This document shows positions 1 to 64,000 of a stretch of 64,000 nt of DNA, piece by piece. The number at the start of each line of letters is the position of its first letter. Position 1 is the first letter of the stretch. This DNA is from Candidatus Thorarchaeota archaeon (GTDB taxonomy: Archaea; Asgardarchaeota; Thorarchaeia; Thorarchaeales; Thorarchaeaceae). Where the stretch lies: positions 54,025 through 118,024 of the forward strand of contig RDNZ01000001.1 of assembly GCA_011364905.1 (NCBI GenBank), given 5' to 3'. The notes under the pieces are model-generated. The model searched no databases. It saw only the letters and a list, made by a program, of their open reading frames with translations, and was not told the DNA's origin. Both the position numbers and the translations under genes were made by a program.

Positions 1-3000
1 GTTCATTAATAGGAACAGAGTACAGCTCTGGTCCCAATATATCTGCGGGAGTAACATAGATTTCAATCTTTGCGGTTACAACTCGAGAGGTGTAGTTGGT
101 AAGATCAAATCGGACCACTAGATCATACAATCCTGGGTTCTCGACATTGATTGGTACATTAACCTCGTAAGATCCGTTTATATGTTGGATAACAACCAGA
201 TCTCCCCCTTCCCAACTGGCTAGCACATTGGCACCATAGATCAACGAGTTATGCTGAGTATCATTGTAGTAGAATAGAAATGATTTCGTGTCACCCCAAT
301 ATCCGCTCTGTAGGATTGGGACTGCAGTTGCTTGAGTTGGTATAGGTAAGATAGTGATGACTATAGACTTGTATGCCGTAGCGTATCCCATTTTGTCTGC
401 CGTCATCCGGAGGTATATGGATTGGCTCGCAAGTGAACTGACATCAATGAAAGCACTGTATGATCCATTTAGTAGATCAGTGAAGGTACCACTCAAACTA
501 CCCAATGTGTATGATACTGTAGCACCAGAAACAAGTGCTGCATGGAAAGTATCATTGTATACCGCCGTCAAGGACAATGAGTCGCCGAAAAAGACGTATC
601 GGATCGTAGTTCCGTCTGACGACGCAATTGTTGTTGGAATTGGGACGATACGTATGTCAATGTTGGTCTCTATGAACTGAACATTTGTGGTTACAGCTCT
701 GATTGTCAATGGGAAGACACCAACAGCGAATCCGGTAACATCTACCGATCCAGTGTACCAACCTGGGACACCAGTGGGCGTAAGGCCAGTTACTGTTCCA
801 TTCCATTCCATTGTCACACTCGCACCAGTGACGGGTAAGTCAGTGACTGTGCTTCTCAAGTATAGATCGAAATCGATTACATTGTCTATAACTGCGTCAT
901 AGGTTGACTGCAAAGGTACTATCTGACCAGGAGCTTTTGAAACCACGAGAGTGAATGATTTCTGTCTGGTTTGGTAAAACTCCCTTGATGCTGTAATCTG
1001 TGGATTGTAAATGCCAAAATCTGCATCTGACGTATCAAGCAGCAAGTAGTAAGAGCCGTCCCCAGCATCAACAAAGTCGTAGATTGTGCTAGCCCAAAGT
1101 AGGGTTGCATTGAATCCCTCTAGATAACTCAAGTAGAAGGGTTCTTGGACTCGGAAACTAATGTTTAGAACTTCTCCCCAATCTCCATAGTAAGTGGATT
1201 GAGTCAAGACAATTTGTACAAGTTGCGCACCAGGTTGTACCGCGACTTGCGCTTCAGCGACTTGATAGAAGTTCTTTGTGGCTGTCACGGTGATTGAATA
1301 TTGTTGAGCAACCAGTCCGGTAGTGTTCAAGGTGAGCGAATACAACCCATTGCCATTCTCAACCCATTGATATGCATTGCCAGTTATATCGGTCCAATCA
1401 CACTGTATTACTGCGCCTTCTAGAATCGTTCCGTGGTCCAAATCTTCTAGGGTAAGGGCTATGTTAATTGGAACTCCAACTGCTGTTGAACCAGCTGGTG
1501 GTGCCTCAGCAAGAAGCGATGTATGGACTGCTCTGACCAGTGCGGGAACATTCAATGCACTTCGGTCTGAATAGAATGGGGAACCAGTCCATGTTATTGT
1601 GATATTGAAGTACACAGTCCCTGGTGAGCTGAAAAGAGTTGTATTCAATGTTATTTGATAGACTCCGTTACCAAGACTGCTTACATGATAATCAGGCGAA
1701 GACCAACTACTACAGAATAATGTAACAGTTGCACCTTCGATTCCATCACCTGTGAGAAAATCAATGTATTCGAGGTTCATTGTGATATTGTCAAAGTATG
1801 GGGTTTCCTCCACAAGTGGAAATAGAATCACAGTTGAACGATAAGTCGTTGATGCTTGCGTAGTTGCAGTTCTATCAGCATAGAAGGGTGAACCTGATGT
1901 CCAATCTATACTTAGTTGAATAGCATGACTTGTTACCAAACTAAACGCATCTAGAATGGTTGAATTGAAACTAATCTCGTAGTATGTTCCGAAATTCACA
2001 AGAGTATAGTCACCGGATGCTATCACAGTCTGACTGACTCCATGGCTCAAGGTTATGTCACTCTTGTCAATTGTGATAAATGACTTATCTAAGAAGTCTT
2101 CAAACACAAACCTGAAGGATACATTCTCGAGGAATGGAGTGCTACCGGGAGTCTTCGTTATTCGAATTTGCGTCGGTCGTTCTATAATATTAGCAGACAG
2201 TGTTCGTCGCGATGATAGATAATAGGGCGCTCCTGAGAAGGATGTTGTTACATTGAGTTGAAATGTACCCGGTGGTCCGAGAGCCGCGGTGTCAATTTCA
2301 ACCAGATAATCGCCATTACCATTGTCTGTGATCCAATAGTCCACGCCCAAGGTCAAAGTGAGAGGATCGCTTGTCACCATGACTGATGCGCTAGTGATAC
2401 CGATACCTGAGCTATCATCGGTGAATGTAATGACAAATGTAATGTTTGACTGATATGGTGCATTGTCTGGACTCTCATAGCTCAACTGTGTTGACCTTTC
2501 TAGAACAGTGAAGGCGAAGTACTCGAAGTTGTCACTTACATAATTAGGTCCAGTGTATGCTATGCTTGCATTGATGTAGTGAACCCCAGGCGGACCAAAC
2601 GCTGAGGAGTTCAAGACTACAGTGAAGTGACCATCAGACACTGGTGTTACATGATAGAAAGCAGCACCAATGTTCAGAGTGAGAGTACCAGTCATTGCAG
2701 TCGTTGTTCCTGAGATTATGTCGGTGTAGACGAACTGAATGGTGACATTGTTACCCCATTGCGCCGGAGTAAATGGTAGGTGCGTCAACTGAGAACTTCT
2801 AAGCAAAACCATGACTAAGAATTGCTGGTTTTGTACGTCAGCATAGAATGGTGTGCCACTCCAAGTCAGGTTGAGGTGAAGTGCGACTTGACCCACGCCA
2901 CTTAGAGAGGAAGTATTGATGACTACTGTAAACTCATTAGTACCAGGATCAAAGGAGTAGGACCAATCAACTCCAGGCTCATTGATTTCGATATTCAATG

Positions 3001-6000
3001 ATGCAGAGTCTGCAATCCGTTCTGTTCGGATGGAATCAACGAATGAAAACACAAGACTTGCGTCCTCACCATAGGCAGTCGGTGAAACGGGTGAATAATC
3101 AATGTACGTGGGGCGTTCAAGAACCATAAGGAAAACACTGATTGTTTGATTCTCATATAGCGGGAGGACTCCGGCACTCCACAGAAAGCCGATATTCACT
3201 TGGAACAATCCTACACCTTCGAGATTTGTGCTGTTAAGATGGAACTCATAGAGTACAGTAGCTCCCTGATTAACGATTTCAATGTGGAAATCGTCTCCAG
3301 TAACTGGATTCACGCCAATGGGTGTGAAGGAAAGTGACACAGCGCCAGTTACGTTTGAGATGTAGGTTGAGTTGACCACATCATAGAACACAGCTGAGAA
3401 TGTGAAGTTGTCCAGATAGTACGTGGCAACGGGAGCTGTTTCTAAATACAAGTCGGTTTCTGTGCCTATCAATCTAAACGTAGTGTCAAGAGTTCGAGAT
3501 TGGAACTTTAGTACTGGTCCCGTCCAACTGATTTGGATAGAGATGTTTTTCCAACCGACAGTTGACCACTGTAAAGTTGGAACTGTGATATTATAATGAC
3601 CTGAACCCAGATCGCTCACAGAATAGACCAGTATGGGCAAATCAGAGGGCGTGACTAGAATATGAACATAGCCAGAGCTATTATCTATACCTAAGTTTAA
3701 GTCTGAGTCAAGATAGTTGACTAGAATATATGCATCAACTCCATGCGGAGTCTGAAGTATTGGATCCTCAAGCGTAAACAGAGTTGAATGTGATCTAACT
3801 TGTACACTTATTGAAATCGTATGATTCTGCATCTTTGTACCAGAGAAGCTCACAGAAACTGAGGATGTTCCTAGCGGAGTGGAATCAGTTGTGAATATAG
3901 TGAGTCTATACAGTCCTACCGAAATCTCATTGATACTATAAGTACCGGACCAATCGCAGAGGATTGAATTGTTTAGACCAGTGAGGGGTGTATTGTGGTC
4001 TGCATCAGTCCACTCGAAAGTCAATGAACCAGACTCGCCAACTGGAATTGCAACAACATTTTGCAGGTAGGTCACCTTTGTGTATAGTTCCCTGACTTCA
4101 ACATAGAGCAGATACCGCTGGGGTAGAATATATGGTGCACTTCCTGTGATCTCTACAACATATTCTCCCATTGCAACAAAGGTTGTATTGAGCCAGAACT
4201 TGTAGCTCCCTGGTGATCCTGCTACAGGCGTAACGCTATAGTAGCTAGACCAATTACAGTCGACAGTTCCCGAAACAATTCGTGAACCGAGATAGTCCTC
4301 AAATCCTATCGTGAAAGAGCTGTTATATCCAGAGGGGATTGATAGTCCTGGCGAAACGGGTGCTTCAAGCATCAAATTTGCATCGAAGTTGAGGTTTATT
4401 GTCAATACATCATGAACTGCATCGAAATAAGGATGAGTCCAGTCAAGATTCAGAGTGTACTGTCCTTTCTGAGGCAAGTCACCAGTATCAAGTGTAGCGA
4501 TGTACTCACCATTGCCAGCTGTTCCGAAATACTCTGTACCAGTGGTCCAGTTATAGCTCATCTGCCCATCTGAAACGGTCACTCCAGGAATATCAGTATC
4601 ATTGATTTGAATTCTAATGAGAAACAGATCAGGATAGGTCACATTTGTTGTCCAGGTTACAATGGCATCCTTTGGATTCAACAAGGTAGATTCGGATGCA
4701 TGTATAATACTGAATGAACGACGGAAGAATCCAGTCTTGTTCCATGCAGAGCCTGATAGACTGTTGGAGCAAAATGCCTGAACAATCCACTCTCCAGCAG
4801 ATGCATTGGCACCAAAGGTCAAGCTTCCAGAATTCGCATACCCAGTACTGTTTACTGTAGCCATCTCTGAGAACCAAGCTCCACCTGATGGTGAAAACAC
4901 GGTTATATTGACTTGGACTCCTGCGAATTGAGCGCCAATGTCTACTGCAAAGAAGGCCGTATCAGATGCCCTGAGGTTCATCGTCTGAGCTGTAGTGCCG
5001 CTTCCAATATTGGTCATCAGCAAATCAGTGATCATGTTTGCGCCTTTACTTTTAACAAGCCAATATCCCCACCGGTCTGCATAGGGATAGGCAGTAACAT
5101 TCGCAAACCAATCTGGACCATGTCCCTCATCCCATGAAGAGATGTTCACATTGGTTCGTAAGGGTGAGCCCACATAGTAAACATCCCGATTTTCAGGCAG
5201 AGAGATGTTGTAATAGTATCGATTATCATATCCCTCAGGAATGTCGGCGTAGAACCAAGTCAGGTACTCAACCAGTGAGGCATTCGTTGCCACAAAATTC
5301 TCTCCAAAGGATGTAGGGTCTTGAGTTGTAACCGTGGTTGATTCGCTTCTAGCATAGAGATTCGTTTCAACTGTAAATTCAACCCATATGTTTCTGTTCG
5401 GGACTGGTGTTGATGGTGTGGGTGTCCAAGAGAAGGTCACATCAACAGGACTTGTGGTCCAAACTGACGTAGGATTCTGTGTGACATTACCAAGTCCAGG
5501 TACAGACGAGCCGCCGCTGATGAAATCATTAACATCGAGCCCGTTCATTTGCATGTTGAGATCGCTTGGGTCGGCCTTGGTCTTTAGATATAGCTCGAAG
5601 TTGTCAACACGTGCGTAGGGATTAAGGTCGGGATTATAGTTCACAGTCTGCTGGCTGTAAAGACCTACTGTAACAAGTACGCCATCTGACAGGTCGAAAA
5701 TAGATAGGTCTGGGAGAGTAATCAATCCACTATCGTACCAAGTTTGGGCTTGATCAATATCAGGGAATGACTTTTGCCAAACACGCTGAGTGTAATCGTT
5801 CGTTTCAATTGAAACAAAGATAGCTACAAATCCATCTGCGCCCCAGTCAGAGTCAACCCAATAGTCCAGTCTAAAGCCTGCCCAAACAACGTCACCACGA
5901 TTCACAGAGAAGGTTTGCTGAGCCCAGGCTCTCTCCCCTTCAGATGGGTCTCCACCGCCTGCGATCTCAAACTGAACACAGTCATCTCCAGCACCATGTC

Positions 6001-6496
6001 CGTTGGCTAACCAGCTCGCCGATGGAGCTGCTCCTCCACCAATGCTCACCTGATTGAGAGACCAGCTAGATGGGCTGTTTTCCATATCGGGATCTTGGAC
6101 CCATGTTCGATTCTCTGTAAGGTCAGATATTCCGGTAAATAGCTCATAGCCTTCCCAGTCAGTACCCATAGGAATCGAAACGGACTCACTATTGGTACTA
6201 CTATTGCTTGAGAAGTATCTCATCTGATTGCTGGTGAAGGTATCGCTTCTATTTCCATACTCTTGTGCTGGCAATCCAGATGATGTACCAGACCACGTGG
6301 TCCAGCCTTGTTCAGCATTCAAATAGCCCGTTTCAGTAGGATTGGACATCGGAGAAGAGATTGTATCTTCCGGATTGGCCATACCATTGGTCGTTTTGCC
6401 GCTTTGTCCTTGTTGCAAACCAATATTCGCTGTAGCACTGAACACCATCAAGAATGTGATGAGTATCAATAGGGATAGTCTATATCTTGTGTTCAT
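1..6496 (-). CDS. Giant secreted Ig-like-repeat surface protein, 5' part only (at least 2165 codons; C-terminus lies beyond the window start). It is a paralog of the adjacent 2564-aa protein, with a signal peptide, a Laminin_G_3/ConA-like N-terminal domain and then repeated beta-sandwich modules rich in N-glycosylation sequons.
   Basis: The minus-strand frame with ATG at 6496..6494 stays open down to position 2; I hand-checked the first ~45 and last ~19 codons. The N-terminus reads MNTRYRLSLLILITFLMVFSATANIG, a signal peptide. The N-terminal region aligns with the N-terminus of the 2564-aa neighbour (RVDNFELYLKT versus RMDNVRIFIKT). It is missing from the ORF track only because it has no in-window stop. 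Confidence 0.75.
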   Translation of the reverse strand, partial: MNTRYRLSLLILITFLMVFSATANIGLQQGQSGKTTNGMANPEDTISSPMSNPTETGYLNAEQGWTTWSGTSSGLPAQEYGNRSDTFTSNQMRYFSSNSSTNSESVSIPMGTDWEGYELFTGISDLTENRTWVQDPDMENSPSSWSLNQVSIGGGAAPSASWLANGHGAGDDCVQFEIAGGGDPSEGERAWAQQTFSVNRGDVVWAGFRLDYWVDSDWGADGFVAIFVSIETNDYTQRVWQKSFPDIDQAQTWYDSGLITLPDLSIFDLSDGVLVTVGLYSQQTVNYNPDLNPYARVDNFELYLKTKADPSDLNMQMNGLDVNDFISGGSSVPGLGNVTQNPTSVWTTSPVDVTFSWTPTPSTPVPNRNIWVEFTVETNLYARSESTTVTTQDPTSFGENFVATNASLVEYLTWFYADIPEGYDNRYYYNISLPENRDVYYVGSPLRTNVNISSWDEGHGPDWFANVTAYPYADRWGYWLVKSKGANMITDLLMTNIGSGTTAQTMNLRASDTAFFAVDIGAQFAGVQVNITVFSPSGGAWFSEMATVNSTGYANSGSLTFGANASAGEWIVQAFCSNSLSGSAWNKTGFFRRSFSIIHASESTLLNPKDAIVTWTTNVTYPDLFLIRIQINDTDIPGVTVSDGQMSYNWTTGTEYFGTAGNGEYIATLDTGDLPQKGQYTLNLDWTHPYFDAVHDVLTINLNFDANLMLEAPVSPGLSIPSGYNSSFTIGFEDYLGSRIVSGTVDCNWSSYYSVTPVAGSPGSYKFWLNTTFVAMGEYVVEITGSAPYILPQRYLLYVEVRELYTKVTYLQNVVAIPVGESGSLTFEWTDADHNTPLTGLNNSILCDWSGTYSINEISVGLYRLTIFTTDSTPLGTSSVSVSFSGTKMQNHTISISVQVRSHSTLFTLEDPILQTPHGVDAYILVNYLDSDLNLGIDNSSGYVHILVTPSDLPILVYSVSDLGSGHYNITVPTLQWSTVGWKNISIQISWTGPVLKFQSRTLDTTFRLIGTETDLYLETAPVATYYLDNFTFSAVFYDVVNSTYISNVTGAVSLSFTPIGVNPVTGDDFHIEIVNQGATVLYEFHLNSTNLEGVGLFQVNIGFLWSAGVLPLYENQTISVFLMVLERPTYIDYSPVSPTAYGEDASLVFSFVDSIRTERIADSASLNIEINEPGVDWSYSFDPGTNEFTVVINTSSLSGVGQVALHLNLTWSGTPFYADVQNQQFLVMVLLRSSQLTHLPFTPAQWGNNVTIQFVYTDIISGTTTAMTGTLTLNIGAAFYHVTPVSDGHFTVVLNSSAFGPPGVHYINASIAYTGPNYVSDNFEYFAFTVLERSTQLSYESPDNAPYQSNITFVITFTDDSSGIGITSASVMVTSDPLTLTLGVDYWITDNGNGDYLVEIDTAALGPPGTFQLNVTTSFSGAPYYLSSRRTLSANIIERPTQIRITKTPGSTPFLENVSFRFVFEDFLDKSFITIDKSDITLSHGVSQTVIASGDYTLVNFGTYYEISFNSTILDAFSLVTSHAIQLSIDWTSGSPFYADRTATTQASTTYRSTVILFPLVEETPYFDNITMNLEYIDFLTGDGIEGATVTLFCSSWSSPDYHVSSLGNGVYQITLNTTLFSSPGTVYFNITITWTGSPFYSDRSALNVPALVRAVHTSLLAEAPPAGSTAVGVPINIALTLEDLDHGTILEGAVIQCDWTDITGNAYQWVENGNGLYSLTLNTTGLVAQQYSITVTATKNFYQVAEAQVAVQPGAQLVQIVLTQSTYYGDWGEVLNISFRVQEPFYLSYLEGFNATLLWASTIYDFVDAGDGSYYLLLDTSDADFGIYNPQITASREFYQTRQKSFTLVVSKAPGQIVPLQSTYDAVIDNVIDFDLYLRSTVTDLPVTGASVTMEWNGTVTGLTPTGVPGWYTGSVDVTGFAVGVFPLTIRAVTTNVQFIETNIDIRIVPIPTTIASSDGTTIRYVFFGDSLSLTAVYNDTFHAALVSGATVSYTLGSLSGTFTDLLNGSYSAFIDVSSLASQSIYLRMTADKMGYATAYKSIVITILPIPTQATAVPILQSGYWGDTKSFLFYYNDTQHNSLIYGANVLASWEGGDLVVIQHINGSYEVNVPINVENPGLYDLVVRFDLTNYTSRVVTAKIEIYVTPADILGPELYSVPINE

Positions 6497-9400
6497 TCTT
6501 CCATCCCTCCAATCTCTTTTAGCAATGCATCTATTTCAGCCTTAGACAGGTTTCGGGCTTGTTCTATCATGAGATCAGCCTCTGTTTCTTCAATGCCCAT
6601 TTTCAATAGACGCTCTTTCAAGTGAAGTAGTTCATCTTCTGAAAGACGCTCCTCAGCAACTTCAGCAGGGACTCCTTCCTCAGCAACCATCTCAGCTTCC
6701 GCAAGTTCTCTCGCCCGACGTGCACGCTCCTGTTTGAGAACCTCATTGATGAATCCAGCTCTCTCACTTGGCCGCATCTTGTCAAGGTCTTGACGTAGAG
6801 TATCAATGTCATCAGGAGTCAAACCGACAACAGTGGCAAGCTGATCTAGAAGCAGTTCGACATCCATTACTGTGACATCAACTGTTGACAGCGCCACATC
6901 TTCCTCTGTCTTCTGGATTCTAATTGGCTTCAAATCATCATTCATCATTGCGAGAAGCATTTGGCGTCTCTGAGGAACATCAGCAGGTTTCGGTATTTTG
7001 CCTTTTGACAGAGACCCTATCATTCTCCTAATGATTCGTAGCAGCTTTGGCACAGATAACACTCTGAAGTATAGTGCGCCTAAGGCAGCGAATAATACAA
7101 GAAGCATTGTGCCATTTCGGAACCATGCGACAAGTGCCTCTTGCTCAGGTGAGAAGCGAGTATAAACGTCAAGATTGACCTCTCCATCTGCATAGTTAAC
7201 CCTGCTTAGAATGATTTTCAAGCTGTAGAGGGCTAACACGGGAGCACGAAATGCGATTGCATATGTTCCATTGTGGTAGTCGATATCAAGTTCTTCCACA
7301 TGAACCAAATTTGCTGTTTGCACATTGTTGCTTGATCGGATTGTAATATCAGCATCCGTGATTGGTAAAGAGTGATCACTGTCGAGATATGTGACATTTA
7401 CGAAGAAGACACGACCGACATAGATAAATTCGGGCAAAGCAGAAGATACTAGCTCCGTCGCAATCCTGCGTATTTTCAAGGAAACATCAATCTCTCCTCT
7501 CGAGTAGTTTCCTCGAGATATGAAAATCCTGATTGTATAATTCTCGTCGCGATATTGTAGTGTTTGACCTAGATTCGCCTCCGTTGGACCGAAGACGTAT
7601 GATCCGTTATTCAAATTGGTTAATTGAACGGCACCAAACTCCCAATATGCAGTAGCAAGACCGTCAGCTATCCAGTTTGCATGAAGGTCATCCCAATAAC
7701 CAAATGTCATCGAGTAATCATCACCTACAGCAAACTCTGCTTCCGTTTTTCCGGTTAGCACGGTCCGAATTGGATTGACAAGCAGTTTCACCAATCCTGA
7801 AGCAAACCGAAAGTTCTCCTTTCGGAAGGAGATGGCTATGTTATGGGGAACAGTTCCTGCCTGAACAAGAGAAGTGTTAACCGTAAGTGAGTATGTACCA
7901 TTGCCATAATCGAATAGCGAACCCTTGAACTGCTCTAATGTGTAGTTAGTAATCGCACCCGGTATTCCCTCGTCAGCATGGATATCATGGAAGACAAGAA
8001 CAAATGTGACTTCCTCCCCATAATATCCACTAAGAGTGGCGTCAGTCACAATAACAATATCAGTATCGACAACTTCAACATTCAAAGTGAATTGGATTGA
8101 TGAAGGCCTATAACCGTCCTTGTCACTCGAGATTATAACAGTCCATTCTTGGACACTAAGATCTGTGGTGTCAATAAGAGCACTGTAATACCCAGGCGTA
8201 CCTAATTCGGTTAAATTCCCGACAAGCGGCCCTACACCATATGAGAGACGGGCACCGAGAACAGGTGTGTTTAGATCTGTATTATTCAGATAAACAGTGA
8301 TATTGGCAATATCACGGAAGTTCACAGTAACGACAAAATCTGAAACAGCTACAAGACTAGTGGAAAGCTCAGTGATTTCAATTGTAAGTTGCATTGATAC
8401 ACTCTTGTAGTTGTCCGAGCTAGCTTGAATGAGAATCTGATGGGTACCTACAGAGGCTCCTGTAACAATAAAGTCCACAACGTATTTTCCATCCGATGCA
8501 GACCACGGAATCTGTCCAGAACCTCCAACCCAACTATAGGTGACCTGACCATTCGTAATTGGTGAGCTGTCAGAGTATATGAGATAATCCACTTGGAGAT
8601 GGACACTCAATCCGTTGACGGTCGAAAGAGGATTGATCGATCCGGCAATTTTTGATGCAATCTTGCCAATTCGAATTTGGAAATCTCTTTGCCTGCTCTC
8701 ATAATTGAGGAGGACGGATCTCACTGTGACTGTGTGTTCACCAGCGACTATCTGCCAAGATTGCACGGTAACATTGTATATACCAGATCCAATATGAGTC
8801 ATGTCGACTGTTATAGTTGAAATAGTCAGATTGACATATGCGCCAACAATGGGAGCTCCAGTTCTAGCATCTGTAACATTGGCTTGGAAATTAATAGAGT
8901 CGCCCCAGGAGGGACTAGTAGGATTAAAGTCTAGCTCAATCTGAACTGGTACAGCTGAAAGGAGAATATCCGCGAGAATTGTATGATTTTGGTGCAAATA
9001 CTTTGAGGCACTTACTGAGAATGAATACAAACCAGCATCCATTCCAGATGTTTGAATCGTCATTTCATAGACGCCGGTGTCAATTTCATGAATTGTTGCT
9101 ATTGTTGGGTAAGTAGCGTTCCAATCACTCAAAACCGTCGCGCCTGGAATACCAACTCCAAATTCAATTGCAGTGTAGGTGATGTTGGCGTGGATTACAT
9201 CTCCCAAGTAGTATGTTACACCTTGAGGCAGGGTGAAGCTAAGAGTCGTTGATACAGAATTAACAACCGCTGAAAAGCTTAGATTTGTTACATTTGTGTA
9301 ATATGGAGAACCATACCAAGTCATATTGGCTGTGAAGAAATACCTGCCCAAACCAGACAATGTTGTGGTGTCTACCAGAATCTGATAAGTGCCATCACCA

Positions 9401-12400
9401 TTGTCAATGATCCAATGCGTGAAACTTGTGGAATTTGCTGACTCTAATGAAACATCTGCCCCGGGGATTCCATTCCCGGTGAGATAGTCCTTGAAGTCAA
9501 GCAAGGCGCTGATATTGAAAAAGTAATACGCTGGTGGAGTTGATAGGACTGAGGCTTGAGTATACCGAGTGGAAATTGTGACTTGAGTGGTTGTCGTGGA
9601 ATTCTCATAATATGGCGTCATGTCGCCCCAGTGGAATTGAATAGTAATTGGGTACGCATCTTCTAGCTCTGAGGATAGAAGTGTAGAATTGAAGGATATC
9701 AAATAGAATCCATCTTGTCCAGTGAGTGTATACTGAGAGTCGAGGATTACTGTGCCTCCTCCATGTGTGATGGTAAGAACAGATTTTGTCAGAGATATTC
9801 TAGTGCTATTCACATCATCCATAACGCTAATCTGGAATTCTACATTGCTCAGGAACGGAGTCGTTAAAGGCGAACGGGTCACCGACAGCGTTGCGTATCG
9901 TCTCACCACATCTATTTGGACATTCGTTATCCTACTCTGATAATATGGTGCGCCTGTTTTGCTTGCTGAGATTGCAATGGTATATTCACCAAAGTTTCCT
10001 AAGGCAAGTGTTGAAATCCTGATGCGATAGTCGCCACCTGTTAGTGAATCAACCCAGTAGTTGACTCCGAGCTGAAGTGTAGCGTTGGAACAGGTCGCAG
10101 TAATGGTTGCGCCATCTATACCCGCGAGTGTGCTATCGTCAAAATAGGACACAAACACTTCAGCTTCCTCCAAGTAGACTGCAAGAGAGGGGACTTCGCT
10201 AGTTAGTTGAGTCCTTCTTTGGATAAGCGTTAGATAGAAGAAGTCAGTGGCATCAAAACAGAAGTTTGTGCCTGTGTAAGACATCGATGCATTGACCGTA
10301 TAGGTTGCCAGTGATGGAAATGCGCTTGTATCAAGAGTCACTGTGAAAGTGCCATCTCCATTGTTTACAACGTTATAGTATCCTAGTAGAGACGCATCTA
10401 GTGTCAAGCTTCCAGTGTTCAACAAGGACTGATCGTCAAGGTCTCTGTAAGTAAAGACGATAACCAAATCATTACCATATTGAATTGAGGTGTATGGTCC
10501 ATGTTCAAGATTCGTGTATCTACTCCGCACGGTCAGTGATATCGGAATGCTGGTTCGGTTCTGGTAGAATGGGGTACCAGTCCACATCACATCGAGATGA
10601 AGTGTGAAGGTTCCAACGTTGCTCCACCATGTTGTATCAAGCTCCAATACATACTCTTGACTACCCGGTAGATAGATAGCGCTAAGAACAAGTCCGGTCT
10701 CCTGAACCTGATAATTCAATTGAGGATCATCGGAAATCGGCAGGCCTGTTAGAACATCGATGTAGGAGAAAGTCAGATTGACATTATCTCCATATGGAGT
10801 GGTTGGGAGAGGTTCCCATAGAATGCTTGTTTGCCTGTATCTGGTATTCACTGCTACGGTCAGTGATCTGTTTTCGTAGAGCGGAAGCTGTCCAGATGTC
10901 CAATTTGCAGAGATTCGAATCTCACATGTAATGATACCGCTAAGATAATTTGTATCGAAGGTTATTTGATATTCTCCATTACCTAGTTCGGAGATCACCA
11001 TCAGGTCTTGGGTTAATGTCTGACCTGGTGTAAGGACTTCAATATAGAAGTGCACATTCAAGGGATAGTCTCCAGTACTATTGGTTATCCCAGTACTGTT
11101 ACTAATGTCCCAATATACAACCGAGAAGGTGACATTTTCCCCATAAGGAGTGGCAACTGGATTCGTTCCTATGTACAAATCAGATGGACTTCCAGCGATT
11201 CTTGCGCTTACCTGCAGCACTTTGTTATCGTGCGCTGGTTGTGGACCAGTCCAATTTGCATAGAGTGTTATATCCTTCCTGCCAATCGACCCCCATTGAT
11301 CAGCTCTTATTCTAACTATGTACTGACCAGCTATTGAACCATTTACAACTGTATACTCAAGTGACGGTACACCCACGGCTTCAGCATAAATCAAGACATT
11401 GCTGCTGACAATTCCTTGTGATGTTGTAATGTCATAATACATCACGTAAATCGTAATTTGACCAGTGTAAGGCGTTGGTTCGATGGGATTATCTAAGGAG
11501 AAAGAAGTCAAATGAGTGATTATATCAATACCAATGCTGAAGGTATGGTTCTGGTAGGCAAAGCGGTTAACATCGAAGACCACGGAGTAGTCCTGAATAG
11601 GATCAGATTCAGCTGAGTAAAACGTTATGCTGTATTCACCTGGTGCACTGGCTGCCACAATGTAACTTGACCAGTTGCATGAGATGGAACTCTCTGCACC
11701 CGATATCGGAAGATCGTGATCAGTATCCCAGTATGTCAGTGTAATGGTTTCTTCATAACCAACTGGGAGAGATATGCCGCTCTGGGAAACTGAAACTGAA
11801 GTGAAGATCTGTCGCACTTCAACAAATAGAAGAACCTGAGAAGTAGTGTAGTAATTCTGCTCTGCTGTGACGACAACCGCATAGGTGCCCAAGTTGGAAT
11901 TTCCTGTAGTAATCGTAAGAGTGTAGTTACCAGGTGCTCCAGCTACTGGATTGACGGTGTAGGATGAATCTGTCCAATTACATGTTAGAACTGCACCACC
12001 AATACCCGCGTCTTCCGAGTCTGCGTAGAAGAGTTCGAGAACTGCATTGTCTCCTCGGGGCACTTGTACCCCAGGAGCACTACTGGATTGTAATGTTGTT
12101 TCTTCAACGACATTTATCACAAAATACGTTTGGAGTGAATCGTAGTACTGCTTACTCCATGAAATGCCTATCACATATCGACCAGGGAGTCCCAAATCTG
12201 CTGTGTTGACAACAACACTGTACTCACCAGTACCCATATCATTCAGGATGCGTGTTCCAGTAGTCCAGTTGTATGTTGCAGAACCTCCTGGAAGGAGAAG
12301 ACCATTATTGGAGTCATTTACACCAATCTGAAGAAGCATATCTTGACCATAGGTGAGATTTCGTTCCCAGGAAGTAACAGATTGCCTGGGATAGGCAATA

Positions 12401-14187
12401 TACATGTCAGATCCATGTTCAATTGTAAACGACCGTGAATACAAACCGATGTTCTCAACGGGACTACCTGAAACAGAATCATTCACGAATGCTTGTACCG
12501 ACCATTGCCCTACTTCAGCTGTGAAGGCATCAAGATTCAAGTCGGTCGTTTCAGCAATCCCTGAAGACACCGTTGCTGCCACTGTGTCCCATAGGTTGCC
12601 CATTGTGTCATAGACGTTGAATGTAACAGTCGCACCGTTGTAAACGGTATCAAGATAGGCTTGGAAGCGAACATTGTCATTAGCCCGATACGTGTTTGTA
12701 GTGACCCAACTGGCACCACTTGACATTCTCAAGTCTTGAATTATGTTCGCTGAATGCCCTGTTATTTTCCAGAATCCATTCTGATAGGTCCCGACAACTC
12801 CATCATAAACTGAAATGTTCAAGCTTGTTGCAGTGGTGGACCAATATGGGAAATTGACGGATGGGAATCGAGGTTCTGATACAGTATCAATAACCAGAGT
12901 ATCAGATTTACTTGCATTGAAGTAGAATAACTGGGAATAACCGTTTGGGACAGCAACGTAATAATATGTAATCCAGTTTACTTGGCTGGCATTACTGGTC
13001 GTGAAGTGAGTGCCCAGACTCTGAACATCAGCTTCATAGAGTGAGGACTGGTCAACTTTTCTTGCATATACCGTCATGTCGACAGAAAAAGTGACACGAA
13101 TATCATCATTAGGGTTGGGATTTACTGGAGTCGGAGTCCAGCTGAATGTTGCATTCACTGCACTTCCACTCCATGGGATAGCTGCAGATTCCTGAACTGT
13201 GCCTAAACTCCATGTAGCGCCATTGGACACGGGAATGCCATTCATTTCCAAGTTTACTTGACTTGGTTGCACTCGAGTCTTTATGAAGATTCTAACATTG
13301 TCCATCCTCACCTCTGGGTAGAGCTGAGGATTGCTTCCGAATGATCTTGTAGTCCTCATTCCAATTTGCAGAATGAAGTTGGATGATGTGATGAGTGAAG
13401 GGTCAGCCTCGATTAAGCCTGTGGAGTACCAAGTTGTTTGTGCAAGAACATCACTGAACTGCATGTCCCACAGATGGTTTGATACATTATCATTGTGGCC
13501 AATTTGAGCGTATAGCTCCCAAAAACCAATGGGCAGACCGCCCCAATTATCATCAACCCAGTAATCAAGTGAAACGCCAACCCATGTGACTTCACCACGA
13601 TTGGTATTGATTGTTTGCTCCGCATACTGTCTATCGCCAAGGTCATGGCGGTAGTAGCCTCCATCCAACACACCGTCCATCTGAAAGCTGACATACCCAC
13701 CAGTTATTGTAGAAGACATAGGATTTGTGTGAGTTGGCAAATCATCATAGCCAGTTGTCCAGTCCGCTGCTGAACCAAAACCGGGGTTGGTAAGATAGGT
13801 TCGATTCTCCTGAAGGTCACTCACACTGATGGATGTGTCAGTACCTTCCCAAAGAGGACCGAGAGGAACAGAAACAGTCTGAGTTGTGGTAGTATTTGTA
13901 GGATAATAAGCAAGGTCCAGGTTTGAGTGGTGATCCGTCCTTTGCCCATATTCCGACACTACCATAGGAGACCCTTCGCCTGAAACTGTTGTTGGGACCT
14001 CAGAAAGAGAATAAGAATTCAGGACCTCATCTGGCCCAACTTCAACGGTCTGACCATTGCCTAGATCTACCTGTTTTGCTCCAGGCGCAGAGGAAGTTGG
14101 GGTGGCATTATGAGTCATAGGGGCTCCAAGACTCACAAGTAGAGACGCCATCACGAGAAATAGAAACAGGGTCCTTTTGACTTTCAT
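6493..14187 (-). CDS. Giant 2564-aa surface protein: signal peptide, Laminin_G_3-like lectin domain, then more than 20 Ig-like/beta-sandwich repeats with many N-x-S/T sequons, a single C-terminal TM helix, and a roughly 200-aa acidic coiled-coil cytoplasmic tail.
   Basis: Single uninterrupted 7.7-kb ORF. The N-terminus MKVKRTLFLFLVMASLLVSLGAP is a signal peptide. The motif RMDNVRIFIKT matches the Laminin_G_3 C-terminal consensus. Repeats of about 100-120 aa carry recurring Y/W/G/D positions. The TM helix is MLLVLFAALGALYFRVL (about nt 7050-7115), followed by a tail ERARRARELAEAEMVAEE...KEIGGMEE. An SD GGAGG sits 8 nt upstream of the ATG at 14196..14200. Confidence 0.85.
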   Translation of the reverse strand: MKVKRTLFLFLVMASLLVSLGAPMTHNATPTSSAPGAKQVDLGNGQTVEVGPDEVLNSYSLSEVPTTVSGEGSPMVVSEYGQRTDHHSNLDLAYYPTNTTTTQTVSVPLGPLWEGTDTSISVSDLQENRTYLTNPGFGSAADWTTGYDDLPTHTNPMSSTITGGYVSFQMDGVLDGGYYRHDLGDRQYAEQTINTNRGEVTWVGVSLDYWVDDNWGGLPIGFWELYAQIGHNDNVSNHLWDMQFSDVLAQTTWYSTGLIEADPSLITSSNFILQIGMRTTRSFGSNPQLYPEVRMDNVRIFIKTRVQPSQVNLEMNGIPVSNGATWSLGTVQESAAIPWSGSAVNATFSWTPTPVNPNPNDDIRVTFSVDMTVYARKVDQSSLYEADVQSLGTHFTTSNASQVNWITYYYVAVPNGYSQLFYFNASKSDTLVIDTVSEPRFPSVNFPYWSTTATSLNISVYDGVVGTYQNGFWKITGHSANIIQDLRMSSGASWVTTNTYRANDNVRFQAYLDTVYNGATVTFNVYDTMGNLWDTVAATVSSGIAETTDLNLDAFTAEVGQWSVQAFVNDSVSGSPVENIGLYSRSFTIEHGSDMYIAYPRQSVTSWERNLTYGQDMLLQIGVNDSNNGLLLPGGSATYNWTTGTRILNDMGTGEYSVVVNTADLGLPGRYVIGISWSKQYYDSLQTYFVINVVEETTLQSSSAPGVQVPRGDNAVLELFYADSEDAGIGGAVLTCNWTDSSYTVNPVAGAPGNYTLTITTGNSNLGTYAVVVTAEQNYYTTSQVLLFVEVRQIFTSVSVSQSGISLPVGYEETITLTYWDTDHDLPISGAESSISCNWSSYIVAASAPGEYSITFYSAESDPIQDYSVVFDVNRFAYQNHTFSIGIDIITHLTSFSLDNPIEPTPYTGQITIYVMYYDITTSQGIVSSNVLIYAEAVGVPSLEYTVVNGSIAGQYIVRIRADQWGSIGRKDITLYANWTGPQPAHDNKVLQVSARIAGSPSDLYIGTNPVATPYGENVTFSVVYWDISNSTGITNSTGDYPLNVHFYIEVLTPGQTLTQDLMVISELGNGEYQITFDTNYLSGIITCEIRISANWTSGQLPLYENRSLTVAVNTRYRQTSILWEPLPTTPYGDNVNLTFSYIDVLTGLPISDDPQLNYQVQETGLVLSAIYLPGSQEYVLELDTTWWSNVGTFTLHLDVMWTGTPFYQNRTSIPISLTVRSRYTNLEHGPYTSIQYGNDLVIVFTYRDLDDQSLLNTGSLTLDASLLGYYNVVNNGDGTFTVTLDTSAFPSLATYTVNASMSYTGTNFCFDATDFFYLTLIQRRTQLTSEVPSLAVYLEEAEVFVSYFDDSTLAGIDGATITATCSNATLQLGVNYWVDSLTGGDYRIRISTLALGNFGEYTIAISASKTGAPYYQSRITNVQIDVVRRYATLSVTRSPLTTPFLSNVEFQISVMDDVNSTRISLTKSVLTITHGGGTVILDSQYTLTGQDGFYLISFNSTLLSSELEDAYPITIQFHWGDMTPYYENSTTTTQVTISTRYTQASVLSTPPAYYFFNISALLDFKDYLTGNGIPGADVSLESANSTSFTHWIIDNGDGTYQILVDTTTLSGLGRYFFTANMTWYGSPYYTNVTNLSFSAVVNSVSTTLSFTLPQGVTYYLGDVIHANITYTAIEFGVGIPGATVLSDWNATYPTIATIHEIDTGVYEMTIQTSGMDAGLYSFSVSASKYLHQNHTILADILLSAVPVQIELDFNPTSPSWGDSINFQANVTDARTGAPIVGAYVNLTISTITVDMTHIGSGIYNVTVQSWQIVAGEHTVTVRSVLLNYESRQRDFQIRIGKIASKIAGSINPLSTVNGLSVHLQVDYLIYSDSSPITNGQVTYSWVGGSGQIPWSASDGKYVVDFIVTGASVGTHQILIQASSDNYKSVSMQLTIEITELSTSLVAVSDFVVTVNFRDIANITVYLNNTDLNTPVLGARLSYGVGPLVGNLTELGTPGYYSALIDTTDLSVQEWTVIISSDKDGYRPSSIQFTLNVEVVDTDIVIVTDATLSGYYGEEVTFVLVFHDIHADEGIPGAITNYTLEQFKGSLFDYGNGTYSLTVNTSLVQAGTVPHNIAISFRKENFRFASGLVKLLVNPIRTVLTGKTEAEFAVGDDYSMTFGYWDDLHANWIADGLATAYWEFGAVQLTNLNNGSYVFGPTEANLGQTLQYRDENYTIRIFISRGNYSRGEIDVSLKIRRIATELVSSALPEFIYVGRVFFVNVTYLDSDHSLPITDADITIRSSNNVQTANLVHVEELDIDYHNGTYAIAFRAPVLALYSLKIILSRVNYADGEVNLDVYTRFSPEQEALVAWFRNGTMLLVLFAALGALYFRVLSVPKLLRIIRRMIGSLSKGKIPKPADVPQRRQMLLAMMNDDLKPIRIQKTEEDVALSTVDVTVMDVELLLDQLATVVGLTPDDIDTLRQDLDKMRPSERAGFINEVLKQERARRARELAEAEMVAEEGVPAEVAEERLSEDELLHLKERLLKMGIEETEADLMIEQARNLSKAEIDALLKEIGGMEE

Positions 14188-14425
14188 ATTGAGGCCTCCT
14201 CACTAGGCACGAATACTACCAAATCGACTGGCTGATTGACTAATGATTTACCTCTATATGAATAGATGCGTTATAGTGTGAGTCATAGAAATCGAAAGGA
14301 TTGTCGATTTTTCGAAAACAAGTAAGATATGCCTATGACTTGTTTCAGATTCTCAATATTCAATAAGAATTCATGTCAAGGCAACAACTTCAGCCAAATG
14401 AGCCATTTTCTGAAACTAAATACGA

Positions 14426-16669
14426 TTATTCTCTCTTTCGAATTACAATGACACCGACTATTACAATAACGGCTGCAATACTTCCTGCAACGATTATCGG
14501 TGTCAGAATATACGGAGGTGTATTTGTGGTAGTGCTAGTTGGTGTTGATGAAGCCGCACTAAGATGTGTCAAAACTCCTCCTTCTGCTCTATTCATCCCC
14601 CAATCCCAAGCAACCACCCATATAGTAAGATTTGAGGTGTGCTCCAAGAAGGGAACTGACACTGACCAATTATATCCGTTATAAGCCATTGGAAAGCTAC
14701 GAACAACACCATCATCTACCTGAACATAGAGTGTGACATTCTCCAATCCTGCAAGATTTTCGCTAATCATCGCCCAGTAGGTGAAAGGGCCAGTCCAAAA
14801 GTCGCTTGGATTAGTACCTCGACCATATATCGACGGAGGTATGTCATCAATTGACGAAAACATCATTCTTCGAGTCCAATCTCGAGCTTTTACCAAAGCA
14901 CTGTATGCTGAATGCCAGTCCATTTCATTGTAGGAATTTCTTGCAGATTCAAATGAAGCAAGAGCAGCAGATTCCGCGGCATAGGTTACGCCTCTCTCAT
15001 CGGATCGAAGATTGGATTGCTCCTCAAGAAAGTTTGACCATAGAAGAGCTTCCATCTGGTCCAAATAGGTCCCCTGAACCCAGTTCTTCTCAAAAGTGGA
15101 GGTACCGTTGTGTTCAGCAAAGTATCCCATAGGTCCGTAATAGAAGTCACTTGAATAGTGCTCATGTTGCCAAGAGTGCGCAAATCCGATTGCATGCATG
15201 GTCTCATGAAGTTGAGTGGCTGATATTCCATCCTTGGGAGTCACACCATCCGGGCGATAATAACGTTCCCAAGATTTCCAGATGACTGTCTGTCCTCCTC
15301 CACCCAGTCCGGTGTACGCTCTTCCATAGACATGCATTTCCATTTGCTTCTTTATGAAGACAACTCCAAACACATTGATGTTGTCGTCATTAACCACATA
15401 TGCGGGTCTCATTCCACTGTAGATAGCATTAAACATGGACCCACCATCAACAATTGTTGTTCCATCTAAGTTATCTGCGGCGTATGTCCAGAACAGGCTG
15501 TTCCAAGAAGGTTCTTCATCGATGTCTAGATATTGGACATCAACCTCCCATTGAATGAAGGGATAGAGTTCCTCAAGATGCGCCTTTTGCATCTCAGCGT
15601 TGGTCACCCATTCGAGGCTATTGACAGAGGTCCCATCAGCTACATCCATGCAAAACACCAGCACCTTCAGTCTACCAACATCAACATACTTTGCAGGCTG
15701 ATGCTGATATGGGAAAAGTAGTTGGCTGATAGGGTCCCAGATGCACTCTCTCAAGTAAACATTGAGTGCATCTACATCTGCAGGTATGTCTAAGTTGAGA
15801 GATCCCACTTTGTCCTCTAAATCTTGAGTCCAGAAATCGTAAGACGTATTGATTTCTTCGCTCCACCAAACCTTGCACCATTTCAAGTACCACTGATGAG
15901 CACTAGGGTCCACTACATACAGATTATAGCGTCCACCGAAGAACGGATAGTCCATCGTGACATTCGGATTCAGAGCGTTGTCCCACTCCAATCTAAACCA
16001 GTCTTGATTCTGTCCCGTATCAGGATCAAGGGGGTGGTAGTTGTACCAATGTTCCAGACTGTGATCCGCGCTGTCAAACTCCGAGAAATTAACAAGATAA
16101 AGAGTGTACCCAAGATCAGGCGGACTCGTGTATGGATTCTCTTCTAGCCAATCCTCCACTGCATAGCCATCAATGGCACGACCTGCTCGAGGATAGAATA
16201 TTCGTTGTGGTTCGTCGAGGTTGTCCTTCTGATATAGTAGTGCGCTCTCATCAAGGCCTGTCCCTGTTTCGCTTCCATTTATGGAATTGTCAAGCATGAC
16301 TTGGCGAAGTTCGTCGTTGTATGCAGCATCTGCATAGACGATTTGATACTCGATATTATAGGTGATTTGAGCTGCTTCTGTAGAAAAGTTCCTGATTGTT
16401 GGTAAATCCTGTAATAGTAACGGTTCATCAATTAGAGAAGGATCATAACCCACTACGATGATATTAGCTGTCCAGTTTCTCTCAATTGGTTGAGGCCCCT
16501 GACTAAGAGTAGCTTGCTTTACTGGCTGTCTGTGATTATCTTGCACACCAAAAGGAGTGGCAATCACAAGCACTAAAGCAATACCTAGGACAAGAGCACG
16601 ACGCATAGTGTTCCCTGCCTTCTTCACCATATTAACAAACTGGTTCATGTAACCGCAACCAAACCACAT
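14426..16669 (-). CDS. Secreted metzincin-type zinc metalloprotease with a Ser/Thr-rich stalk and C-terminal TM anchor. The true start may be 16630 (MVKKAG...) or 16606 (MRRALV...).
   Basis: HETMHAIGFAH fits the HExxHxxGxxH metzincin zinc-binding motif. The N-terminal hydrophobic stretch ALVLGIALVLVIATPFG is a signal peptide. A stalk SAASSTPTSTTTNTPPY is followed by the TM helix IIVAGSIAAVIVIVGVIVI plus RKRE at the extreme C-terminus. Confidence 0.7.
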   Translation of the reverse strand: MWFGCGYMNQFVNMVKKAGNTMRRALVLGIALVLVIATPFGVQDNHRQPVKQATLSQGPQPIERNWTANIIVVGYDPSLIDEPLLLQDLPTIRNFSTEAAQITYNIEYQIVYADAAYNDELRQVMLDNSINGSETGTGLDESALLYQKDNLDEPQRIFYPRAGRAIDGYAVEDWLEENPYTSPPDLGYTLYLVNFSEFDSADHSLEHWYNYHPLDPDTGQNQDWFRLEWDNALNPNVTMDYPFFGGRYNLYVVDPSAHQWYLKWCKVWWSEEINTSYDFWTQDLEDKVGSLNLDIPADVDALNVYLRECIWDPISQLLFPYQHQPAKYVDVGRLKVLVFCMDVADGTSVNSLEWVTNAEMQKAHLEELYPFIQWEVDVQYLDIDEEPSWNSLFWTYAADNLDGTTIVDGGSMFNAIYSGMRPAYVVNDDNINVFGVVFIKKQMEMHVYGRAYTGLGGGGQTVIWKSWERYYRPDGVTPKDGISATQLHETMHAIGFAHSWQHEHYSSDFYYGPMGYFAEHNGTSTFEKNWVQGTYLDQMEALLWSNFLEEQSNLRSDERGVTYAAESAALASFESARNSYNEMDWHSAYSALVKARDWTRRMMFSSIDDIPPSIYGRGTNPSDFWTGPFTYWAMISENLAGLENVTLYVQVDDGVVRSFPMAYNGYNWSVSVPFLEHTSNLTIWVVAWDWGMNRAEGGVLTHLSAASSTPTSTTTNTPPYILTPIIVAGSIAAVIVIVGVIVIRKRE

Positions 16670-16889
16670 TTGGCGCTTAATGAATATATACGCACATATT
16701 ATATTAGGAAATATGATACTATTATCCTCGTGCGCCGGTATCGTAATACTACATCGGTTATCCTCGATATACCCACTCGGGTAGTCGCGCTCGTTTCCGC
16801 AGGCTAGCGCAAAGATGCATCGATCCCCAAATCGGCCGGCGCATTCTCCTCACCCATCTCTGCTTTTTTTGTCTTTCAGGTACTCTTAA

Positions 16890-16903
16890 ATCGAAGATAA
16901 AAT
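16890..16903 (+). promoter_or_regulatory. Archaeal BRE/TATA-like element (cgaag-ATAAAAT) about 28-34 nt upstream of the ATG of the acyl-CoA synthetase gene, implying a leaderless or short-leader transcript.
   Basis: The sequence tcgaagataaaat ends 27 nt before ATG 16931. A-rich BRE-like purines sit immediately 5' of an AT-rich heptamer. Confidence 0.35.
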
Positions 16904-16930
16904 CCCTCGACTTTGCCTGGAGATACCTAG

Positions 16931-18367
16931 ATGACACTCCCGAAAAAGCCCTCAATAGCAGAGATACTGAATATCAAGTCTATAGCTGCAATCGGTGTGT
17001 CTGCGAATTTTGGATATTACTGGGTGCACTCATTGGCTGAGTGGAAGCATAATCTCAAAGTATGGTTCGTTTCAAGAAGCGGAGGAGAGGTCTTAGGACA
17101 TAAGATTCTCACAAGTATTGACGACATTCCTGGGAAAATCGATTATGCGATAATTCGAGTCCCTTACAAGATAGTTCCCAAAACACTGAGAGAATGTTAC
17201 GAGAAGGGAGCCAAAGGGGTCACCATTTTTACAAGTGGTTTTTCAGAACTCGGTACTGAAGAAGGTCGCCAGCGAGAAATAGAAATTCGAAAAATACTAG
17301 ATGATACCGGTATGAGGGCTCTTGGACCTAATTGCATGGGACTTATGTATCCAAAACTTGGTATTTCTTTTCTCCCCACCGTCAAACAACTCTCAGGAAA
17401 TGTTGGATTTCTCTCTCAATCTGGAGGGATTGCAATCACTACATATACTGCTGGTGTGGAGTCAGGCGTAGGTTTCAGCAAAGTCTTCAGTTTTGGAAAC
17501 CAGGTCGATATTACGCCTCAAGAGATACTAAACTATCTTGCAGATGATGTTGAAACCTCAGTTATCGGAGCCTATATCGAGGGAGCGAAGAATGGAAGGC
17601 AGATTTTGGAATCCTTGAAATACGCTGCCACCAAAAAGCCCGTTGTTGCTCTGAAAGGTGGTCGCTCATCTGAGGGGTCTCGTGCCGCTGCCACCCATAC
17701 TGGCGCGCTAGCTGGAAATAGAGATGTCTGGAGTGCTGTCTTTCGCCAGGCGAATGTTCTATCTGTTGAAACAATTGAAGACATGGTCGCAACTCTGAGC
17801 ATTTTCTCACTGAGTCCGATGCCAAGATCAAAGAACGTTGGTCTGATTGCAATCAGCGGTGGAACAAGCGTAGTGTATACTGATATTTGCATCGAGAAGG
17901 GTCTCAACGTCCCTAGAACCTCAGAAGAAACCAGAGAAAAGCTTGATCCATTAATATTCGATGTGGGAACGGGATTAGGGAATCCTATTGACCTTGCAGC
18001 TGATTATTATCAAGACCAGACTGTAGAGGAAGTGATCCGTATAGCTGGAGAGGAACCGAGTTTCGACTCTCTCATTATAGACGCAGATGTCCATAACATG
18101 TATCAGGTCGCCAATATTATGGATGCCCATGATGTGCTCGCGGACTACTGGAAGGTAATGGCGCGAGCAGGAAGAAAAGTGGTGGAGAACAAAAAGAAAC
18201 CTGTTCTTGTGACAATTCCTGATGTCGCTTATCCCGAGCAGAGAAAGGTGGCATGGGATGCTTTTGTAGACCAACACCTTCCCGTCTTCCGAAACATCAA
18301 TGAAACAGTTGGCGCTCTAGATAGGGTGTACGACTACTATGAAACCAGGTATAGAAGGAAGGTTTGA
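16931..18367 (+). CDS. NDP-forming (ADP-forming) acyl-CoA synthetase, alpha subunit (CoA-binding plus CoA-ligase domains). No ATP-grasp beta subunit is adjacent.
   Basis: The CoA-binding N-terminus is IKSIAAIGVSANFGYYWVHSLAEW. The succinyl-CoA-synthetase-alpha-like core includes GPNCMGLMYP, SQSGGIA and the histidine-loop region GRSSEGSRAAATHTGALAG. The 478 aa length matches alpha subunits of archaeal ACD. Confidence 0.8.
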   Translation: MTLPKKPSIAEILNIKSIAAIGVSANFGYYWVHSLAEWKHNLKVWFVSRSGGEVLGHKILTSIDDIPGKIDYAIIRVPYKIVPKTLRECYEKGAKGVTIFTSGFSELGTEEGRQREIEIRKILDDTGMRALGPNCMGLMYPKLGISFLPTVKQLSGNVGFLSQSGGIAITTYTAGVESGVGFSKVFSFGNQVDITPQEILNYLADDVETSVIGAYIEGAKNGRQILESLKYAATKKPVVALKGGRSSEGSRAAATHTGALAGNRDVWSAVFRQANVLSVETIEDMVATLSIFSLSPMPRSKNVGLIAISGGTSVVYTDICIEKGLNVPRTSEETREKLDPLIFDVGTGLGNPIDLAADYYQDQTVEEVIRIAGEEPSFDSLIIDADVHNMYQVANIMDAHDVLADYWKVMARAGRKVVENKKKPVLVTIPDVAYPEQRKVAWDAFVDQHLPVFRNINETVGALDRVYDYYETRYRRKV

Positions 18368-18368
18368 A

Positions 18369-18977
18369 CTAGACCTTCACGACCCAATTCACTAGTTCAG
18401 AAGAAAGAGGATTTTCCTCCACAAATAGTTCGCGATATGAAGAATTACTTAACATAATCCATACATTTTGCAATTCAAAATCAAAACCAATGATTTTGAA
18501 TGCTGTTTCGAATGCAGAAGGACGAAACGATATGTAGGCCAAAAACAATGAGCCCAAAAAAATCGCCGCATATGAGTAGATCCAAGGACTGATTGGCCTT
18601 CCAGCCCAGACATCCGCGCCAGCATAGATTAACGCGAATATGGATATGCAAACCATGAGAGATGCAACGAGAATGGATAGAGTCCGTGCCCTCATTTCAG
18701 CGTTATCTGAAATTGTATGGTCTGCACAAACATCAACTAGAAAACTCTTGGTTTCTGCGTTTGCCAGCTGCTGTTCTTTTGTTGCAAGAAACTTTGCATC
18801 GGAGGCTGGATGTAGCCAAATCTTCTTCCTTGGATGCGTCGATATACGTGTGCATGTAGTAGCGGGAGCGCCACAGACAGGACAGGTTTTGGGGAATCGT
18901 ATTCTACTGATTTTCGCTCTCACAATTGGTTCATCAAAATAAACCCTATGTCTTATTGTGCTCAAAAGCTGCATCAC
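18369..18977 (-). CDS. Hypothetical membrane protein with an N-terminal zinc-ribbon (CPVCG...C...CADH) and two to three TM helices.
   Basis: Cys pairs CPVCGAPATTC and VDVCADH precede hydrophobic helices LSILVASLMVCISIFALIYAG and IYSYAAIFLGSLFLAYISF. It is convergent with the upstream gene, with a 1-nt gap. Confidence 0.45.
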   Translation of the reverse strand: MMQLLSTIRHRVYFDEPIVRAKISRIRFPKTCPVCGAPATTCTRISTHPRKKIWLHPASDAKFLATKEQQLANAETKSFLVDVCADHTISDNAEMRARTLSILVASLMVCISIFALIYAGADVWAGRPISPWIYSYAAIFLGSLFLAYISFRPSAFETAFKIIGFDFELQNVWIMLSNSSYRELFVEENPLSSELVNWVVKV

Positions 18978-19035
18978 CAGACCAGAGAACTAGATGTAGT
19001 AGAGTAATTGAGTGTATCGAAGCAGGTAAGTCCTT

Positions 19036-20181
19036 TCATAAGTAGGCTTTCTCAACTTGGTTGTAGAGATAGTGCTTCATGCTATTTGATGCCACTACAG
19101 GTAGGTGTTCGTGTACGCTATCCAACGAGGCTACTTCCTGCGTTTTTAGTGAAAATCCCAACTTTTCGAAACTACCCTTGACCTGCTCTATAGCGTTTCC
19201 GAAATGTCTTATGCCTATCCCTAATGCTTCTAGGATTTTGTAGCCATAGTGCGTGAGCCAGAGAGAGTTCATTAGCGACGTGCTACCCTTTGTAGGGACA
19301 ATTGCATTTTCGATCTCTCTTTTCCGCGCTTCTGCAATTCGTGCAATTAGCCTTGATGCCCTAGTGTTCCTCATCAACTCTGTATCGAGGAAAAGAGTTG
19401 GTCCTCCATGCTCAATCTGTGCATCAAGTAGATCTATCGCTTTGTCAAAAATGGCTCGCTTTGCGGTTCTGTAGTCCATTGACTCCGTTGTGCTTTCAAG
19501 GAGGTTTTTTGGATTGCCATCAAATCCAGCCAATTCTTCCATACCAAAACCCAACATGAGACCTCTTTGAATGGCATACCAATCATTGTTCGATACCTGA
19601 CTCAAGACGGAGAGAATCCTCTGACGGAGGGGTGCCCAATCCATTTTATTTGCGAGGGCATCACAGGATTTCCACATCAGAACTGGTTGCGCAGTCCATG
19701 GAGCTCCATCAGGCCTGACAAGTAAGAGACGCTCTGCCAGTTGGCTTGTTGTGAAGAGGAATCTCAAGATGCTGTCAGAGTAGATCACAACAGATGAGTC
19801 GAGCAATATGTGCGAACGAACAAGTATCGGAGTTATATCCAACTCCTTGAGCCTGTTCTGCGTGAGGTTAAGTCTCTTCAATGCATCACAATCTCCCAGT
19901 GGCCAGAGATTCAGTGACTCTAAATGGTTGTTCTCGACACGCAAATCTATCAGTGTCTTTTGATTCCGTAGTGGCGTTAAATCAAGTTCCTCAAGCATGT
20001 TATTAGATAGGTTGAGGGTCATTAGTTGGCTGCATTCTCTAAGATTCGAGAGATCAACTTTTATGGCCGCTCTCGTCGTCAAATCTACAATCTTGTCATC
20101 TTGCCTATACTTGGTTTCTTCTTGACGTCCGTGTGGACTCCAGTACTTTATTGCGACCTCTTCCATGCAGAACTCAACCAT
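19036..20181 (-). CDS. Cytoplasmic leucine-rich-repeat (LRR) protein with an uncharacterised roughly 250-aa C-terminal domain.
   Basis: Four or five tandem LxxLxLxxNxL units (LSNLRECSQLMTLNLSNNMLEELDLTPL; LIDLRVENNHLESLNLWPL; LKRLNLTQNRLKELDITPI). There is no signal peptide or TM helix. Confidence 0.65.
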   Translation of the reverse strand: MVEFCMEEVAIKYWSPHGRQEETKYRQDDKIVDLTTRAAIKVDLSNLRECSQLMTLNLSNNMLEELDLTPLRNQKTLIDLRVENNHLESLNLWPLGDCDALKRLNLTQNRLKELDITPILVRSHILLDSSVVIYSDSILRFLFTTSQLAERLLLVRPDGAPWTAQPVLMWKSCDALANKMDWAPLRQRILSVLSQVSNNDWYAIQRGLMLGFGMEELAGFDGNPKNLLESTTESMDYRTAKRAIFDKAIDLLDAQIEHGGPTLFLDTELMRNTRASRLIARIAEARKREIENAIVPTKGSTSLMNSLWLTHYGYKILEALGIGIRHFGNAIEQVKGSFEKLGFSLKTQEVASLDSVHEHLPVVASNSMKHYLYNQVEKAYL

Positions 20182-20227
20182 TGATTGATTTTAGCGTCTA
20201 CAGATAAAACTGAGTCCCTAGATGAAC

Positions 20228-23200
20228 TTACTCTTCTGGTGGTAAGGGCGAAGGTAGCTTTGTTTCAGCAGCTATCAGAAAGTCTCCGTCAACTGCTTCA
20301 AGCACCATTTGATGCGCTCTTCTTTCAGTGTATCCAAGAACGCTCGTTGCCTTGATAATTGCGTCAACGGAAACTCCATGGTGAATGTCCATACTATCGA
20401 GCGCAGAAGATACTGGACTAAGATCTTTGGGGAGGTTCCTCTTTACTCCAACGTATCTCTTCATCAACCGCCCATCGAAGTAACTTACGAAGATTGAATC
20501 AAAAGTGTCAGAGAGTGTTGGAGATCGGACCATCTGACGGATTGCATCATCCTGGTGGTCATAAAGTCCGCCGACCTCTCTACTGAATGTTTCAAGTTGT
20601 ACCTTTTGTCTACTAGAGGCAGGTTCTACAGTGATAATGGCGCAAATGAGTGACTCAGTTTGCACTGCTGTGACCACTTCTGTGATAGGAATTGCTGTCC
20701 ACATGGGCTCATCAATTGAGAATTCTGATCGGAATTGAGAAATTGCTGTTATTAGTGAGCTAAGTATGGATTCTTGAAATGCTCCCTTGAGGATATTTGA
20801 GTACACAGGCAGTCCAATTGCACGATGAATGACAAGCAGACCAATTAGATTCTTTGCATCATCAATGCGTCCCTCAAGAGCCAGAAGTTCGAGGTTACGT
20901 CTTGTCATGGTAGTCATATAGAAACGACGGCTGAATGCTATTGCGACTACGGAAATCACGACAATAAACGCCCCAATGAAACCTGCTCTTAGTGTAACCA
21001 CGTAAAGCGACTCCGTCCCCGGGATTCGAATGGTGACATTTACACTATTGCTTTCAAAATAAGGCATGGCAACTTCAATAACGACCAAATATTCTCCAGA
21101 GCCAAAGCCCGTAGAGTTGAAGTCCGCCTCCCACCAGTTTCTAGCATAGTTAGGACTAAACTGAACAATTCCCGAAGTCCAATTACCAGTTACTTGTGCG
21201 TCGCTAAGGATTGAATTGCCGTTATCTTGGTCATAGAGAGAGATGGCAAGCGTGAATTCATCACCAGATTTGATCTCGCGGATTGGCGTCTGAGCTATAA
21301 CGGTGAATTTGTGCAACAAACTAAATTCCGCTTTACCATATCCCACTTCAGTGCCATTGTGCCAGAAGGCACCGACAATCCATTCTCCAACAGTTGAATT
21401 CACAGGGCCAAAAACATCTCCCTGTGTGACTACCGTTGAGTCATTGAAATTATGCAGAACCTCGCTCGCCCATAGGTCACTAGTGGGGAGATACCAACTC
21501 ACCTCAACATTCGTGGCATTTCCAAGTGAATCGTTAGTTGCACCAAGACTAGCAAGACACCTAATTCTGTCTTCATTGTGAAAGATGGATTCGTCAGCCC
21601 ATGTGAGGTCCGACTTGTTTTGAACTTGAGTTGTTAGTTTGTTTACGTAATTTGGTCCGTGCAGAATTATTGTCCACCAACCTGCGGAATTCGCTAAACC
21701 GGAGGCGATGGTTAGTTTCGAATCCTCTACAGACACACTAGGTGTGACATCCTGGCCGAGAGGATTCAAGACCTGCGGATCATTCCAGTCAGATGGGATA
21801 TGCGCGATTATTCCTTTGTCAGCTGCTTCAGGATATGATTGGATATACGTGTATAGAGAAAACTCTGCGTGCTCACCCATTTCAATGACATATGACACTC
21901 CATCATCTTCCAGGTTCATGGAACTCATTGAGTAACTGAAACGGGTCATAATACTGACTTTTGATGAAAATTCAAAGGAAACTGTCGTGTTCGATGAAAA
22001 GGTGAATGGGATAGATGCTTTCTCCCAGAAGGAATAATTCAACAGAATCTCCCCTTGACTAACTGTTCCATATACAGGTAGTGTGCCTAAAGGTGAACAG
22101 CTTACTGTCAGGTCTACTTGTTGCGGACTCGGAGCATTCAGAGCCGTTAGGGAGATATCATCAACAAGAAATGTAAGGAATTGACCATTAGCTGAATCGC
22201 CATCCAAATCAGCGTCGTTTTCATCAATCTGAATGTACGATGAAGGTGTGTCCACTTTCAAGACAACGCGAATTTCAAATTGCGGCGGAGCTTCAGGAAT
22301 TTCCACTTCTAGCGGGCCAGTGGAAAACCAAACTCCTCTCTGTGTCATATTCGTGGGATCTATTGTCCAGTTCCATAGCATTGATGTTCCATTGAGAATC
22401 TCAAAGCCAAATTCAAAAATGTCAGAGTAGTTCAAACCAATTGGTCCTCGCTGATATAGATAGTCCATTGAGAACTCGAATTCTTCTTCCCCCTGACTAT
22501 TGTTGACCATCTGGTACCAATAAATCCGAGTTCCGTCGTAGTGTCGATATCCAACGCCCACTACTTCATAACCCTCGTTCTCAATGGATAGGTATTTGCT
22601 ACCAGTGTCGACATAGGAGGTTCGCTGTCTTCCAGGTGTGTAGAGAATTTCTCGCTGGGCCAACCATCCATCAGCGTAAAATGCTCCATTCCCGGTCCAA
22701 TCAATATTCGCACCAGGATTTCCAGTTTCAAAGGTCCCGTTCAACGCGTAGAGACAATTGAGGTCTCTAATGTCAACCTCGACCTGTTCTGCACTCCAGG
22801 AGTCGTCCCCTGCACAAACGTCATAGCTGAAGGACACTGCTCCAACTGGAACAAGATCTGCACCTCCTGACGAATCGGACAGAGATCCTTCAAACTTGTA
22901 ATAGTGAGAAAGACCTGGTTCATTCCCAGCTAGAGTTTCCAAGTAATCACTCCTAATATCCTCTAAGGGCCTTTCAACTGTATAGTATCTAAAATCATCC
23001 ACATGGCCATCGACCATTGTATCAGGTCGAGCAGCAGAATTCATCAGGTCATTTTCAGACAGAAAACCTACGACTGATCCGACCCATGAAGTTGTAAAGG
23101 CATCCTCCAAAGGTTGAGTGTCTTCATCACCCCAATAGATTGCAATCTGGTTTGATGTGTCATCCCAGGTGATGGCTAAGAAATACCATCGACCAAGTAC

Positions 23201-23794
23201 CCAGTCATTCTTATTCCCCACGATGGTTGTGTCCCCGCCCCAGTCTAATGTAAGGCGATTGTCAACAGACCAACGAGTTTCAAAGTCATAATCCTGCCCC
23301 CAGAACCGTCCAGTGGCTAGGGAACCATCCCATTTTATCCAAAGAGAAATAGTTCCTTGCGGTGATCCGAAGTCGGTTTGGCCACTAACACCGACTAAGA
23401 AGTAACCTCCTGAACAATCGGCAGAGTACCTGTTACCTTGTGAGCCTACAGGAGAGAATGCTTCAGAGCTTGGTTGAGGTGCCGTGTCAGTACGAGCGAT
23501 AGTGTATGGTTGAATCCCAGCAGCTGAACCGAAATGTTCGATAGGAACAGGGTTGAGTATACCAGTTCTTGGTTCCGGGCTTTCAGAAAGGCCATGATAT
23601 ATTCCCTTGGAAAGTCGTATAGGATCTGAGAAGTTGGTTCTTGAAGTCGTTGTGCTTGGAGCTGCTAACGGTGCCCACCCTAACATGCTACAGAGAAATA
23701 GTATCATGACTAGATGGGTCCTTTTCAACCACTGGCCTCCGATGAGAAGCTGGTAACTAGGCCGGAGTTTATGCCACAAAACGCAACTTCCCAA
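20228..23794 (-). CDS. Receptor-like surface protein: signal peptide, Laminin_G_3/ConA-like lectin domain, beta-sandwich domains, one TM helix, and a roughly 300-aa cytoplasmic domain that may be roadblock/LC7-like. The probable true start is 23707 (MILFLCSMLGWAPLAAPS).
   Basis: The LamG-like block is GTISLWIKWDGS...WYFLAITWDDTSNQIAIYWGDEDTQP...VDDFRYYTVERPLEDI. The TM helix is GFIGAFIVVISVVAIAFS followed by RRFY. The cytoplasmic segment NLIGLLVIHRAIGLPVYSNILKG...LITAISQF is loosely roadblock-like. The ORF is 1188 aa. Confidence 0.75.
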   Translation of the reverse strand: MGSCVLWHKLRPSYQLLIGGQWLKRTHLVMILFLCSMLGWAPLAAPSTTTSRTNFSDPIRLSKGIYHGLSESPEPRTGILNPVPIEHFGSAAGIQPYTIARTDTAPQPSSEAFSPVGSQGNRYSADCSGGYFLVGVSGQTDFGSPQGTISLWIKWDGSLATGRFWGQDYDFETRWSVDNRLTLDWGGDTTIVGNKNDWVLGRWYFLAITWDDTSNQIAIYWGDEDTQPLEDAFTTSWVGSVVGFLSENDLMNSAARPDTMVDGHVDDFRYYTVERPLEDIRSDYLETLAGNEPGLSHYYKFEGSLSDSSGGADLVPVGAVSFSYDVCAGDDSWSAEQVEVDIRDLNCLYALNGTFETGNPGANIDWTGNGAFYADGWLAQREILYTPGRQRTSYVDTGSKYLSIENEGYEVVGVGYRHYDGTRIYWYQMVNNSQGEEEFEFSMDYLYQRGPIGLNYSDIFEFGFEILNGTSMLWNWTIDPTNMTQRGVWFSTGPLEVEIPEAPPQFEIRVVLKVDTPSSYIQIDENDADLDGDSANGQFLTFLVDDISLTALNAPSPQQVDLTVSCSPLGTLPVYGTVSQGEILLNYSFWEKASIPFTFSSNTTVSFEFSSKVSIMTRFSYSMSSMNLEDDGVSYVIEMGEHAEFSLYTYIQSYPEAADKGIIAHIPSDWNDPQVLNPLGQDVTPSVSVEDSKLTIASGLANSAGWWTIILHGPNYVNKLTTQVQNKSDLTWADESIFHNEDRIRCLASLGATNDSLGNATNVEVSWYLPTSDLWASEVLHNFNDSTVVTQGDVFGPVNSTVGEWIVGAFWHNGTEVGYGKAEFSLLHKFTVIAQTPIREIKSGDEFTLAISLYDQDNGNSILSDAQVTGNWTSGIVQFSPNYARNWWEADFNSTGFGSGEYLVVIEVAMPYFESNSVNVTIRIPGTESLYVVTLRAGFIGAFIVVISVVAIAFSRRFYMTTMTRRNLELLALEGRIDDAKNLIGLLVIHRAIGLPVYSNILKGAFQESILSSLITAISQFRSEFSIDEPMWTAIPITEVVTAVQTESLICAIITVEPASSRQKVQLETFSREVGGLYDHQDDAIRQMVRSPTLSDTFDSIFVSYFDGRLMKRYVGVKRNLPKDLSPVSSALDSMDIHHGVSVDAIIKATSVLGYTERRAHQMVLEAVDGDFLIAAETKLPSPLPPEE

Positions 23795-23895
23795 CTTTGC
23801 TGTCTTCTCATACGTAGTATTATCTATTTCAGGAAATGGTGTTCGAACTGGAACGCCAACAGGTGCATGAATTTACCAGTCATAGGGTGATGTTT

Positions 23896-25431
23896 CTATA
23901 ACAATCCAACTCTCTCATTGAAACTGTTGATCAGTTCATCAATTTTTGGAGTTGTCTGCTGAATCTGCTTCCAGTACTGTGGATAATCATACCACTGACT
24001 GTTTAGCTCATCAAGATCGAAACCCTGTTGTTCAATCCATGTGTAGTACTTCAAATGATGAATCCGCTTTTTGTCGTAATGATTCAGCTCTATCATTGCA
24101 TCAGTCTTTTGCGCAAGGAGATGTCTATTGTAATCTTTGACGCCGTCTAATATTGAATAGGAACCATGTTTGACTTTAGCCTCTCTCAAGCGAGATTGAT
24201 ACATATCCATAGAATCTGTAAAGACAGTAAGAACAACATCATTCTTTGTGAGTTCATAGTACTTAGCAAACTTGATACTCATCAGAAGGTTTGCTATGCT
24301 TGAGATACCCAAGAGGTCGAGCTTGGAGACAATACTCTCAGGGGCACCTATGTCATTAATGAGATATTTGCGACCTTCAGGTTCGTTAAAGAGCCTAATG
24401 AGATTCATTGGGTCCGCATCATCAATTGCAATAATCATATCGGTGTTATGAACGTTCATTATCCATGGTACATGCTTATCGCCGATACCCTCAATCCTAT
24501 GTGCACCATATCCGTTCAACCAGAGTGTTGGACACTGCACAGCCTCTCCAGCTGCAATTTTAGAGGTCGGATAAGTCTGTTTCATGAAGTCTCCAGACCC
24601 AATGGTTCCAGCAGATCCTGTAGTCAGACAAACGCCTCTGTATGTATCGTTGCCTAACTCTTCCTCGAGGACATCTTTCATCGCATTACCAGTTATTTCA
24701 TAGTGCCAGAGATAGTTCCCGAATTCGCTGAACTGATTGAAGACGAAGACATTGTCCCTTGTGGCCTTGAGTTCTGCCACTTTGTCGTAAATTTCTTTGA
24801 CATTACTCTCGCTGCCGGGAGTCTTGATGATCTCCCCGGCAACAGTCTTTAACCAGTCAAACCGCTCTTGACTCATTTCTTCAGGGAGGATTGCAACGCT
24901 TTCACAAGCGAGGAGTGTCGCATCGTACGCACCACCTCGGCAGTAGTTGCCAGTAGATGGCCAAACTGCTTTGTGAATGGTGGGATCAAATTGACCAGTC
25001 ACTAGGGGAGGAACAAGACAGCCAAATGCAGCTCCGACTTTGTGAGCTCCTGTCGGGAACCACTTACCTACAAGAGCGATAATCCTTGCTTCCACACCAG
25101 TAATCTCAGGTGGGATCTCCATGTAGTTTGGGAGGGGTTGAAAGAGACCTCCCTTTTCGCGAGGTTGGTTCTTCCAAGTGATTCTGAACAGGTTTTGCGG
25201 AACGACATCCCAGAGCCTGATGCTAACAAGCTCTTTCTTGATCTGATCAGGAATCTTTCGTGGGTCCTTCATCTGTTCGAAGGTGGGAATCACAATGTTT
25301 CGTTCTTTACAACGTTGAACAGTTCGCTTGAGTTGCTCTTCATTCTTTTTTAGGTCAATCATGCTGCAGTCCTCACGTGAAGTCACACAGGACCAAACCC
25401 ACTCAGGCAAAAGGGTTTCGGCGCGGCTCAA
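23896..25431 (-). CDS. PLP-dependent enzyme of fold type II (TrpB/cysteine-synthase/threonine-synthase superfamily) with a roughly 130-aa N-terminal extension. Substrate unknown.
   Basis: The PLP-lysine motif FPTGAHKVGAAF resembles the TrpB HTGAHK motif. The glycine-rich phosphate-binding loop is TTGSAGTIGSG. The 511 aa length is longer than canonical TrpB or CysK. Confidence 0.55.
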   Translation of the reverse strand: MSRAETLLPEWVWSCVTSREDCSMIDLKKNEEQLKRTVQRCKERNIVIPTFEQMKDPRKIPDQIKKELVSIRLWDVVPQNLFRITWKNQPREKGGLFQPLPNYMEIPPEITGVEARIIALVGKWFPTGAHKVGAAFGCLVPPLVTGQFDPTIHKAVWPSTGNYCRGGAYDATLLACESVAILPEEMSQERFDWLKTVAGEIIKTPGSESNVKEIYDKVAELKATRDNVFVFNQFSEFGNYLWHYEITGNAMKDVLEEELGNDTYRGVCLTTGSAGTIGSGDFMKQTYPTSKIAAGEAVQCPTLWLNGYGAHRIEGIGDKHVPWIMNVHNTDMIIAIDDADPMNLIRLFNEPEGRKYLINDIGAPESIVSKLDLLGISSIANLLMSIKFAKYYELTKNDVVLTVFTDSMDMYQSRLREAKVKHGSYSILDGVKDYNRHLLAQKTDAMIELNHYDKKRIHHLKYYTWIEQQGFDLDELNSQWYDYPQYWKQIQQTTPKIDELINSFNERVGLL

Positions 25432-25596
25432 GACGCCTCTATAGAATGCTTAATAATGAAACATGCCCCCAAGCGAGTCAATTAAGAGGAATACGCTTCT
25501 CTAATTGACGATTAGCATTCATGGTGCATTGAATCTAACCCTGCAATTAGGTTAGTAGCCTACCTTGAATCATTTAGTGCAGGTGGGTATAACAAG

Positions 25597-28338
25597 ATGA
25601 GTAAAGAAAAACATGTGTACATTTTTGGCGCTGGAAAAGCTGATGGCGATGGGACAATGAAAAACCTGTTGGGCGGAAAAGGAGCGTCCCTTGCGGGAGG
25701 CACTCTTCTTGGTCTCCCAGTCCCTCCAGGATTCACCATTTCAACTGATGTTTGTAATCTCTATCTAGCTTCTGGAGGACTCAGTGATGATGTCAAGGAG
25801 CAAGTAAAAGCAGCAATGGCTCAAACAGAGGAAAATATGGGGATGAAGTTTGGAGACCCCAAGAATCCATTGCTTGTGTCTTGCAGGTCTGGTGCGAGGT
25901 CCTCGATGCCGGGTATGATGGAAACGGTCCTAAACGTTGGCCTAACGACCTCTACGATACCCGGGCTTATTGAAACCACACAGAACGAGAGATTCGTCTA
26001 TGACTCATACAGACGTCTCATCATGATGTTCTCGGATGTGGTTATGGAAAAGGCAGCTGGAATCGAACCTGAAGAGGGCTTAGGGATTCGTCAGCGACTT
26101 GACAGGATTATGGAGAGAAAGAAGAAAGAAGTCGGATGCCTGACTGATACGGGTTTGGGTGTCGTGCATCTGAAGGAGATTGTTGAAGAATTCAAGGAAA
26201 CCATCAAGAAGACACTGGGAGTTGAATTCCCTGACGATCCATATGAACAGCTATGGGCTGCAATTGGTGCAGTCTTCAAGAGCTGGGGAGGGACACGAGC
26301 TGTTGCCTATCGGCGAATTGAGAACATCCCTGATGAATGGGGGACAGCATGTACGGTACAGAGCATGGTGTTTGGAAATATGGGTGACAGTTCTGCAACA
26401 GGAGTAGCGTTCTCAAGAAATCCTGCCACAGGAGAGGACAAGTTCTATGGTGAGTTTCTCATAAATGCACAGGGAGAGGATGTCGTAGCAGGTACCCGAA
26501 CACCAAATGCGATGAACGAAGAAAGCAAGAACGAGCAGAGTAAGGACCTGCCGACTCTTGAGGAATCAATGCCAGAAATTTACAAGCAGCTTGTAGACAT
26601 CAAGAACACGTTGGAAGATGACACTAAGGACATGGTGGACATTGAATTCACAATCCAAGAAGGAAAGCTGTTCCTTGTACAGTATAGAGTTGGTAAAAGA
26701 ACAGCAACTGCCGCTCTGAACATTGCAATGGACATGTTGCATACAAAATTCATTGATGAGCCATCAGCAATACTGAGGGTTGCCCCTGAACAACTTGGTC
26801 AGTTGCTCTATCCAATATTGGACCCGGAAGCAGAGGCAGAAGCCAAACCGATTACACGTGGGCTACCTGCAGGTCCAGGAGGAGCTTCTGGACAGATCGT
26901 CTTTACTTCAGAAGCTGCGATTGATTGGGTCAAACAAGGAAAGAAGGTGGTTCTTGTCCGTGAAGAGACTAGCCCCGAGGATATCGAGGGTATGCGCGTC
27001 GCGAACGCTATACTCACTTGTAGAGGAGGAATGACAAGCCATGCGGCTCTTGTGACCCGTGGGTGGGGCAAATGCTGCATTGTTGGTGCTACGGGTCTCG
27101 ACATTAATACATTCGAAAAGACGTTGACCATCAATGGCAAAGTATACAAAGAGGGTGATGTTCTTACCCTAAATGGGACCATGGGCTTGGTGTATGATGG
27201 CGAGTTGCCAATGATTGAGGCAACTGAGAATCCCAAGTTGAAAGAGTTCATGGGGCTTATTGACAAATATAGAAAGATAGGAGTGAGGGCAAACGCAGAC
27301 AATCCTGACGATGCGGAGGTTGCTCTCAAATTCGGAGCAGAGGGAATTGGACTCCTCCGAACTGAACACATGTTTTATGGAGAGGGAAGCGACGAACCTT
27401 TGTTCCTCCTTCGCAAAATGATTTTGAGCAACACAAAAAGCGAAAGGCAACATGCTCTTCAAGAGCTTGCTCCATTTGTCAGGGAAGACATCAAGGCGAC
27501 ACTAGCAGTAATGAATGGACTGCCGGTCACTATACGATTACTTGATCCGCCTTTACACGAGTTTGTGCCTCAATCAAGAATTGGACAGGAAAAACTTGCT
27601 CATTCATTAGGTATTACAATTGATGATGTTCGCAAACGTGGCGAACAGATTCATGAACAGAATCCAATGATGGGATTAAGAGGCGTACGCCTAGGTATCG
27701 TCTATCCAGAGATCTATGAAATGCAAGTAAGGGCTATTCTTGAGGCTGGTGCCGAGCTCATAAAGGACGGAAAGAAAGTCGATCTTGAAATCATGATTCC
27801 AGTCACAATTGGTTCAGCTGAGCTCAAGACAATGGAATTAATCGTTGATAGAGTCTATAAAGAGGTCAGGGATGAGGTCGGATTCGATATTCCGTACATG
27901 TACGGTACAATGATTGAGATTCCTCGAGCCTGTATGCGTGCAGGAGATATGGCGCAGAGCGCTCAATTCTTCAGTTTTGGCACAAATGATCTCTCGCAAA
28001 TGGGATTTGGCTTCAGCAGAGATGACATCGAATCGTTTCTGCCCGAGTATCTTGACAAACACATACTCAGGAATGATCCTTTCGCAAGCATAGATATGCG
28101 AGGCATAGGCCAGCTTATGGAAATCGCAATCGAACGGGGTCGCAAGACAAGACCAGACATCAAGCTCGGTGTCTGCGGAGAGCATGGTGGAGATCCGAGA
28201 TCAGTTGAGTTCTTCCATAAGATAGGACTCGACTACGTATCATGCTCGCCGTATCGGCTTCCCATCGCGCGACTTGCTGCTGCACAAGCAGCCATTAAAG
28301 AAGTTCATTGGCTTTTGCTGAAGAACAAAACAAAGTAG
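25597..28338 (+). CDS. ppdK: Pyruvate, phosphate dikinase.
   Basis: The N-terminus MSKEKHVYIFGAGKADGDGTMKNLLGGKGASLAGGTLLGLPVPPGFTIST is the diagnostic PPDK start. The phospho-His domain is GGMTSHAALVTRGWGKCCIVG. A C-terminal PEP-utilising TIM barrel is present. Length 913 aa. An SD-like GGTGGG sits 8 nt upstream. Confidence 0.92.
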   Translation: MSKEKHVYIFGAGKADGDGTMKNLLGGKGASLAGGTLLGLPVPPGFTISTDVCNLYLASGGLSDDVKEQVKAAMAQTEENMGMKFGDPKNPLLVSCRSGARSSMPGMMETVLNVGLTTSTIPGLIETTQNERFVYDSYRRLIMMFSDVVMEKAAGIEPEEGLGIRQRLDRIMERKKKEVGCLTDTGLGVVHLKEIVEEFKETIKKTLGVEFPDDPYEQLWAAIGAVFKSWGGTRAVAYRRIENIPDEWGTACTVQSMVFGNMGDSSATGVAFSRNPATGEDKFYGEFLINAQGEDVVAGTRTPNAMNEESKNEQSKDLPTLEESMPEIYKQLVDIKNTLEDDTKDMVDIEFTIQEGKLFLVQYRVGKRTATAALNIAMDMLHTKFIDEPSAILRVAPEQLGQLLYPILDPEAEAEAKPITRGLPAGPGGASGQIVFTSEAAIDWVKQGKKVVLVREETSPEDIEGMRVANAILTCRGGMTSHAALVTRGWGKCCIVGATGLDINTFEKTLTINGKVYKEGDVLTLNGTMGLVYDGELPMIEATENPKLKEFMGLIDKYRKIGVRANADNPDDAEVALKFGAEGIGLLRTEHMFYGEGSDEPLFLLRKMILSNTKSERQHALQELAPFVREDIKATLAVMNGLPVTIRLLDPPLHEFVPQSRIGQEKLAHSLGITIDDVRKRGEQIHEQNPMMGLRGVRLGIVYPEIYEMQVRAILEAGAELIKDGKKVDLEIMIPVTIGSAELKTMELIVDRVYKEVRDEVGFDIPYMYGTMIEIPRACMRAGDMAQSAQFFSFGTNDLSQMGFGFSRDDIESFLPEYLDKHILRNDPFASIDMRGIGQLMEIAIERGRKTRPDIKLGVCGEHGGDPRSVEFFHKIGLDYVSCSPYRLPIARLAAAQAAIKEVHWLLLKNKTK

Positions 28339-28387
28339 TTACATTGGTGCTTCTATGAACACTAGAAGCACTTCATTCCTCTTTTTA

Positions 28388-29953
28388 TCAAGTCTTTTTC
28401 ACATGGTAACGTACTCTAGTCAGGATTAAAAGAATCATAAATCCCACCCCTATTCCAATTGAACCACCTAATATTATCATAGATGGAATTTGATAGCGTT
28501 CTCTGACTGTAACAAATACTGTGTCTGATTTTATCTTATTATCCCAAGGATTCCAAATGGAGAGAGTATAGTTGTATATACCCGCATCAAGGTCATCAAC
28601 ACTGACTACAATGTGATCTGTGCCATCCCAAGAAGCGCTGAATATGACCTCACTATTACGAAGAATTTTGTAGTAGAAGTTTTCAGGAGTAGTGGCTAGG
28701 AGAAAACCGTGGAACAGTATCTGAACATCAAGGGTCCAGGTAATTGCGTGTCCTTCATTGCCGTATGTATATACAATGTCGGCAGGCGCATCTACATTGA
28801 CATTGTAGACAGGGACGTTATGATGAGGATTAACATGATGAAATGAAGGGGACAGTCCATCTGAGAAATCACCTGGCCAATAGTTAGCTTCGCTATCAAC
28901 TGATCCGAGTCTAGTTTTGAGATCAACACTGAAAGCCCGAATCCGAACCATGCAGTCTCCCAAGAGGAAGCCTGCGGCATTCCAAACATAGAATGTATCA
29001 GTCAGATTTCTTGCTAGGATCTGAAAGGTTGCACCTCCATCCAAGCTGAGCCAAACTGAGAAGAAGTTTGTATCGTTAGCATTCTTATCAGTACACGTCC
29101 ATGTTATATTATAGACCTCGTTTTCTACTTCTGTTGGTTCAGGTACAGTGACATCAGGTGAGAAGAAATTGCCAAGTGTAACATCAGTGTAGTCATAGAT
29201 CAAAGTGTAATTTGACTCTGTTTTTCCTTCTATTCGAACATCAACAGTTTGGTTCCTTCTATCCAACGTGTAGGTGTCATAGATCACGATATTTCCTTCG
29301 ACGCTGATTTGCTTGTAAACGCCTACTTGGAGGTACAGAGTCCAATTTCCGGGTGAAAGATCATAATCCAGACAACCAACATACATCGTATCGTTGTCTG
29401 ACTCCCAACGAAATTCATCAGTTTCAGGCTTAGCACTAGAAGCCATGCTGACAAGATTGTTGGCGTACGTGAGTTGTGAATATTCCTGTTCTCCACTCCA
29501 AGCCATGAAATCAGTATCACCGTTGGTGAAATTTCCGATGATGTTCACCATCCAGCCTCTCTCGATACCTTTTACAATTACCCAGTCAAACTCAGTAGGA
29601 TTTATGACTCCGCTAAATTGACTGTCGGGGTCGGAAGGGACTACAAGTTCTCTACTAGTATTCAATCGGAATCCATTCTCTACGGTCATCGTACAATGAG
29701 TGACGTTCAAAGACTCAGAAAAGGTTGCGTTCAGAACGACATGATCTCCAACCAAGTCAGCATCATCCATCACTGCCAGTCGTGAAGGCTGCCACTTTGA
29801 AGTCCATGTCAGTTCGAATTCATTGTTTGCCAATGAATCAACGATTATGTATTCTGGTCCTAAGATTATGTTAGTTTGAAGCGGAGAAACCATGAGATAA
29901 ATGACGATAGGTAGAAAGAGGCCTGTTTGTTGAAACCAGTTTCTTGCTCTCAT
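28388..29953 (-). CDS. Secreted beta-sandwich protein with an N-glycosylation-sequon-rich ectodomain and a C-terminal TM anchor. Start taken at MRARNW (29953); the ORF extends to 29974.
   Basis: Signal peptide MRARNWFQQTGLFLPIVIYLMVSPLQT. Many NxT/S sequons. The C-terminal TM helix is IILGGSIGIGVGFMILLILT followed by RVRYHVKKT. Confidence 0.6.
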   Translation of the reverse strand: MRARNWFQQTGLFLPIVIYLMVSPLQTNIILGPEYIIVDSLANNEFELTWTSKWQPSRLAVMDDADLVGDHVVLNATFSESLNVTHCTMTVENGFRLNTSRELVVPSDPDSQFSGVINPTEFDWVIVKGIERGWMVNIIGNFTNGDTDFMAWSGEQEYSQLTYANNLVSMASSAKPETDEFRWESDNDTMYVGCLDYDLSPGNWTLYLQVGVYKQISVEGNIVIYDTYTLDRRNQTVDVRIEGKTESNYTLIYDYTDVTLGNFFSPDVTVPEPTEVENEVYNITWTCTDKNANDTNFFSVWLSLDGGATFQILARNLTDTFYVWNAAGFLLGDCMVRIRAFSVDLKTRLGSVDSEANYWPGDFSDGLSPSFHHVNPHHNVPVYNVNVDAPADIVYTYGNEGHAITWTLDVQILFHGFLLATTPENFYYKILRNSEVIFSASWDGTDHIVVSVDDLDAGIYNYTLSIWNPWDNKIKSDTVFVTVRERYQIPSMIILGGSIGIGVGFMILLILTRVRYHVKKT

Positions 29954-30131
29954 ATCACGGGCTCCCCTCAACAACCTCCACTAGTAATAATGAGTAGGTT
30001 CGATATCAATCTAATTCTAGAACATCTAATGAGTCTTGATGAAGCTTTATTCTGGCAACAAAAAGTCAACACTTAAAACTAGGTCTTTTCGGGCTGACAT
30101 CCAATATACACAGTATCTCGAGGAGTACGTT

Positions 30132-31088
30132 ATGAAGAGAATTTTGGTGACAGGTAGTTATGGGCAAATTGGTACAGAGCTCGTAGGTGCCTTACGCAGC
30201 AAGTATGGTGGCCAAAATGTGGTTGCGACAGGAAGAAAAGATCCGCCTGAGATTCTTACTAAAGATGGACCATATTTACACCTCGATGTACTTGATGTAG
30301 ACCAGCTGCATGCAATACTGAAAGACAATGAAATTGATATCGTGATTCATAATGCCTCTGTACTATCCGGGAAAGGTGAGAAAAATCCTCAGCTCGCGTA
30401 CAGAACCAATATACAGGGCTCTTACAATGTTCTTGAAGCCGTCAGAATTCTCGGACTTGATCAAGTCTTTATCCCGAGTTCAATCGCAGCATTCGGCCCA
30501 AGTACTCCAAAAGAAAATACCCCCAATGAAGTGATAATGCGACCCACGACAGCTTACGGCGTTTCTAAGGTCTTTATCGAACTGTGGGGAGAGTACTATG
30601 CCAAACGCTATGGTGTAGACTTCCGTTCTCTGAGATATCCAGGAATCATAAGTTCGGAAGCACCCCCCGGTGGAGGAACGACGGACTATGCAGTAGAGAT
30701 ATTCTATGAAGCGCTCAAGACTCAGAAGTATACATCCTTCCTCGAAAAGGGGACCTATCTTCCTATGATGTTTATGGACGATTGTATTAAGTGTACAATG
30801 GATTTGATTCACGCCGATGTCAGCAAACTGAAGCACCGGAGTTTCAACATCACAGCAATGAGTTTTGCACCAGAGGAAATAGCTGCTGAGATAAAGAAAT
30901 ACATCCCCCAGTTCGAAATGAGCTATAAACCAGACTTTAGGCAGCAAATCGCAGAATCGTGGCCAGCGACCATCGATGATAGTGCAGCTCGTGAAGAATG
31001 GGGCTGGAAACCGGATTATGACTTAGCGGCGATGACTAAGGCTATGATAGAAAGGCTCTCGAAGAAGCTCGATATAGCGTATCAGTGA
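30132..31088 (+). CDS. tdh: L-threonine 3-dehydrogenase, NAD-dependent epimerase/SDR-type (TDH). The ORF track starts at 30036, but the ATG at 30132 is preceded by AGGAG and yields a 318-aa protein.
   Basis: The Rossmann motif VTGSYGQIGTELV has GQIG, which distinguishes TDH from GalE (GGAGFIG). The catalytic YxxxK is TAYGVSK. Downstream RYPGIISSEAPPGGGTTDYAVEIFYEALK is characteristic of mammalian/archaeal SDR-type TDH. Confidence 0.72.
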   Translation: MKRILVTGSYGQIGTELVGALRSKYGGQNVVATGRKDPPEILTKDGPYLHLDVLDVDQLHAILKDNEIDIVIHNASVLSGKGEKNPQLAYRTNIQGSYNVLEAVRILGLDQVFIPSSIAAFGPSTPKENTPNEVIMRPTTAYGVSKVFIELWGEYYAKRYGVDFRSLRYPGIISSEAPPGGGTTDYAVEIFYEALKTQKYTSFLEKGTYLPMMFMDDCIKCTMDLIHADVSKLKHRSFNITAMSFAPEEIAAEIKKYIPQFEMSYKPDFRQQIAESWPATIDDSAAREEWGWKPDYDLAAMTKAMIERLSKKLDIAYQ

Positions 31089-31155
31089 GTGATGAGAACA
31101 TTTCCCAAGTGTATCGTCATCTTTATGTCGGAGAGGAAGCAGGGATAACATCGAA

Positions 31156-32907
31156 TTGGTGGACTCCATGGATAGACAGCCACTCTACTACACTGTCTTT
31201 ATTTCATTCATCCTGATAGCATCTTCGTTTTACCTGTCATGGTCAGTGGACAGAGGTATGGGAGAGGTTTCTGTCGAAAAAATGTCAATTGAAAGAACAC
31301 CTGGCCGCTCAATCGATTTTCTAGTCTATTCACCGAGAACCGCAAATCATTACGAGCCTATGCCTATTGTGCTCACTATTCATGGTCTTACAGGCTCCAA
31401 AGAAAACTTGTATGCATTCAATGTGGAGCTTGCCAGACGAAATTTCACGGTTGTTTCTATTGATCTTCCTGGTCATGGTGATTCTACTGTCGCTTTCAAC
31501 ATCACTGATTTTGATGGAATGGCGCAGGATGCCTATGCAGCCCTTCGTTATGTACAGACAACGCTTCCAGGTGTAGATAATGAAACCTATGGCGTTCTTT
31601 CCCACTCGTTAGGTTTTCGCGTAGCGATTGAGCTGAAGGACTTTCCAGTGGCGCCCAGAGCATATGTTGCTGTTGGGAATGCTGGTAACCAACCTCAAGA
31701 TGGATTTGTCGACTTCCCGGACAACCTCTTGTTCGCAATTGGTTCATTCGATGAGATTGTTTCTAGAAGAGATGCGCTTCAGGCGATTCGATTTGCAACT
31801 GGCAATGAAACGGCTGTTGATGGAATCACTTACGGTTCATTGGATAATCAAACAGCGTACCGTCTAGCTTTCGGTTTTTCGGATCATGCCTCCGAGGTGG
31901 TTGACCGTTACCTAATCACCGAAGCGGTTACATGGCTGGTTCAAGGAGTACAAGGACAAGACCAATTAATGCAAACTCGAAACCCAGCGGACCAAGTTTC
32001 ATATCGCAAGAATATAGCAACGATATTGAGTACAATCTTTATCTTTGTTTCAATTTTTCCCGTTATGTGGCTGACTTACAGCCTGATGCCAGTAAGCCTG
32101 AAACCACGGAAGTTTCAGCATGACACCAAATCATATTCTCTTCGTAGGAGCTTTGAAATCAGCTCCGTCTTAGGAGGGTTGGCTATCGTCATTTTTGTTG
32201 CTTCATCGATTCTTGGAATCAACCTTGAGGATGTAGGAATCAAAGGACTGAGTTTAATGTCAGGAACAGGCATTATTCTGTTTCTCATTATTGGCGCATC
32301 AGGTCTATTCATCACCATGTGGTTGGCACTGGGAAAAGAAGACACTCAAAAAGCATTGACATCTGTCGGTGTTGAGAAATTGAGAACTAGAGAGCATCTT
32401 TCGGATATCCTGAAAAGCCTCGTCGTTGCTGGTGTAGGTATCGCTTGGTTAGACTTCTGGTTGAGAATTGCTCAAGCTGATGGTGTCCTTCTCCTCCTAG
32501 TAAGATTACCAATAGGGGTGCGTTTAGTGGATACCATGGTTCTCACAATCTTAGCAATTCCAATCTTTTTGGTGGAGGCTGCTTTGGTCCGAGGTGTATT
32601 ATTAGCTGAACGAGATTGGACGACCCACTATCCAAAATCAGCTTCTGCGATTTTCGCGCTTTTTTTCAGATTTGTATTTGTGGCGCTGCTTACTATTGCT
32701 GTAGTTTTTCTGACAACGGCGGCTGGTGTTACTGCAGGAAGAATTGTCCTTATCGGTGTCATTTGGGTACGCATATTGATTGTGCAAATCCTGGCAGCTG
32801 TTTTGATAATTTGGACCTCATTGGAGTTCAATAACACATGGTCCGCTGTTTTTATCAGTTCGTTCATTCTATCATTGGTGATTGTTACAGCTTTGCCTCT
32901 TGTTTAG
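31156..32907 (+). CDS. Fusion protein: N-terminal alpha/beta-hydrolase domain (about 270 aa) joined to a C-terminal polytopic membrane domain of about 8 TM helices.
   Basis: An N-terminal hydrophobic helix, then HGLTGSKEN, DLPGHGDS and a nucleophile-elbow-like VLSHSLGF. The C-terminal half is hydrophobic helices such as ILSTIFIFVSIFPVMWLTY and GIILFLIIGASGLFITMWLAL. Confidence 0.6.
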   Translation: MVDSMDRQPLYYTVFISFILIASSFYLSWSVDRGMGEVSVEKMSIERTPGRSIDFLVYSPRTANHYEPMPIVLTIHGLTGSKENLYAFNVELARRNFTVVSIDLPGHGDSTVAFNITDFDGMAQDAYAALRYVQTTLPGVDNETYGVLSHSLGFRVAIELKDFPVAPRAYVAVGNAGNQPQDGFVDFPDNLLFAIGSFDEIVSRRDALQAIRFATGNETAVDGITYGSLDNQTAYRLAFGFSDHASEVVDRYLITEAVTWLVQGVQGQDQLMQTRNPADQVSYRKNIATILSTIFIFVSIFPVMWLTYSLMPVSLKPRKFQHDTKSYSLRRSFEISSVLGGLAIVIFVASSILGINLEDVGIKGLSLMSGTGIILFLIIGASGLFITMWLALGKEDTQKALTSVGVEKLRTREHLSDILKSLVVAGVGIAWLDFWLRIAQADGVLLLLVRLPIGVRLVDTMVLTILAIPIFLVEAALVRGVLLAERDWTTHYPKSASAIFALFFRFVFVALLTIAVVFLTTAAGVTAGRIVLIGVIWVRILIVQILAAVLIIWTSLEFNNTWSAVFISSFILSLVIVTALPLV

Positions 32908-32952
32908 TATCACAAAACCTCGCTACTGTGACATTTGAAGGAAGAATTGCTC

Positions 32953-34194
32953 CTAGTCTTCTACAACTTCAAAATCAAGCCCTTGGTCTGCGAGCATCTT
33001 CAACATGCGATTCAATGCTTTCTCGTCAGGCACCTCTAGAATCATCTCTAACTCAGCTCTATTGGGAGGAATATCGGGATCAAACCGGTCTTGATTGAGT
33101 TCGATAACGCTGACTCCAGAAGATGCTACAGATTTGAGAACTTTGTTCATGCTACCTACTCGGTCAAGAATTGTTCCTTTGACTCTTACAGACCTACCAA
33201 GACGGAAGAGTTCCTTCTCAACCACCCGTGAAAGGAGGGACATGTCAATATTGCCTCCTGACAGCACAGCCACGGCAGTCTTGCCTTTGACATCTATCTT
33301 GTTGTGTTGATATGCTGCGAGACCTACGCAACCAGCTGGCTCAACCACTATCTTGGCGCGTTCCAGTAGCATGAATAGTGTTCGGGTGACCTCGAGCTCC
33401 TCCACTGTAACAACACCTGAGAGTAGGTCTTTAGCAATCCTGTAGGTCAGCTTTCCTGGTCTTTTTACTGCAATGCCATCACATATGGTGTCCAAGTTCT
33501 TAACATTGACAATTCTACCTGCTTCAATGGATGCTTTCATTGCTGCCGCGGAAGCCGCCTCAACTCCATAGACCTCAACCTCGGGGCGTTGTTCCTTGAC
33601 AGCTATGCTGATTCCTGAAGCTAGTCCGCCGCCTCCAATTGGAACCGAAATCACATCAACATCAGGACACTCGTCCAGGATTTCAAGTCCGATGGTTCCC
33701 TGACCAGCAATAACATTCTCATTGTTGAAAGGATGAAGAAATGTTGCACCTGTCTTTTCTGCCAACTCTCTAGCATGAGCCAAAGCATCATCAAATGCTG
33801 CGCCATGAAGAACAACATTTGCGCCATATCCTTCGGTTGCTTGAATCTTTGCCACGGGTGAAAACACTGGCATAACAATGGTCGATTTTATCCCCAATCT
33901 TGTTGCCGCATAAGCTGTACCCTGGGCATGATTACCTGCTGAGGCAGCAATCACACCTGCTCTCTTTTCCTCATCAGAAAGCTTTGACATTGCATATGCA
34001 GCGCCTCTCACCTTGAACGATCCTGTTTTTTGAAGATTCTCAAGTTTGAGATAGATATCTCCACCAGTTATTCTACTAAATGTGGAAGTATGATCGAGTC
34101 TAGTCACGTGTTTGATGTCTTTGAGAACATCTCTGGCATCTAGAATCTTAGAAAAGACCTTGTTGTATTTCCCCATGGCAATCACATGAGTCAC
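32953..34194 (-). CDS. ilvA: Threonine ammonia-lyase (threonine dehydratase) with a C-terminal ACT-like regulatory domain.
   Basis: The PLP site KLENLQKTGSFKVRGA carries the SFK lysine. The glycine-rich loop is SAGNHAQG plus GGGGLASG. The roughly 90-aa C-terminal tail is VRVKGTILDRVGSMNKVLKSVASSGVSVIELNQ. Length 413 aa. Confidence 0.85.
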   Translation of the reverse strand: MTHVIAMGKYNKVFSKILDARDVLKDIKHVTRLDHTSTFSRITGGDIYLKLENLQKTGSFKVRGAAYAMSKLSDEEKRAGVIAASAGNHAQGTAYAATRLGIKSTIVMPVFSPVAKIQATEGYGANVVLHGAAFDDALAHARELAEKTGATFLHPFNNENVIAGQGTIGLEILDECPDVDVISVPIGGGGLASGISIAVKEQRPEVEVYGVEAASAAAMKASIEAGRIVNVKNLDTICDGIAVKRPGKLTYRIAKDLLSGVVTVEELEVTRTLFMLLERAKIVVEPAGCVGLAAYQHNKIDVKGKTAVAVLSGGNIDMSLLSRVVEKELFRLGRSVRVKGTILDRVGSMNKVLKSVASSGVSVIELNQDRFDPDIPPNRAELEMILEVPDEKALNRMLKMLADQGLDFEVVED

Positions 34195-34226
34195 AACTGC
34201 ACTCTACTAGATTAATGATTCCACTC

Positions 34227-34754
34227 TTAGAGAATAATCATTATGCCAAGAAAGCAGTTTGCCAGTATTGGAAACAGCAACCAAGTGATATAATTTCCTG
34301 GAGGTGCTGTGAATCGGTTCATCCTGGGAGGTATGAATCTAAAATAGCCTCCCTCCACTGGCGTCCAGAGCCATAAACCGAGTACTCTACTCAAGAGAGG
34401 TTCTAGTAAAATGAGATCACCTATCGAAGCTAACAATCCTGATATTATGCAGGCATAAACACCTTGTGCACCAAAGGCAATAGCAATCAGAAGACTGGAC
34501 TGAATTGAGAAAACCCAAAGGAATACTATCCACACTGGAACATTGCGAACAAATGGTCCATTAGTATCTTGTTTTGTATAGTAATAGTAGCCTTGGGATG
34601 AAACTAGATGTTCTCCAGCTAATGCGATAGAAATTATTACCAGACTGTGTGGGATAGTCAACCAACCGAAGTAGGTCCACATTAGGTTTGAAGTCATGCT
34701 GGAAAGAGCAACAAATACAACTAAGAGAAAGAAGTTTTTGACTCTGAGATTCAT
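34227..34754 (-). CDS. Hypothetical integral membrane protein with 4-5 TM helices.
   Basis: Hydrophobic helices throughout. No recognisable motif. Confidence 0.4.
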   Translation of the reverse strand: MNLRVKNFFLLVVFVALSSMTSNLMWTYFGWLTIPHSLVIISIALAGEHLVSSQGYYYYTKQDTNGPFVRNVPVWIVFLWVFSIQSSLLIAIAFGAQGVYACIISGLLASIGDLILLEPLLSRVLGLWLWTPVEGGYFRFIPPRMNRFTAPPGNYITWLLFPILANCFLGIMIIL

Positions 34755-34763
34755 TTGAAGATA

Positions 34764-35048
34764 TCACCGTTTGATCTTTTCCTTTGCAGATTCAAGCAGA
34801 TTCGATGTTCTCATTCTAAGAGAGATGACCCATGCCTTCCCAACCTTCTCTTTCTCCATCTTCTGTGCGACCAGGCTCTTCTGCACTTTCAAAATAAGAT
34901 CGACTGCCTTGCCAACTGTCCTGCGATCAATTCCTGTGGCTTTGGAGATACCTGAAATTGACATTGATGGTCTGTCTTTCAAAACCTCGAGGACTGCAGT
35001 CATTGCCTTGGGAAGGTCAACACGTGGTGTTGTGAGTGGAAGCTTCAT
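34764..35048 (-). CDS. Small winged-helix HTH transcriptional regulator. Start chosen at MKLPLTT; the ORF extends to 35090.
   Basis: The HTH is SISGISKATGIDRRTVGKAVDLI, followed by a basic C-terminal helix. 94 aa. Confidence 0.55.
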   Translation of the reverse strand: MKLPLTTPRVDLPKAMTAVLEVLKDRPSMSISGISKATGIDRRTVGKAVDLILKVQKSLVAQKMEKEKVGKAWVISLRMRTSNLLESAKEKIKR

Positions 35049-35083
35049 CTCTTTTCGAGTTAATTCTATAAAAAAGAGGCATA

Positions 35084-35111
35084 TATACATTATTATGTAT
35101 ACATTATTATG
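35084..35111. promoter_or_regulatory. Tandem 14-bp direct repeat (tatacattattatg x2) containing the palindrome ATACAT-tatt-ATGTAT, immediately upstream of the TATA-like ctataaaaaa of the HTH regulator gene. Candidate operator.
   Basis: Seen directly in the sequence: atatatacattattatgtatacattattatgacc, located 36-63 nt upstream of the regulator ATG (minus strand). Confidence 0.35.
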
Positions 35112-35308
35112 ACCATATCATGGATATTAATTCTCGCAAACTAGTGGGGACATATCTTTTACTCTCTTAAACTAATTTGATTCATATAGATATCTCATGG
35201 GAGAGATGTATTATTGAATTAAAAGGTCGAATCAATCAAGGTCCTCCATGTTAAGTACGCGAACCATGTATCATCTTAGGTTCCCGAAACACCCTTTTGA
35301 TTCCAGAG

Positions 35309-36223
35309 TTACTCTTTCAGTGTGTACGTCGAATATGTTTCAACAGTTTTGAATCCAAGAAGCTCGTAAAGATATCGAGCTTTGTTACTGAGTGTTACAT
35401 CAAGCTCAATCTTACTGATGCTCGATTCAGACTCCAATAGCTGCTTCATAGAATGAATAAGCAGGGCTCGCCCCAAACCTTTGCCGCGACTACCAGGGTC
35501 AATCACAATGTCTGAAATGTATCCAGCATCCTCACTCCTAGTTGTAATAAAACAAGCGCCTATTGACACACTGCCATCGCGAAGAATCCAAGAAGTCCCT
35601 TCTTTGTATTCTCCATATCGGCCTTTTTCTATATTCTCTACAAGCCTAACGCAATTGTCTGGTGAACCAAAGAAATCAGGGAAAACCTCTTGGTCAACGT
35701 TTCCGTAATTTCCTCGAAAAATCAGATCCGATATCTCATCACGCTTTGAAGATTTGTAAGGTTCAAAACTCATGCCACTTGAAACAACAGGTACAGCCAA
35801 CGATTCAATTTGACTTCGAGGTATTGCCATGGAAGCGCGGTCGTATTTAGCAAACCCAATATCTAGCAGATGCTGAGAAATAGATGCGGAAATCCAATGT
35901 ATCCAAGAGCCTCCAGTAGCAATGTAGGAATATTGTCCAAGAAATTTATTGCATATTTCATTGATAAGCTGCTTCTCTATCTCTATGTCACCATTGGCAT
36001 AGATAAGCAAAATTCTGCCGCTCGCCTTTCCGAAAAGCCCAATTCCCTTAAGGTTCTGTTCCTTGTCATATGCCCCGAATAAACCATTCTTCCCATTGGA
36101 AACAGAGGTCTTGAGTTGTTCGAGAAAGGTCTCAGATATTGACATCTCACGAAACGCCTCTTTAAAGCGTTCAATAAGTGGGCCCATATCAACTGTCTTC
36201 TCAAATTCGACTACCTTGATCAT
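35309..36223 (-). CDS. GNAT-family N-acetyltransferase (C-terminal GNAT fold; the N-terminal domain is uncharacterised).
   Basis: Motif A is IDPGSRGKGLGRALLIHSMKQL (Q/RxxGxG). The C-terminal part LYELLGFKTVE is typical of the GNAT beta-strand and helix. Confidence 0.65.
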   Translation of the reverse strand: MIKVVEFEKTVDMGPLIERFKEAFREMSISETFLEQLKTSVSNGKNGLFGAYDKEQNLKGIGLFGKASGRILLIYANGDIEIEKQLINEICNKFLGQYSYIATGGSWIHWISASISQHLLDIGFAKYDRASMAIPRSQIESLAVPVVSSGMSFEPYKSSKRDEISDLIFRGNYGNVDQEVFPDFFGSPDNCVRLVENIEKGRYGEYKEGTSWILRDGSVSIGACFITTRSEDAGYISDIVIDPGSRGKGLGRALLIHSMKQLLESESSISKIELDVTLSNKARYLYELLGFKTVETYSTYTLKE

Positions 36224-36274
36224 ATTGAGTAGAAAGTTTATGTAATGAATATCGATTTCCTTTTGCGCAAAAAA

Positions 36275-36979
36275 CTACTTCTCGCCATAATTTTGTTGCA
36301 TCAATTTGACTACCTCATCTCGAGGTAGGATTTCAGCAGCGATAGTTGTCAAAGTCGCTTCTTCCATCTTGCCATTGGAAATCAATTGATAACCTGCTTG
36401 TTTTGTTGCTTCATAAATATGGTCCAGTTGAGCGCCTTGCTTCAATGCGGGTTCAATTATCCAAGCATATGGTCGCAATAAAGCTCCAACATATTCTCGA
36501 TTCATGTTCTTGCTGATAGCTTTCACATGGGCAATAAGTGGATCGAAGTTATCCATCTCAGTAAAGCCAGAAACAGACAGTAATGCTATCTTACCTGCTT
36601 TAACCCCCTCACGAAGAGCGTGTCTACAATGGTCATCCCGAAGCTCAAAGGCACCATGAAGGAGAGGTATCGATCTGTCAAGGAGTGTCTTGAGAGAACC
36701 TGTCATTCCATCGACATAGACAGGTGTGGCGAGAATGACAAGGTCCGCATCAGCAATACGTGAAAGAACAGCAGCCATTTCATCATCCTGGATGCATTTC
36801 CCCGGTGTGCTTGTCCAACAATTGAAACATCCACGACAGTCGCCAAGTTCAAGACCTTTTGAGTAGAGAAGGTCCACCTCAGCCCCTGCTTCTTCCATTC
36901 CTTTGATAAAATGCTTGAGTAAGCCCCCTGTTGCGCCGCGGTCCTTCCTAGGGCTACCATTCATCACTAGTACTTTCAT
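36275..36979 (-). CDS. Iron-sulfur flavoprotein (Isf) / NADPH-dependent FMN reductase family.
   Basis: The flavodoxin-like N-terminus MKVLVMNGSPRKDRGATG is followed by the compact Cys motif CRGCFNCWTSTPGKC (CX2CX2CX7C), typical of archaeal Isf. Confidence 0.7.
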   Translation of the reverse strand: MKVLVMNGSPRKDRGATGGLLKHFIKGMEEAGAEVDLLYSKGLELGDCRGCFNCWTSTPGKCIQDDEMAAVLSRIADADLVILATPVYVDGMTGSLKTLLDRSIPLLHGAFELRDDHCRHALREGVKAGKIALLSVSGFTEMDNFDPLIAHVKAISKNMNREYVGALLRPYAWIIEPALKQGAQLDHIYEATKQAGYQLISNGKMEEATLTTIAAEILPRDEVVKLMQQNYGEK

Positions 36980-37101
36980 GTTGGTTACCTCTTCGCTTTT
37001 CTTAATTCATTACACATAAGCTTTGTACTTCGTTCTAACATGCTATTGGCAAAATCATATTCCTCTACTTCTGATGGTTGTACCATTTAGGGGAACTCTC
37101 T

Positions 37102-38244
37102 CTAGAATACTCGGTGTTTAATGTCAAGCCCTCTATCCCGGAGTTCCTTGATGAATGAATCAGGAGGAATGCATCGTTCAGGGGTAAGGACACCTCGCTT
37201 GGAGATTCGACCATCAGCCATCATCATTGCTGTTACTGCTGCAGGATATGATGTAGTTCTCATCATTGATGTGAGTCCAGTTTCATCATCAAAGTAATCG
37301 ATTAGTTCGTACTCAATGTTCCGCGACTCAGTGCCCTTCCAGCCATCAATCATGATCCGCAGAAGGGTCACATCCTTTCCTGTGGGAGGTAGATTCTTCT
37401 CAAGAAGTTTTTCGAGGACCTTACGTGGAGCGATTTTGGAACCCTCAACTTCCAGCTCCGTACTATCCATGAGCCCTAACTTCATTAAACACCACATTTT
37501 GTGACCATGTCCTGGATATCGTATGGTCTTGTAGTCGAGTTCGTTAACCTTTCCTTCGTAGGTATTAGGCAACGTTGAGGTGCCTCCACTCGTATTGAAT
37601 GCCTCAAGTTTTCCAAATGGCTCAGGAAACGTGATTTCCTCAAAGCCCACCAAAGGCTCTTCTATTGTGATTTTTCCATCTCTCAAAGCTACACAAGGTT
37701 CAATGTACTCGTTGATCAATCCTTCAACAGAAAAGATGAGAGCATAGTTAAGGGGAGGTCTGGGTTCTTGTTGCAGACCGCCGACACGAATTTTCACACT
37801 CTCTACTCTATCAAGATATTCAATGCCTTCTCTTGCTAGTACATTGACCATTCCAGGTGCAAGTCCACAGTCTGGAACCACTGTAACCCCGGCGTCTTTA
37901 GCCTTGTCATTCAACTCAAGCTGTTTCTGAACTATTGTCCATCCGCCGCCAAGGTCACACATGTGTGTACCAGTTTCAATCGCAACCTCGGTATGAAGGA
38001 CATTGACAGTATAGCTTACTGCACTCACAACTGAGTCGACTTTCGAAAACGCTTTCATGAGCTGATCCCGATTCTTTGCATCAACTCTTTGTGGTGTGGC
38101 CTTGTCGCCTACTTCCTTAGCAAGAGATTCAGCGCATTTCGAGTCAATGTCTGCAACTATGATCTCATCAACACTGTCCTGTTTAACTAAATCATAAGCG
38201 GCACCTTTTCCCATCTGTCCAGAACCAAGAACAAGAACCTTCAT
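37102..38244 (-). CDS. Saccharopine dehydrogenase family NAD(P)-binding oxidoreductase.
   Basis: The Rossmann motif is MKVLVLGSGQMGKGAAYDLVK, followed by a Sacchrp_dh-like C-terminal domain. 380 aa. Confidence 0.7.
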   Translation of the reverse strand: MKVLVLGSGQMGKGAAYDLVKQDSVDEIIVADIDSKCAESLAKEVGDKATPQRVDAKNRDQLMKAFSKVDSVVSAVSYTVNVLHTEVAIETGTHMCDLGGGWTIVQKQLELNDKAKDAGVTVVPDCGLAPGMVNVLAREGIEYLDRVESVKIRVGGLQQEPRPPLNYALIFSVEGLINEYIEPCVALRDGKITIEEPLVGFEEITFPEPFGKLEAFNTSGGTSTLPNTYEGKVNELDYKTIRYPGHGHKMWCLMKLGLMDSTELEVEGSKIAPRKVLEKLLEKNLPPTGKDVTLLRIMIDGWKGTESRNIEYELIDYFDDETGLTSMMRTTSYPAAVTAMMMADGRISKRGVLTPERCIPPDSFIKELRDRGLDIKHRVF

Positions 38245-38374
38245 TTCAGAATCCTCTCAAATTGCACTATTACACATTTAGAAACGGCATGTAAAAACAG
38301 TTCCGTACCACGCTTCATATAGCTGGTTTATGCAGCGGGCTCATTTTCTCAAAGAACCATCGAAATAGTTTGAC

Positions 38375-38433
38375 AAAGAATAAAATCGCCGCACAACTAA
38401 AAACACGGTCTGTTCACTCCTTGTCAGTGCGGC
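38375..38433 (-). terminator. Hairpin (CGCCGCAC...GTGCGGC) followed on the minus strand by a T-rich tract, immediately 3' of the thrS stop.
   Basis: 7-bp GC-rich inverted repeat at 38387-38394 and 38427-38433. The minus-strand continuation is GATTTTATTCTTTG. Confidence 0.3.
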
Positions 38434-38437
38434 ATGT

Positions 38438-40330
38438 TTATACTTCTCGTGAGAAAATTGGCTGGAGGGAGATCATCTTTGGCAGGAGTAACCTCTGTTT
38501 AGGCGCAAAGGATGTCTTGTTGTTTATCTCCTTAACAAGCTCTTTTTCACTCATTACGACCTGGTCCTTTAACTCACGCCTTCGAACAGCCAGTTTTCCG
38601 CTTTCCTTCTCTTTCTCACCTACGACACAAATGTACGGAATCCAAAGCTTTTCAGCGGACCTGATTTTCTTACCTAAGGTCTGTTGACGATCGTCTATCT
38701 CATAACGAATACCAGCTTTGTCTAGTGACTTGCCTAATGATACACAGTAGTCGATAAAGCTCTCATTAACTGGTACCAATCGCACTTGCACAGGAGTCAT
38801 CCAAAGTGGAAGATGAGGTACTTTACCGGTCTTCAAATCCTTGTATGCCTGCTCGAGCACTCCGTAGAGAATTCGCTCTATAGAACCCGATGGGGAGGTA
38901 TGAAGGATCAGAGGATGTTGTTCTTTGCCTTCAGCATCAACATAGGTGATATTGAATCGTTCTCCATTCTCAACATCGATTTGTATCGTGCCAAGACAAG
39001 CCGCTTTCTTTTGCTCATCGACAACGTTCCACTCGCCCTTGAAGATAAAATAGGCATACCGTTCATCGAAGAGTTCCAACATGACAGGCTTACCAACTTT
39101 CGCTACGACTCCTTCAACGAACTCTTTGTTTTCGTCGAAGAACGAGCGTAGAATCCTGAAGGAAACTTCGTAGGTTACCTCTAGTTCGTTCATCAACTTA
39201 GTGACGAATACAAGCTGGTTGTTAACAGCGGTTTTTGCCATCTCTACATCTGCAACTATTTCATGGATATCCGGCATTGTGAAGGCACGGGGTCTCCTCA
39301 TGCCAGCCAACTCGCCGCTTTGCTCGCGCCTGTATGATGGAGCTATCTCAAACAGCTTCAGTGGTAGCTGCTTGTAAGTCACCAGAGCCTGAGATATTAA
39401 TAGGAATTGCCCAAAGCAGGCCGAGAATCTGGCAAAATAGTCCTTGTCTCCAGACCGCACTACATACTGTCTTGATGGGAACCTTTGAAGGTATGACTTC
39501 AACGACGGATGTTGATAATCATATATCAGCGGAGTTTGAACAACGTGCGCGCCGTAGTCCACCATCTCCGCAGTGACGCGCTCCTCCACTGCTTTCTTCA
39601 AAGTCAGACCACGCGGAGGCCACCTGAAATTGCCCGCGTCGGAACCCGGTTCATAATCAACCAGCTCTAGCTGACGCATTAGCTCTATATGCGGAGGAGG
39701 TTCCTGGGCAGTTCTATCCTTTGCAGTTTCGTAGTTGACATAGAGCTCTAGTTCTTTGTGTTTGGCATATTTGAACTCCTTCACGGGAGTCATCTTACCA
39801 CTAGGATCCATGATGAAGAACTCAGACGTGGACTTCTCTTCAGCAACAAGAGCCGTTAGGTCCTCTCCTTCAGTGACATCAACATCTGCAGTTTTCGCTA
39901 TCTCCTTGGATATGTCTAGGACTTTCGAGCGTTCTGCAAGAGGGTGGCCTTTGCAATGAAGTCTAAAAGCTTTGTACCAACCGAAGGGAACGCGGACTAC
40001 TTTGAATCCTCTCTCTTTGAGGTCTTTCTCAACGCCCTTGAGCAGTTTCAGAGCAACCGACGGTTTCGATGGGCTTTCAGTCAGGTGAACCCATGGGTAC
40101 ACAATGATGTTTTTCTCTTTGACCTCGTCAGCGGCATTTGCTATCATTTCAGAAGTCGCTTTGATTGCCGCGTTTACATTCTTGGCATCGGTTGTTTCAG
40201 CAGCGATGAAATTGACTAAGCAGGAATCCTCAGTATTATAGGACTTTTCTTTCACTTCTTCTGCGTTCTTGAGCGCTTTTCTCTTGGCTTCATAGGAAAA
40301 GCCATCGCTGTGAATCTGTAGCATCCTCAT
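38438..40330 (-). CDS. thrS: Threonyl-tRNA synthetase, archaeal type, with the N-terminal D-aminoacyl-tRNA-deacylase-like editing domain.
   Basis: The N-terminus MRMLQIHSDGFSYEAKRKALKNAEE...VALKLLKGVEKDLKERGFKVVRVPFGWYKAFRLHCKGHPLAE closely matches archaeal ThrRS editing domains. A class II catalytic core and a C-terminal anticodon-binding domain follow. Length 630 aa. Confidence 0.9.
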   Translation of the reverse strand: MRMLQIHSDGFSYEAKRKALKNAEEVKEKSYNTEDSCLVNFIAAETTDAKNVNAAIKATSEMIANAADEVKEKNIIVYPWVHLTESPSKPSVALKLLKGVEKDLKERGFKVVRVPFGWYKAFRLHCKGHPLAERSKVLDISKEIAKTADVDVTEGEDLTALVAEEKSTSEFFIMDPSGKMTPVKEFKYAKHKELELYVNYETAKDRTAQEPPPHIELMRQLELVDYEPGSDAGNFRWPPRGLTLKKAVEERVTAEMVDYGAHVVQTPLIYDYQHPSLKSYLQRFPSRQYVVRSGDKDYFARFSACFGQFLLISQALVTYKQLPLKLFEIAPSYRREQSGELAGMRRPRAFTMPDIHEIVADVEMAKTAVNNQLVFVTKLMNELEVTYEVSFRILRSFFDENKEFVEGVVAKVGKPVMLELFDERYAYFIFKGEWNVVDEQKKAACLGTIQIDVENGERFNITYVDAEGKEQHPLILHTSPSGSIERILYGVLEQAYKDLKTGKVPHLPLWMTPVQVRLVPVNESFIDYCVSLGKSLDKAGIRYEIDDRQQTLGKKIRSAEKLWIPYICVVGEKEKESGKLAVRRRELKDQVVMSEKELVKEINNKTSFAPKQRLLLPKMISLQPIFSREV

Positions 40331-40376
40331 GTAAAGACCTCAACTGATTCTGTGAGGTTTCATTTCTCACTTAAGC

Positions 40377-40973
40377 TTGGCGCAAGGGAGTAATGGAGAA
40401 TATATAGTTCATTTTCTGAGTGAGAAGTTAAAAGGTGAAAAGGATGATACATTAATCGAAGGGTTTGTTTTGAAGACCGAATTGTTGCTGCAATTCTTCA
40501 ATTTTCTCCAAAATAATGTTGAACCTCTTCCAGAACCATTGAGAACAATTTTCTTCGATTCCCTGTTGCTATGCGCAATAATAATCCCCATACTTGCTTG
40601 TGCGATCTCGATGATACAATATAGAAGAACCAAGAAACGTGTGCAGGACTTGGGATCTTCTTGGGAGGAGGTTGATGGTCAAATTCCCAAGACAGAAGAT
40701 GTATGGCTTGATAACTTGCAAGGCTGTGGTCTTATACTACTAATTGTCTCTGCCGTCATATTTGTTATACTCTTTGTCATTTTTGGTGAAATAGTTCGTG
40801 ATGTCACTGTAGTTATTCTGTTTAGTTTCGCGATTTTGTTTATAATGGTGATATGTCCAATAATGATGATTTGGGCTGTAAGAGTAGAATCTAGAAGGAA
40901 TGCCGAGAGAATCAAACTGGCAGAGGAAAAGAGAACAAAACAAGAAACCGGAGACAACACGGAGTTCATGTAA
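40377..40973 (+). CDS. Hypothetical membrane protein (3-4 TM helices) with a charged C-terminal tail.
   Basis: Hydrophobic helices LLLCAIIIPILACAISMI and LILLIVSAVIFVILFVIFG. No known motif. Confidence 0.4.
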   Translation: MAQGSNGEYIVHFLSEKLKGEKDDTLIEGFVLKTELLLQFFNFLQNNVEPLPEPLRTIFFDSLLLCAIIIPILACAISMIQYRRTKKRVQDLGSSWEEVDGQIPKTEDVWLDNLQGCGLILLIVSAVIFVILFVIFGEIVRDVTVVILFSFAILFIMVICPIMMIWAVRVESRRNAERIKLAEEKRTKQETGDNTEFM

Positions 40974-40988
40974 ATTCTCACCAAGCTC

Positions 40989-40995
40989 AATATAA
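40989..40995 (+). promoter_or_regulatory. TATA-like box (AATATAA) 24 nt upstream of the thiolase ATG, implying a leaderless transcript.
   Basis: The sequence is caatataaggcacagatacagatatgcaaacATG. Confidence 0.3.
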
Positions 40996-41018
40996 GGCAC
41001 AGATACAGATATGCAAAC

Positions 41019-42233
41019 ATGAAAGACATAGTTGTCGTATCAGCGTGCCGAAGTTCAATTGGTGCATTCGGAGGGTCATTGAAAGATCTACAGGCTCCAG
41101 AGCTTGGAGGACAAGTTATCAGAGCAGCCGTCGAACGGGCGGCAATCGATCCCGCAATCATTGGAGACCTTCGATTTGGAAACTGCTTCGAACCGCCAAA
41201 GGCATTGAATGTTGCTAGAATCTCAGCATTACTTGGAGGTATTCCATGGACTGTGCCTGCAGTCACAATCAATAGAGTGTGTACTTCAGCAATGGAAGCA
41301 ATCATCAGTGGTGCACTCCAAATCCAGACGGGATTCACCGATGTTGTTCTTGCTGGCGGCGTCGAATCAATGTCAAATGTACCATATTGCGTGGAGAACG
41401 CACGTTGGGGCATGAGACTCTTCGATGGTGTCTTTATGGATGCGTTGACCACGGGACTTCATGCTGGAAGTCACTTCTATCCTCATCCAGAAACAGGAAA
41501 AAACTACATCATGGGTGAAACAGCCGAGTTTCTCAACGACAAGTATGGATTCTCCAGAGAGGACCAAGACATCGTCGCATTAAACTCACAGAACAATGCA
41601 GAGAGGGCAACTAATGAAGGGGAGTTCAAGGAGGAGATTGTCCCCATTGAGGTCAAAGGTCGAAAAGAAACGAAACTGGTTGAGAAAGATGAGCATTTCA
41701 GACCCGGGCTCACAATGGAAGATCTTGCGAAACTGCGACCAGCTTTCAGAAAAGACGGAACAGTGACAGCTGGTAACTCCAGCGGAATCAACGATGGTGC
41801 GGCTGCGTTGGTCATCTTGTCACAAGGGAAAGCAGATGAGTTGGGAATTAAACCACTAGCAAGACTTACAGGCTATGGTATGGGATGTAGTGAACCTCAT
41901 CTGATGGGAGAGTCTCCAATAGCGGCTGTCAAGAACTTGATTGAAAGGACTGGTCAGGGATTCGAAGATTGGGAATTGGTTGAACTGAATGAGGCCTTTG
42001 CGAGTCAATTCTTGGCAGTCGAGAAAGGACTAAAGCCTCTTGGTTTTGATCGAGAGAAAGTCAATGTGAATGGTTCAGGAATAGGTTTAGGCCACCCAGT
42101 AGGTTGTACTGGAGCTCGGATAGTTGTTACACTACTTCACGCGCTTAGGAAACGCGGTCTCAAATCAGGAATGGCCACGTTATGTGGTGGCGGTGGAGTC
42201 AGTACTGCAACTACATGGGAACTGATCCAATAG
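41019..42233 (+). CDS. Acetyl-CoA C-acetyltransferase (thiolase II).
   Basis: The N-terminus is MKDIVVVSACRSSIGAFGGSL. The active-site Cys region is NRVCTSAMEAI. The C-terminal motifs are NEAFASQ and GHPVGCTGARIVVTLLHAL...CGGGG. Length 404 aa. Confidence 0.9.
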   Translation: MKDIVVVSACRSSIGAFGGSLKDLQAPELGGQVIRAAVERAAIDPAIIGDLRFGNCFEPPKALNVARISALLGGIPWTVPAVTINRVCTSAMEAIISGALQIQTGFTDVVLAGGVESMSNVPYCVENARWGMRLFDGVFMDALTTGLHAGSHFYPHPETGKNYIMGETAEFLNDKYGFSREDQDIVALNSQNNAERATNEGEFKEEIVPIEVKGRKETKLVEKDEHFRPGLTMEDLAKLRPAFRKDGTVTAGNSSGINDGAAALVILSQGKADELGIKPLARLTGYGMGCSEPHLMGESPIAAVKNLIERTGQGFEDWELVELNEAFASQFLAVEKGLKPLGFDREKVNVNGSGIGLGHPVGCTGARIVVTLLHALRKRGLKSGMATLCGGGGVSTATTWELIQ

Positions 42234-42239
42234 ATTAGA

Positions 42240-43037
42240 CTACCTTACTCGACGTTTGGCGAGTATAGCGACCAGTACAACTACTCCGAGAGTAATTCCT
42301 ATACCGATGATTATGACAGTCTCAAAAAAGAAAGGTGGAGGAGTTGGCGTGAGAGTTGATGGTAGTACATATGCTATCACTGTGTCAGATGCGGTATTCC
42401 CAATATCATCTTCGAGAACAATTGTAATGTTATAAACGCCAAACTGAAGTGATGACAGGGGTACAATAATTGGAATACCTGAGGTCCATGAACCTGAAAC
42501 CATCTCTGTACCATTTCGATAGACTGTATATGTGTCAGGGTCTGAATCACTCGCAATCCAAGTGCAGTTAGCAGTCGGATCACCTGCGAAAAAGATCACA
42601 AACAATGGGTGGTTGACTATTGGTGGAGAATAAGCATCAACAACAACTGTAACAAATACTGTTGATGTGGAGTGTTGAGAAAACATGTCATCAAGTAACA
42701 AAGTGTAGTTGTAAGCCCCAACACTTAAACCATCTATATTCCAAGTGAGGCTTGTAGGATTGTCTACCATATTGTCAATGAAAATCATCGTACCATCCAA
42801 GTACAGTTCTACAGCAGCTAAATTCTCATCAGAATATTCCCAATAGAGAGTATTTCCAGTTGTCCCCTCTACATAACTCAGATCTGCAGGTTCGGTTGAG
42901 ATGACTGGAGGACCACTGTCTTGATAGGTTTCATCTAACAATCCAGTTTCAGCAAACCCAATTTCAATCCGAGAACAGGCTAGTGTAATCACTAAGAATA
43001 TGCTTAGAATTATCGGGATATACGATGTTTTTTGCAT
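42240..43037 (-). CDS. Secreted surface-anchored protein with Ig/FN3-like beta-sandwich domains and a C-terminal TM anchor. Start chosen at MQKTSY; the ORF extends to 43124.
   Basis: Signal peptide MQKTSYIPIILSIFLVITLACS. The C-terminal helix is VIIIGIGITLGVVVLVAILA followed by KRRVR. NxT/S sequons are present. Confidence 0.55.
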   Translation of the reverse strand: MQKTSYIPIILSIFLVITLACSRIEIGFAETGLLDETYQDSGPPVISTEPADLSYVEGTTGNTLYWEYSDENLAAVELYLDGTMIFIDNMVDNPTSLTWNIDGLSVGAYNYTLLLDDMFSQHSTSTVFVTVVVDAYSPPIVNHPLFVIFFAGDPTANCTWIASDSDPDTYTVYRNGTEMVSGSWTSGIPIIVPLSSLQFGVYNITIVLEDDIGNTASDTVIAYVLPSTLTPTPPPFFFETVIIIGIGITLGVVVLVAILAKRRVR

Positions 43038-43162
43038 GAAACTCCAATCTCCTGACGTAAACGCATACCTACCACCATTTAGATTTAATGGTGGCTTTCC
43101 GCCAAATCTGGGGTTTTGCTCCACCTACATCTTTATTAACAAATGCACTATTGTTAATAATT

Positions 43163-44590
43163 ATGAAGGAGTACGATCTCATTGTTATTGGCTCAGGTGC
43201 GGGTATGAACATAGCTTCGGACGCATATCAACAGGGACTTAGAGTAGCAGTTATTGAGCATGGACCGATGGGAGGCACCTGTCTAAATCGTGGTTGCATC
43301 CCTACTAAGATTCTAACATATGTAGCGGATATCATTACACAAGCAAGACATCTGAAGGAACTTGGTGTTGAAATCGACATCAGGAAGATAGACTATCCAT
43401 GGATAATGAGGAGGATGCGAGATGAAGTTGATGGCGACAGTAGGATACAAGGCGAGTCTGTCGATGAAGCAGAGGGCATTGACTGGTATAAGCAAACCGG
43501 AGCTTTCGTAGATGACTACACTCTTGAAATCGAAGGCGAGCAAATCAAGGCGCCTAACATCATCATCGCAGCAGGTTCAAGGCCACTGGTTCCAAATATC
43601 AAAGGGATTGACAAAGTAGCATATCTCACCAATAATGAAGCTCTTCACCTCATGAAACAGCCAAAGTCAATGTTGATTATAGGCGGAGGATACATCGCAA
43701 CGGAATTTGGTCACTTCTTTTCAGCTGTTGGGACCGAAGTCACAATCATTGGAAGAAACAAGTATCTTGTAAAGAAAGAAGACTCTGATATTTCGGATAT
43801 TCTCAAGCGAGAACTCTCGAAAAGGATGAAGGTCTACACAAATCACGAAGTTGTTGAGGTCAAGGAAGAAAATGGAGAGAAGATAATTATTGCAGAGGAC
43901 AGAGAATCCGGTTTAAAGAGAGAGTTCCGTGGTGAGACCATCCTACTTGCAGCGGGGAGGCAATCTAATGCTGATCTATTCAAACCCGAGAAGACAGGTG
44001 TGAAGGTTGACAAGAATGGCTGGATAATCGTTGATGAACATTTCGGGACAAGCAAGAAGGGCATCTGGTCATTTGGCGATGCCATTGGCAGATATCAGTT
44101 CAGACATGTGGCAAATGATGAGTCACAAATCGTGTGGTACAACTTTGTTCAGACGCTCAATGCTCAGCATCAAGGTTCAAAACCTGAGCTTCTGACAATG
44201 GATTATCATGCCATCCCTCATGCCGTCTTCTCATACCCTCCAATAGCAACTGTCGGAATGACCCTCAAGGAGGCAAAAGAGTCCAAGAGAAGACTATTGG
44301 TCGGTAGTGCAGACTACTCAATTGCTGCCAAAGGATTTGCCATGGGCAATCCCCCCTCATTGGTTCGGGTCATTGTTGATGCTGATACTCAAAAGATACT
44401 TGGTGCGTCAATAATTGGACCTTATGCGCCCATTCTGATTCAGGAGATCATTAATCTCATGTATACGCAAGATGGGAGCTATCGTCCCATGTTTCAAGCA
44501 ATTCATATCCATCCTGCGCTGCCAGAGGTAGTTCAACGTGCATTTGGCAGACTGGCACCGATTGATGGAATTCATGAGCATCACCACTGA
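43163..44590 (+). CDS. Class I pyridine nucleotide-disulfide oxidoreductase, dihydrolipoamide dehydrogenase family. Start chosen at MKEYDLIVIG.
   Basis: FAD-binding motif DLIVIGSGAGMN. Redox-active disulfide GGTCLNRGCIPTK. NAD-binding motif IIGGGYIATEFG. C-terminal dimerisation His-Pro...Glu is IHIHPALPE. Confidence 0.8.
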   Translation: MKEYDLIVIGSGAGMNIASDAYQQGLRVAVIEHGPMGGTCLNRGCIPTKILTYVADIITQARHLKELGVEIDIRKIDYPWIMRRMRDEVDGDSRIQGESVDEAEGIDWYKQTGAFVDDYTLEIEGEQIKAPNIIIAAGSRPLVPNIKGIDKVAYLTNNEALHLMKQPKSMLIIGGGYIATEFGHFFSAVGTEVTIIGRNKYLVKKEDSDISDILKRELSKRMKVYTNHEVVEVKEENGEKIIIAEDRESGLKREFRGETILLAAGRQSNADLFKPEKTGVKVDKNGWIIVDEHFGTSKKGIWSFGDAIGRYQFRHVANDESQIVWYNFVQTLNAQHQGSKPELLTMDYHAIPHAVFSYPPIATVGMTLKEAKESKRRLLVGSADYSIAAKGFAMGNPPSLVRVIVDADTQKILGASIIGPYAPILIQEIINLMYTQDGSYRPMFQAIHIHPALPEVVQRAFGRLAPIDGIHEHHH

Positions 44591-44719
44591 ATGTGCTTCA
44601 CATATTATTAGACAGGTGTAAAGAAACCGTTTTCAAAACCTGTGTGGAACAAAAGGGTAGAGTTAGTTACGAAGGACTTTTCTTAATGATTGCATAGTAG
44701 CAATTTCAGGTGATTCAGG

Positions 44720-44974
44720 ATGGGAGAAAAGAAAAAAATTGGAGTCATCACAAGGTACTTTCACAAAATCGGGGTTGCTGCAATCATGCTGGAAGATCAA
44801 CTAAATGTTGGTAGCAAAATCAGTATCGAAGGAGCAACGACCAACTTCGAGATGACTATTAACTCAATGCAGATTGATCGAGCTAATATTGAATCCGGTT
44901 CAAAAGGACAGGAGATTGCCATCAAGGTTCCGGACAGAGTACGAGAGCACGATGAAGTTTTTCTAGTAGAGTAG
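44720..44974 (+). CDS. Small (84 aa) stand-alone beta-barrel protein resembling domain 2 of translational GTPases. Function unknown.
   Basis: KIGVITRYFHKIGVAAIMLEDQLNVGSKISIEG...EIAIKVPDRV resembles EF-Tu/aIF2 beta-barrel domain strands. No G domain is present. Confidence 0.35.
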   Translation: MGEKKKIGVITRYFHKIGVAAIMLEDQLNVGSKISIEGATTNFEMTINSMQIDRANIESGSKGQEIAIKVPDRVREHDEVFLVE

Positions 44975-45065
44975 GTAGAACTCCTCATGTGCGCGTCACT
45001 CTATTATTAGCCAAGCAATCATCTGCATTTTTGAAATCGATTAGTATCAATAAGCGATTCTTCAA

Positions 45066-45686
45066 CTAAGGTTTCTTCATCATTCGTGTGCCATCGCGAG
45101 AAATAAGCTCGTCACCCTCGCCTTCCGCCAAATTCTCATATCTGGCCATGACGAATATCAGATCGGAAAGGCGGTTGATGTATTTGATGAGATCTTGGTT
45201 TACTGGCTGTATCTTGGCAAATTGAACAATTCTTCGCTCTGCCCTTCTACAGACTGTTCGAGCAACATGAAGAAAAGCTGCGCCCTTGGTACCTCCGGGG
45301 ACAACAAAATTGGTGAGTAGCGGGAGTTCCTCTGATAGTTCATCAGCAACCTGCTCCAAGAAGTCAACATCTTGTTTGGTAATCCTCTTGAGATCCTTTA
45401 TTGGGTCGTCAGCATCTAGCGAGTCTAGATTTGTAGCCAATTCAGCATTCACGAGGAAAAGTTTCTGCTGAATTCCGTGAATATAGTCCGCAATTCGTTT
45501 TGATGCATGGACCTTTGCAACGCCTAAGGTTGTACCTAGTTCATCTACGGTCCCATACGCTTCAACACGAGAGTCTGTCTTATCGATTCGCTCGCCAGAT
45601 AAAAGACCAGTTTCTCCTTTGTCTCCAGCTCTAGTGTAGATACGTTTTGACAAGATACCACCAAGTTGAGGTTTATCCAAGTCCAA
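45066..45686 (-). CDS. ATP:cob(I)alamin adenosyltransferase, PduO type.
   Basis: The motif KRIYTRAGDKGETGLLSGER matches the PduO-type signature (IYTRTGDKGET). Helical-bundle size is 206 aa. Confidence 0.8.
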   Translation of the reverse strand: MDLDKPQLGGILSKRIYTRAGDKGETGLLSGERIDKTDSRVEAYGTVDELGTTLGVAKVHASKRIADYIHGIQQKLFLVNAELATNLDSLDADDPIKDLKRITKQDVDFLEQVADELSEELPLLTNFVVPGGTKGAAFLHVARTVCRRAERRIVQFAKIQPVNQDLIKYINRLSDLIFVMARYENLAEGEGDELISRDGTRMMKKP

Positions 45687-45784
45687 ATGATTAGCTTTTC
45701 TCTCTATACCTAATATGGAATAAACTGACTTACATGCCCCTTAAATACAACCTCAGTACAAAGTGTTGATTTATCGGGGTTATT

Positions 45785-47632
45785 GTGATGTCGTCAAAAA
45801 GGAAGAAACTTGAACTTGAAGAACTATTAGCTCTGCCTACCAGTTTTTGGGGAGCTTTAGGCAAGATCAGTGACAAGATTGTCTATATTTCAAATAAGAC
45901 CGGACCTCCGGAGCTGCATCTGCTTGACTTGGACACTATGAAGTTCTCTCAATTGACTGATGGTAATTTTCCCAAGAGCCCTGGGGGCTATCATAAATGG
46001 GCTCCAGATGACTCTTATGTACTCTTCACTAAAGATCCAATTGAGGGTAATGAAAAATACGATATTTACAGCATCTCAATTCAAGATGGGAAAATCACTC
46101 AACTAACAAATACCCCTGAAAATCGGGATGATTTAGGCGAGGTGAGCCATGATGGTAAATGGATTGTTTTCTCCTCCGACCGTTCAGGAGGTGTTGCCCA
46201 GCTATTCAGAATGAAGGTGGATGGCACTGATGTCATTCAATTGACTGATCATACCCGGCCAGTCGCTTCCTGGTATGAATTTTGGATATCGCCGGATGAT
46301 GAATGGATTGCCTATACAGCAAATGATAGTGAGAATTTAAGGAATCTAGATGTCTGGATTGTGAGAAGTGATGGATCTGAGAAGAGGAAAATCTACTCAG
46401 CAAAGGATGGCTCACAGGAAATTGCTGCAGATTGGTCAAAAAATGGTTCAAAGCTACTGATTATGTCGGATCATTCAGGAATTGAACGTGCGGGAATATG
46501 CGACTTAGAATCTGGTGAAGTAAAATGGTTTGGCAAAGGAATCAATCCAGAAACCCCGATTGTATTCACACCAAATTCTGAACAAATACTAGTTCAACGC
46601 GATGCCGATGCAGAAATGAAGCTCATTCTATATGATGTGAAATCAGGAAACGAGATCCCACTTAAGATTCCACCAGGCTCCGCAGGAGGTCGACATTTTA
46701 CAGTCGATGGATCTCGGCTTTTAATTGGCCATCAGGATTCCATTCATCGGATGCGCTACTTACTTTATGACATAACTAACCATAATTACAAAGAGATTAT
46801 TCCTGCTGATTATGGACGTTACACACCCGATGACTTTCATCCGGATGAATATATTAGCTACAAATCCAATGGTGTGACAATTCATGCTATTCTCTACAAA
46901 CCAAAGGAATTGCTTCCCAACAAAAAACTACCAGCAATTATAATGCCTCATGGAGGTCCTACGGGGCATTATCCAAGATTGTTTGATGTATATTCTCAAG
47001 TCTTAGTAGACAGGGGGTATGTTATCTTGCTGCCCAATGTTAGAGGATCAACCGGATATGGTGTCGAGTTTAGAGATGCTTGTCTAAACGACTGGGGAGG
47101 AAAAGACTTGGATGACATTGAAGCAGGTGTAAAGTATCTAAGAAGTCTCAAATATGTCGATCACACGCGAATAGGGATAACTGGTGGGAGTTATGGAGGG
47201 TATATGACCTTCATGGCTGTAACAAAGAAACCTGACCTCTGGAAGGCAGCATCTGCATATATGGGAATTACTTCTTTGAAACACCTCTATGATAAGTGCC
47301 TTGAAACATATCCTGCGCTCTCGTATTATCTTGAGGAGCAAATGGGAAAACCTGATTCAAAAGAAACACTGGATTTGTGGGAGGATCGTAGTGCAATCAA
47401 TTTCGTTGAGAAGATGACAACGAAACTGCAAATCATTCATGGAGAGAATGATCCGAGATGTCCACTTGAGCAAGCTGAGATGTTTAAGGACAGGTTATTG
47501 GAGTTGGGCAAGAAGGAAGTTAAAGACTTCGAGTACATTGTTCTTTCTGACGAAGGTCACGGCTCATTTGACACTGCCCAACGAATAAGAATGTTCAAGC
47601 ATCTCGTTGATTATTTCTACAGAGAACTGTAA
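45785..47632 (+). CDS. S9-family serine peptidase (acylaminoacyl-peptidase / prolyl oligopeptidase-like) with an N-terminal TolB-like beta-propeller.
   Basis: Propeller repeats are followed by the catalytic domain with nucleophile GITGGSYGGYM (GxSxG). Asp and His lie near the C-terminus (LSDEGHGSF). Length 615 aa. Confidence 0.8.
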   Translation: MMSSKRKKLELEELLALPTSFWGALGKISDKIVYISNKTGPPELHLLDLDTMKFSQLTDGNFPKSPGGYHKWAPDDSYVLFTKDPIEGNEKYDIYSISIQDGKITQLTNTPENRDDLGEVSHDGKWIVFSSDRSGGVAQLFRMKVDGTDVIQLTDHTRPVASWYEFWISPDDEWIAYTANDSENLRNLDVWIVRSDGSEKRKIYSAKDGSQEIAADWSKNGSKLLIMSDHSGIERAGICDLESGEVKWFGKGINPETPIVFTPNSEQILVQRDADAEMKLILYDVKSGNEIPLKIPPGSAGGRHFTVDGSRLLIGHQDSIHRMRYLLYDITNHNYKEIIPADYGRYTPDDFHPDEYISYKSNGVTIHAILYKPKELLPNKKLPAIIMPHGGPTGHYPRLFDVYSQVLVDRGYVILLPNVRGSTGYGVEFRDACLNDWGGKDLDDIEAGVKYLRSLKYVDHTRIGITGGSYGGYMTFMAVTKKPDLWKAASAYMGITSLKHLYDKCLETYPALSYYLEEQMGKPDSKETLDLWEDRSAINFVEKMTTKLQIIHGENDPRCPLEQAEMFKDRLLELGKKEVKDFEYIVLSDEGHGSFDTAQRIRMFKHLVDYFYREL

Positions 47633-47732
47633 TCAGCAATCAATGACTAGTCCACAAGTACATCATTCAGTTGGTTTTCTTTCAGATCAGTTGCAGAAAT
47701 GTTAATCTTTTGGAGTTCTGACTGGTCAACTA

Positions 47733-50114
47733 ATGGCGATTGAAAAGCATCGTTCAGCTTGCGCGTTGAACTGCCCCGACATTTGTGCTTATGTAGTCCA
47801 TGTTGAGGATGGCAAGATTGTAAGACTGGATGGAGACCCCGAGCATCCATATACACTTGGACGATGCTGCCCAAAGGGCTACGCACACGTTCTCAGAATG
47901 TATTATGATGACAGGTTGCTTTATCCTCAAAAGAAGCAGCCTGACGGGTCATTCAAGCGTATATCTTGGTACGAAGCCTTAGATGAGATCGCACATAAGA
48001 TGAAGACCGCCAGAGATGACTTTGGACCACAGAGTGTGGGGATATATTCAGGGTCAGGTAATGATGGAATGGCTCCCCGATACGCAGCGAGGTTCGCCAA
48101 TGCATTTGGCTGCAGATTGATACCAGGCATAGTCGAGATTTGTTTTGAGGGAGCATATGAAGGCGCGCGATTCAATGTAGGTCCATTCCCTCCACATGAG
48201 CTATCAGATTGGGCTAACTCAAAATGCATTGTGATATGGGGAACCAACAAATTCGAATCGAGTATCCACTGCAAACGAATCATCCAAGAAGCCATCGATA
48301 GTGGTGCGAAATTAATTGTCATTGATCCAAGAAGGACACCCTATGCAAAGGTTGCAGATGTTTATACAACTATAAGACCTGGAACTGATGGTGCTTTGGC
48401 TTTGGGGATAGCTAATGAAATAATTAGGAGAGACCTCTACGACCATGAGTTCGTTAAAAGACATGTTCATGGTTTTGAGGAATTCCGAAGCCGCGTATCC
48501 GAATATGATACCAGACAGGTGAGTAAAATCACCTGGGTTGAGGAGAGTACAATTCGGGAGATAGCTAGGATATTTGCTACACATGGACCAGCCCTCATCA
48601 CAACTGCTCCTGCAGGCATGAATCATTACACTAATGGTACCTGGGCTGCAAGAGCAGTTCATAGTCTCTTGGCAGTCTGCGGATATCTTGGAGTTTCAGG
48701 AGGAGGATTTCAATATCTTTCGTCAGATAACAGTCCCTTTAACGGCGCTGCAGTTGCCTTGCCTGAGCTTCTGGATTCTTCGGTGAAACCTGTCGTTCCA
48801 TCAGGCACATATGTACCAGATTACGTTTTGCGACAGGAGGAAAGCCCGCTTAAGGTGTTTGTAATTCAAGCCGCGAGTCCGATGACGCAGTGGCCTAACA
48901 CAAACAAGACAAAGAAGGCATTAGATAAGATACCATTCAAAGTGTGCATTGATCTCGAGATGACTGATACTGCTAGGCTCTGTGACATTGTTCTTCCAGC
49001 GACATTCATTTTCGAGCATCACAACCTTGTACATTCCGAGTTGCATAGAATTGTACAATATGCACCAAAGCTTGTTGAGCCATTGGGGGAAGCAAAGAGC
49101 GAATTGGATATTTGGAGGGGTATCGCTGAGCGAATTGGTATTGGAGATCACTTCCAGCTGAGTGAATTGAATGCGATAAGACTAGCCCTTCAGAGTGAGG
49201 ATTGTCGAGATATAACATTAGAGAAACTAATCGAAAAGCCAGAAGGGATAAGGACACGAAGTGAGGCCATTCCTTTTTCGGATGGAAAATTCGGAACGCG
49301 AACTGGATGGATTCATCTATATTCCTCTGAACTTGAAGAACAAGGATTGGACCCCTTGCCTTTTCATCAGGAACCACTGGAAAGTCCAATCTCAACTCCT
49401 TGGCTAGTTGAGGAGTATCCACTTATGATGATAACCGGCAGGTTGAGGGAGCGACTTCACTCACAGTATACTACTGTTGAGATTGGCGGCACTGTAAAGA
49501 GCTATGCTCACTGTACGACATGCAAGAAATGTGTTGAAGGATGCCCCGATGAAGCTATCACTTTGACTGAACCCAGCGTTGATACAATCCAACGGAACGC
49601 AGAGTCTGCACCGCAAGAACCTGCAAGACTCAGAAAGAAGCTTGGCGAATTGGTGGGAGAATTAGCTGTACGTGTTTCTGACGAGCAGCTCCATATTCCG
49701 AAGGAAATCACAGGTCTTCTTGTTCCTGTGTGGGACTCCGAAAAATGTATTGGTTGCAGAGAGTGTGCCCTCGATATTTGTCCGTACGAGGTAGTGACAG
49801 AGCCAATAAGAATACTAACAAGAGAGGATGTTGGTGTACACAGAGCCTTCCTGCGCATGCACCCTGAAACAGCAGATACCTTGGGTCTTAGAGAAGGAGA
49901 TCGTGTTGATGTTGAGTCCAAGCGTGGGACTGTGAAGAGCATGAAACTCGTTTTGACTCCAGATATTGATCCGAGAGTGGTTTGGTCATCAGACGGGTGG
50001 TGGCAGGATGATGGCAATATTAACCTCTTGACCGATGACATGCATACGGCTTTTGGACATACTCCGGGATTCAACTCAGTCCTTGTCAATGTTAAGAAAG
50101 CGCTCCACCAATAA
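47733..50114 (+). CDS. Molybdopterin (MopB-family) oxidoreductase catalytic subunit. It has an N-terminal 4Fe-4S domain and an unusual internal 2x[4Fe-4S] ferredoxin-like insertion ahead of the C-terminal molybdopterin-binding barrel.
   Basis: The N-terminal Cys cluster is CALNCPDICAY...RCCPKG. The insertion clusters are CTTCKKCVEGCP and CIGCRECALDICP (about residues 590-660). The C-terminal barrel is VDVESKRGTVKSMKLVLTPDIDPRVVW. Length 793 aa. Confidence 0.8.
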   Translation: MAIEKHRSACALNCPDICAYVVHVEDGKIVRLDGDPEHPYTLGRCCPKGYAHVLRMYYDDRLLYPQKKQPDGSFKRISWYEALDEIAHKMKTARDDFGPQSVGIYSGSGNDGMAPRYAARFANAFGCRLIPGIVEICFEGAYEGARFNVGPFPPHELSDWANSKCIVIWGTNKFESSIHCKRIIQEAIDSGAKLIVIDPRRTPYAKVADVYTTIRPGTDGALALGIANEIIRRDLYDHEFVKRHVHGFEEFRSRVSEYDTRQVSKITWVEESTIREIARIFATHGPALITTAPAGMNHYTNGTWAARAVHSLLAVCGYLGVSGGGFQYLSSDNSPFNGAAVALPELLDSSVKPVVPSGTYVPDYVLRQEESPLKVFVIQAASPMTQWPNTNKTKKALDKIPFKVCIDLEMTDTARLCDIVLPATFIFEHHNLVHSELHRIVQYAPKLVEPLGEAKSELDIWRGIAERIGIGDHFQLSELNAIRLALQSEDCRDITLEKLIEKPEGIRTRSEAIPFSDGKFGTRTGWIHLYSSELEEQGLDPLPFHQEPLESPISTPWLVEEYPLMMITGRLRERLHSQYTTVEIGGTVKSYAHCTTCKKCVEGCPDEAITLTEPSVDTIQRNAESAPQEPARLRKKLGELVGELAVRVSDEQLHIPKEITGLLVPVWDSEKCIGCRECALDICPYEVVTEPIRILTREDVGVHRAFLRMHPETADTLGLREGDRVDVESKRGTVKSMKLVLTPDIDPRVVWSSDGWWQDDGNINLLTDDMHTAFGHTPGFNSVLVNVKKALHQ

Positions 50115-50311
50115 AAGCGACGATTAAGTGTTTTGGAGATAGAGGGAAGTTCAGTCGACTGCGAGAACTATTATCAGAAAAACAGAACAGCGGCAATAAA
50201 AGAGTAGATTGTTCTGCAGAAATATGGGTATTAAGGCACTCGTGATTGATTAAGCCGGAACATCATGGAGAAGTAGAAAGATTGACTTCTTCTCAAAAAT
50301 CGAGTCGATTC

Positions 50312-50917
50312 TCATTGGTGCTTTCTCAGTCTTATTGAGTTCCAAGCTAGCAGTCCAACGAAAACCAGTGATCCAAAAACGGTATACCATTCAATCAGCG
50401 GGCCCCTTAGTGTCAGTGCAAATCCAAGACTAGAGAGGGTGACAGCAAGTCCATATATTCCAACGAGTCGGTTGAACTTGGAATTCAAAAAGAGCGCAAT
50501 AGTGATGATGATGAGCACAAAAAAGTTGAGCAAGAAGAAATCGCCAGAAGCGGTCATATGTGGCTCTCCCGTGTTTTCAGAAAAAACCCCAATAGCCATT
50601 AGAGCAAATCCTGAAGCTACACCTAGCACTTGGCCAATCACCATGATTGCTTTCTGAATGTTACTTTCAGTATACCAGTCCTTCAGACTGAGAAAGAAAG
50701 GTACAAGGGTAATGCCTGTTAAGATACAGCCAATATTGTAGAAGTAGCCTCCGAAGGGACTGTGATTGAGGTTCCCCAAACGACTCAGGTAGTTGGTAAT
50801 AGGACCATAAGGCTCTGGGTAGAAAGCCCATGAAACAAGAGTGAACACACAATAGAATAGAATGACCAAGAATCCACTGATTGTGGTCAATGGATAGTTT
50901 CGAATATTAAAACCCAT
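50312..50917 (-). CDS. Hypothetical integral membrane protein (6 TM helices).
   Basis: Six hydrophobic helices. No motif recognised. Confidence 0.45.
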   Translation of the reverse strand: MGFNIRNYPLTTISGFLVILFYCVFTLVSWAFYPEPYGPITNYLSRLGNLNHSPFGGYFYNIGCILTGITLVPFFLSLKDWYTESNIQKAIMVIGQVLGVASGFALMAIGVFSENTGEPHMTASGDFFLLNFFVLIIITIALFLNSKFNRLVGIYGLAVTLSSLGFALTLRGPLIEWYTVFGSLVFVGLLAWNSIRLRKHQ

Positions 50918-50957
50918 GGTATTCTAGGTGCAATTCGTCCTAATTAAACTACATTAC

Positions 50958-52217
50958 TCAGAGAACAGGAACAGATATGAGAAATGCCGCGCCTTTTCGC
51001 TCCTTCTCATCAAGAAGCTCAATAGTTCCGCCATATGACTCAACAATTCTTTTCGAGAGATAGAGACCAAGTCCTTTTCCTTCGCCTTTTGTAGTAACGC
51101 CTTTCTGGAAAATCTTTGGCCGAATGCTTGGTTCGATACCAGGACCATTATCTCGATATGTGATTATCAGCTGTTTCTCAACAAGTCCCAACCGAATTGT
51201 TACCACTGCGTTCGAGCCAACATAGTCAGCTGTGTTCCGAAGAAGGTTTTCTAACACAAGCGGCAGCAGAATCCCTGGACGTATATCAGCTGAACGAATG
51301 TCAGGTTCAATCACGATGCTGACCTTAGCGGCACTACTAGCCTGCTTAGCCCTGTCAGCCAAAGTCTGAACGGTTTCGAGAAAGTCGTATTCACTCGCTC
51401 GACCAACAACAGAAAATAGCTTGATGACGCGGGACATTCTTTCACTAACAGCAATCGACGTTGAGAGATATGATTCTTGATCCGGTGGAAGATTCAACTT
51501 CTGATGCAATAACTCGACAAGACCTCTCACAATCTGCATATCATTCCCTAAATCATGTGTGAGAACTGATGTGTATACTTCTAGCTCCCGTTGACGCTGC
51601 TCAAGGAACTGCTTATGTTCTTCAAGCTCCGATACATAATAATTTACAGACCAATTCAAAATGAGCACAACGAGAGACAGAGCCGCCTGGTCAATTATTG
51701 GTTCTAACGCTATCATAAAATCGATACTAGGATGAACATTGCAGTAGATGACGAGTCCCAGAGTTTGTCCTGTAATGAATACCCCTTCGATCTTAGCACT
51801 AAGCCATTGACTACCAAATAAGGCAGCGATAACTGGCCAAATGATTAAGTTCAACGACATCCTCATTGGTGATCTATTGAACATCACCAGAAGGAAGAGA
51901 TAAGGCATGGTTGCCATACTTAAAGTCGTAATCACACCTGCTGCTACGACATACTTGGTGCGGCTTAGGAGATAAATAGCAAGGAAAATGCCTGTCGCAC
52001 TTAAGAAAAGGAGAAGATTACTGAACAGAATACCAAGCCCAATTTGGACAATTGGCAGAACAATCACTATCAACAGCAGTGCAAATGAAAGAAGACGGGC
52101 CTTCATTCTCAATATATCAGAATGGACTAATTCTGATGGCTCAACCAGGATTTGGCGAACTCTCTGAGATATTGTGACAGTATTCGAATGAGGTTCGTCA
52201 TCTGCCATTCTCAACAT
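50958..52217 (-). CDS. Sensor histidine kinase with an N-terminal 5-6 TM helix membrane domain. No cognate response regulator is adjacent.
   Basis: H-box VLTHDLGNDMQ. N/G boxes LENLLRNTADY, DNGPGIEPS and GKGLGLYLSKRIVESYGGTIEL. Confidence 0.75.
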   Translation of the reverse strand: MLRMADDEPHSNTVTISQRVRQILVEPSELVHSDILRMKARLLSFALLLIVIVLPIVQIGLGILFSNLLLFLSATGIFLAIYLLSRTKYVVAAGVITTLSMATMPYLFLLVMFNRSPMRMSLNLIIWPVIAALFGSQWLSAKIEGVFITGQTLGLVIYCNVHPSIDFMIALEPIIDQAALSLVVLILNWSVNYYVSELEEHKQFLEQRQRELEVYTSVLTHDLGNDMQIVRGLVELLHQKLNLPPDQESYLSTSIAVSERMSRVIKLFSVVGRASEYDFLETVQTLADRAKQASSAAKVSIVIEPDIRSADIRPGILLPLVLENLLRNTADYVGSNAVVTIRLGLVEKQLIITYRDNGPGIEPSIRPKIFQKGVTTKGEGKGLGLYLSKRIVESYGGTIELLDEKERKGAAFLISVPVL

Positions 52218-52369
52218 ATCCGAATTTTTCAGCGTGAATTCTCACTTAAATAAGACATGTAAGGTTTGGTGGGTTGTGTTAATGTGTATTTGACTAATCA
52301 ATACGAAGAGAAAGACGAATAGAGAATGCGTCGTAGATTAGTTGCTATTTTTGGTTTCCATACTCCTCC

Positions 52370-54010
52370 TTAATCCTTGAGAAGTTTCGGTACATACTTC
52401 CAAACAACTGCAACCAAGATAGCCACAATGATTGCTTGGCTCAAGAGGCTAGCAATTTGCATCCCTGTGAAGAGCATCACTGCCCCATAACCTACAAGGG
52501 GAGCAATTCCAACAATCGCCCCCACAGCGGCAGAAACAAGACCCATAGCTTGATCTGATGCCACATTGACAGCGACAGCTCGGCCACCACCTCGCATACG
52601 AAAGACAGTTCCACCTACTGCCATACCAACTATGTATCCGCAGGGTATCTGAATAATAGGTATCAATAGGATGAGTGGAGTTATTGGGTTGTTGATTAGA
52701 ACAATGAGGTCAATTGCGACCATGCTCAAAACATAAGGCACGAGTACGATTGAAGTCTTGCTTTGAAGGACGAGCCTTGAGCTTATCGGAAGTCCTTCAT
52801 GTATGGACGCTCCTTGTGTGTCGAACATAAGAATTGATACAAGAGAGATTCCTCCGAATAGATTGGCATATTCAACCGCAGCGAGCGTTGTTATGCTGCG
52901 TAGAAATCCTGCATCATCTTTCCAATTTTGGATCATTGGAAACAGCATTATGACAAGGAAAATTGGAATAGCAAAAACAAATGCGGATCCGATGTTCCTG
53001 GTTGCCAATTTTAGGTCTTTTCGAATCATAGCTCTAAGTGGTGTAGTGGAATCGATTGCTATCTCCCGCTCTGAGATGATTTGACTTGTAGAAACTCCGC
53101 TAATCGTTACTTCTCTAAGTGATTTTCCACTCCTACGATATGCCACGATCGCAATGAGGGTATAGAATCCTGTACCTATTGTTGAAGTAAGAAGAACACT
53201 TGAGGATGTGGGAAAGGCAATTGATGCTGCAAGAAAACCATATGAAAATGGAAAAATCAAAGATAGAATAGAGAAGGCGGTCTCACCCCAAACAGATGAG
53301 AGCTGAGTTATGAATAATATCATGCCAGGAAGATAACTGCTGAGACCATAGACACTGATCATACCGATGACAATACCAAGAGAAGCAGCAATCCTAACAA
53401 AAGCGGAGCTTCTCGATTCATCTGATGAATGAGATTTCTTGTGGAACCATTTTGATATCCCAATCAATGCCCCTATGGCAATCGAAACAGTGCTTGCGCA
53501 TGCAACAAGAGCAATTAGTGAAACCAAGGGTCCGAATATAATGAGGCTGCCAATTGGAAAAATGGTCAGAGATAGAATCACAGGCGCAAAGAAGACCCGA
53601 GCGAAAGTCATGAATGAAAGTTGTTCGAGGTCAGCCTTGCTAAGAGGCAAGGTGGCAGGTAGACTCATTACGCCTGATGAGATCAATCCAGTTGTTGAGG
53701 TGAGATTAAGAAAGAATACAACTACAAAACTGAGTGCCAAATACACAGCAAAACCTACAGCTAAGCGAGGTCCCGGATTTCCAAGAGAAACATCGAATGC
53801 AGACGCGGCAAGAGCAATTATAGCTATCATCGAAAGTATCATCGATGTCATGATATAGCTAATACGGCTCGATGACTTGATTGACCGGGAAATCTTTTCA
53901 GGATTCTCCTTAATACGAGCAAGGTTAGATGGATTCATCTCTAAAAAAGCTTGAAATCGGGACTCTCGTGCAACCACCCCAGCAAGTTTCCAACACTCTG
54001 AGAATTTCAT
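52370..54010 (-). CDS. ABC transporter permease, polytopic (10 or more TM helices).
   Basis: Hydrophobic throughout. It overlaps the upstream ATPase gene by 4 nt (ATGA), giving an operon structure. Confidence 0.65.
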   Translation of the reverse strand: MKFSECWKLAGVVARESRFQAFLEMNPSNLARIKENPEKISRSIKSSSRISYIMTSMILSMIAIIALAASAFDVSLGNPGPRLAVGFAVYLALSFVVVFFLNLTSTTGLISSGVMSLPATLPLSKADLEQLSFMTFARVFFAPVILSLTIFPIGSLIIFGPLVSLIALVACASTVSIAIGALIGISKWFHKKSHSSDESRSSAFVRIAASLGIVIGMISVYGLSSYLPGMILFITQLSSVWGETAFSILSLIFPFSYGFLAASIAFPTSSSVLLTSTIGTGFYTLIAIVAYRRSGKSLREVTISGVSTSQIISEREIAIDSTTPLRAMIRKDLKLATRNIGSAFVFAIPIFLVIMLFPMIQNWKDDAGFLRSITTLAAVEYANLFGGISLVSILMFDTQGASIHEGLPISSRLVLQSKTSIVLVPYVLSMVAIDLIVLINNPITPLILLIPIIQIPCGYIVGMAVGGTVFRMRGGGRAVAVNVASDQAMGLVSAAVGAIVGIAPLVGYGAVMLFTGMQIASLLSQAIIVAILVAVVWKYVPKLLKD

Positions 54011-54798
54011 TCAGCGAGTGCCTCCCTAATGACAGACACTCCTTCTTCAACTTCTTCCTCTTGTTCTGTTAGTTTTAGGAAAAGACTCTCAAGTGTTGCA
54101 CCATCTTTGTGAGCTCTTGAACGAAGCTCGTCTAAAGTTCCTTCTGCAATCAAAAGACCCTCATCAATTATTCCAACACGGTCACAGAGACCTTGGGCCA
54201 CCTCCATAACATGCGTGCTGAGTAAGACTGATCCCCCATTTTCCGCATGAATCCTGACGATATCCTTCATGATTTTGGCTGAACGAACGTCCAATCCCGA
54301 GAAGGGTTCATCGAGTATCAGTAGTTTAGGTGCATGCAGTAAGGCGGCAATAAGCATCGTTTTCTGCTTGTTTCCCTGTGAAAGCGTCACAATCATCTTG
54401 TCATAGTGCTGGCTAAAATCAAGGGCCTTGGCGAACTCCTTTGCTCTCTTACTGGCTTTATCCGAAGGTAGTTGCCGTATTGAGGCAACAAAATCAAAAA
54501 GCTCACGAGGTGTTAATGAGTCGTACAACTGCTGCTCCTCAGGTACATATCCAACCATGCGTTTTACCTCTACAGGATTATCCGTAGAGTCGATTCCAAA
54601 CACGGTAGCAAGGCCAGAATCGGGATCCAGGAGACCCATGATCATTTTGATCGTTGTAGACTTTCCAGCCCCATTAGGTCCAAGCAGACCATAAATCTCG
54701 CCCTCGCGAACATCAAGTGAGAGCTCACTGACTGCAATCAGATCCCCAAAGGTCTTCACTAGATGCTCCAATTTAACCGCAGACATTTTTTTCTTCAA
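54007..54798 (-). CDS. ABC transporter ATP-binding protein.
   Basis: Walker A GPNGAGKST. Signature LSQGNKQK. Walker B LLILDEPFSGLD. H-loop STHVME. Confidence 0.9.
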   Translation of the reverse strand: MKKKMSAVKLEHLVKTFGDLIAVSELSLDVREGEIYGLLGPNGAGKSTTIKMIMGLLDPDSGLATVFGIDSTDNPVEVKRMVGYVPEEQQLYDSLTPRELFDFVASIRQLPSDKASKRAKEFAKALDFSQHYDKMIVTLSQGNKQKTMLIAALLHAPKLLILDEPFSGLDVRSAKIMKDIVRIHAENGGSVLLSTHVMEVAQGLCDRVGIIDEGLLIAEGTLDELRSRAHKDGATLESLFLKLTEQEEEVEEGVSVIREALAE

Positions 54799-54885
54799 AC
54801 TCCATTCTTATGCTAAAGAGACTCTCAGATGCGTATTCTCTTCGGGAGAATATATAATGTTTAATAACTACGCGAGAAATCATAA

Positions 54886-55338
54886 TCAAAGGCCCTCCAA
54901 TTCGTCTTGCTCGTAGCTATCGCCTCTTAGTTTCACTCTCCTTTTGACAAAGGTCCAGTAGCTGTAGAATACAATCCATCCAATTGACGGGATTGCTGCA
55001 AGGAGAAAGAACGCAGGCGCAGCAAAAAAGAAGTAGATGGTAATCAAACTCAGCATAAGTACATTGATCACCCAAGCTCTTCGTTGCCAACCGTAATTTG
55101 ATACGACAGCCACTGCACGAAGAGCAGCAAAGCCTCTCGCATTCAAAGTGTAAAGCCCGTCCTTGTCGGTGGTCACAACGGCTTGCATCTTCTTGAGATG
55201 AAAATCTAGGAGACCGTTACTTTTGATTCTCAAGGTCCGTTTCAGATCTGCAAACCTGAGAGGCTTATTTGCTAGTTCTTTCAAGATAGCGATTCTCATT
55301 GGATGCGAGATTGCTTCGAATACTTCATCCGAGGTCAT
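54886..55338 (-). CDS. ArsR-family winged-helix regulator fused to a C-terminal two-helix membrane domain. It is the first gene of the ABC exporter operon.
   Basis: The HTH is SHPMRIAILKELANKPLRFADLKRTL. The C-terminal TM helices are VINVLMLSLITIYFFFAAPAFFLLAAIPSIGWIVFYSYW. Confidence 0.7.
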   Translation of the reverse strand: MTSDEVFEAISHPMRIAILKELANKPLRFADLKRTLRIKSNGLLDFHLKKMQAVVTTDKDGLYTLNARGFAALRAVAVVSNYGWQRRAWVINVLMLSLITIYFFFAAPAFFLLAAIPSIGWIVFYSYWTFVKRRVKLRGDSYEQDELEGL

Positions 55339-55382
55339 TTTTCTTCACTCAAAACATGGGCATGATTTGATATAATCCTACG

Positions 55383-55406
55383 GTCATTGACTGCCCAGTC
55401 AATGAC
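55383..55406. promoter_or_regulatory. Perfect 11-bp inverted repeat GTCATTGACTG-cc-CAGTCAATGAC, immediately upstream of the TATA-like TTATATC of the ArsR-TM regulator / ABC operon. Candidate autoregulatory operator.
   Basis: Seen directly in the sequence. The palindrome lies 45-68 nt upstream of the ATG at 55338. The TATA-like gatataat is at 55366-55373. Confidence 0.45.
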
Positions 55407-55654
55407 TGTTGACTATCTATTTGAGGACAATTATCTCATTTTCACAGGTTTTTAGATAATAGTGTGTTTGTCAGGATGTTTCTATTGAAACCTGATGATG
55501 TATGTACCCTTCACTCACGGGTCGGGACCACTTTCTTATATCGCGAGAAACCTCAAGCTGACATCAGGCCGTACTTTCCCTTAATGCTGACCGACGGCAT
55601 CTGGTTATCAGAAATGTTGACATACAAATTAAATACTGGAGGAGATTCCGAGCA

Positions 55655-55915
55655 TTGGGAGATGTGTTGGCAATACGTTCTGCTGTACTCATGCTTGTCT
55701 TAATGTCGGTCGTGATTGTACCTTCCATTCATACTGCTGAAACTTTTGACTTCAGTGATTCTGAGTGGGGGTTTGAGGAGGGGAGCAAGTTCAATTACAC
55801 TCTAAGAATGAGGATGCCACTCTTTGACATTGACATTTTGGAAAAAGTCACAGTAATAATAGAGTACGCGCCATCGCCACTCACAACAATTTCTTCTACC
55901 AGCTGCGAGCTGTAG
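55655..55915 (+). CDS. Possible small secreted protein (86 aa) within a 757-bp otherwise non-coding gap.
   Basis: The N-terminus MGDVLAIRSAVLMLVLMSVVIVPSIHTAETF looks like a signal peptide. No homology recognised; it may be spurious. Confidence 0.25.
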   Translation: MGDVLAIRSAVLMLVLMSVVIVPSIHTAETFDFSDSEWGFEEGSKFNYTLRMRMPLFDIDILEKVTVIIEYAPSPLTTISSTSCEL

Positions 55916-56095
55916 GAGAAACCATCCTTACCATTACTGGCATAGCATACTTCGCACTTGCATTGCGAACAGGACAGGTAACTTGGTCCAAGGCGTCAGA
56001 GTAGTTCGAGGGAGATTGACTCGTCAAAATGTGACGAGAGATGGAAAATAAGAAGAGAAGAGAATGATTCTCTTCTCTTTCAGTTATTCTGAAAA

Positions 56096-57154
56096 CTACC
56101 TTCGCTTTACGACGAAGGCGATGCCAATAACGACGACAGCTCCACCAATGGCAACGGGCAGAAGATTGTCAGCTAGGAATGTAGGAAGTTGGAATCCTCC
56201 AGTAAGAAGAAGGTTCTCAAAACCAATCTTGGGATCATGGATGATTTCGTTGCCCTGTGGATAGTTCAAGTAAATGTCCTGTTCAGTAGCTGATATCTCA
56301 TGAATGCTGGAGTTAACTTGATGAGATACACCGTCAATCATAGCTGTGTCTTTCCAAGAGAAGAATCCATTCACATCAGTCACAGAAACGTCGACTGCAG
56401 ACTCACCAACCGCTCGACCATCCTCTTCATCTTCTGTTACGCCATCATAGGAGGCTTCCGATTCTGAACTGAATTCGACTTTCAAAGCCAGCTGAGATGC
56501 GCTCTCAGTGAAGTTGAAACCACGAATCGCGACATCAATCTTCACTTGAGTAGGTGCGATTAATGATCCGTTGATATCAGTGAATGCTCCGGCTGCGTAG
56601 ATCTTGGCTTCAAACACACCATCAGTTGTCACTACATCGAAAACGTGAACTGGTCCATCAGCTGTGTTCTCCACCGTGTAGGCGATAGGATTGAAGCTGT
56701 TGAGCAGCAAGGTTTGGACTCCTGTATCAACATTGTCATCGTAGACACCATTGCCGTTCACATCGAGATATTCAATGAGCTCTTTGAAATTCACCTCGAA
56801 CTCGCGTCCGGTTTCATTGACGCCAGTTTCTGTTTCGAAGCCCACTTTGAATTGAACGCCATCGGATCCTACAACGACTTCGATCTTGAAGGAATCTTCA
56901 GTGCCTCCGGATTCGAGTTGGGACTCTATCTCCGCGGAGAATGCCATGACATTGACATTGACCTCTCGATTGTTGGAATCATCCCCACTGCCATCATCAC
57001 CTGCAGTGTGGGTGTTATCATCAGTAGTTGTGTTGTCATCCACCTGAGTGTTTTCATCTTCTGTGGTGGTCTGAGCTTTGACCCTCACAGCTGTTGTTAG
57101 CACTAAAATGAGCAACATCACAAGGATAGCTTTGTTGCGAGTAGGGTGTTTCAT
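56096..57154 (-). CDS. Secreted acidic (D/E/T/N-rich) cell-surface protein with a C-terminal TM anchor.
   Basis: Signal peptide MKHPTRNKAILVMLLILVLTTAVRVKA. Low-complexity DDNTTTDDNTHTAGDDGSGDD. C-terminal helix LLPVAIGGAVVVIGIAFVV followed by KRR. TATA-like TTATATAC about 32 nt upstream. Confidence 0.6.
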   Translation of the reverse strand: MKHPTRNKAILVMLLILVLTTAVRVKAQTTTEDENTQVDDNTTTDDNTHTAGDDGSGDDSNNREVNVNVMAFSAEIESQLESGGTEDSFKIEVVVGSDGVQFKVGFETETGVNETGREFEVNFKELIEYLDVNGNGVYDDNVDTGVQTLLLNSFNPIAYTVENTADGPVHVFDVVTTDGVFEAKIYAAGAFTDINGSLIAPTQVKIDVAIRGFNFTESASQLALKVEFSSESEASYDGVTEDEEDGRAVGESAVDVSVTDVNGFFSWKDTAMIDGVSHQVNSSIHEISATEQDIYLNYPQGNEIIHDPKIGFENLLLTGGFQLPTFLADNLLPVAIGGAVVVIGIAFVVKRR

Positions 57155-57221
57155 TGTTTAATCACTGAAACAACAGCCAAGAGTTTGTATATAACCAATG
57201 TTAAGGAACTTTCAATACTGG

Positions 57222-57260
57222 AAGAAAAAAAGAGGCCTCATAACCCTTATTTTCCTCTTT
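57222..57260 (-). terminator. Hairpin (AAAGAGG...CCTCTTT) followed on the minus strand by a T7 tract, downstream of the M24 peptidase gene.
   Basis: 7-bp stem at 57229-57235 and 57254-57260. The plus-strand A-run at 57222-57230 corresponds to U-rich 3' flank of the minus-strand transcript. Confidence 0.35.
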
Positions 57261-57329
57261 AAACCTTCACAACGCTTCGAAACCATTCTTTGCAAGTTCT
57301 TTCACAGGACCAAAGAAAGGCAAAGAGAA

Positions 57330-58523
57330 TCATCCAATGATGAGACTCTCTAGGTCTCGCGGATACTTTGTCAACACCTCAATGCCATCATTAGTCACTA
57401 CGAAACTATCGCTATGTCTGAACCCTCCGAGACCCTTTTCATAAACGCCTGGTTCGCACGAGAATATCATTCCTGGTCTAAGAACATCCTCATACCCCCT
57501 GTCCAAGAAAGGCCGTTCATGGCCTTCCATTCCAAGTCCGTGTCCAGAATGATGCCTTACAAGATGAATGACGCCATGGTTCTTGAAAGCTTGTCTTGCA
57601 GCCTGATCTACATCTGAACAGTATACACCAGGACCTGCAGCCTCAAGAGCAGCATCCTGTGCGGCTAACATCGCTTCGAATAGTTCTTTCTGCCTTTCAT
57701 TGGGCGAGCCCATGAACATAGTACGCTCCAATTCCGCTTGGATGCCATACACATCTGAAGATGCACCTGTGACTAGTGTATCACCTTTCTTGAAGACAAG
57801 TCCTCGAGAGAGTGCATGTGGGAAGTACGAGTTAGGTCCGACTTGCCCACGATACAGTGCAATGGCTGGAAACATAGTGAATCCTGTTGGATGATACTCA
57901 TCTCCAAGCTCTGTCACCATGTCCTTAGAACCTTGCATACTGGCTCTAATTGTCACATCAATCTCGTTAACCCCAACCTCTGTATATTCTTGGAGATACT
58001 TATGTGCTCTATCAGCCCATTTGGCAGACTCGCGCATCAGCTGTATTTCCTCAGGCTCTTTGATTACACGCATGTCCATTATGATATCAGGCAGTAGTTT
58101 GAACCTGAGACCTGTCACCTCTTCAAGTGACGGCCCTTTGTACCCCCACATTCCTGGGGCTCCAGGAGCTTCGGAAGCAACTCGATTGGGAGATAATTCG
58201 AGTTCATTCTTCAGAATTGCCGCTAGATGGTACATTGGATGTTTTTCATCAGGATATTCGAAGTATGAAAACACTTGAGAAACAAAGGGAACCTGATGCT
58301 GAACATTGTCTATCTCAAGTGAGGGGACAAAGAAATTCACATCTCCCTTATGAAGAATCAAGATAATTGGTCTCTCAGTAGGGATAAACGATAGTCCAGT
58401 GAGGTAAAAGATGTTCTTTGAGTTGAAAATCATGAAAGTCTCGACATCTTGTTTTTCAAGTTCTATGCACAACTTCTCGGTTCGCTTTTTGTGATGAGCT
58501 GGAGGTAGATGTGTAAGTGCCAT
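57330..58523 (-). CDS. M24-family metallopeptidase (Xaa-Pro aminopeptidase / prolidase-like). Start chosen at MALTHL; the ORF-track extension to 58694 overlaps the upstream gene and is unlikely to be real.
   Basis: Creatinase-like N-domain plus pita-bread fold with metal ligands HHSGHGLGMEGHE and FSCEPGVY. Confidence 0.8.
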   Translation of the reverse strand: MALTHLPPAHHKKRTEKLCIELEKQDVETFMIFNSKNIFYLTGLSFIPTERPIILILHKGDVNFFVPSLEIDNVQHQVPFVSQVFSYFEYPDEKHPMYHLAAILKNELELSPNRVASEAPGAPGMWGYKGPSLEEVTGLRFKLLPDIIMDMRVIKEPEEIQLMRESAKWADRAHKYLQEYTEVGVNEIDVTIRASMQGSKDMVTELGDEYHPTGFTMFPAIALYRGQVGPNSYFPHALSRGLVFKKGDTLVTGASSDVYGIQAELERTMFMGSPNERQKELFEAMLAAQDAALEAAGPGVYCSDVDQAARQAFKNHGVIHLVRHHSGHGLGMEGHERPFLDRGYEDVLRPGMIFSCEPGVYEKGLGGFRHSDSFVVTNDGIEVLTKYPRDLESLIIG

Positions 58524-58605
58524 CTTTTGCGCACACTCTAGTGTATTATCAGTAAGTTCAACGCAATAAGGATTCCCAAAGAGTGGAGATTCTGCAATCC
58601 CAGAA

Positions 58606-60846
58606 TCAGTTGCTTTTAGAAAGCAATCTAATGGTGAACAGACGCCCCTCACAGACGTCCGTGCGTGCGTAAGTTTCCTTACTGAATTGTCCATTCAACG
58701 ATTCAGTCATCAATTCTGCAGCAAGCAGGCCTAGTGTTCCGCTACTGTAGCCATCCTGTTCATCTGCCCTTCGACCAGGAGCTTTGATGTCGATTTCCCA
58801 GTAACTCTGACCAGAGTATTCAGCTTCATGAATAGCTATCCTAACGGTTTCGCCCCTCTTTCTGCACTCCAGTGCACTATAGAGAATGTTAAGAAAGATA
58901 TGCACAAGGAGATCATTTGCCATCACATAAGCATCGTATTCCTCTGATTGGAATTCCACAATGAGCTCGCCAGAGCCTATTCGCCTAGTGAAGATATCTA
59001 GCGCGCTCACTATTGTATCCACTAGGTTTGTTGGTTGCAGTTCGCTGAGTTTCAGATTATCAGCTTCACTAAGAAGTCGTACATTACTAATTAATTGCTC
59101 AGAGAATGAGATGACCTGACGTCCGTCTTCAGCAAGACGTTTCCGCTTTTCATTTGTCAAATCATTGGACCCAAGGAGTTCCAAAGACATCATCATCATC
59201 TGATTGTAATTTGACACATCGTGCATGAGGAGGTCTGCATACATGTTAGCGCGTCTGTGCGAATCCTCAACCTGATGCATGGATCTGACATATAGCCAAA
59301 TCAATAGAGGCGGCCCAGCAAGAAGCCCGACAAATAGGAGCACCTCTGAGATCCACCATCCGGGTGTCCATGCAACATAATACCCTTTGAGGGTGTTCGG
59401 GAGAATCCACATGTTCAAGAAGAATAGCACATACAGCTCCACCGGCGGTTTGCCTTTCGACCCTTCAGCAAGCATGAAGATGATGTATGCAAAAGCGAAC
59501 ATGATGAACAAGTTTGACCCAACTATTACTATGCTGCTCAATGGGCTCGTGCCTATTGAGGGCCATATCCCTATGGCAACTTGATTCACTATTTCTCCGA
59601 GTTCAATTGCTCCAACAAGACCAAGAATAACGAGAAGCAGCTGGATTGCTGAAGGAACCTTTTCTAGCTTGATTGGAGGTGTCCTTGTCCACCGGATAGT
59701 CAAGTAAAGAAGACCAATTGTGAGCAGACTTCCGACTGTGATTGGAGTGACGGGTTCTCCTTGCAAGGATTCGGAAAGGAGAAAACGGACCACAAGTGCT
59801 ATTGCCACACCAGCCCACATGCCGAATAGAAGTATCAATGGATAATGATTCCAGTTTTCCTTTCTCTTCGGATAGACATAGAGAAGAATTGCCATCATTA
59901 TTGATAATGATGCAGCGCCAAGGTGAATGATGGAGTACGCCAGAAGATTCTCAAGCGGAGGGGGAGAAGTGAGAGACATCTTTTCGATTGTGATGGTCAA
60001 AAGAAACGGGAGGTATGCAATCAGAATTAAGCCTATGACAATACCATAAGCGAATTTCCGGTTGTAACCTTGCTGGCGCAAGAAGGGTACACCCATAGCC
60101 AATGCTAGAAGCACATATGCAGCCATTTGCAATGTTTCTGGATATTCCCAGTTTGCTGTGGGATCGGGAAGAGTTGATAGGAGCAAAGCTGCAGCGATGG
60201 AGAACAACAAGACAGAACTGATAAGATAGCCGGAGTCAAGTTGAAAACCATACTTCTTGATTTTGGGGATCATGAGTGCTATCAACAAAAAGCAGACGAC
60301 GCTAATGCTGCAAAGTACCCAGCTCATGTCATTCAATAGCGTTGGAGTTATGAAATCCACAACGAGTAACGAAATCAAACCATAGACAATCAATGGTAGT
60401 AAGACGATTATGATTATGATTAGGCGGTTTGGAATTGCTTGCCTCCTTTGAGGGTCATCTTTAATGATGAATACGCAAGCAGCCATTAGAAGAACTGCCA
60501 GCATGGACAACTCCAAGAGGTCGGTGATCAATAGCGATGGTTCTCGCTGAACAGTTTCACCCGGTTCAAGGAGTAAATGCCTCAGTGCGCTGCCTATATG
60601 AACAATCATTGGAAAAAGCAACGCTGTCATCAGGAGCATGTTTGGTCGATTCAGTTTCTCTTGATAGGCAAGTACGCTTAACGCTGCAGGTATCGCAATC
60701 CAGAATGCAATCATAGCATGGACACCAATTCTTGTGGCAGGTGTGTACGAAACGAAATTGCCCGGCCCAATAACAAACGCGGCAGCTAAAGTCGCGAGAG
60801 GGACTAAGACTATGACTTTGACCAATGCTCGTCTTAATCCTCTCAC
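58606..60846 (-). CDS. Large sensor histidine kinase with a roughly 16 TM helix N-terminal membrane domain. No response regulator nearby.
   Basis: About 520 aa of hydrophobic helices, then the H-box LLMHDVSNYNQMM and a C-terminal HATPase-like region with a degenerate G-box region (the ORF ends ...GRLFTIRLLSKSN). Confidence 0.7.
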   Translation of the reverse strand: MRGLRRALVKVIVLVPLATLAAAFVIGPGNFVSYTPATRIGVHAMIAFWIAIPAALSVLAYQEKLNRPNMLLMTALLFPMIVHIGSALRHLLLEPGETVQREPSLLITDLLELSMLAVLLMAACVFIIKDDPQRRQAIPNRLIIIIIVLLPLIVYGLISLLVVDFITPTLLNDMSWVLCSISVVCFLLIALMIPKIKKYGFQLDSGYLISSVLLFSIAAALLLSTLPDPTANWEYPETLQMAAYVLLALAMGVPFLRQQGYNRKFAYGIVIGLILIAYLPFLLTITIEKMSLTSPPPLENLLAYSIIHLGAASLSIMMAILLYVYPKRKENWNHYPLILLFGMWAGVAIALVVRFLLSESLQGEPVTPITVGSLLTIGLLYLTIRWTRTPPIKLEKVPSAIQLLLVILGLVGAIELGEIVNQVAIGIWPSIGTSPLSSIVIVGSNLFIMFAFAYIIFMLAEGSKGKPPVELYVLFFLNMWILPNTLKGYYVAWTPGWWISEVLLFVGLLAGPPLLIWLYVRSMHQVEDSHRRANMYADLLMHDVSNYNQMMMMSLELLGSNDLTNEKRKRLAEDGRQVISFSEQLISNVRLLSEADNLKLSELQPTNLVDTIVSALDIFTRRIGSGELIVEFQSEEYDAYVMANDLLVHIFLNILYSALECRKRGETVRIAIHEAEYSGQSYWEIDIKAPGRRADEQDGYSSGTLGLLAAELMTESLNGQFSKETYARTDVCEGRLFTIRLLSKSN

Positions 60847-60981
60847 TTTCTAATCTCCTGAAGATGCAAACGATATCTTTGAACGTGAAAAGCCTTTCTT
60901 GCGCAAAGCCGAGGAAAAAAAGTCGAATTCTTGCGCTGAACAAAGAGCTATATAATCAATTCATCGAAGATATCATATCGT

Positions 60982-61350
60982 GTGGTGAAATTATCGATGG
61001 AAAAGTTTCAGCGAACGGAAGCGATTCCGGAGCAATTGCGGTATGCTATGGTGCCAAAGCCGCTCCTGAAACGCTTCATCATTGGAAGGTCAATCCGGTG
61101 TGCTATATGCATAGCACTGGCGGGTTTAATGTTAGTGCCCCTCACTGTTTTACCTGGACTGATTCTCTTTGTGCTGCCAGCAGAGGTCACAGTAGTCTCC
61201 AAGATCCGCGATGAAACGGAGCTTATTCGATGGGTGAGATGCAATATGGTCTCTGGGGAATGTAACTGGGATGATGCAGAGTCTGAAACCGAATTGGCTC
61301 GAATCAGAGCTCATGACAGACCCAGTGTAACGCAGGGTTTTGCTCGATAA
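60982..61350 (+). CDS. Small membrane protein with a TM hairpin and conserved amphipathic tail. Paralog of 62525..62878.
   Basis: Aligns with the downstream paralog: ALAGLMLVPLTVLPG / ALAGLVILVYMVVLVPG; KIRDETELIRWVR / KIYDETRIIQYLR; ETELARIRAHDRPSVTQGFAR / SSEMARIKASENRDASRQFSR. Confidence 0.55.
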   Translation: MVKLSMEKFQRTEAIPEQLRYAMVPKPLLKRFIIGRSIRCAICIALAGLMLVPLTVLPGLILFVLPAEVTVVSKIRDETELIRWVRCNMVSGECNWDDAESETELARIRAHDRPSVTQGFAR

Positions 61351-61443
61351 ACACGGTTGGTTGTTAGGGCACGGGGGTCCAGCTACTCTCGTGCCGCCTT
61401 TGTCTAGGGGTTCGTCTTGGCTTACCTGTAATTTGATTGGCCG

Positions 61444-62334
61444 CTAAGAAAGGTAATCAATAAAGTCGAAAATTCGAAGAGCAATTTGACACTCATCACT
61501 TCCGGCTTGTGCGGCATCGGCAACGGTAATTTTACTATCGGATGAGAAGGCATTCTTCACAACTGGATGATTAGCAAAATCGCGAATCTTCTCTCCTCTC
61601 AAGTTCCGTTTCAAGCATTTCATCAGAGCTTTTTGGGAATAAGAGTCCCACGGATTCACTGTCAATGCCCACGAGAATGAGTCGATTGCGGATTCGTAAT
61701 TATCGTTCATCTCAAAAGCTATACCGTAACTACTCCAAGCATCGACTTCTTTCTCTTTGCGGAAACGTGGTTTCTTCCTCTGCTGAACATCAGTTTCATA
61801 ATAATAGACTTGAAGTTCAAATTGATCTCCAAGTGCTTTCTGAAGCAACGCCTTAAGAGGACCCAAATAGGGATGAATTGGTGCGATAAGAGCCTGAAGA
61901 CTTTCAGTACGATTGACTTTGATATCGAGTTCATTTGGGATTTGCAGTCTAATTCTGTTTCGACCGAGGTTGATCCATCCAACTTGTCCTGTAGGAGATT
62001 CGAATGTGATGCCCATTGCTGGATTGTACCTAAGTCTTGTAACATGCCCGGTTCTAAATGACATAGTCCATTTTGCTTCACCTTGCTCTACGGCAACATG
62101 GACTTCTGGATAGGAACATCGCTCATCTAGGGACATCGCCTCTTTGTGAGCCTTGGAAGCTTTCTTAGCATCATCATTAAGCAAGTAAATGTCACCCATG
62201 AACATCATAGGGAGAGGATTGTTCGGTTCACGGTCTGAGAGTTCTTCGAATACCTCGAATGCATCATAGATGTCACCGCGTCCCAGAAAAGCAAATCCAT
62301 CATCTAAGGTTGGCTTCCCCAAATCATAACGCAC
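61444..62334 (-). CDS. TPR-like repeat protein, hypothetical.
   Basis: TPR-like helical pairs occur at the N-terminus (GDIYDAFEVFEELSDREPNNPLPMMFMGDIYLLNDDAKKA) and C-terminus (SYGIAFEMNDNYESAIDSFSWALTVNPWDSYSQKAL). Confidence 0.5.
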   Translation of the reverse strand: MRYDLGKPTLDDGFAFLGRGDIYDAFEVFEELSDREPNNPLPMMFMGDIYLLNDDAKKASKAHKEAMSLDERCSYPEVHVAVEQGEAKWTMSFRTGHVTRLRYNPAMGITFESPTGQVGWINLGRNRIRLQIPNELDIKVNRTESLQALIAPIHPYLGPLKALLQKALGDQFELQVYYYETDVQQRKKPRFRKEKEVDAWSSYGIAFEMNDNYESAIDSFSWALTVNPWDSYSQKALMKCLKRNLRGEKIRDFANHPVVKNAFSSDSKITVADAAQAGSDECQIALRIFDFIDYLS

Positions 62335-62524
62335 CCCAGTAAGGACTGGCGACTCTTGTGATATAAATTATAGGAATCTCTTTTTCTGTCTCATGCCGTT
62401 TCCGTCTAACGTTTGGCGCTGGTCAAAGAATTTATATATGTTTGTGGCACTGGAACGATAGGTAAAAACGCATCGTTCCGGAATAACGGAACGATAAGTT
62501 CGGTATTCGCGTGGTGCTTACAAA

Positions 62525-62878
62525 ATGTATAATGCAAGAATCAAAACAAAAGACACAGATGACGTGACTCACATCGAGAGTCTGAGTTTCTCACTCAATC
62601 GGGTCATTGCGAATCGAGTAGCACACATGCTTGCTGCTCTTGCAGGTTTGGTAATTCTTGTTTACATGGTTGTACTTGTCCCAGGTGCAGTCGTGATTGC
62701 CTTACCAGGAGGAGTTTATGCAGCCGGCAAGATCTATGATGAAACTCGAATCATTCAGTATCTCCGATATGGAGACCCAGTTGATCCCGGCGTATGGGAA
62801 AACGCAGAACTTTCCTCTGAGATGGCTAGAATAAAAGCATCGGAGAACAGAGATGCTTCTAGGCAGTTTTCACGATGA
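62525..62878 (+). CDS. Small membrane protein, paralog of 60982..61350.
   Basis: See the alignment above. 117 aa, with a TM hairpin and a conserved C-terminal ARIxA...R...FxR motif. Confidence 0.55.
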   Translation: MYNARIKTKDTDDVTHIESLSFSLNRVIANRVAHMLAALAGLVILVYMVVLVPGAVVIALPGGVYAAGKIYDETRIIQYLRYGDPVDPGVWENAELSSEMARIKASENRDASRQFSR

Positions 62879-62990
62879 GCTGATGTCATGAGCGTTCTCT
62901 CTATCTTGACAAATGAATCATCTATCTCCACCGTGACCCCATCAACCTCTGGTGGGGTCACACTCCTATTTAGAAAGAAGAGGTGTCGTA

Positions 62991-63944
62991 ATGAGCTGGC
63001 CAAGTAATTATCCGGACCCCGAAGACAATGATAGGAAACCCGCAGAAACAAGTGCTGCTGCGCCATCACCAAGTGGAATTTTAAAAGATTTCAAAGTAGG
63101 TTTTACGCTTGCTGTAAAGAACTTCCTGTCATTTGGACTTGCGATGCTAGGAATTATTCTGATAACAATACTACTCTTGCTACTAATCGTACTCTTCATA
63201 CTGATCCCAATCCTCTTCACGTTGGGACTCCCATTCCTCATCCAACTTGTAGAAACAATTGCAACTGGATTTCAAACTACAACAGGACTCACTCTCGTCA
63301 TGCTAATCATGTTCCTGGTCCTACCAATTCTGGGACCCTTCTTCGTTGCACTTGGAGCGATATTTGGCATGGCACGGGAGCTTGTTGAAAGCGATGGAAC
63401 TCAAGCAGAGAGTGCATTCTCATGGTACGGCAAAAGAGGGCTATCGCTTCTAGGAGGGGGCGCCATACACTTCCTAATTACGCTTGCGCCGCTTGTAATT
63501 GCATTTCTGGCGATTTCCTATCCAACTTGGAATCCCCCTTCAGATGAGGAACTGCGAGTCATAATTCCGCTTATTGTTGTCTGGATCATTCTGGTCAATG
63601 GAATGTTATCTCTAACTTATCCTGGAATCATAGATGGACTGTCAGCAGTCAAAGCCGCTGGACGCTCTGTAAGGTTAGCCTGCCAATTCCCAGTGCGCGT
63701 ATTAGGTGCGTGGTTGATCATTACTGTACTTGTGACTATTCCACTTATACCTGTCATCAACGAAGTTGCATTCCTCTGGGCCCCAATCATACCTTCGGAT
63801 TTATTGGAGCCGTATGGTGCGTTGGCGATTCTTACACTACTCTTTGTTATCGTACCAGCTGTGTCCATCGTTCTGACAAGAATCTACATGATTCTAACGG
63901 CAAAAGTCGATGCAACCTACACCCAAGGAGCTGATTCAACATGA
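62991..63944 (+). CDS. Polytopic membrane protein (7 or more TM helices), hypothetical. Start chosen at MSWPSNY; the ORF track starts at 62952.
   Basis: Hydrophobic helices throughout. A purine-rich GAAGAGGTG lies upstream of the ATG at 62991. The stop overlaps the next ATG (ATGA). Confidence 0.5.
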   Translation: MSWPSNYPDPEDNDRKPAETSAAAPSPSGILKDFKVGFTLAVKNFLSFGLAMLGIILITILLLLLIVLFILIPILFTLGLPFLIQLVETIATGFQTTTGLTLVMLIMFLVLPILGPFFVALGAIFGMARELVESDGTQAESAFSWYGKRGLSLLGGGAIHFLITLAPLVIAFLAISYPTWNPPSDEELRVIIPLIVVWIILVNGMLSLTYPGIIDGLSAVKAAGRSVRLACQFPVRVLGAWLIITVLVTIPLIPVINEVAFLWAPIIPSDLLEPYGALAILTLLFVIVPAVSIVLTRIYMILTAKVDATYTQGADST

Positions 63945-64000
63945 ATCCAAAAGTATCCCACCCACGAATCAAGGAGTTCGAGGTCGTGACAAATCCAAAG
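63940..64000 (+). CDS. 5' end of a downstream gene (MNPKVSHPRIKEFEVVTNPK...), truncated by the window end.
   Basis: The ATG overlaps the preceding stop in an ATGA arrangement. Only 20 codons are visible. Confidence 0.25.

Follow-up and report, generated by a model that had tools for sequence, protein, structure and literature searches.

Three genes on the minus strand

The window, i.e. the whole 64,000-nucleotide stretch of Candidatus Thorarchaeota DNA that was analysed, harbors three open reading frames at 20228-23794 (1188 aa), 19036-20181 (381 aa) and 18369-18977 (202 aa), here called A, B and C, in agreement with the initial annotation. They lie on one strand, the minus strand, as do all features described below, and are separated by gaps of 46-61 bp. 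Further giant surface proteins are encoded at the locus, together with a metzincin-like protease that is anchored in the membrane.

The frame of A is open up to TTG 23794. Its true start is likely TTG 23728, which is preceded by GGAGG 7 nt upstream and gives a protein of 1166 aa (20228..23728), matching most homologues (1150-1170 aa). In the hydropathy profile, A showed a hydrophobic signal segment at the N-terminus and a single transmembrane (TM) helix, as in a type I membrane surface protein. A putative signal peptide (23654..23728) with a KR n-region, a hydrophobic core and AAPS was assigned from hydropathy and the translation. As had been claimed, aa 140-280 (22955..23377) comprise a Laminin_G_3 or concanavalin-like jelly-roll domain, which matched Pfam PF13385 above the gathering cut-off (E 6.2e-7, 30.1 vs. 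27.6 bits). The same domain had been attributed to two giant proteins of the window; however, these gave no Laminin_G_3 match even at E 0.1, and the domain was found only in orthologues of A, whereas paralogues align only from aa ~310 of A on. Shared with the giants is instead the part behind the LamG domain: aa 401-909 of A aligned with 165-663 of the 2564-aa giant (E 7e-9), and the conserved ectodomain core of A (~600 aa, 21005..22801) has a distant relative in the N-terminal region of the giants. In blastp comparisons of ectodomains, this core was common to 55 of 58 large tail-bearing proteins. All 18 N-x-S/T sequons of A precede the TM helix (aa 937-955, 20930..20986, hydropathy score 2.53) and none lies in the tail; the helix is followed by an Arg-rich stretch, in agreement with the positive-inside rule, and homologues have a TM helix at the equivalent position. 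The cytoplasmic domain had been described as ~300 aa long and absent from the giants, but it comprises 233 aa (aa 956-1188 of the longer frame), and in the 2564-aa giant, too, ~185 cytoplasmic residues come after a TM helix (aa ~2358-2379).

Gene B, whose frame is open to ATG 20181, likely starts at ATG 20166 and encodes a cytoplasmic protein of 376 aa (19036..20166). A TATA-like TTTTATCT is located ~20-25 nt upstream of its first ATG, which suggests that B has its own promoter. Four tandem leucine-rich repeats (LRRs, LxxLxLxxN) of ~23 aa each and a capping strand (19771..20061) are followed by an alpha/beta domain of ~245 aa (19039..19770). Although the B sequence of the window alone was below the threshold for Pfam LRR_8 (21.4 vs. 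27 bits), the family profile matched solved LRR proteins down to E 3.6e-19 (positions 36-132), and LRR_4 or LRR_8 is assigned to many orthologues in precomputed Pfam annotation. For the C-terminal domain a confident model was obtained (pLDDT 91.8), to which no structural relative was detected among solved structures. Both parts had been annotated in this way initially, as an LRR protein with a C-terminal domain lacking known kin. About 125 clusters of B homologues were found, with one architecture throughout, and every named cluster was Thorarchaeota-type.

Gene C encodes a membrane protein of 202 aa (18369..18977) with a cytoplasmic CxxC...CxxH motif, two TM helices predicted from hydropathy (aa 99-117 and 133-151, 18525..18683) and a conserved C-terminal segment. 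The CPVC...VCxDH motif (18717..18884) is a putative zinc site, as C32, C35, C84 and H87 are each at least 90% conserved in 20 orthologues. Only sub-threshold matches to rubredoxin-like or zinc-finger models, curated zinc-ribbon models included, were obtained with Pfam. With two TM helices and the two conserved ligand pairs of a zinc ribbon (CxxC...CxxC/H), C is in line with the zinc-ribbon two-TM protein annotated initially and probably adopts this fold.

Predicted fold and spread of the cytoplasmic tail

To characterize the tail of A, an AlphaFold2 (AF2) model based on a shallow alignment of 22 fairly similar sequences was analyzed (pLDDT 82.5, pTM 0.75; mean pLDDT of the five models 79-82.5). 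The tail starts with a juxtamembrane helix (aa 957-982, 20849..20926; model residues 2-27; mean identity among orthologues 66%), which is followed by a predicted longin-type domain of the roadblock/longin superfamily (aa 983-1105, 20480..20848). The last segment (aa 1108-1175, 20270..20473) is a small domain with the predicted order beta-alpha-alpha-alpha-beta (pLDDT 87-94), a fold that appears winged-helix-like. DSSP assigned the elements E28-35, E41-46, H52-69, E79-81, E86-90, E94-100, H106-123 and H127-150 to the model, corresponding to a predicted five-stranded antiparallel sheet in the longin topology beta-beta-alpha-beta-beta-beta-alpha-alpha. The hydrophobic alternation in the tail sequence agrees with the predicted strands; the central helix (residues 51-70) had a pLDDT of only 64-66.

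The model showed significant three-dimensional similarity to solved longin domains. Roadblock proteins appeared from rank 35 down (MglB 8.7; Asgard roadblocks 7.8-8.6), scoring below the longins and aligning over fewer residues (88-99). Roadblock/LC7 domains of the MglB type have the order alpha-beta-beta-alpha-beta-beta-beta-alpha. By sequence, no link between the tail and longin or roadblock families was detected with Pfam, NCBIfam or PDB profiles: the tail of the window had no Pfam match, no longin was among its PDB profile matches, and among 22 tails scanned one Fuz_longin_1 match (E 0.11) and, in one tail, a weak Crp-HTH match (E 0.036) were obtained. The structural comparison supports a domain of the roadblock/longin superfamily in the modeled tail that is nearer to longin than to roadblock/LC7. 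The loose roadblock/LC7 resemblance noted initially for a stretch of the tail is thus retained at the level of the superfamily, as seen in the confident AF2 model, but leans towards longin; the initial proposal had been staked on similarity of the cytoplasmic domain to such folds, and the model does resemble longin.

Among 43 orthologues of A, mean identity was 70.5% in the longin segment, 52% in the ectodomain core and 42% in the TM helix, making the longin segment the best conserved part of A. The surface-type motifs KGGFQE, SQFRxEF and IPITE are nearly invariant in the tail. An exhaustive profile search with the tail retrieved 198 representative proteins, of which 125 reached E 1e-10 or lower; the tail ends at most 40 aa from the C-terminus in 91 of 102 near-complete matches, and a TM-like segment lies just upstream of it in 79 of 94. 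In Thorarchaeota, ~100 distinct large surface proteins carry the longin segment at their C-terminus. More distant relatives of the tail have Big_1/MG2 Ig-like ectodomains with the identical TM-plus-tail layout, and one cluster member among them is labeled Lokiarchaeia. Comparison of the Thorarchaeota tails with this distant group by hhalign gave a probability of 99.1% (E 4e-19, 222 columns); relatives of the tail are present in other archaea, Lokiarchaeia included. The domain also occurs in a soluble propeller-DDRGK-PCI protein. Short and long forms of A are swapped between close lineages, reminiscent of variable surface antigens.

A proposed docking role and its alternatives

Since A is conserved most strongly in its tail, and this tail recurs behind ~100 different ectodomains, the tail is most likely a common docking module. 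The explanation we favor, with a probability of roughly 0.55, is that A is a surface protein whose conserved longin-type tail serves for docking, with B and C not being obligate partners. The A family would then comprise N-glycosylated type I surface proteins, mainly of Thorarchaeota and with many paralogues. The variable ectodomain, built from the LamG domain and the 600-aa core in A and from the core with variable Ig-like extensions in paralogues, would face outward, and the single TM helix links it to the conserved 233-aa tail with its juxtamembrane helix, longin-type and winged-helix-like domains. Through the tail, these surface proteins could all be linked to a single partner in the cytoplasm. 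By analogy, the tail may dimerise and form a platform for a partner encoded elsewhere in the genome, either a small GTPase or another longin/roadblock protein, and the placement, sorting or outside-in coupling of surface proteins, and possibly signaling, would be controlled in this way. In eukaryotes the longin fold is a docking platform for small GTPases. To our knowledge, all characterised longin/roadblock domains dimerise and form a platform for such partners; some longin domains, e.g. in SNAREs, work without GTPases. In agreement with the initial annotation, no GTPase was found in the window, where the scanned ORFs contained neither a GTPase nor a roadblock Pfam family. As a GTPase, roadblock or longin gene was also found neither near A nor near the paralogues examined, the proposed partner of the tail is purely an analogy, and no GTPase link was found anywhere we looked.

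It is conceivable, if unlikely, that A has a structural role only, in the envelope or in adhesion, and that its longin-like domain just oligomerises or anchors it, e.g. in a lattice or for membrane retention, with neither a GTPase nor signaling involved. The giant surface proteins and the metzincin-like protease around A, the antigen-like swapping of its forms and the absence of a GTPase nearby fit such a role, and dimerisation is an intrinsic property of roadblock and longin domains (PMC10933270). However, a mere anchor would require neither ~230 residues conserved above the ectodomain nor the nearly invariant tail motifs, and the presence of the domain in the soluble propeller-DDRGK-PCI protein points to a role in protein interaction beyond anchoring.

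The initial annotation had regarded A, B and C as a transmembrane sensing/signaling module. In a dedicated module of this kind, the LamG domain would sense a ligand, the tail and the LRR protein would regulate a small GTPase encoded elsewhere and the zinc-ribbon protein would be a third subunit. This reading, which we consider improbable, draws on the close spacing of the genes on one strand, on longin-type and LRR folds both being commonly GTPase-associated, and on the adjacency of A and B in ~24 species-level loci (A identity 42-92%). The neighborhood is indeed conserved in related genomes, as the initial annotation had proposed to check. However, the whole block PPDK-PALP-A-B-C-ACS-protease-giant is syntenic, including the housekeeping genes for PPDK, a PALP enzyme and an ADP-forming acyl-CoA synthetase (ACS), and its flanks are as conserved as A, B and C, so that the adjacency of the three genes is not specific. 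Two loci of deep-branching Thorarchaeota (L038 and L039) have the order PALP-B-ACS, with A and C both missing, and C is missing from at least four further loci (L009, L015, L018 and L021). In L015, A and B are not adjacent but flank three metabolic genes of mixed orientation, and L016 starts in the same way before the contig ends. Neither B nor C was found near paralogues of A with the tail in the loci examined. Moreover, pairwise distances of B, C and ACS correlate with one another at 0.84-0.90, whereas those of the A tail correlate with these three only at 0.27-0.52; the divergence of A therefore does not track B, C or ACS. The putative promoter of B and the lack of a GTPase in the window likewise argue against a single unit. 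Co-occurrence and adjacency of A, B and C independent of the flanking genes were thus not observed, and a dedicated signaling module is not demonstrated, while the fold assignment of the tail is supported. B and C are conserved neighbors of A in a block whose synteny extends across the lineage. An interaction of B and C with A is possible, but an obligate partnership is unsupported. A functional link between A and B is possible, as they are adjacent in most loci testable.

Very unlikely, in our view, is a membrane-tethered one-component regulator in which an outside ligand shifts the oligomeric state of A and the winged-helix-like domain binds DNA. The predicted order of the last 70 residues, modeled at high pLDDT, and the weak Crp-type HTH match would suit it, but this signal came from only one of 22 members, the winged-helix class is itself a tentative assignment, and it would be odd for a set of transcription factors to consist of ~100 paralogous giant surface proteins. 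In trafficking proteins of Asgard archaea and eukaryotes (ESCRT-II, PCI), winged helices usually contact proteins, which also speaks against DNA binding. That the longin assignment is a prediction artefact and the tail an unrelated alpha/beta domain, as the missing sequence-level support, the shallow alignment and the moderate-confidence central helix might suggest, is scarcely probable given the mean pLDDT reached by all five models and the fit of the hydrophobic pattern to the predicted strands.

Longin and roadblock domains are central to the recruitment of small GTPases at eukaryotic membranes, and their precursors are sought in Asgard archaea. With its longin-type domain placed at the cytoplasmic end of large surface proteins, the tail family would offer a testable physical link from the cell surface to a trafficking-type platform. 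As the family is invisible to Pfam and PDB sequence searches, domain-based inventories built on such models would probably miss it; longin homologues have been reported for Loki- and Odinarchaeota, not for Thorarchaeota (PMC10933270). The 233-aa tail and the 245-aa orphan domain of B are well-defined baits for interaction and structural work. A bolder and doubtful extension is that A represents an Asgard receptor-like surface class, a precursor in prokaryotes of longins anchored to membranes (SNAREs, SR-alpha/SR-beta, cargo-adaptor coupling), in which an internal longin platform wires adhesion or ligand binding to small-GTPase or trafficking-type machinery, and in which the adjoining LRR protein is a new type of regulator or effector. 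If the tail is only an oligomerisation anchor, it would extend the known range of Asgard domain shuffling modestly.

Comparison with known systems

With the Ig-like/LamG adhesins of bacteria and archaea (Big_1, MG2, Laminin_G_3), the A family shares the signal peptide, jelly-roll/LamG and Ig-like modules, many sequons and a C-terminal membrane anchor. On the cytoplasmic side, such adhesins normally have at most a short stub, whereas A has a folded tail of 233 aa as its most conserved part. The LRRs of B are of a type similar to the cytoplasmic LRRs of Roco and other LRR-GTPase proteins, and Chlorobium tepidum Roco was among the top PDB matches of its LRR profile. A Roco-type identity was rejected for B, as neither a Roc GTPase nor a COR domain follows the LRRs; direct reading of the post-LRR sequence revealed no Walker A motif, and no structural relative of it was found.

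Roadblock/LC7 proteins (MglB, LAMTOR2/3 and the Thorarchaeota and Prometheoarchaeum structures 7f8m and 9jue) gave the lower scores against the tail over 88-99 residues, and no Robl_LC7 Pfam match was found in the 22 tails. Whereas the domain of A belongs to the tail of a surface protein, roadblock proteins are small dimers and soluble. Liu et al. (bioRxiv 10.1101/2020.10.19.343400) reported NPRL2/NPRL3-like longin proteins for the majority of Thorarchaeota MAGs. Only their longin part aligns with the tail, and the 22 tails gave no match to any Pfam NPR2/NPRL model at E up to 10. The A family is anchored in the membrane behind a large ectodomain, a layout unmentioned in that work.

With eukaryotic and Asgard longin domains (TRAPPC2/sedlin, Sec22b, VAMP7, Ykt6, the N-terminal domains of AP sigma/mu, SRX of SR-alpha and the Lokiarchaeota longin 8yqg), the tail shares the predicted beta-beta-alpha-beta-beta-beta-alpha-alpha fold but no detectable sequence similarity. 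Like the longins of SNAREs and SR-alpha, that of A is held at the membrane. The topology is reversed compared to longin SNAREs, since the domain of A lies C-terminal to the TM helix and behind a 900-aa extracellular domain, and the tail adds to the known longins a juxtamembrane helix before the domain and a winged-helix-like domain after it.

Gene model and cytoplasmic tail of surface protein A

Three minus-strand open reading frames (20228-23794, 19036-20181 and 18369-18977) were seen in the window as the initial annotation had placed them, in DNA of even base composition throughout (GC 40-47%). The true gene of the surface protein (gene A) is probably 20228-23728, encoding 1166 aa, because homologues are mostly 1150-1170 aa long and the TTG at 23728 has a GGAGG 7 nt before it. 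Protein A has an N-terminal hydrophobic signal segment, a Pfam Laminin_G_3 (LamG) match at aa 140-280 which exceeds the curated cut-off, and one strong TM helix at aa 937-955 followed by an Arg-rich stretch. All 18 N-x-S/T sequons are located before this helix, although the density in the ectodomain would predict about 4-5 for the tail. The cytoplasmic part, previously estimated at about 300 aa, comprises 233 aa from the TM helix.

Searches of the tail against Pfam, NCBIfam and PDB sequences as well as profile searches gave nothing meaningful. An AlphaFold2 model was confident (pLDDT 82.5, pTM 0.75) and consists of a juxtamembrane helix, two strands, a helix, three strands, two to three helices and a compact beta-alpha-alpha-alpha-beta unit. 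Roadblock proteins scored lower against this model (MglB 8.7; the Asgard structures 9jue 8.6, 8yqk 8.0 and 7f8m 7.8), and for the predicted fold longin is the better label. The earlier proposal of a roadblock/LC7-like tail was thus essentially right at the superfamily level, as a predicted fold, but not in its exact label. In the model the final 70 residues look like a winged helix. Across 22 aligned tails the mean column identity was 60%. When mean identities were determined by region among 43 short-form orthologues of A, the longin segment was highest (70.5%), followed by the juxtamembrane helix (66%), LamG (63%), the winged-helix-like unit (59%), the ectodomain core (52%) and the TM helix (42%). 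It is therefore the cytoplasmic side of this surface protein that is under the strongest constraint.

The two giant surface proteins of the window had been described as sharing the LamG domain with A and as lacking a comparable cytoplasmic domain. Neither giant gives a Laminin_G_3 match, and a shared LamG domain was rejected, the common part being the post-LamG core of A (A 401-909 aligns with giant 165-663, E 7e-9). Further, a TM helix is also present in the 2564-aa giant, near aa 2358-2379, and is followed by a cytoplasmic tail of roughly 185 residues that is acidic, helical and unrelated to the longin tail of A. This giant is encoded at 6493-14187 (-) and the second, of more than 2165 aa and clipped by the window start, at 2-6496 (-); they are about 32% identical to one another.

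Distribution of the tail among Asgard archaea

Every one of the 82 scored homologues of A showed at least 42% identity. Named homologues belong to Thorarchaeota or carry Asgard labels such as 'Sifarchaeia', 'Promethearchaeota' and, once, 'Odinarchaeota', and scanning a single genome for each GTDB species yielded 34 loci, all in Thorarchaeota- or Asgard-labelled MAGs. The source of the window is therefore a Thorarchaeota-type Asgard archaeon.

The tail profile was searched exhaustively with HMMER against 1.84 billion cluster representatives, which gave 198 proteins at E 1e-3 or better, 125 of them at E 1e-10 or better. Among near-complete matches 91 of 102 finish within 40 aa of the protein C-terminus, and a TM-like segment lies directly upstream of the tail in 79 of 94. 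Full-length tail-bearing members reach 2342 aa. The 600-aa core of A is common to 55 of the 58 large members, among which the LamG N-terminus is found only in orthologues of A. Weaker significant matches (whole-library E 1e-5 to 1e-9) combine Big_1/MG2 Ig-like ectodomains, a TM helix and a basic stretch with the same motif pattern, and one such cluster includes a Lokiarchaeia 'Ig-like domain-containing protein'. Profile-profile comparison of the Thorarchaeota tails with the Big_1/MG2 group (probability 99.1%, E 4e-19, 222 columns) confirms, at the level of sequence profiles, that the homology spans the entire tail. A soluble relative on an archaeal contig (L041 6001-9066, protein P0345, 1021 aa) carries a domain homologous to the tail of A. 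Taken together, this distribution indicates that the tail is a module which Asgard-type archaea reuse, mostly behind surface proteins.

The other domains of P0345 are an FG-GAP/BBS2-BBS7-like beta-propeller, DDRGK, PCI and a zinc ribbon, an unusual eukaryote-like set within one protein. One paralogue locus (L035) contains a tandem pair of tail-bearing genes (3-1478 and 1579-6738). Directly downstream of the paralogue, both L035 (6797-7489) and L033 (4718-5410) have a 231-residue stop-to-stop ORF, which in L035 carries DUF4332/helix-hairpin-helix domains. In the complete Thorarchaeota chromosome CP070658 the match to the tail falls within an ORF of 267 residues that lacks an upstream ectodomain (L024 5845-6645), and homologues of B, C, the PALP enzyme and ACS, the genes neighbouring A in the window, were not detected within the 12.6 kb examined. 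This chromosome also has a separate 1046-aa 'partial' homologue of A (P0066). Splitting or pseudogenisation of a copy, or an assembly problem, may account for the tail ORF.

Genes B and C and the conserved neighbourhood

Gene B probably starts at the ATG at 20166 and encodes 376 aa (19036-20166). Its assignment as an LRR protein is solid at the family level, as initially annotated, and since neither a signal peptide nor a TM helix was found, B is cytoplasmic. The C-terminal 245 residues gave a very confident model (pLDDT 91.8, pTM 0.87). In profile searches this domain occurred in about 125 clusters, always behind the same LRR in a single architecture, and the named clusters were all Thorarchaeota-type. 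B is accordingly described as a lineage-specific cytoplasmic LRR protein with a C-terminal domain whose modelled fold is possibly new. A TATA-like TTTTATCT about 20-25 nt upstream of the first ATG of B is compatible with a separate promoter; a scan for bacterial-type promoters and terminators gave counts no different from shuffle level. Gene C (18369-18977) encodes an accessory membrane protein with a putative Zn motif, CPVC...C-x2-H, which is kept in 20 orthologues, together with two TM helices and a conserved C-terminal segment.

The adjacency of A, B and C, proposed as a transmembrane signalling module, is indeed conserved in related genomes. However, a dedicated module is not borne out, as the whole block is syntenic, housekeeping genes included: PPDK, a PALP enzyme, A, B, C, an ADP-forming acyl-CoA synthetase (ACS), a 747-aa membrane protein and a giant. 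C is missing from four related loci (L009, L015, L018 and L021). In L015 A and B are separated by three genes on mixed strands, for an oxidoreductase, a TPP enzyme and an MFS transporter; in L016 the oxidoreductase and the TPP enzyme are followed by a third ORF cut off at the end of the contig. L038 and L039, whose B is the most divergent (35-37% identical), show the order PPDK-PALP-B-ACS with neither A nor C at the locus, and the tail-bearing paralogues of A in L030 and L032-L036 lie among unrelated genes. A may still interact with B, but given these exceptions such an interaction finds no support in gene order alone, and a link of B and C to A is unproven. In L038 and L039 the gap between PALP and B is just 14-25 bp; PALP precedes B on the same strand in deep-branching Thorarchaeota and is therefore, rather than A, the oldest conserved neighbour of B.

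PALP is a very strongly conserved (76-89% identity), cysteine-synthase-like PLP enzyme of about 490-510 aa (window 23896-25431 (-), L038 4047-5510, L039 2575-4038) that carries additional segments at both its N- and C-terminus. At the expected position of C, L038 (6853-7194) encodes an unrelated 113-aa cysteine-rich protein (CWEARNCG ... VCWAVAGT ... CIMCDFY). The 747-aa protein (14426-16669 (-)) has a signal segment, a C-terminal TM anchor and no Pfam match; its HETMHAIGFxH agrees with the metzincin zinc-binding consensus HExxHxxGxxH and is kept by the orthologues at 11 distinct loci of the syntenic block. Judged by this motif, the protein is a probable surface metalloprotease that has escaped annotation.

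Correlations among the pairwise distances of B, C, ACS and the 747-aa protein are 0.77-0.90, whereas those of the A tail with these four are just 0.27-0.52, because A alternates between a short (~1166 aa) and a long (~1560 aa) form among lineages with close neighbours. In one such locus (L019) B is 64% and A 44% identical. Short or long forms occupy the same chromosomal position in close lineages (L019, L022, L025 and L029 versus L005, L007 and L008). From this incongruence, paralogues of a variable surface protein seem to replace one another as cassettes or to recombine. In a mirror-tree style test, which is weak and confounded by phylogeny and paralogue replacement, the partial correlation of the A tail with B (0.43) was no greater than that with the unrelated 747-aa neighbour (0.52).

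Possible partners and comparison with known longin proteins

Among the window's ORFs of 150 aa or more and its small intergenic ORFs, none matched a GTPase Pfam family, as had been noted initially, and none matched a roadblock or longin Pfam family. Likewise, no GTPase, roadblock or longin gene adjoins A or the seven paralogue and variant loci examined. A HisKA/HATPase_c histidine kinase is encoded in the window at 50958-52217 (-), and a very similar kinase (HATPase_c also 71.1 bits) adjoins a 1864-aa tail-bearing paralogue in L032 (7115-8404 (-)); this may be coincidence or mark a recurring neighbour.

On the best-supported reading, A is one of a family of variable adhesin-like surface glycoproteins with a conserved cytoplasmic tail made of a longin and a small domain. 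The shared tail would serve this family as a common docking module. Roadblock/longin dimers are known as GTPase platforms (PMC10933270), and by analogy the tail may dimerise and offer a platform to a GTPase, or to a further roadblock/longin protein, whose gene lies elsewhere. In the full-text literature searched, whose coverage is incomplete and does not prove novelty, no account of a longin tail on the cytoplasmic side of a surface protein was found. According to PMC10933270, longin homologues had been detected in Loki- and Odinarchaeota, while for Thorarchaeota TRAPPC3 is listed. Liu et al. (10.1101/2020.10.19.343400) assigned 130 asCOGs to the roadblock/LC7 superfamily, with many lineage-specific fusions, and described an NPRL2-like family of 'longin plus small C-terminal domain' in most Thorarchaeota MAGs; a transmembrane surface-protein fusion goes unmentioned there. 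Longin domains and surface adhesins are themselves already known kinds, and for Asgard cell biology and eukaryogenesis the architecture of A holds moderate interest.

Follow-up and report, generated by a model that had tools for sequence, protein, structure and literature searches.

Modularity is generally taken as the rule for MopB enzymes: the catalytic alpha subunit feeds an Fe-S beta subunit that is a protein of its own, and to our knowledge the exceptions are fusions joined end to end. Psr/Phs-type enzymes (T. thermophilus PsrABC, PDB 2vpw) pass electrons to a separate Fer4_11 beta subunit and to a NrfD quinol-binding anchor, encoded by genes adjoining that of the alpha subunit; the same is true of a related, uncharacterised cluster of proteins, P0122. 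Cytoplasmic formate dehydrogenases (FDHs: FdhF/FdhH, F420-dependent FdhA, FdhF of HDCR) have the common four-domain fold, and deliver electrons to separate HycB/FdhB-type proteins. Acetylene hydratase (AH) of Pelobacter acetylenicus (PDB 2e7z) is also cytoplasmic and lacks partner subunits; its domain IV is uninterrupted, and it has just one cluster. In Fwd, domain IV is a separate polypeptide, FwdD, and the clusters are on separate subunits. Domain IV is the sole MopB domain normally built from one contiguous chain stretch, and is a lid closing over the cofactor in maturation (PMC4159696). Extra Fe-S clusters on the MopB polypeptide itself do occur (PMC10100899). In these end-to-end fusions of alpha with beta, which include ActB of alternative complex III, N-terminal extensions of the FdsA type and the uncharacterised P0154/P0169 proteins, a whole Fe-S module, either four-cluster Fer4_11 or NuoG/hydrogenase-like, is found at the N- or C-terminus, and the barrel is contiguous.

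The gene described here resides in a 64,000-nucleotide stretch of DNA from a Candidatus Thorarchaeota archaeon, hereafter the window, to which all coordinates refer; all features lie on the + strand. The gene (47733..50114) runs from ATG to TAA with zero internal stops, and encodes a protein of 793 aa. In contrast to the fusions, a generic domain with two predicted clusters splits the barrel from within. Unlike Psr/Phs-type and P0122 enzymes, the window protein has neither beta subunit nor anchor, and would carry two clusters internally; unlike FDHs, it has an insert in domain IV. AH is the best sequence match among solved structures (E 9e-65, 222 bits) and the second-best fold match (~24% identity in the structural alignment). 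Both proteins are cytoplasmic, lack partner subunits, and share an aligned Cys metal ligand and an N-terminal cluster site (FS0) followed by Lys. The window protein differs from AH in the presence of eight additional invariant Cys, which form two ferredoxin motifs, and in the FS0 spacing (Cx3Cx3C versus Cx2Cx3C). FwdB is a weak match to the window protein, and the insert finds some of its best matches in the ferredoxin motifs of FwdF/FwdG; the Fwd residues for CO2 reduction are missing. The FwdB/FwdD pair illustrates the evolutionary plasticity of the domain IV boundary, yet as a split, not as an insertion. A ferredoxin module inside the MopB barrel was found in one Asgard group only, and no description of a MopB protein with a barrel-inserted ferredoxin was found in the searchable literature.

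Domain architecture and position of the insert

Domain I (47745..47903) hosts the FS0 site, C10-x3-C14-x3-C18...C46 followed by Lys48 (C-P-K-G), and matches Molybdop_Fe4S4 (PF04879) at residues 5-57 (43.5 bits, Pfam cut-off 22.7). The molybdopterin-binding domains II/III (47913..49133, residues 61-467) match PF00384 over its entire length (165 bits, profile positions 1-353 of 353). The C-terminal dinucleotide-binding barrel is recognized as well: the Pfam match to Molydop_binding (PF01568; 71.4 bits, profile positions 26-109) spans residues 702-783, in the part of domain IV which follows the insert (49842..50111, aa 704-793). The AF2 model of the full-length protein has pLDDT 87 and pTM 0.87, and a Foldseek search with this model returned FdhH, AH and NapA on top; fold matches to FdhH, AH, NapA and DMSOR were obtained at E ~1e-43. 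Judged by its sequence, the window protein is a MopB/DMSO-reductase-family oxidoreductase with a predicted Mo/W-bis-pyranopterin guanine dinucleotide cofactor. As the FS0 motif begins at residue 10, neither a Tat nor a Sec signal peptide could fit ahead of it, which supports a cytoplasmic, soluble enzyme.

The insert (49476..49841, aa 582-703) measures 122 aa and is two-[4Fe-4S] ferredoxin-like. Matches to Fer4_9, Fer4_7 and other Fer4 dicluster families of Pfam cover residues 593-686; the Fer4_9 score, 28.3 bits, is barely over the Pfam cut-off of 27. The two Cys motifs are separated by a 66-aa linker. Motif 1, CTTCKKCVEGCP (49512..49547, aa 594-605; C594, C597, C600, C604), has the spacing Cx2Cx2Cx3CP. 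Motif 2, CIGCRECALDICP (49746..49784, aa 672-684; C672, C675, C678, C683), has the spacing Cx2Cx2Cx4CP. An earlier note, made from the letters of the window, had viewed both as canonical CxxCxxCxxxCP motifs, which holds for motif 1, not for motif 2. The non-canonical last spacing of the latter is common to all 24 sequences of the displayed alignment and to the consensus of 114 sequences.

The same note had placed the insert ahead of the C-terminal barrel, and this has to be corrected. The first strand and the cofactor loop of barrel domain IV (EYPLMMITGRLRERLHSQYTT, 49413..49475; first strand YPLMMITGRLRERLHSQ, aa 562-578) are encoded upstream of the insert. The EYPLMMITGRLRERLHSQYTT segment corresponds, by alignment, to the beginning of domain IV of AH and of HDCR FdhF, and is the most conserved stretch of the protein among 114 homologs. 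In the native protein the Molydop_binding match begins only at profile position 26; in-silico removal of residues 582-703 gave a contiguous match, restoring profile positions 1-109. According to these profile matches, the insert interrupts the barrel after its first strand, rather than preceding it.

In the full-length AF2 model the insert has pLDDT values of 81-93 per 10-residue block. When modelled alone, from a shallower alignment of 26 sequences, it reached pLDDT 58.5 and pTM 0.39, and a Foldseek search with this poor model gave zero matches at E <= 0.001. The failure may denote a fold which depends on the core, or the shallower alignment. Support for a ferredoxin fold of the insert comes solely from the sequence motifs and the confidence of the full-length model.

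Conservation, distribution and gene context

Conservation was measured on 114 homologs, which are 66-92% identical to the window protein. C46 and K48 are invariant, and C10, C14 and C18 are found in every homolog with an intact N-terminus. All eight Cys of the insert are kept in 114/114 homologs, and the pattern, observed in 45 species-level genomes, far exceeds chance. Together with the Pfam domains, this sustains the description in the earlier note of a MopB catalytic protein with an internal two-motif ferredoxin domain. The insert measures 119-123 aa in 113 of the 114 homologs. It diverges faster than the remainder of the protein (mean pairwise identity 54% versus 74%). In the comparison with a 92%-identical ortholog, dN/dS was 0.116 for the insert, 0.092 for the linker and 0.068 for the whole gene; purifying selection thus acts on the insert.

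When 1.84 billion proteins are clustered at 50%, the architecture corresponds to a single full-length representative. An internal Fe-S insert is confined to this family among the 150 nearest 50%-identity representatives, and is absent from all other relatives in the set; the architecture is as unusual as it had been taken to be. It was detected in 45 of 185,579 species genomes; these are without exception Asgard or unnamed archaeal MAGs, and most carry the label Thorarchaeota. In the 45 genomes the order is always contiguous, N-part / insert / C-barrel. Matches in Treponema and Spirochaetaceae found in the genome scan were discarded, being non-homologous RnfB polyferredoxins picked up via a CTSCKKC motif.

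The sister group of the family is the insert-free P0122 cluster (38% identity, 83 of 100 bootstraps), for which PsrA is the best PDB match. The Cx3Cx3C spacing of FS0 is common only to the window family and P0122, other relatives having Cx2Cx3C. Members of P0122 are encoded in operons made by alpha, four-cluster Fer4_11 beta and NrfD genes. In contrast, the gene encoding the insert-bearing protein is solitary at nine independent loci, at which ~6-10 kb around each gene were inspected. Neither an Fe-S nor a membrane-anchor gene lies near the gene in the window, and an adjacent four-cluster beta subunit or NrfD/PsrC anchor is absent from the window and from the eight other loci. The rest of the window has no gene for Mo/W cofactor synthesis, tungstate transport or ferredoxin. 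The earlier note had thus rightly reported that no beta or gamma subunit gene is adjacent. Its notion of a cytoplasmic, self-contained enzyme is supported too, the former on the position of the FS0 motif, the latter in the sense of a gene solitary at nine loci whose nearest insert-free relatives reside in alpha / Fer4_11 beta / NrfD operons.

Genes that recur beside it at the nine loci encode a permease, a peptidase, a DinB_2 protein and a large protein with an acetyltransferase domain, and no redox-partner gene recurs at any of them within the ~6-10 kb around each gene. The permease, CitMHS/ArsB-like, was rejected as a functional hint, scoring far under all curated cut-offs. DinB_2, peptidase M29 and PEPCK neighbours were likewise set aside; they look like lineage synteny, with no operon partner among them. 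A donor of the insert was sought by BLASTP against the beta subunit of the sister operons, and by phmmer and profile searches against the PDB. Only motif-level matches were obtained, to MbhN/NuoI, PsaC, PFOR, FwdF/G and RnfB; those of motif 1, to FwdF, RnfB, PsaC and NuoI motifs, are generic. In NuoI/MbhN alignments the motif order is swapped, and a circular permutation of the insert was considered, but judged too weak.

Active site and candidate roles of the insert

Cys137 (codon 48141..48143), present in 114/114 homologs, is the predicted Mo/W ligand. The ligand check by alignment proposed in the earlier note yielded this residue, which aligns with the ligand of five solved enzymes: Cys141 of AH, the Sec/Cys ligand of three FDHs, and Cys173 of PsrA. 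The surrounding residues differ. In three independent FDH alignments (9t1s_L, 7bkb_D, 7qv7_S) the catalytic His is replaced by Phe138, and Cys137-Phe138 is found in place of the X-H or C-H dyad of FDHs. The catalytic Arg (Arg333 of E. coli FdhH, in P-L-R-G-Q-N-N) corresponds to Ser330, within the family-invariant Y-L-S-S-D-N-S. PsrA His145 (T. thermophilus numbering) falls opposite a one-residue gap, and PsrA Arg332 corresponds to Ala294. The catalytic Asp13 of AH, not conserved, is matched by Ala11 in the HMMER alignment, or by Pro15 when cysteines are kept in register. The AH substrate ring is also changed (I113 to G109, W179 to a gap, W293 to T291, W472 to L437), and only two of its positions are still hydrophobic (I14 to L12, I142 to F138). 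The family has an invariant polar set of its own: N110-D111, H298-Y299-N301, S330-S331-D332. On these alignments, formate, AH-type and Psr-type active sites are excluded for the window protein. Beyond these exclusions the substrate is unreadable from sequence, as the earlier note had stated; our guess would be that ferredoxin electrons are disposed of by reducing a small oxo- or sulfur compound, anionic or neutral.

The evidence inclines us, if without great assurance, to view the protein as a soluble cytoplasmic single-polypeptide Mo/W enzyme, in which the insert is a built-in electron relay replacing partner subunits. Cys137 would ligate the metal, and FS0 (C10, C14, C18 and C46, with Lys48) would, as elsewhere in the family, give electrons to the pterin or receive them from it. 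The insert, spliced after the first strand of the barrel, would add two [4Fe-4S] clusters, whose probable ligands, if clostridial-type ferredoxins are a guide, are C594/C597/C600 plus C683, and C672/C675/C678 plus C604. The x4 spacing of motif 2, the Fer4_9 score close to its cut-off and the poor model of the insert alone weigh against this reading. The insert may take over the role that in the nearest relatives is played by a separate four-cluster beta subunit and a NrfD membrane anchor. It would lead the wire on from FS0 to the surface of the protein, and exchange with a soluble carrier, such as the ferredoxin suggested in the earlier note, would therefore be possible without partner subunits. 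The literature searched offered no domain-level statement on which parts of alpha subunits touch the beta subunit. The design would have a single origin: a Cys-ligated, Psr/AH-like ancestor would have given rise to it within the Asgard lineage that now bears the label Thorarchaeota. We infer cluster binding, the path from FS0 through the insert to the surface, the identity of the redox partner, and the metal (Mo or W).

If automatic annotation and surveys by best BLAST match were followed, the protein would be a known enzyme: an acetylene hydratase, a formate dehydrogenase or a thiosulfate/polysulfide reductase. It is named 'anaerobic selenocysteine-containing dehydrogenase' by JGI, and the best NCBIfam matches are Fdh-alpha, NasC and PhsA, but scores are far under the curated cut-offs (287 versus 666, 221 versus 1100, and 219 versus 694 for PhsA). 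Asgard homologs of the 'AH family' have been counted via best BLASTX (Wells et al. 2023), and reviews cite a thiosulfate reductase in Thorarchaeota; both speak for a known enzyme. The labels are unsupported because the catalytic signatures of AH, FDH and Psr are all absent: the FDH His/Arg pair is Phe138/Ser330, PsrA His145 has no counterpart and Arg332 is changed to Ala294, and Asp13 and the Trp ring of AH are missing. The Tat signal, PsrB and PsrC are lacking, too. Identity with any of these enzymes is highly improbable. A further alternative is a hydration or another non-redox reaction. AH, the closest solved relative, is a non-redox enzyme, which counts against the relay, and it leads the PDB matches by sequence, with 222 bits versus 171 for the next. 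The clusters of the insert would then form no wire; their part would be structural, or they would sense redox state or oxygen and gate closure of the domain IV lid, a role which the location of the insert within domain IV, the lid over the cofactor, could suit. Yet the catalytic Asp13 and all three ring Trp of AH are not conserved, and AH requires no extra clusters. Pairs of clusters ~10-12 Å apart are, as is well established, a standard relay unit in redox enzymes, and the sister clade belongs to a redox complex of the classical type, which has beta and NrfD subunits. A non-redox enzyme looks improbable on these grounds.

The clusters may also serve redox chemistry in an enzyme that is not self-contained. 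The di-cluster insert could be a docking adaptor, plugging the catalytic subunit into a complex encoded elsewhere, much as FdhF docks onto HycB. Candidate partners are Hdr/Mvh-like, NuoF-like or hydrogenase modules, all common in Asgard genomes. The 6-10 kb examined on either side at each locus leave room for partner genes elsewhere in the genome, and FdhF-type enzymes are known to be encoded apart from some of their partners (FHL structure paper). Modelling gives the insert a confident fold only when the core is present; the insert would therefore be an integral feature of the surface, and equally possible as a docking site. Weighing against an adaptor are the nine loci, at which no redox-partner gene recurs, and the two extra clusters themselves, which would already suffice for reaching the surface. 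Docking is unlikely on this balance, but is an alternative of some weight.

The relay reading, if true, would imply that an electron-relay module can be inserted into a normally continuous MopB domain, and that a membrane-anchored three-subunit system has been turned into one soluble protein. With its three clusters on one compact chain and no partners, such a Mo/W enzyme would be convenient for electrochemistry and for substrate discovery. Thorarchaeota-type enzymes, whose active site has none of the AH, FDH or Psr catalytic residues and a polar set of its own, might even form a new MopB functional family with novel chemistry, the insert being perhaps more than a substitute for the beta subunit; we regard this as rather unlikely. 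[quoted passage not shown] Neither wiring nor regulation of this kind has been described for the MopB superfamily.

Thorarchaeota are abundant sediment Asgard archaea, and the window-protein family is widespread among them. Metabolic reconstructions of Thorarchaeota draw on labels now in use ('AH family', formate dehydrogenase-like and perhaps 'thiosulfate reductase') which the residue tests do not support. The gene is preceded by an intergenic region of 100 nt (47633..47732), in which the A/T-rich element TTAATCTTTT, located ~30 nt ahead of the ATG, is possibly the archaeal promoter of the gene itself.

A ferredoxin module within the C-terminal barrel

The gene of the MopB/DMSO-reductase-family enzyme (window 47733-50114, + strand) is one ORF of 793 codons, from an ATG start to a TAA stop. 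All three hallmark MopB domains are detected by Pfam: Molybdop_Fe4S4 (residues 5-57), Molybdopterin (61-467) and Molydop_binding (702-783). Matches to 4Fe-4S dicluster profiles lie between the last two, at residues 593-686. The strongest, Fer4_9, scores 28.3 bits, barely over the cut-off of 27, because the two cysteine motifs are 66 residues apart. The earlier note described both motifs as canonical CxxCxxCxxxCP. This is true of motif 1 (CTTCKKCVEGCP, residues 594-605); motif 2 (CIGCRECALDICP, residues 672-684) features four residues, not three, ahead of the final Cys, a spacing common to 24 of 24 displayed aligned sequences and to the consensus of the 114-sequence alignment.

The insert hosting these motifs (residues 582-703) had been placed before the barrel, but resides within it. 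The stretch YPLMMITGRLRERLHSQ (residues 562-578), N-terminal to the insert, aligns with strand 1 of the barrel, or domain IV, of acetylene hydratase (AH) and HDCR FdhF. In the intact protein the Molydop_binding match begins at profile position 26. When residues 582-703 are removed in silico, the match runs unbroken from profile position 1 to 109, as it does for P0122, a relative with no insert. The bit score is the same (70.0 vs 71.4 in the intact protein), and the gain is thus one of profile coverage. As strand 1 lies upstream of the insert and the match is restored by the deletion, the ferredoxin module interrupts domain IV. This domain, the lid closing over the cofactor, is the sole MopB domain built from one contiguous chain stretch (PMC4159696).

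The full-length AF2 model, based on the 114-sequence alignment, has a pLDDT of 87 and a pTM of 0.87, with values of 81-93 per ten-residue block in the insert. Low-confidence segments (134-144, the Cys137 loop; 172-174, 293-295, 571-577, 773-775) probably correspond to cofactor-contacting loops, low confidence being expected there when a model contains no cofactors. Modelled alone from 26 sequences, the insert is predicted poorly (pLDDT 58.5, pTM 0.39), and a fold search on this model was uninformative; its fold may depend on packing against the core, or the alignment may be too shallow. Foldseek returned generic MopB matches, headed by FdhH, AH and NapA, at a TM of ~0.70 normalised to the query, consistent with ~120 residues having no counterpart. 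Similarity of the insert to solved ferredoxin-type proteins is confined to the motifs. In HMMER alignments of window 49476-49841 to the PDB chains 6cfw_N, 8e9g_I and 6u8y_N, motif 2 pairs with the first motif of NuoI/MbhN-type proteins and motif 1 with their second. The likeness, at the motif level only, is too weak for a putative circular permutation to be claimed.

Conservation and distribution of the insert

More than 110 full-length cluster representatives, 66-92% identical to the window protein, were found among 5.8 billion proteins. All measure ~790 aa, and those labelled by organism are nearly all Thorarchaeota MAGs. None of the 114 aligned sequences lacks Cys137, C46, K48 or any of the eight cysteines of the insert, which is 119-123 residues long in 113 of them. 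Mean pairwise identity in this alignment is 54% in the insert vs 74% in the remainder of the protein, the linker between the motifs being the most variable section. Since the insert evolves faster overall and its cysteines are absolutely conserved, their conservation is specific. A comparison with a JGI-contig ortholog of 92% identity gives dN/dS values of 0.068 (whole gene), 0.092 (linker alone) and 0.138 (remaining barrel); the insert, at 0.116, is under strong purifying selection.

An exhaustive HMMER search covered 1.84 billion proteins, each representing one 50%-identity cluster, and reduced the family to a single full-length sequence, P0104, plus two fragments. P0122 (699 aa), the match ranked next, is just 38% identical, and aligns in two stretches skipping the insert. 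Ferredoxin motifs occur in just two others of the best 150 representatives, the uncharacterised P0154 (877 aa) and P0169 (983 aa), relatives at 35-37% identity. Both are end-to-end fusions to a whole four-cluster Fer4_11 module of the beta type, which sits at the C-terminus of P0154 and at the N-terminus of P0169; both have an intact barrel, and are independent solutions for placing a relay on the catalytic chain. When the insert alignment was searched against one genome for each of 185,579 species, the insert was found in 45 genomes at 47-73% identity, labelled as Thorarchaeota, Hermodarchaeota, Promethearchaeota or archaeal MAGs. The next matches, in Treponema, are RnfB polyferredoxins matched by the motif alone, and were discarded. 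At every Asgard locus, contig permitting, the N-terminal part runs in frame and without a gap into the insert and on into the C-terminal barrel.

Each part, MopB enzyme and di-cluster ferredoxin module, is familiar. The arrangement, in which the module is inserted within domain IV and partner subunits have been lost, in one Asgard lineage only, is not, and was not found among solved-structure sequences, the 150 nearest protein clusters or the searchable literature. MopB fusions described in passages of a 2023 survey are terminal ones only (FdsA, ActB), and these passages make no mention of an internal ferredoxin insert (PMC10100899). The superfamily as a rule is modular, and this family would be an instructive exception.

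Placement and active site

AH is the top match among solved-structure sequences (222 bits); cytoplasmic formate dehydrogenases (FDHs; 171-154 bits), F420-dependent ones among them, and PsrA (154 bits) come next. NCBIfam scores are all far under curated cut-offs. Bootstrap support in a distance tree (84 sequences) is 100/100 for monophyly of the family and 83/100 for the small insert-free P0122 cluster as its sister. The two share a Cx3Cx3C spacing at the N-terminal [4Fe-4S] site (FS0), which is Cx2Cx3C in other relatives. P0122 is itself equidistant from PsrA (233 bits), AH (227) and FdhF (226).

The predicted active-site ligand, which the earlier note proposed to check by alignment, is Cys137, aligned with the metal ligands of AH (Cys141), PsrA (Cys173) and three FDHs (Sec or Cys). 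The FDH His beside the ligand is replaced by Phe138, and the Arg of PLRGQNN by Ser330, within the invariant YLSSDNS of the family. For PsrA, His145 is opposite a gap and Arg332 opposite Ala294. AH Asp13 corresponds to Ala11 or Pro15, I113 to Gly, W179 to a gap, W293 to Thr and W472 to Leu. As residues defining FDH, PsrA and AH chemistry are missing, membership in any of these three functional families was rejected. Seven 'AH family' homologs had been counted in Asgard MAGs by best BLASTX in the 2023 survey (PMC10100899). The residue tests correct functional labels on which metabolic reconstructions of Asgard archaea draw.

Gene surroundings and a putative electron relay

The MopB gene is preceded, on the same strand and at 100 nt, by an S9 peptidase gene, and is convergent with a DUF998 gene. 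Genes for Fe-S, membrane-anchor, cofactor or ferredoxin proteins are absent from the whole 64-kb window, and the MopB gene likewise stands alone in eight more loci of different genomes, which extends the earlier observation that beta and gamma subunit genes are not adjacent. In contrast to this solitary gene, the sister genes P0122 and P0272 both have, after them, genes for a four-cluster Fer4_11 beta protein and an NrfD-family membrane protein (L003 82-3693; L004 7001-10947). The N-termini of both sister alphas lack a twin-arginine signal, and the operons plausibly encode a Psr-like complex that faces the cytoplasm. The most parsimonious course is the loss of beta and gamma from a Psr-like alpha-beta-gamma system in the Thorarchaeota line, together with the gain of the internal two-cluster domain by alpha; no specific similarity of the insert to the beta subunit of the sister operon was found.

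The FS0 motif begins at residue 10, which places the enzyme, as judged from the sequence, in the cytoplasm. The best-supported reading is that of a soluble cytoplasmic Mo/W-bisPGD oxidoreductase with the insert as built-in electron relay, which would stand in for a separate beta subunit. Electrons would move along metal, pterin, FS0, the two insert clusters and the surface, to be exchanged there with a soluble carrier, e.g. ferredoxin; cluster binding by the insert, electron path, partner and metal are what we infer. Alternatively, the insert might serve as an adaptor that docks the enzyme to a complex with genes elsewhere; the window and the eight further loci hold no partner genes beside the MopB gene, and we consider this unlikely. 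Less probable still is an AH-like non-redox enzyme with structural or regulatory insert clusters; AH heads the solved-structure matches, and its defining residues are missing here. The built-in relay is preferred to both.

A CitMHS/ArsB/DASS-like anion permease, absent from the window, recurs in other loci, where it lies downstream of the MopB gene within a few kb and on the opposite strand. It adjoins the gene directly in L068 (8435-9718, -) and L007 (8369-9646 and 10311-11579, both -), and is found in L008 (10601-11881, -), L002 (10548-11894, -) and L009 (11803-13083, -). The permease, which scores far under every curated NCBIfam cut-off (MamN 94, DASS 67, ArsB 51 bits), could be a lead to substrate uptake or merely lineage synteny. 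In three genomes a DinB_2-family gene is convergent with the MopB gene, a few bases from its stop codon (L001 10417-10914, L002 7706-8173, L009 8369-8902, all -). Upstream, a protein of ~1,100 aa with an Acetyltransf_1 domain is recurrent (L002, L007, L008, L009), as is peptidase M29 downstream (L001, L002, L006, L007, L008). L006 belongs to the complete Thorarchaeota genome CP070658; ~2 kb upstream of its MopB gene lie genes for a B12-binding protein and for an MtmB-like member of the monomethylamine methyltransferase family (2306-4336, +).

Elsewhere in the window, a threonyl-tRNA synthetase with the archaea-specific editing domain is encoded at 38438-40330 (-); this domain, the labels of homologs and the 92% identity to a JGI metagenome contig together mark the window as Thorarchaeota (Asgard) DNA. 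Several minus-strand ORFs have no Pfam match, the giant one at 6493-14187 (2,564 aa) at E <= 1e-5, the others at 14426-16669 (747 aa), 19036-20181 (381 aa), 28388-29974 (528 aa), 56096-57154 (352 aa) and 58606-60846 (746 aa). Laminin_G_3 is the sole domain of a 1,188-aa ORF at 20228-23794 (-). Apart from the giant one, these long ORFs may be lineage-specific Asgard proteins.

Follow-up and report, generated by a model that had tools for sequence, protein, structure and literature searches.

Asgard-specific hairpin membrane proteins encoded with a putative repressor and predicted surface hydrolases in Thorarchaeota

Introduction

A stretch of 64,000 nucleotides from a Thorarchaeota (Asgard) MAG, here called the window, carries two genes for similar small membrane proteins. 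They lie on either side of an opposite-strand gene for a TPR-like protein and beside a gene for a large membrane protein that resembles a sensor kinase. This arrangement raises two questions: which of the neighbouring genes belong functionally with the small proteins, and what might the small proteins do? An earlier note on this DNA proposed an envelope-stress or membrane-remodelling module with the TPR protein as its scaffold. We examined this proposal by comparing the locus with its relatives, which are identified below by L numbers.

Results

The small proteins are paralogs of a family found in Asgard archaea

The earlier note had placed the two small ORFs at 60982–61350 and 62525–62878, and both are present there. 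The second, hpB (62525..62878, plus strand), encodes a B-type hairpin protein of 117 aa that is identical to NCBI EAX87_00465. The mechanical ORF of the first, hpA, begins at the GTG at 60982. The start is most likely the ATG at 60997 instead, because the A-type protein (60997..61350, plus strand) then has 117 aa, as do nearly all of its orthologs. These orthologs show 58-88% identity, and those of hpB 64-84%. In BLASTP, hpA and hpB are 36% identical across 96 aa (E=2e-15). When only the C-terminal tails are compared (49 aa each, from K69), the match still has 35% identity and E=3e-10; therefore, the similarity extends beyond the hydrophobic hairpin. The earlier note had called the proteins paralogs with a conserved tail and had named a similarity confined to the hairpin as an objection. 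The paralogy is borne out, the objection falls away, and the tail motif KI(R/Y)DET..I..(V/L)R...ARI(R/K)A is found in both proteins.

Family members are about 110-147 aa long and consist of a subfamily-specific N-terminal segment, a hydrophobic hairpin of fixed geometry and a conserved acidic/aromatic tail with the motif YD(E/D)...W(E/D)..E..E.ARI. The tail is the most conserved soluble part of the protein and is predicted to be cytoplasmic. The hairpin runs from a basic residue through 18 uncharged residues, P-G and 14 uncharged residues to a basic or acidic residue; the first arm has 18 residues in 97 of 114 members and the second 14 residues in 102 of 114. Three prolines are conserved in the pattern P-x4-PG-x6-P. 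Homologs form 95 clusters, and all named ones are assigned to Thorarchaeota, Sifarchaeia or Promethearchaeota. Among 1.84 billion proteins, 24 family representatives were found at E<=1e-3, with all named ones again Asgard; the distant members carry the names Hodarchaeota, Promethearchaeota or Thorarchaeota. No match to hpA or hpB was obtained in Pfam, NCBIfam, PHROG or PADLOC, in agreement with the earlier statement that no family could be named. The two genes are ancient paralogs, arranged in tandem, of a family that is found only in Asgard archaea.

Small hairpin membrane proteins are known from other groups, among them PGPGW (PF09656) and YbaN-type proteins. These share with hpA and hpB a short hydrophobic hairpin of two helices with a Pro-Gly turn between them, and a conserved polar residue near the start of the second helix. 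However, in searches at E<=1 or E<=5, neither PF09656 nor any other Pfam model gave a consistent match to the window proteins or to 22 diverse family members. Eukaryotic monotopic hairpins include oleosin with its proline knot, caveolin and reticulon/REEP, of which oleosin and reticulon have much longer hairpins. The likeness lies in a hydrophobic stretch that is not long enough to cross the membrane fully twice, in prolines that cluster at the turn and in a putative topology with both ends on the same side. The proteins could accordingly be pictured as half-spanning proline-knot wedges that organise or bend the membrane from its cytoplasmic leaflet, in the manner of these eukaryotic proteins. 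The nearly invariant length of just 18+2+14 residues, the prolines and the basic residues on both flanks fit such a picture. On the other hand, 18 residues of helix are just enough to cross a bilayer, and the amphipathic helix that follows can extend the second arm. The AlphaFold2 model of hpA is poor (pLDDT 64, pTM 0.25) and contains no hairpin, thus giving no structural support, and eukaryotic hairpin families showed no detectable homology to the proteins. We regard a wedge function as quite improbable.

The locus is conserved and encodes further membrane proteins, a putative repressor and a hydrolase

The locus recurs in seven distinct lineages in an arrangement that we call type I, so the search for a conserved gene neighbourhood had a positive outcome. 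The HK-like gene is transcribed divergently from hpA, which has its own promoter and terminator-like stem-loop. Next, hpB heads a string of genes encoding M317, the ArsR/Phr-like HTH215, M307 and a PF00144 hydrolase. M317 (62991..63944, plus strand) has 317 aa counted from its ATG at 62991, with position 62952 as the start of the mechanical ORF. It is a conserved partner of the hairpin genes, and its 92 homologs are named Thorarchaeota nearly throughout, with one labelled Thermoplasmata. M317 has no Pfam domain. Its AlphaFold2 model is all helical (pLDDT 80.7, pTM 0.78) and found no significant match in the PDB, the best shape match being CysZ 6d79 (TM 0.43-0.59, E=3). Both M317 and M307, a membrane protein of 307 aa, are novel polytopic membrane proteins.

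The start of HTH215 overlaps the M317 stop codon, and the window ends after its first 20 codons (63941..64000, plus strand). These are 85% identical to HTH215 of L001 in tblastn, and the L001 ortholog scores 38.4 bits on HTH_5 (cut-off 22), with weak matches to the Phr and ArsR models of NCBIfam. The cluster hydrolase has a beta-lactamase fold and an SxxK motif. It is anchored in the membrane by TM segments at both ends and is predicted to face outward.

Next to the type I loci lie genes for peptidases of the M24, M20 and M28 families. Genes for PspA/IM30, Lia proteins (LiaI/LiaH), ESCRT or the like were found in none of the loci, where the partners are the repressor, the polytopic membrane proteins and PF00144 hydrolases instead. 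The envelope-stress or remodelling role was therefore not supported. Two small paralogous proteins with two hydrophobic helices and a charged C-terminal tail each, encoded near hydrolase genes, might also recall a holin/antiholin pair or another element derived from mobile elements or defence. This is already disfavoured and seems scarcely credible: besides the blank PHROG and PADLOC searches, synteny is stable on the chromosome across the whole archaeal class, the neighbours are housekeeping genes, and no integrase or viral genes lie near.

The TPR gene is a private insertion

The TPR-like ORF (61444..62334, minus strand) encodes 296 aa, with TPR pairs at about residues 15-71 and 196-240 and a non-TPR middle between them. 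Its Pfam matches are marginal (TPR_14, 24.6 bits at a cut-off of 23.5; TPR_1, 25.3 at 27.8), and so are those to NCBIfam. The ORF is real. On its strand, a TATA-like box precedes it by about 30-40 bp, and one identical contig from an independent sequencing run (L018) has the same arrangement. Its GC3 of 0.39 is close to that of neighbouring genes. Outside this genome and that contig, the ORF was missing from all loci examined, and a pattern scan of JGI metagenomes gave no match.

In blastn comparisons with relatives, homology ends at 61394 and restarts at 62389 (L001, L004) or 62474 (L011, L013). This delimits an insertion of about 1 kb (61396..62388) between the hpA stem-loop and the hpB promoter, with no convincing terminal repeats at its ends. 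In L001, L004 and L017 the equivalent spacer is absent (0 bp); in L010 and L011 it measures 60-90 bp. In the other loci examined, including relatives with 88% identity, the gap between hpA and hpB is 166-240 bp and free of genes. As hpA and hpB are adjacent in seven related lineages, the TPR gene is, on this synteny, a private insertion in a variable spacer and stands outside the module. Of the earlier claim about a TPR protein between the paralogs, the minus-strand ORF with its marginal TPR matches stands and the scaffold role does not. An envelope-stress or remodelling module of two small proteins assembled on a TPR scaffold is largely refuted by synteny, and we consider it very improbable.

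Conserved elements at the hpA and hpB promoters

The hpA promoter and 5' region (60931..60988, plus strand) form a conserved block, TTGCGCTGAAC..GAGCTATATAATCAATTCATC, with a TATA box at about 60948-60956 and an SD-like GTGTGGTGA (60980-60988). The block is shared by the window, L010, L013 and L014 and also by the solo loci L015 and L016. Its frame relative to the hpA ATG varies among genomes; thus, what is conserved is the nucleotide sequence and not a coded peptide. Behind the hpA stop codon lies the terminator-like stem-loop (61367..61395, plus strand; GGGCACGG..CTCGTGCC). It is also found in L001, L004, L010, L011, L013 and L017, and L013 has a change on both sides of the stem (GGCATGAG/CTCATGCC). 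A T-tract follows in L001, L004 and L017.

The promoter of hpB (62400..62518, plus strand) comprises a GTCTAACGTTTGGCGC box, the TATA box TTTATATA (62431-62438) and an SD-like GCGTGGTGCT. Between the TATA box and hpB lie a half-site, GGAACGATAGGT (62452-62463, plus strand), and a conserved palindrome, ATCGTTCCG-GAATAA-CGGAACGAT (62472-62495, plus strand). The core palindrome occurs once in the window, where 0.04 occurrences are expected, and is exact in 8 of 14 loci compared. Aligned across eight lineages, L019 included, its arms are invariant and its loop is variable. Type II loci have a related element, AGAACGTTCGGGAAAAGCGGAACGTTCT, at the same promoter position upstream of hpC.

In archaea, Phr and other autorepressors of the ArsR type have their binding sites immediately downstream of the TATA box. 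HTH215 resembles Phr in its size of about 200-215 aa, its N-terminal wHTH and its helical C-terminal domain, and its own operon has the palindrome as a candidate site between the TATA box and the start codon. It differs in scoring far below the Phr cut-off (27.5 versus 320 bits, for the L001 ortholog), and its gene lies almost wholly outside the window. The palindrome is probably the operator of this ArsR/Phr-like repressor; it could instead be an RNA stem in the 5' UTR.

The HK-like protein retains the histidine and has a degenerate ATP site

The HK-like gene (58606..60846, minus strand) encodes a polytopic membrane protein of 746 aa with about 15-16 TM segments, a DHp-like helix carrying H542 and a degenerate GHKL domain. 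No Pfam model matched at E<=1. Its 42 homologs are all from Thorarchaeota except for the distant P0137, which bears HATPase_c (E=1.4e-20). In hhalign, the HK-like protein aligned with P0137 at 99.6% probability and with the window's own canonical histidine kinase at 52% (E=1.5e-4), the H, G1 and G2 boxes being in register. By this distant homolog and profile comparison, its sole ties, the protein is a derivative of a histidine kinase. H542 of the H-box and N653 of the N-box are retained in 35 of 35 members. By contrast, 33 of 35 members have Ala in place of the G1 Asp, the key residue for ATP binding, and their ATP lid has lost 10 residues; therefore, the label 'kinase' is unsafe. The earlier description as a 746-aa histidine kinase with a very large membrane domain thus holds for descent and for the hydrophobic segments, and fails at the G1 Asp and the missing part of the lid. 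In addition, hpA is not simply downstream of this gene, as had been stated, since the two diverge. No response regulator was found in any locus examined.

DivL is a bacterial pseudo-histidine kinase. Like DivL and archaeal nonenzymatic HK-like proteins, the window protein keeps a DHp-type helix with a conserved His, and its kinase competence is doubtful. For the archaeal proteins, Galperin et al. (2018, PMC5847659) suggest phospho-acceptor or phosphatase roles; the archaeal examples that they describe have no HATPase domain at all and are, for the most part, PAS/GAF proteins of the cytoplasm. The window protein, in contrast, keeps a degenerate GHKL domain behind a domain of 15-16 TM segments.

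In enterobacteria, MgrB, SafA and MzrA are small membrane modulators of sensor kinases, with one TM segment and action on the periplasmic side. In a similar way, hpA and hpB might bind the 15-16-TM domain of the HK-like sensor and control its signalling state. Both groups consist of short membrane-anchored proteins that are encoded near a polytopic sensor of the histidine kinase type or act on it. A divergent region of 150 bp separates hpA from the HK-like gene in all type I loci examined, and the two families are confined to essentially the same lineage. However, there is no sequence relationship to the enterobacterial proteins, from which hpA and hpB differ by their hairpin and their conserved tail, predicted to be cytoplasmic. 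Moreover, no HK-like gene lies beside the hairpin genes in type II loci, L019, L015, L016, L020, L021 and L022, and the partner kept across paralogous cassettes is M317 with the HTH protein, not the HK-like protein. This makes a role as modulators of the sensor unlikely.

Hairpin genes in other neighbourhoods

Independent paralogous cassettes with a single hairpin gene occur elsewhere in Thorarchaeota (type II in L006-L009, and L019) and keep the hairpin, M317 and HTH genes (and Blac and M307). Every Thorarchaeota cassette with enough downstream sequence has one or two PF00144 genes. In Hodarchaeota, a hairpin gene precedes an ortholog of the cluster hydrolase (54% identity) by 29 bp, and neither HTH nor M317 is present on that 4.3-kb contig. 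This favours a direct link between hairpin protein and hydrolase over a link to the repressor. For other distant members, the neighbour is an M14 peptidase or an SBP_bac_5 protein that binds peptides. The solo A-type genes have unrelated neighbours (archease, DUF998, thiolase), and M317, HTH and hydrolase genes are missing there; therefore, the hairpin protein cannot strictly depend on these partners.

The hairpin proteins might thus be dedicated partners of the PF00144 hydrolases, serving their anchoring, assembly or activity control without a role in transcription, with the repressor acting independently. The Hodarchaeota gene pair, the constant presence of PF00144 genes and the anchoring of the hydrolase at both ends are in line with this. 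Three points make us doubt it: the conserved tail and the hydrolase domain are predicted on opposite sides of the membrane (cytoplasmic and extracellular, respectively), the solo genes have no hydrolase near, and the Hodarchaeota arrangement is a single example.

Discussion

Our best explanation, which we hold tentatively, gives the hairpin proteins the role of adaptors in the membrane, as part of a module that regulates surface hydrolases. BlaR1/BlaI and MecR1/MecI of Gram-positive bacteria offer a parallel that is an analogy only. There too, a winged-helix repressor at a promoter palindrome, membrane-embedded transducers and a surface-exposed serine protein of the beta-lactamase/PBP fold belong to one regulon. 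In the present cluster, the PF00144 proteins are polypeptides of their own, the repressor resembles ArsR/Phr and not BlaI, a zinc-protease domain was not found, and the host is an archaeon without peptidoglycan.

The steps of the proposed mechanism are drawn from gene order and sequence. With both ends on the cytoplasmic side, the hairpin would dock to the anchored hydrolase and to M317 and M307 inside the membrane, and that of hpA also to the HK-like sensor. The conserved tails would contact a partner in the cytoplasm. This is most plausibly HTH215, through its C-terminal domain; HTH215 would bind the CGTTCCG-N6-CGGAACG palindrome just downstream of the TATA box and repress the operon. The HK-like protein, with its phospho-acceptor His kept and the canonical ATP site lost, would probably be a non-kinase sensor or a phosphatase-type input acting at the type I locus only. 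A surface signal, for example a peptide or another acyl compound that the hydrolase consumes or forms, may then alter the tethering or release of the repressor, and in this way the expression of surface hydrolases would be tuned.

The hairpin protein family

The small hairpin membrane proteins hpA (ORF 60982-61350, + strand) and hpB (62525-62878, + strand, 117 aa) are paralogs with a conserved tail, as the earlier note had proposed. Translation of hpA probably begins at the ATG at 60997, making the protein 117 aa long like almost all of its orthologs. The two proteins share 36% identity over 96 aligned residues (E=2e-15). Their tails alone (49 residues) still align with 35% identity at E=3e-10; the similarity thus exceeds hydrophobic composition and is not confined to the hydrophobic hairpin, an objection that the earlier note had raised itself. 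Both window proteins are identical to entries of a 'Candidatus Thorarchaeota archaeon' MAG (locus tags EAX87_00450 and EAX87_00465).

A profile search with hpA and hpB returned 95 clusters, which fall into an A-type (58-88% identity to hpA) and a B-type (about 30-40%). None of the 95 contains a Pfam domain, and all named clusters come from Thorarchaeota, Sifarchaeia or 'Promethearchaeota' MAGs. When 1.84 billion representative proteins were searched exhaustively by HMM, the family comprised only 24 proteins at E<=1e-3, its distant members being named Hodarchaeota, Promethearchaeota or Thorarchaeota. The window proteins and each of 22 diverse members, scanned singly, fit no model of Pfam, NCBIfam, PHROG or PADLOC, which agrees with the earlier remark that they match no family that could be named. 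For PGPGW/YbaN-like (PF09656), hpA and hpB gave no match at E<=1 and none of the 22 diverse members gave one at E<=5. The hairpin family is small, uncharacterised and restricted to Asgard archaea. That hpA and hpB represent a holin or a defence element is extremely improbable, as neither they nor hpC (the distant hairpin subtype described below), the polytopic membrane protein M317 or the HK-like protein have a PHROG or PADLOC match, and the chromosomal context is syntenic. Whether scanned as single sequences or alignment member by alignment member, neither the hairpin family nor M317 matched Pfam, NCBIfam, PHROGs or PADLOC consistently; isolated weak matches to DUF7121, GPDPase_memb, DUF7847 and Glucan_synthase were irreproducible across members and were discarded.

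Across 114 members, the hairpin core consists of a basic residue, 18 uncharged residues (97 of 114), the dipeptide P-G, 14 uncharged residues (102 of 114) and then K, R or D. One further conserved proline precedes PG by five residues and another follows the PG proline by seven (...PL..LPGLI...LP.E...). In the tail, YD(E/D) and a Trp are conserved, as is an acidic stretch with E..E.ARI at its end. N-terminal segments are highly conserved inside the A-type and inside the B-type, unlike between the types. The membrane Glu of the LPxE motif is kept in A-type, hpC and distant members and lost in B-type proteins (LPGG), which argues that the paralogs have functionally diverged. Both flanks of the hairpin are basic, and by the positive-inside rule both termini are expected to be cytoplasmic. 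An AlphaFold2 model of hpA, built from a 55-sequence alignment, is of low confidence (pLDDT 64, pTM 0.25) and uninformative on the fold, consisting of one long helix in which the hairpin is absent.

Of what remains, the invariant, proline-rich 18+PG+14 hairpin stands out as most unusual. Eukaryotic membrane-shaping proteins typically have hairpins of the monotopic kind, and for this reason the fixed short geometry is the one feature of possible wider interest. The length of the hydrophobic core, 18+PG+14 uncharged residues, is what speaks for the family being an Asgard-specific class of monotopic 'proline-knot' hairpins with three conserved prolines, which would be too short for two bilayer crossings, would wedge into the cytoplasmic leaflet and would organise or bend the membrane around a sensory and hydrolase complex. 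We consider this improbable; if true, it would provide a prokaryotic counterpart of the reticulon, caveolin and oleosin hairpins in the lineage closest to eukaryotes.

The type I locus and the TPR insertion

The gene neighbourhood of hpA and hpB is conserved, and its absence, which would have counted against a functional unit in the earlier note, is not what we found. Gene listings and a tblastn map give a common order in seven distinct lineages (the window, L001, L004, L010, L011, L013 and L017), which we call type I: an M24 peptidase and the HK-like protein on the minus strand, followed on the plus strand by hpA, hpB, M317, the ArsR/Phr-like repressor HTH215, a second polytopic membrane protein (M307) and a PF00144 'beta-lactamase' family hydrolase.

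In the window, hpA and hpB do bracket a gene on the opposite strand, the TPR ORF (61444-62334, - strand, 296 aa), with marginal TPR matches. TPR_14 passes its cut-off (24.6 bits against 23.5), whereas TPR_1 (25.3 against 27.8) and TPR_2 (21.6 against 27) stay below theirs; the two TPR-like regions lie on either side of an unassigned middle domain. The ORF is real: its GC3 is ordinary, and an identical copy in the same arrangement is present in an independent sequencing run (L018). Outside the window, the gap between hpA and hpB is 166-240 bp long and gene-free, including in the 88%-identity relatives L011 and L013. The extra DNA was placed by blastn at about 61396-62388. It lies in the spacer that separates the hpA stem-loop from the hpB promoter, a stretch of 0 bp in some lineages but 60-90 bp in others. 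Relatives of the TPR ORF were found neither in the other loci nor in a metagenome pattern scan requiring near-exact 8-mers. The TPR gene is thus a private insertion of the window lineage that lies outside the module, and the bracketing is an accident of one lineage. The proposal that the TPR protein serves as a scaffold does not survive this comparison. With the TPR gene private to one lineage, and with PspA/IM30 (LiaH) and PspC/LiaF-type domains absent from all neighbour listings, the envelope-stress or membrane-remodelling module with a TPR scaffold that the earlier note had suggested becomes very improbable.

A target-site duplication at the insertion was considered and rejected: the 20-bp imperfect flanking repeat has a score reached by 92 of 500 shuffles, and the same repeat is present in L010, which has no TPR gene. 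Two TATA-like boxes face in opposite directions, one upstream of the TPR gene on the minus strand (62361-62369, ATATAAATT) and the other being the hpB TATA box (62429-62437, AATTTATAT). On this basis, the insertion may have brought or created its own promoter adjoining that of hpB.

At the other end of the locus, the M24 peptidase ORF (57330-58694, - strand) is 454 aa long when called mechanically and overlaps the 3′ end of the HK-like gene. Its orthologs are 378-402 aa long and homology begins near 58520, which makes an internal true start, and hence no overlap between the two genes, probable. A further gene (56096-57154, - strand) encodes a very acidic protein of 352 aa that has a signal-like segment at its N-terminus, a TM segment towards its C-terminus and a KRR tail. 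This protein is without Pfam match, has an 87%-identical ortholog at the matching position in L013 and is probably a surface protein.

Paralogous cassettes and partner proteins

A distant hairpin subtype, hpC (138 aa), occurs in a second Thorarchaeota locus (type II), including on the complete chromosome CP070658.1. Here the order is an M317-like gene (-), then hpC, M317b, HTH215b, PF00144, M307 and PF00144; M317b is 35-41% identical to M317 and HTH215b 37% identical to HTH215. Locus L019 has a single B-like hairpin gene followed by M319, HTH214, PF00144, M308 and PF00144. Comparison of the cassettes identifies M317, HTH215, M307 and the PF00144 protein as the recurrent partners of the hairpin proteins. 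On a Hodarchaeota contig (L021:2713-4338), the one Hodarchaeota locus covered here, a 110-aa hairpin gene lies 29 bp upstream of a gene for a membrane-anchored PF00144 protein with 54% identity to the Thorarchaeota cluster enzyme; neither M317 nor the HTH gene is present within the 4.3 kb of this contig. This close pairing favours the hairpin proteins being direct partners of the hydrolase, a reading that we nevertheless regard as rather unlikely. Other distant hairpin members adjoin an M14 peptidase or a peptide-binding SBP_bac_5 protein. A metagenome scan for the most distant hairpin subgroup found none; like the scan for TPR relatives, it required near-exact 8-mers, which makes both results weak negatives.

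In L009, a 780-aa protein (L009:4121-6463, - strand) combines an M317-like membrane N-terminal part with a large C-terminal region in which Cys/His-rich repeats (ACHSACHSACHSAC...) come last. The intergenic region between hpC and M317b, roughly 295 bp long, is strongly conserved at the nucleotide level (L006:1386-1682, L007:2134-2430, L008:1232-1528 and L009:8418-8711). It contains a GC-rich hairpin (GGTGCCGGCATCC..GGATGGCGGTGCC) of which both arms change between loci, and could be a structured RNA or leader. Rfam gave no match at E<=0.1 in L009, the one such locus scanned.

M317 (62991-63944, + strand) has 92 homologs, nearly all Thorarchaeota by name and one labelled Thermoplasmata, none of them with a Pfam domain. 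Its AlphaFold2 model is of good quality (pLDDT 80.7, pTM 0.78), is all helical and has no significant neighbour in the PDB, the closest shape being CysZ (6d79; TM 0.43-0.59, E=3). LiaI-LiaF-TM_PspC matches in 3 of 46 M317 members, with a best E of 0.0089, were taken as noise. M307 is likewise without annotation. The start codon of HTH215 overlaps the stop codon of M317 (63941-63944), and the window holds only 20 HTH215 codons. HTH215 combines an ArsR-type wHTH with a helical C-terminal domain and also gives a weak Phr-like signal. On HTH_5, its L001 ortholog reaches 38.4 bits against a cut-off of 22; on HTH_20, with a cut-off of 27, the same ortholog reaches 31.4 bits and the L009 paralog 41.9 bits. 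The gene for the hydrolase lies outside the window, and PF00144 is listed for its orthologs, with the best NCBIfam matches far below cut-offs. In the L001 protein, an SxxK active-site motif (SCTK) is accompanied by a signal anchor at the N-terminus and a TM segment at the C-terminus, from which a surface-exposed serine hydrolase is predicted.

The HK-like protein

To the left of hpA and divergently transcribed from it lies the gene of the HK-like protein (58606-60846, - strand, 746 aa, about 15-16 hydrophobic segments). Against Pfam it has no match at E<=1, and its best NCBIfam match, PorY, reaches 18 bits where the cut-off is 350 (E=0.0012). In the PDB, its C-terminus retrieved only IL-18 noise as a single sequence and only ZraS (E=0.54) as a profile. 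All 42 homologs are from Thorarchaeota except for the distant P0137 (29% identity over 94% of the length), which has HATPase_c at E=1.4e-20. In profile comparisons, HK-like aligned to P0137 with 99.6% probability and to the canonical histidine kinase of the window with 52% (E=1.5e-4, 183 columns); in the latter alignment, the H, G1 and G2 boxes fall in register.

The H-box on the DHp helix reads LLMHDVSNYNQ, and H542, at the phospho-acceptor position, aligns to the H-box His of P0137 and of the canonical kinase and is found in 35 of 35 full-length members. N653 of the N-box (FLNILYSALEC), the box for Mg-ATP coordination, is equally invariant (35/35). At the position of the adenine-binding G1 Asp (DYGQG in P0137), the motif reads (K/N)APGR: Ala stands there in 33 of 35 members and Thr or Ser in the remaining two, while Asp does not occur. 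From the F box, G2 box and ATP lid, a GxLGL remnant is left (L705 in 35/35, G706 in 33/35), and the lid is 10 residues shorter than in P0137. No type I gene listing contains a Response_reg domain. HK-like is therefore of histidine-kinase descent but lacks a defining feature of an active kinase. Of the earlier description as a neighbouring histidine kinase with a very large membrane domain, the ancestry and the membrane segments stand; the protein lacks the G1 Asp, and its gene is transcribed divergently from hpA. In spirit, HK-like resembles the non-enzymatic HK-like proteins noted in archaea (PMC5847659). It is specific to type I loci, and as hairpin loci exist without it, the idea that the hairpin proteins act as modulators of an HK-like sensor is unlikely.

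A 747-aa ORF at 14426-16669 (- strand) was considered as a second HK-like paralog and proved unrelated. It adjoins a 2564-aa ORF (6493-14187, - strand); both are without Pfam match at E<=1e-3. The canonical histidine kinase of the window (50958-52217) has HisKA and HATPase_c domains (HATPase_c E=1.3e-19). Its neighbours are a DUF998 protein (50312-50917), a 12TM_1 permease (52370-54010), an ABC ATPase (54007-54798) and an HTH protein of the DUF7347 type that has hydrophobic segments (54886-55338). The region 50312-55338 is a separate sensory and transport cluster.

Conserved cis-elements

The hpA gene has its own conserved promoter block with a TATA box at about 60948-60956. The frame of the block relative to the hpA ATG differs among genomes, so its conservation is not coding-driven. 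A stem-loop 3′ of the hpA stop codon (61367-61395) shows a two-sided change in L013 and is followed by an oligo-T tract in some lineages. Solo A-type hairpin genes (L015:8001-8354 and L016:7215-7568), which adjoin archease, DUF998 and thiolase, also keep the promoter block (TTGCGCTGAAC..GAGCTATATAATCAATTCAT), as though gene and promoter had moved as one.

Upstream of hpB, a TATA box (62431-62438) is followed by a half-site (62452-62463) and then by a perfect palindrome, ATCGTTCCG-GAATAA-CGGAACGAT (62472-62495). The palindrome occurs once in the window, against 0.04 expected, and is exact in 8 of the 14 loci compared. Type II loci have AGAACGTTCGGGAAAAGCGGAACGTTCT at the matching position. In eight lineages the arms are invariant and the loop is variable, a pattern more in line with recognition by a sequence-specific protein than with a plain RNA stem. 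HTH215 is the obvious candidate for the protein that binds here; it would act as an autorepressor from a site shortly after the TATA box. Rfam searches gave nothing in the window, L001 or L009, and the window contains no tRNAs.

A possible role in membrane-to-gene signalling

The hairpin family and its geometry, the operon, the degenerate histidine kinase, the palindrome and the private TPR insertion are solid observations. As an overall picture, we tentatively favour the hairpin proteins being membrane adaptors that tune their operon through the repressor, although this could well prove wrong. With an N-in, C-in topology, they would sit in the membrane beside M317, M307 and the anchored hydrolase, and hpA also beside HK-like. 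Their conserved tails would touch a cytoplasmic partner, most plausibly the HTH215 repressor, which in turn would bind the hpB palindrome. Surface events, such as the turnover of a peptide or acyl substrate, might then tune operon expression via the tails and the repressor. The step from adaptor to repressor is the weak one in this proposal.

The overall logic, in which membrane proteins and an enzyme, secreted or anchored, are combined with an autoregulated repressor, is already familiar, and the mechanism itself is one that we infer. The four core families are all nameless and the set is confined to Asgard archaea. If the adaptor picture is true, it would describe an Asgard-specific form of signalling in which small hairpins link surface hydrolases and polytopic proteins to an ArsR-type repressor, with a kinase-dead relative of histidine kinases as an extra input. 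It would assign a function to four families that are now 'hypothetical' in every Thorarchaeota genome, and would add a concrete, testable case to the little that is known of membrane-to-gene signalling in archaea.
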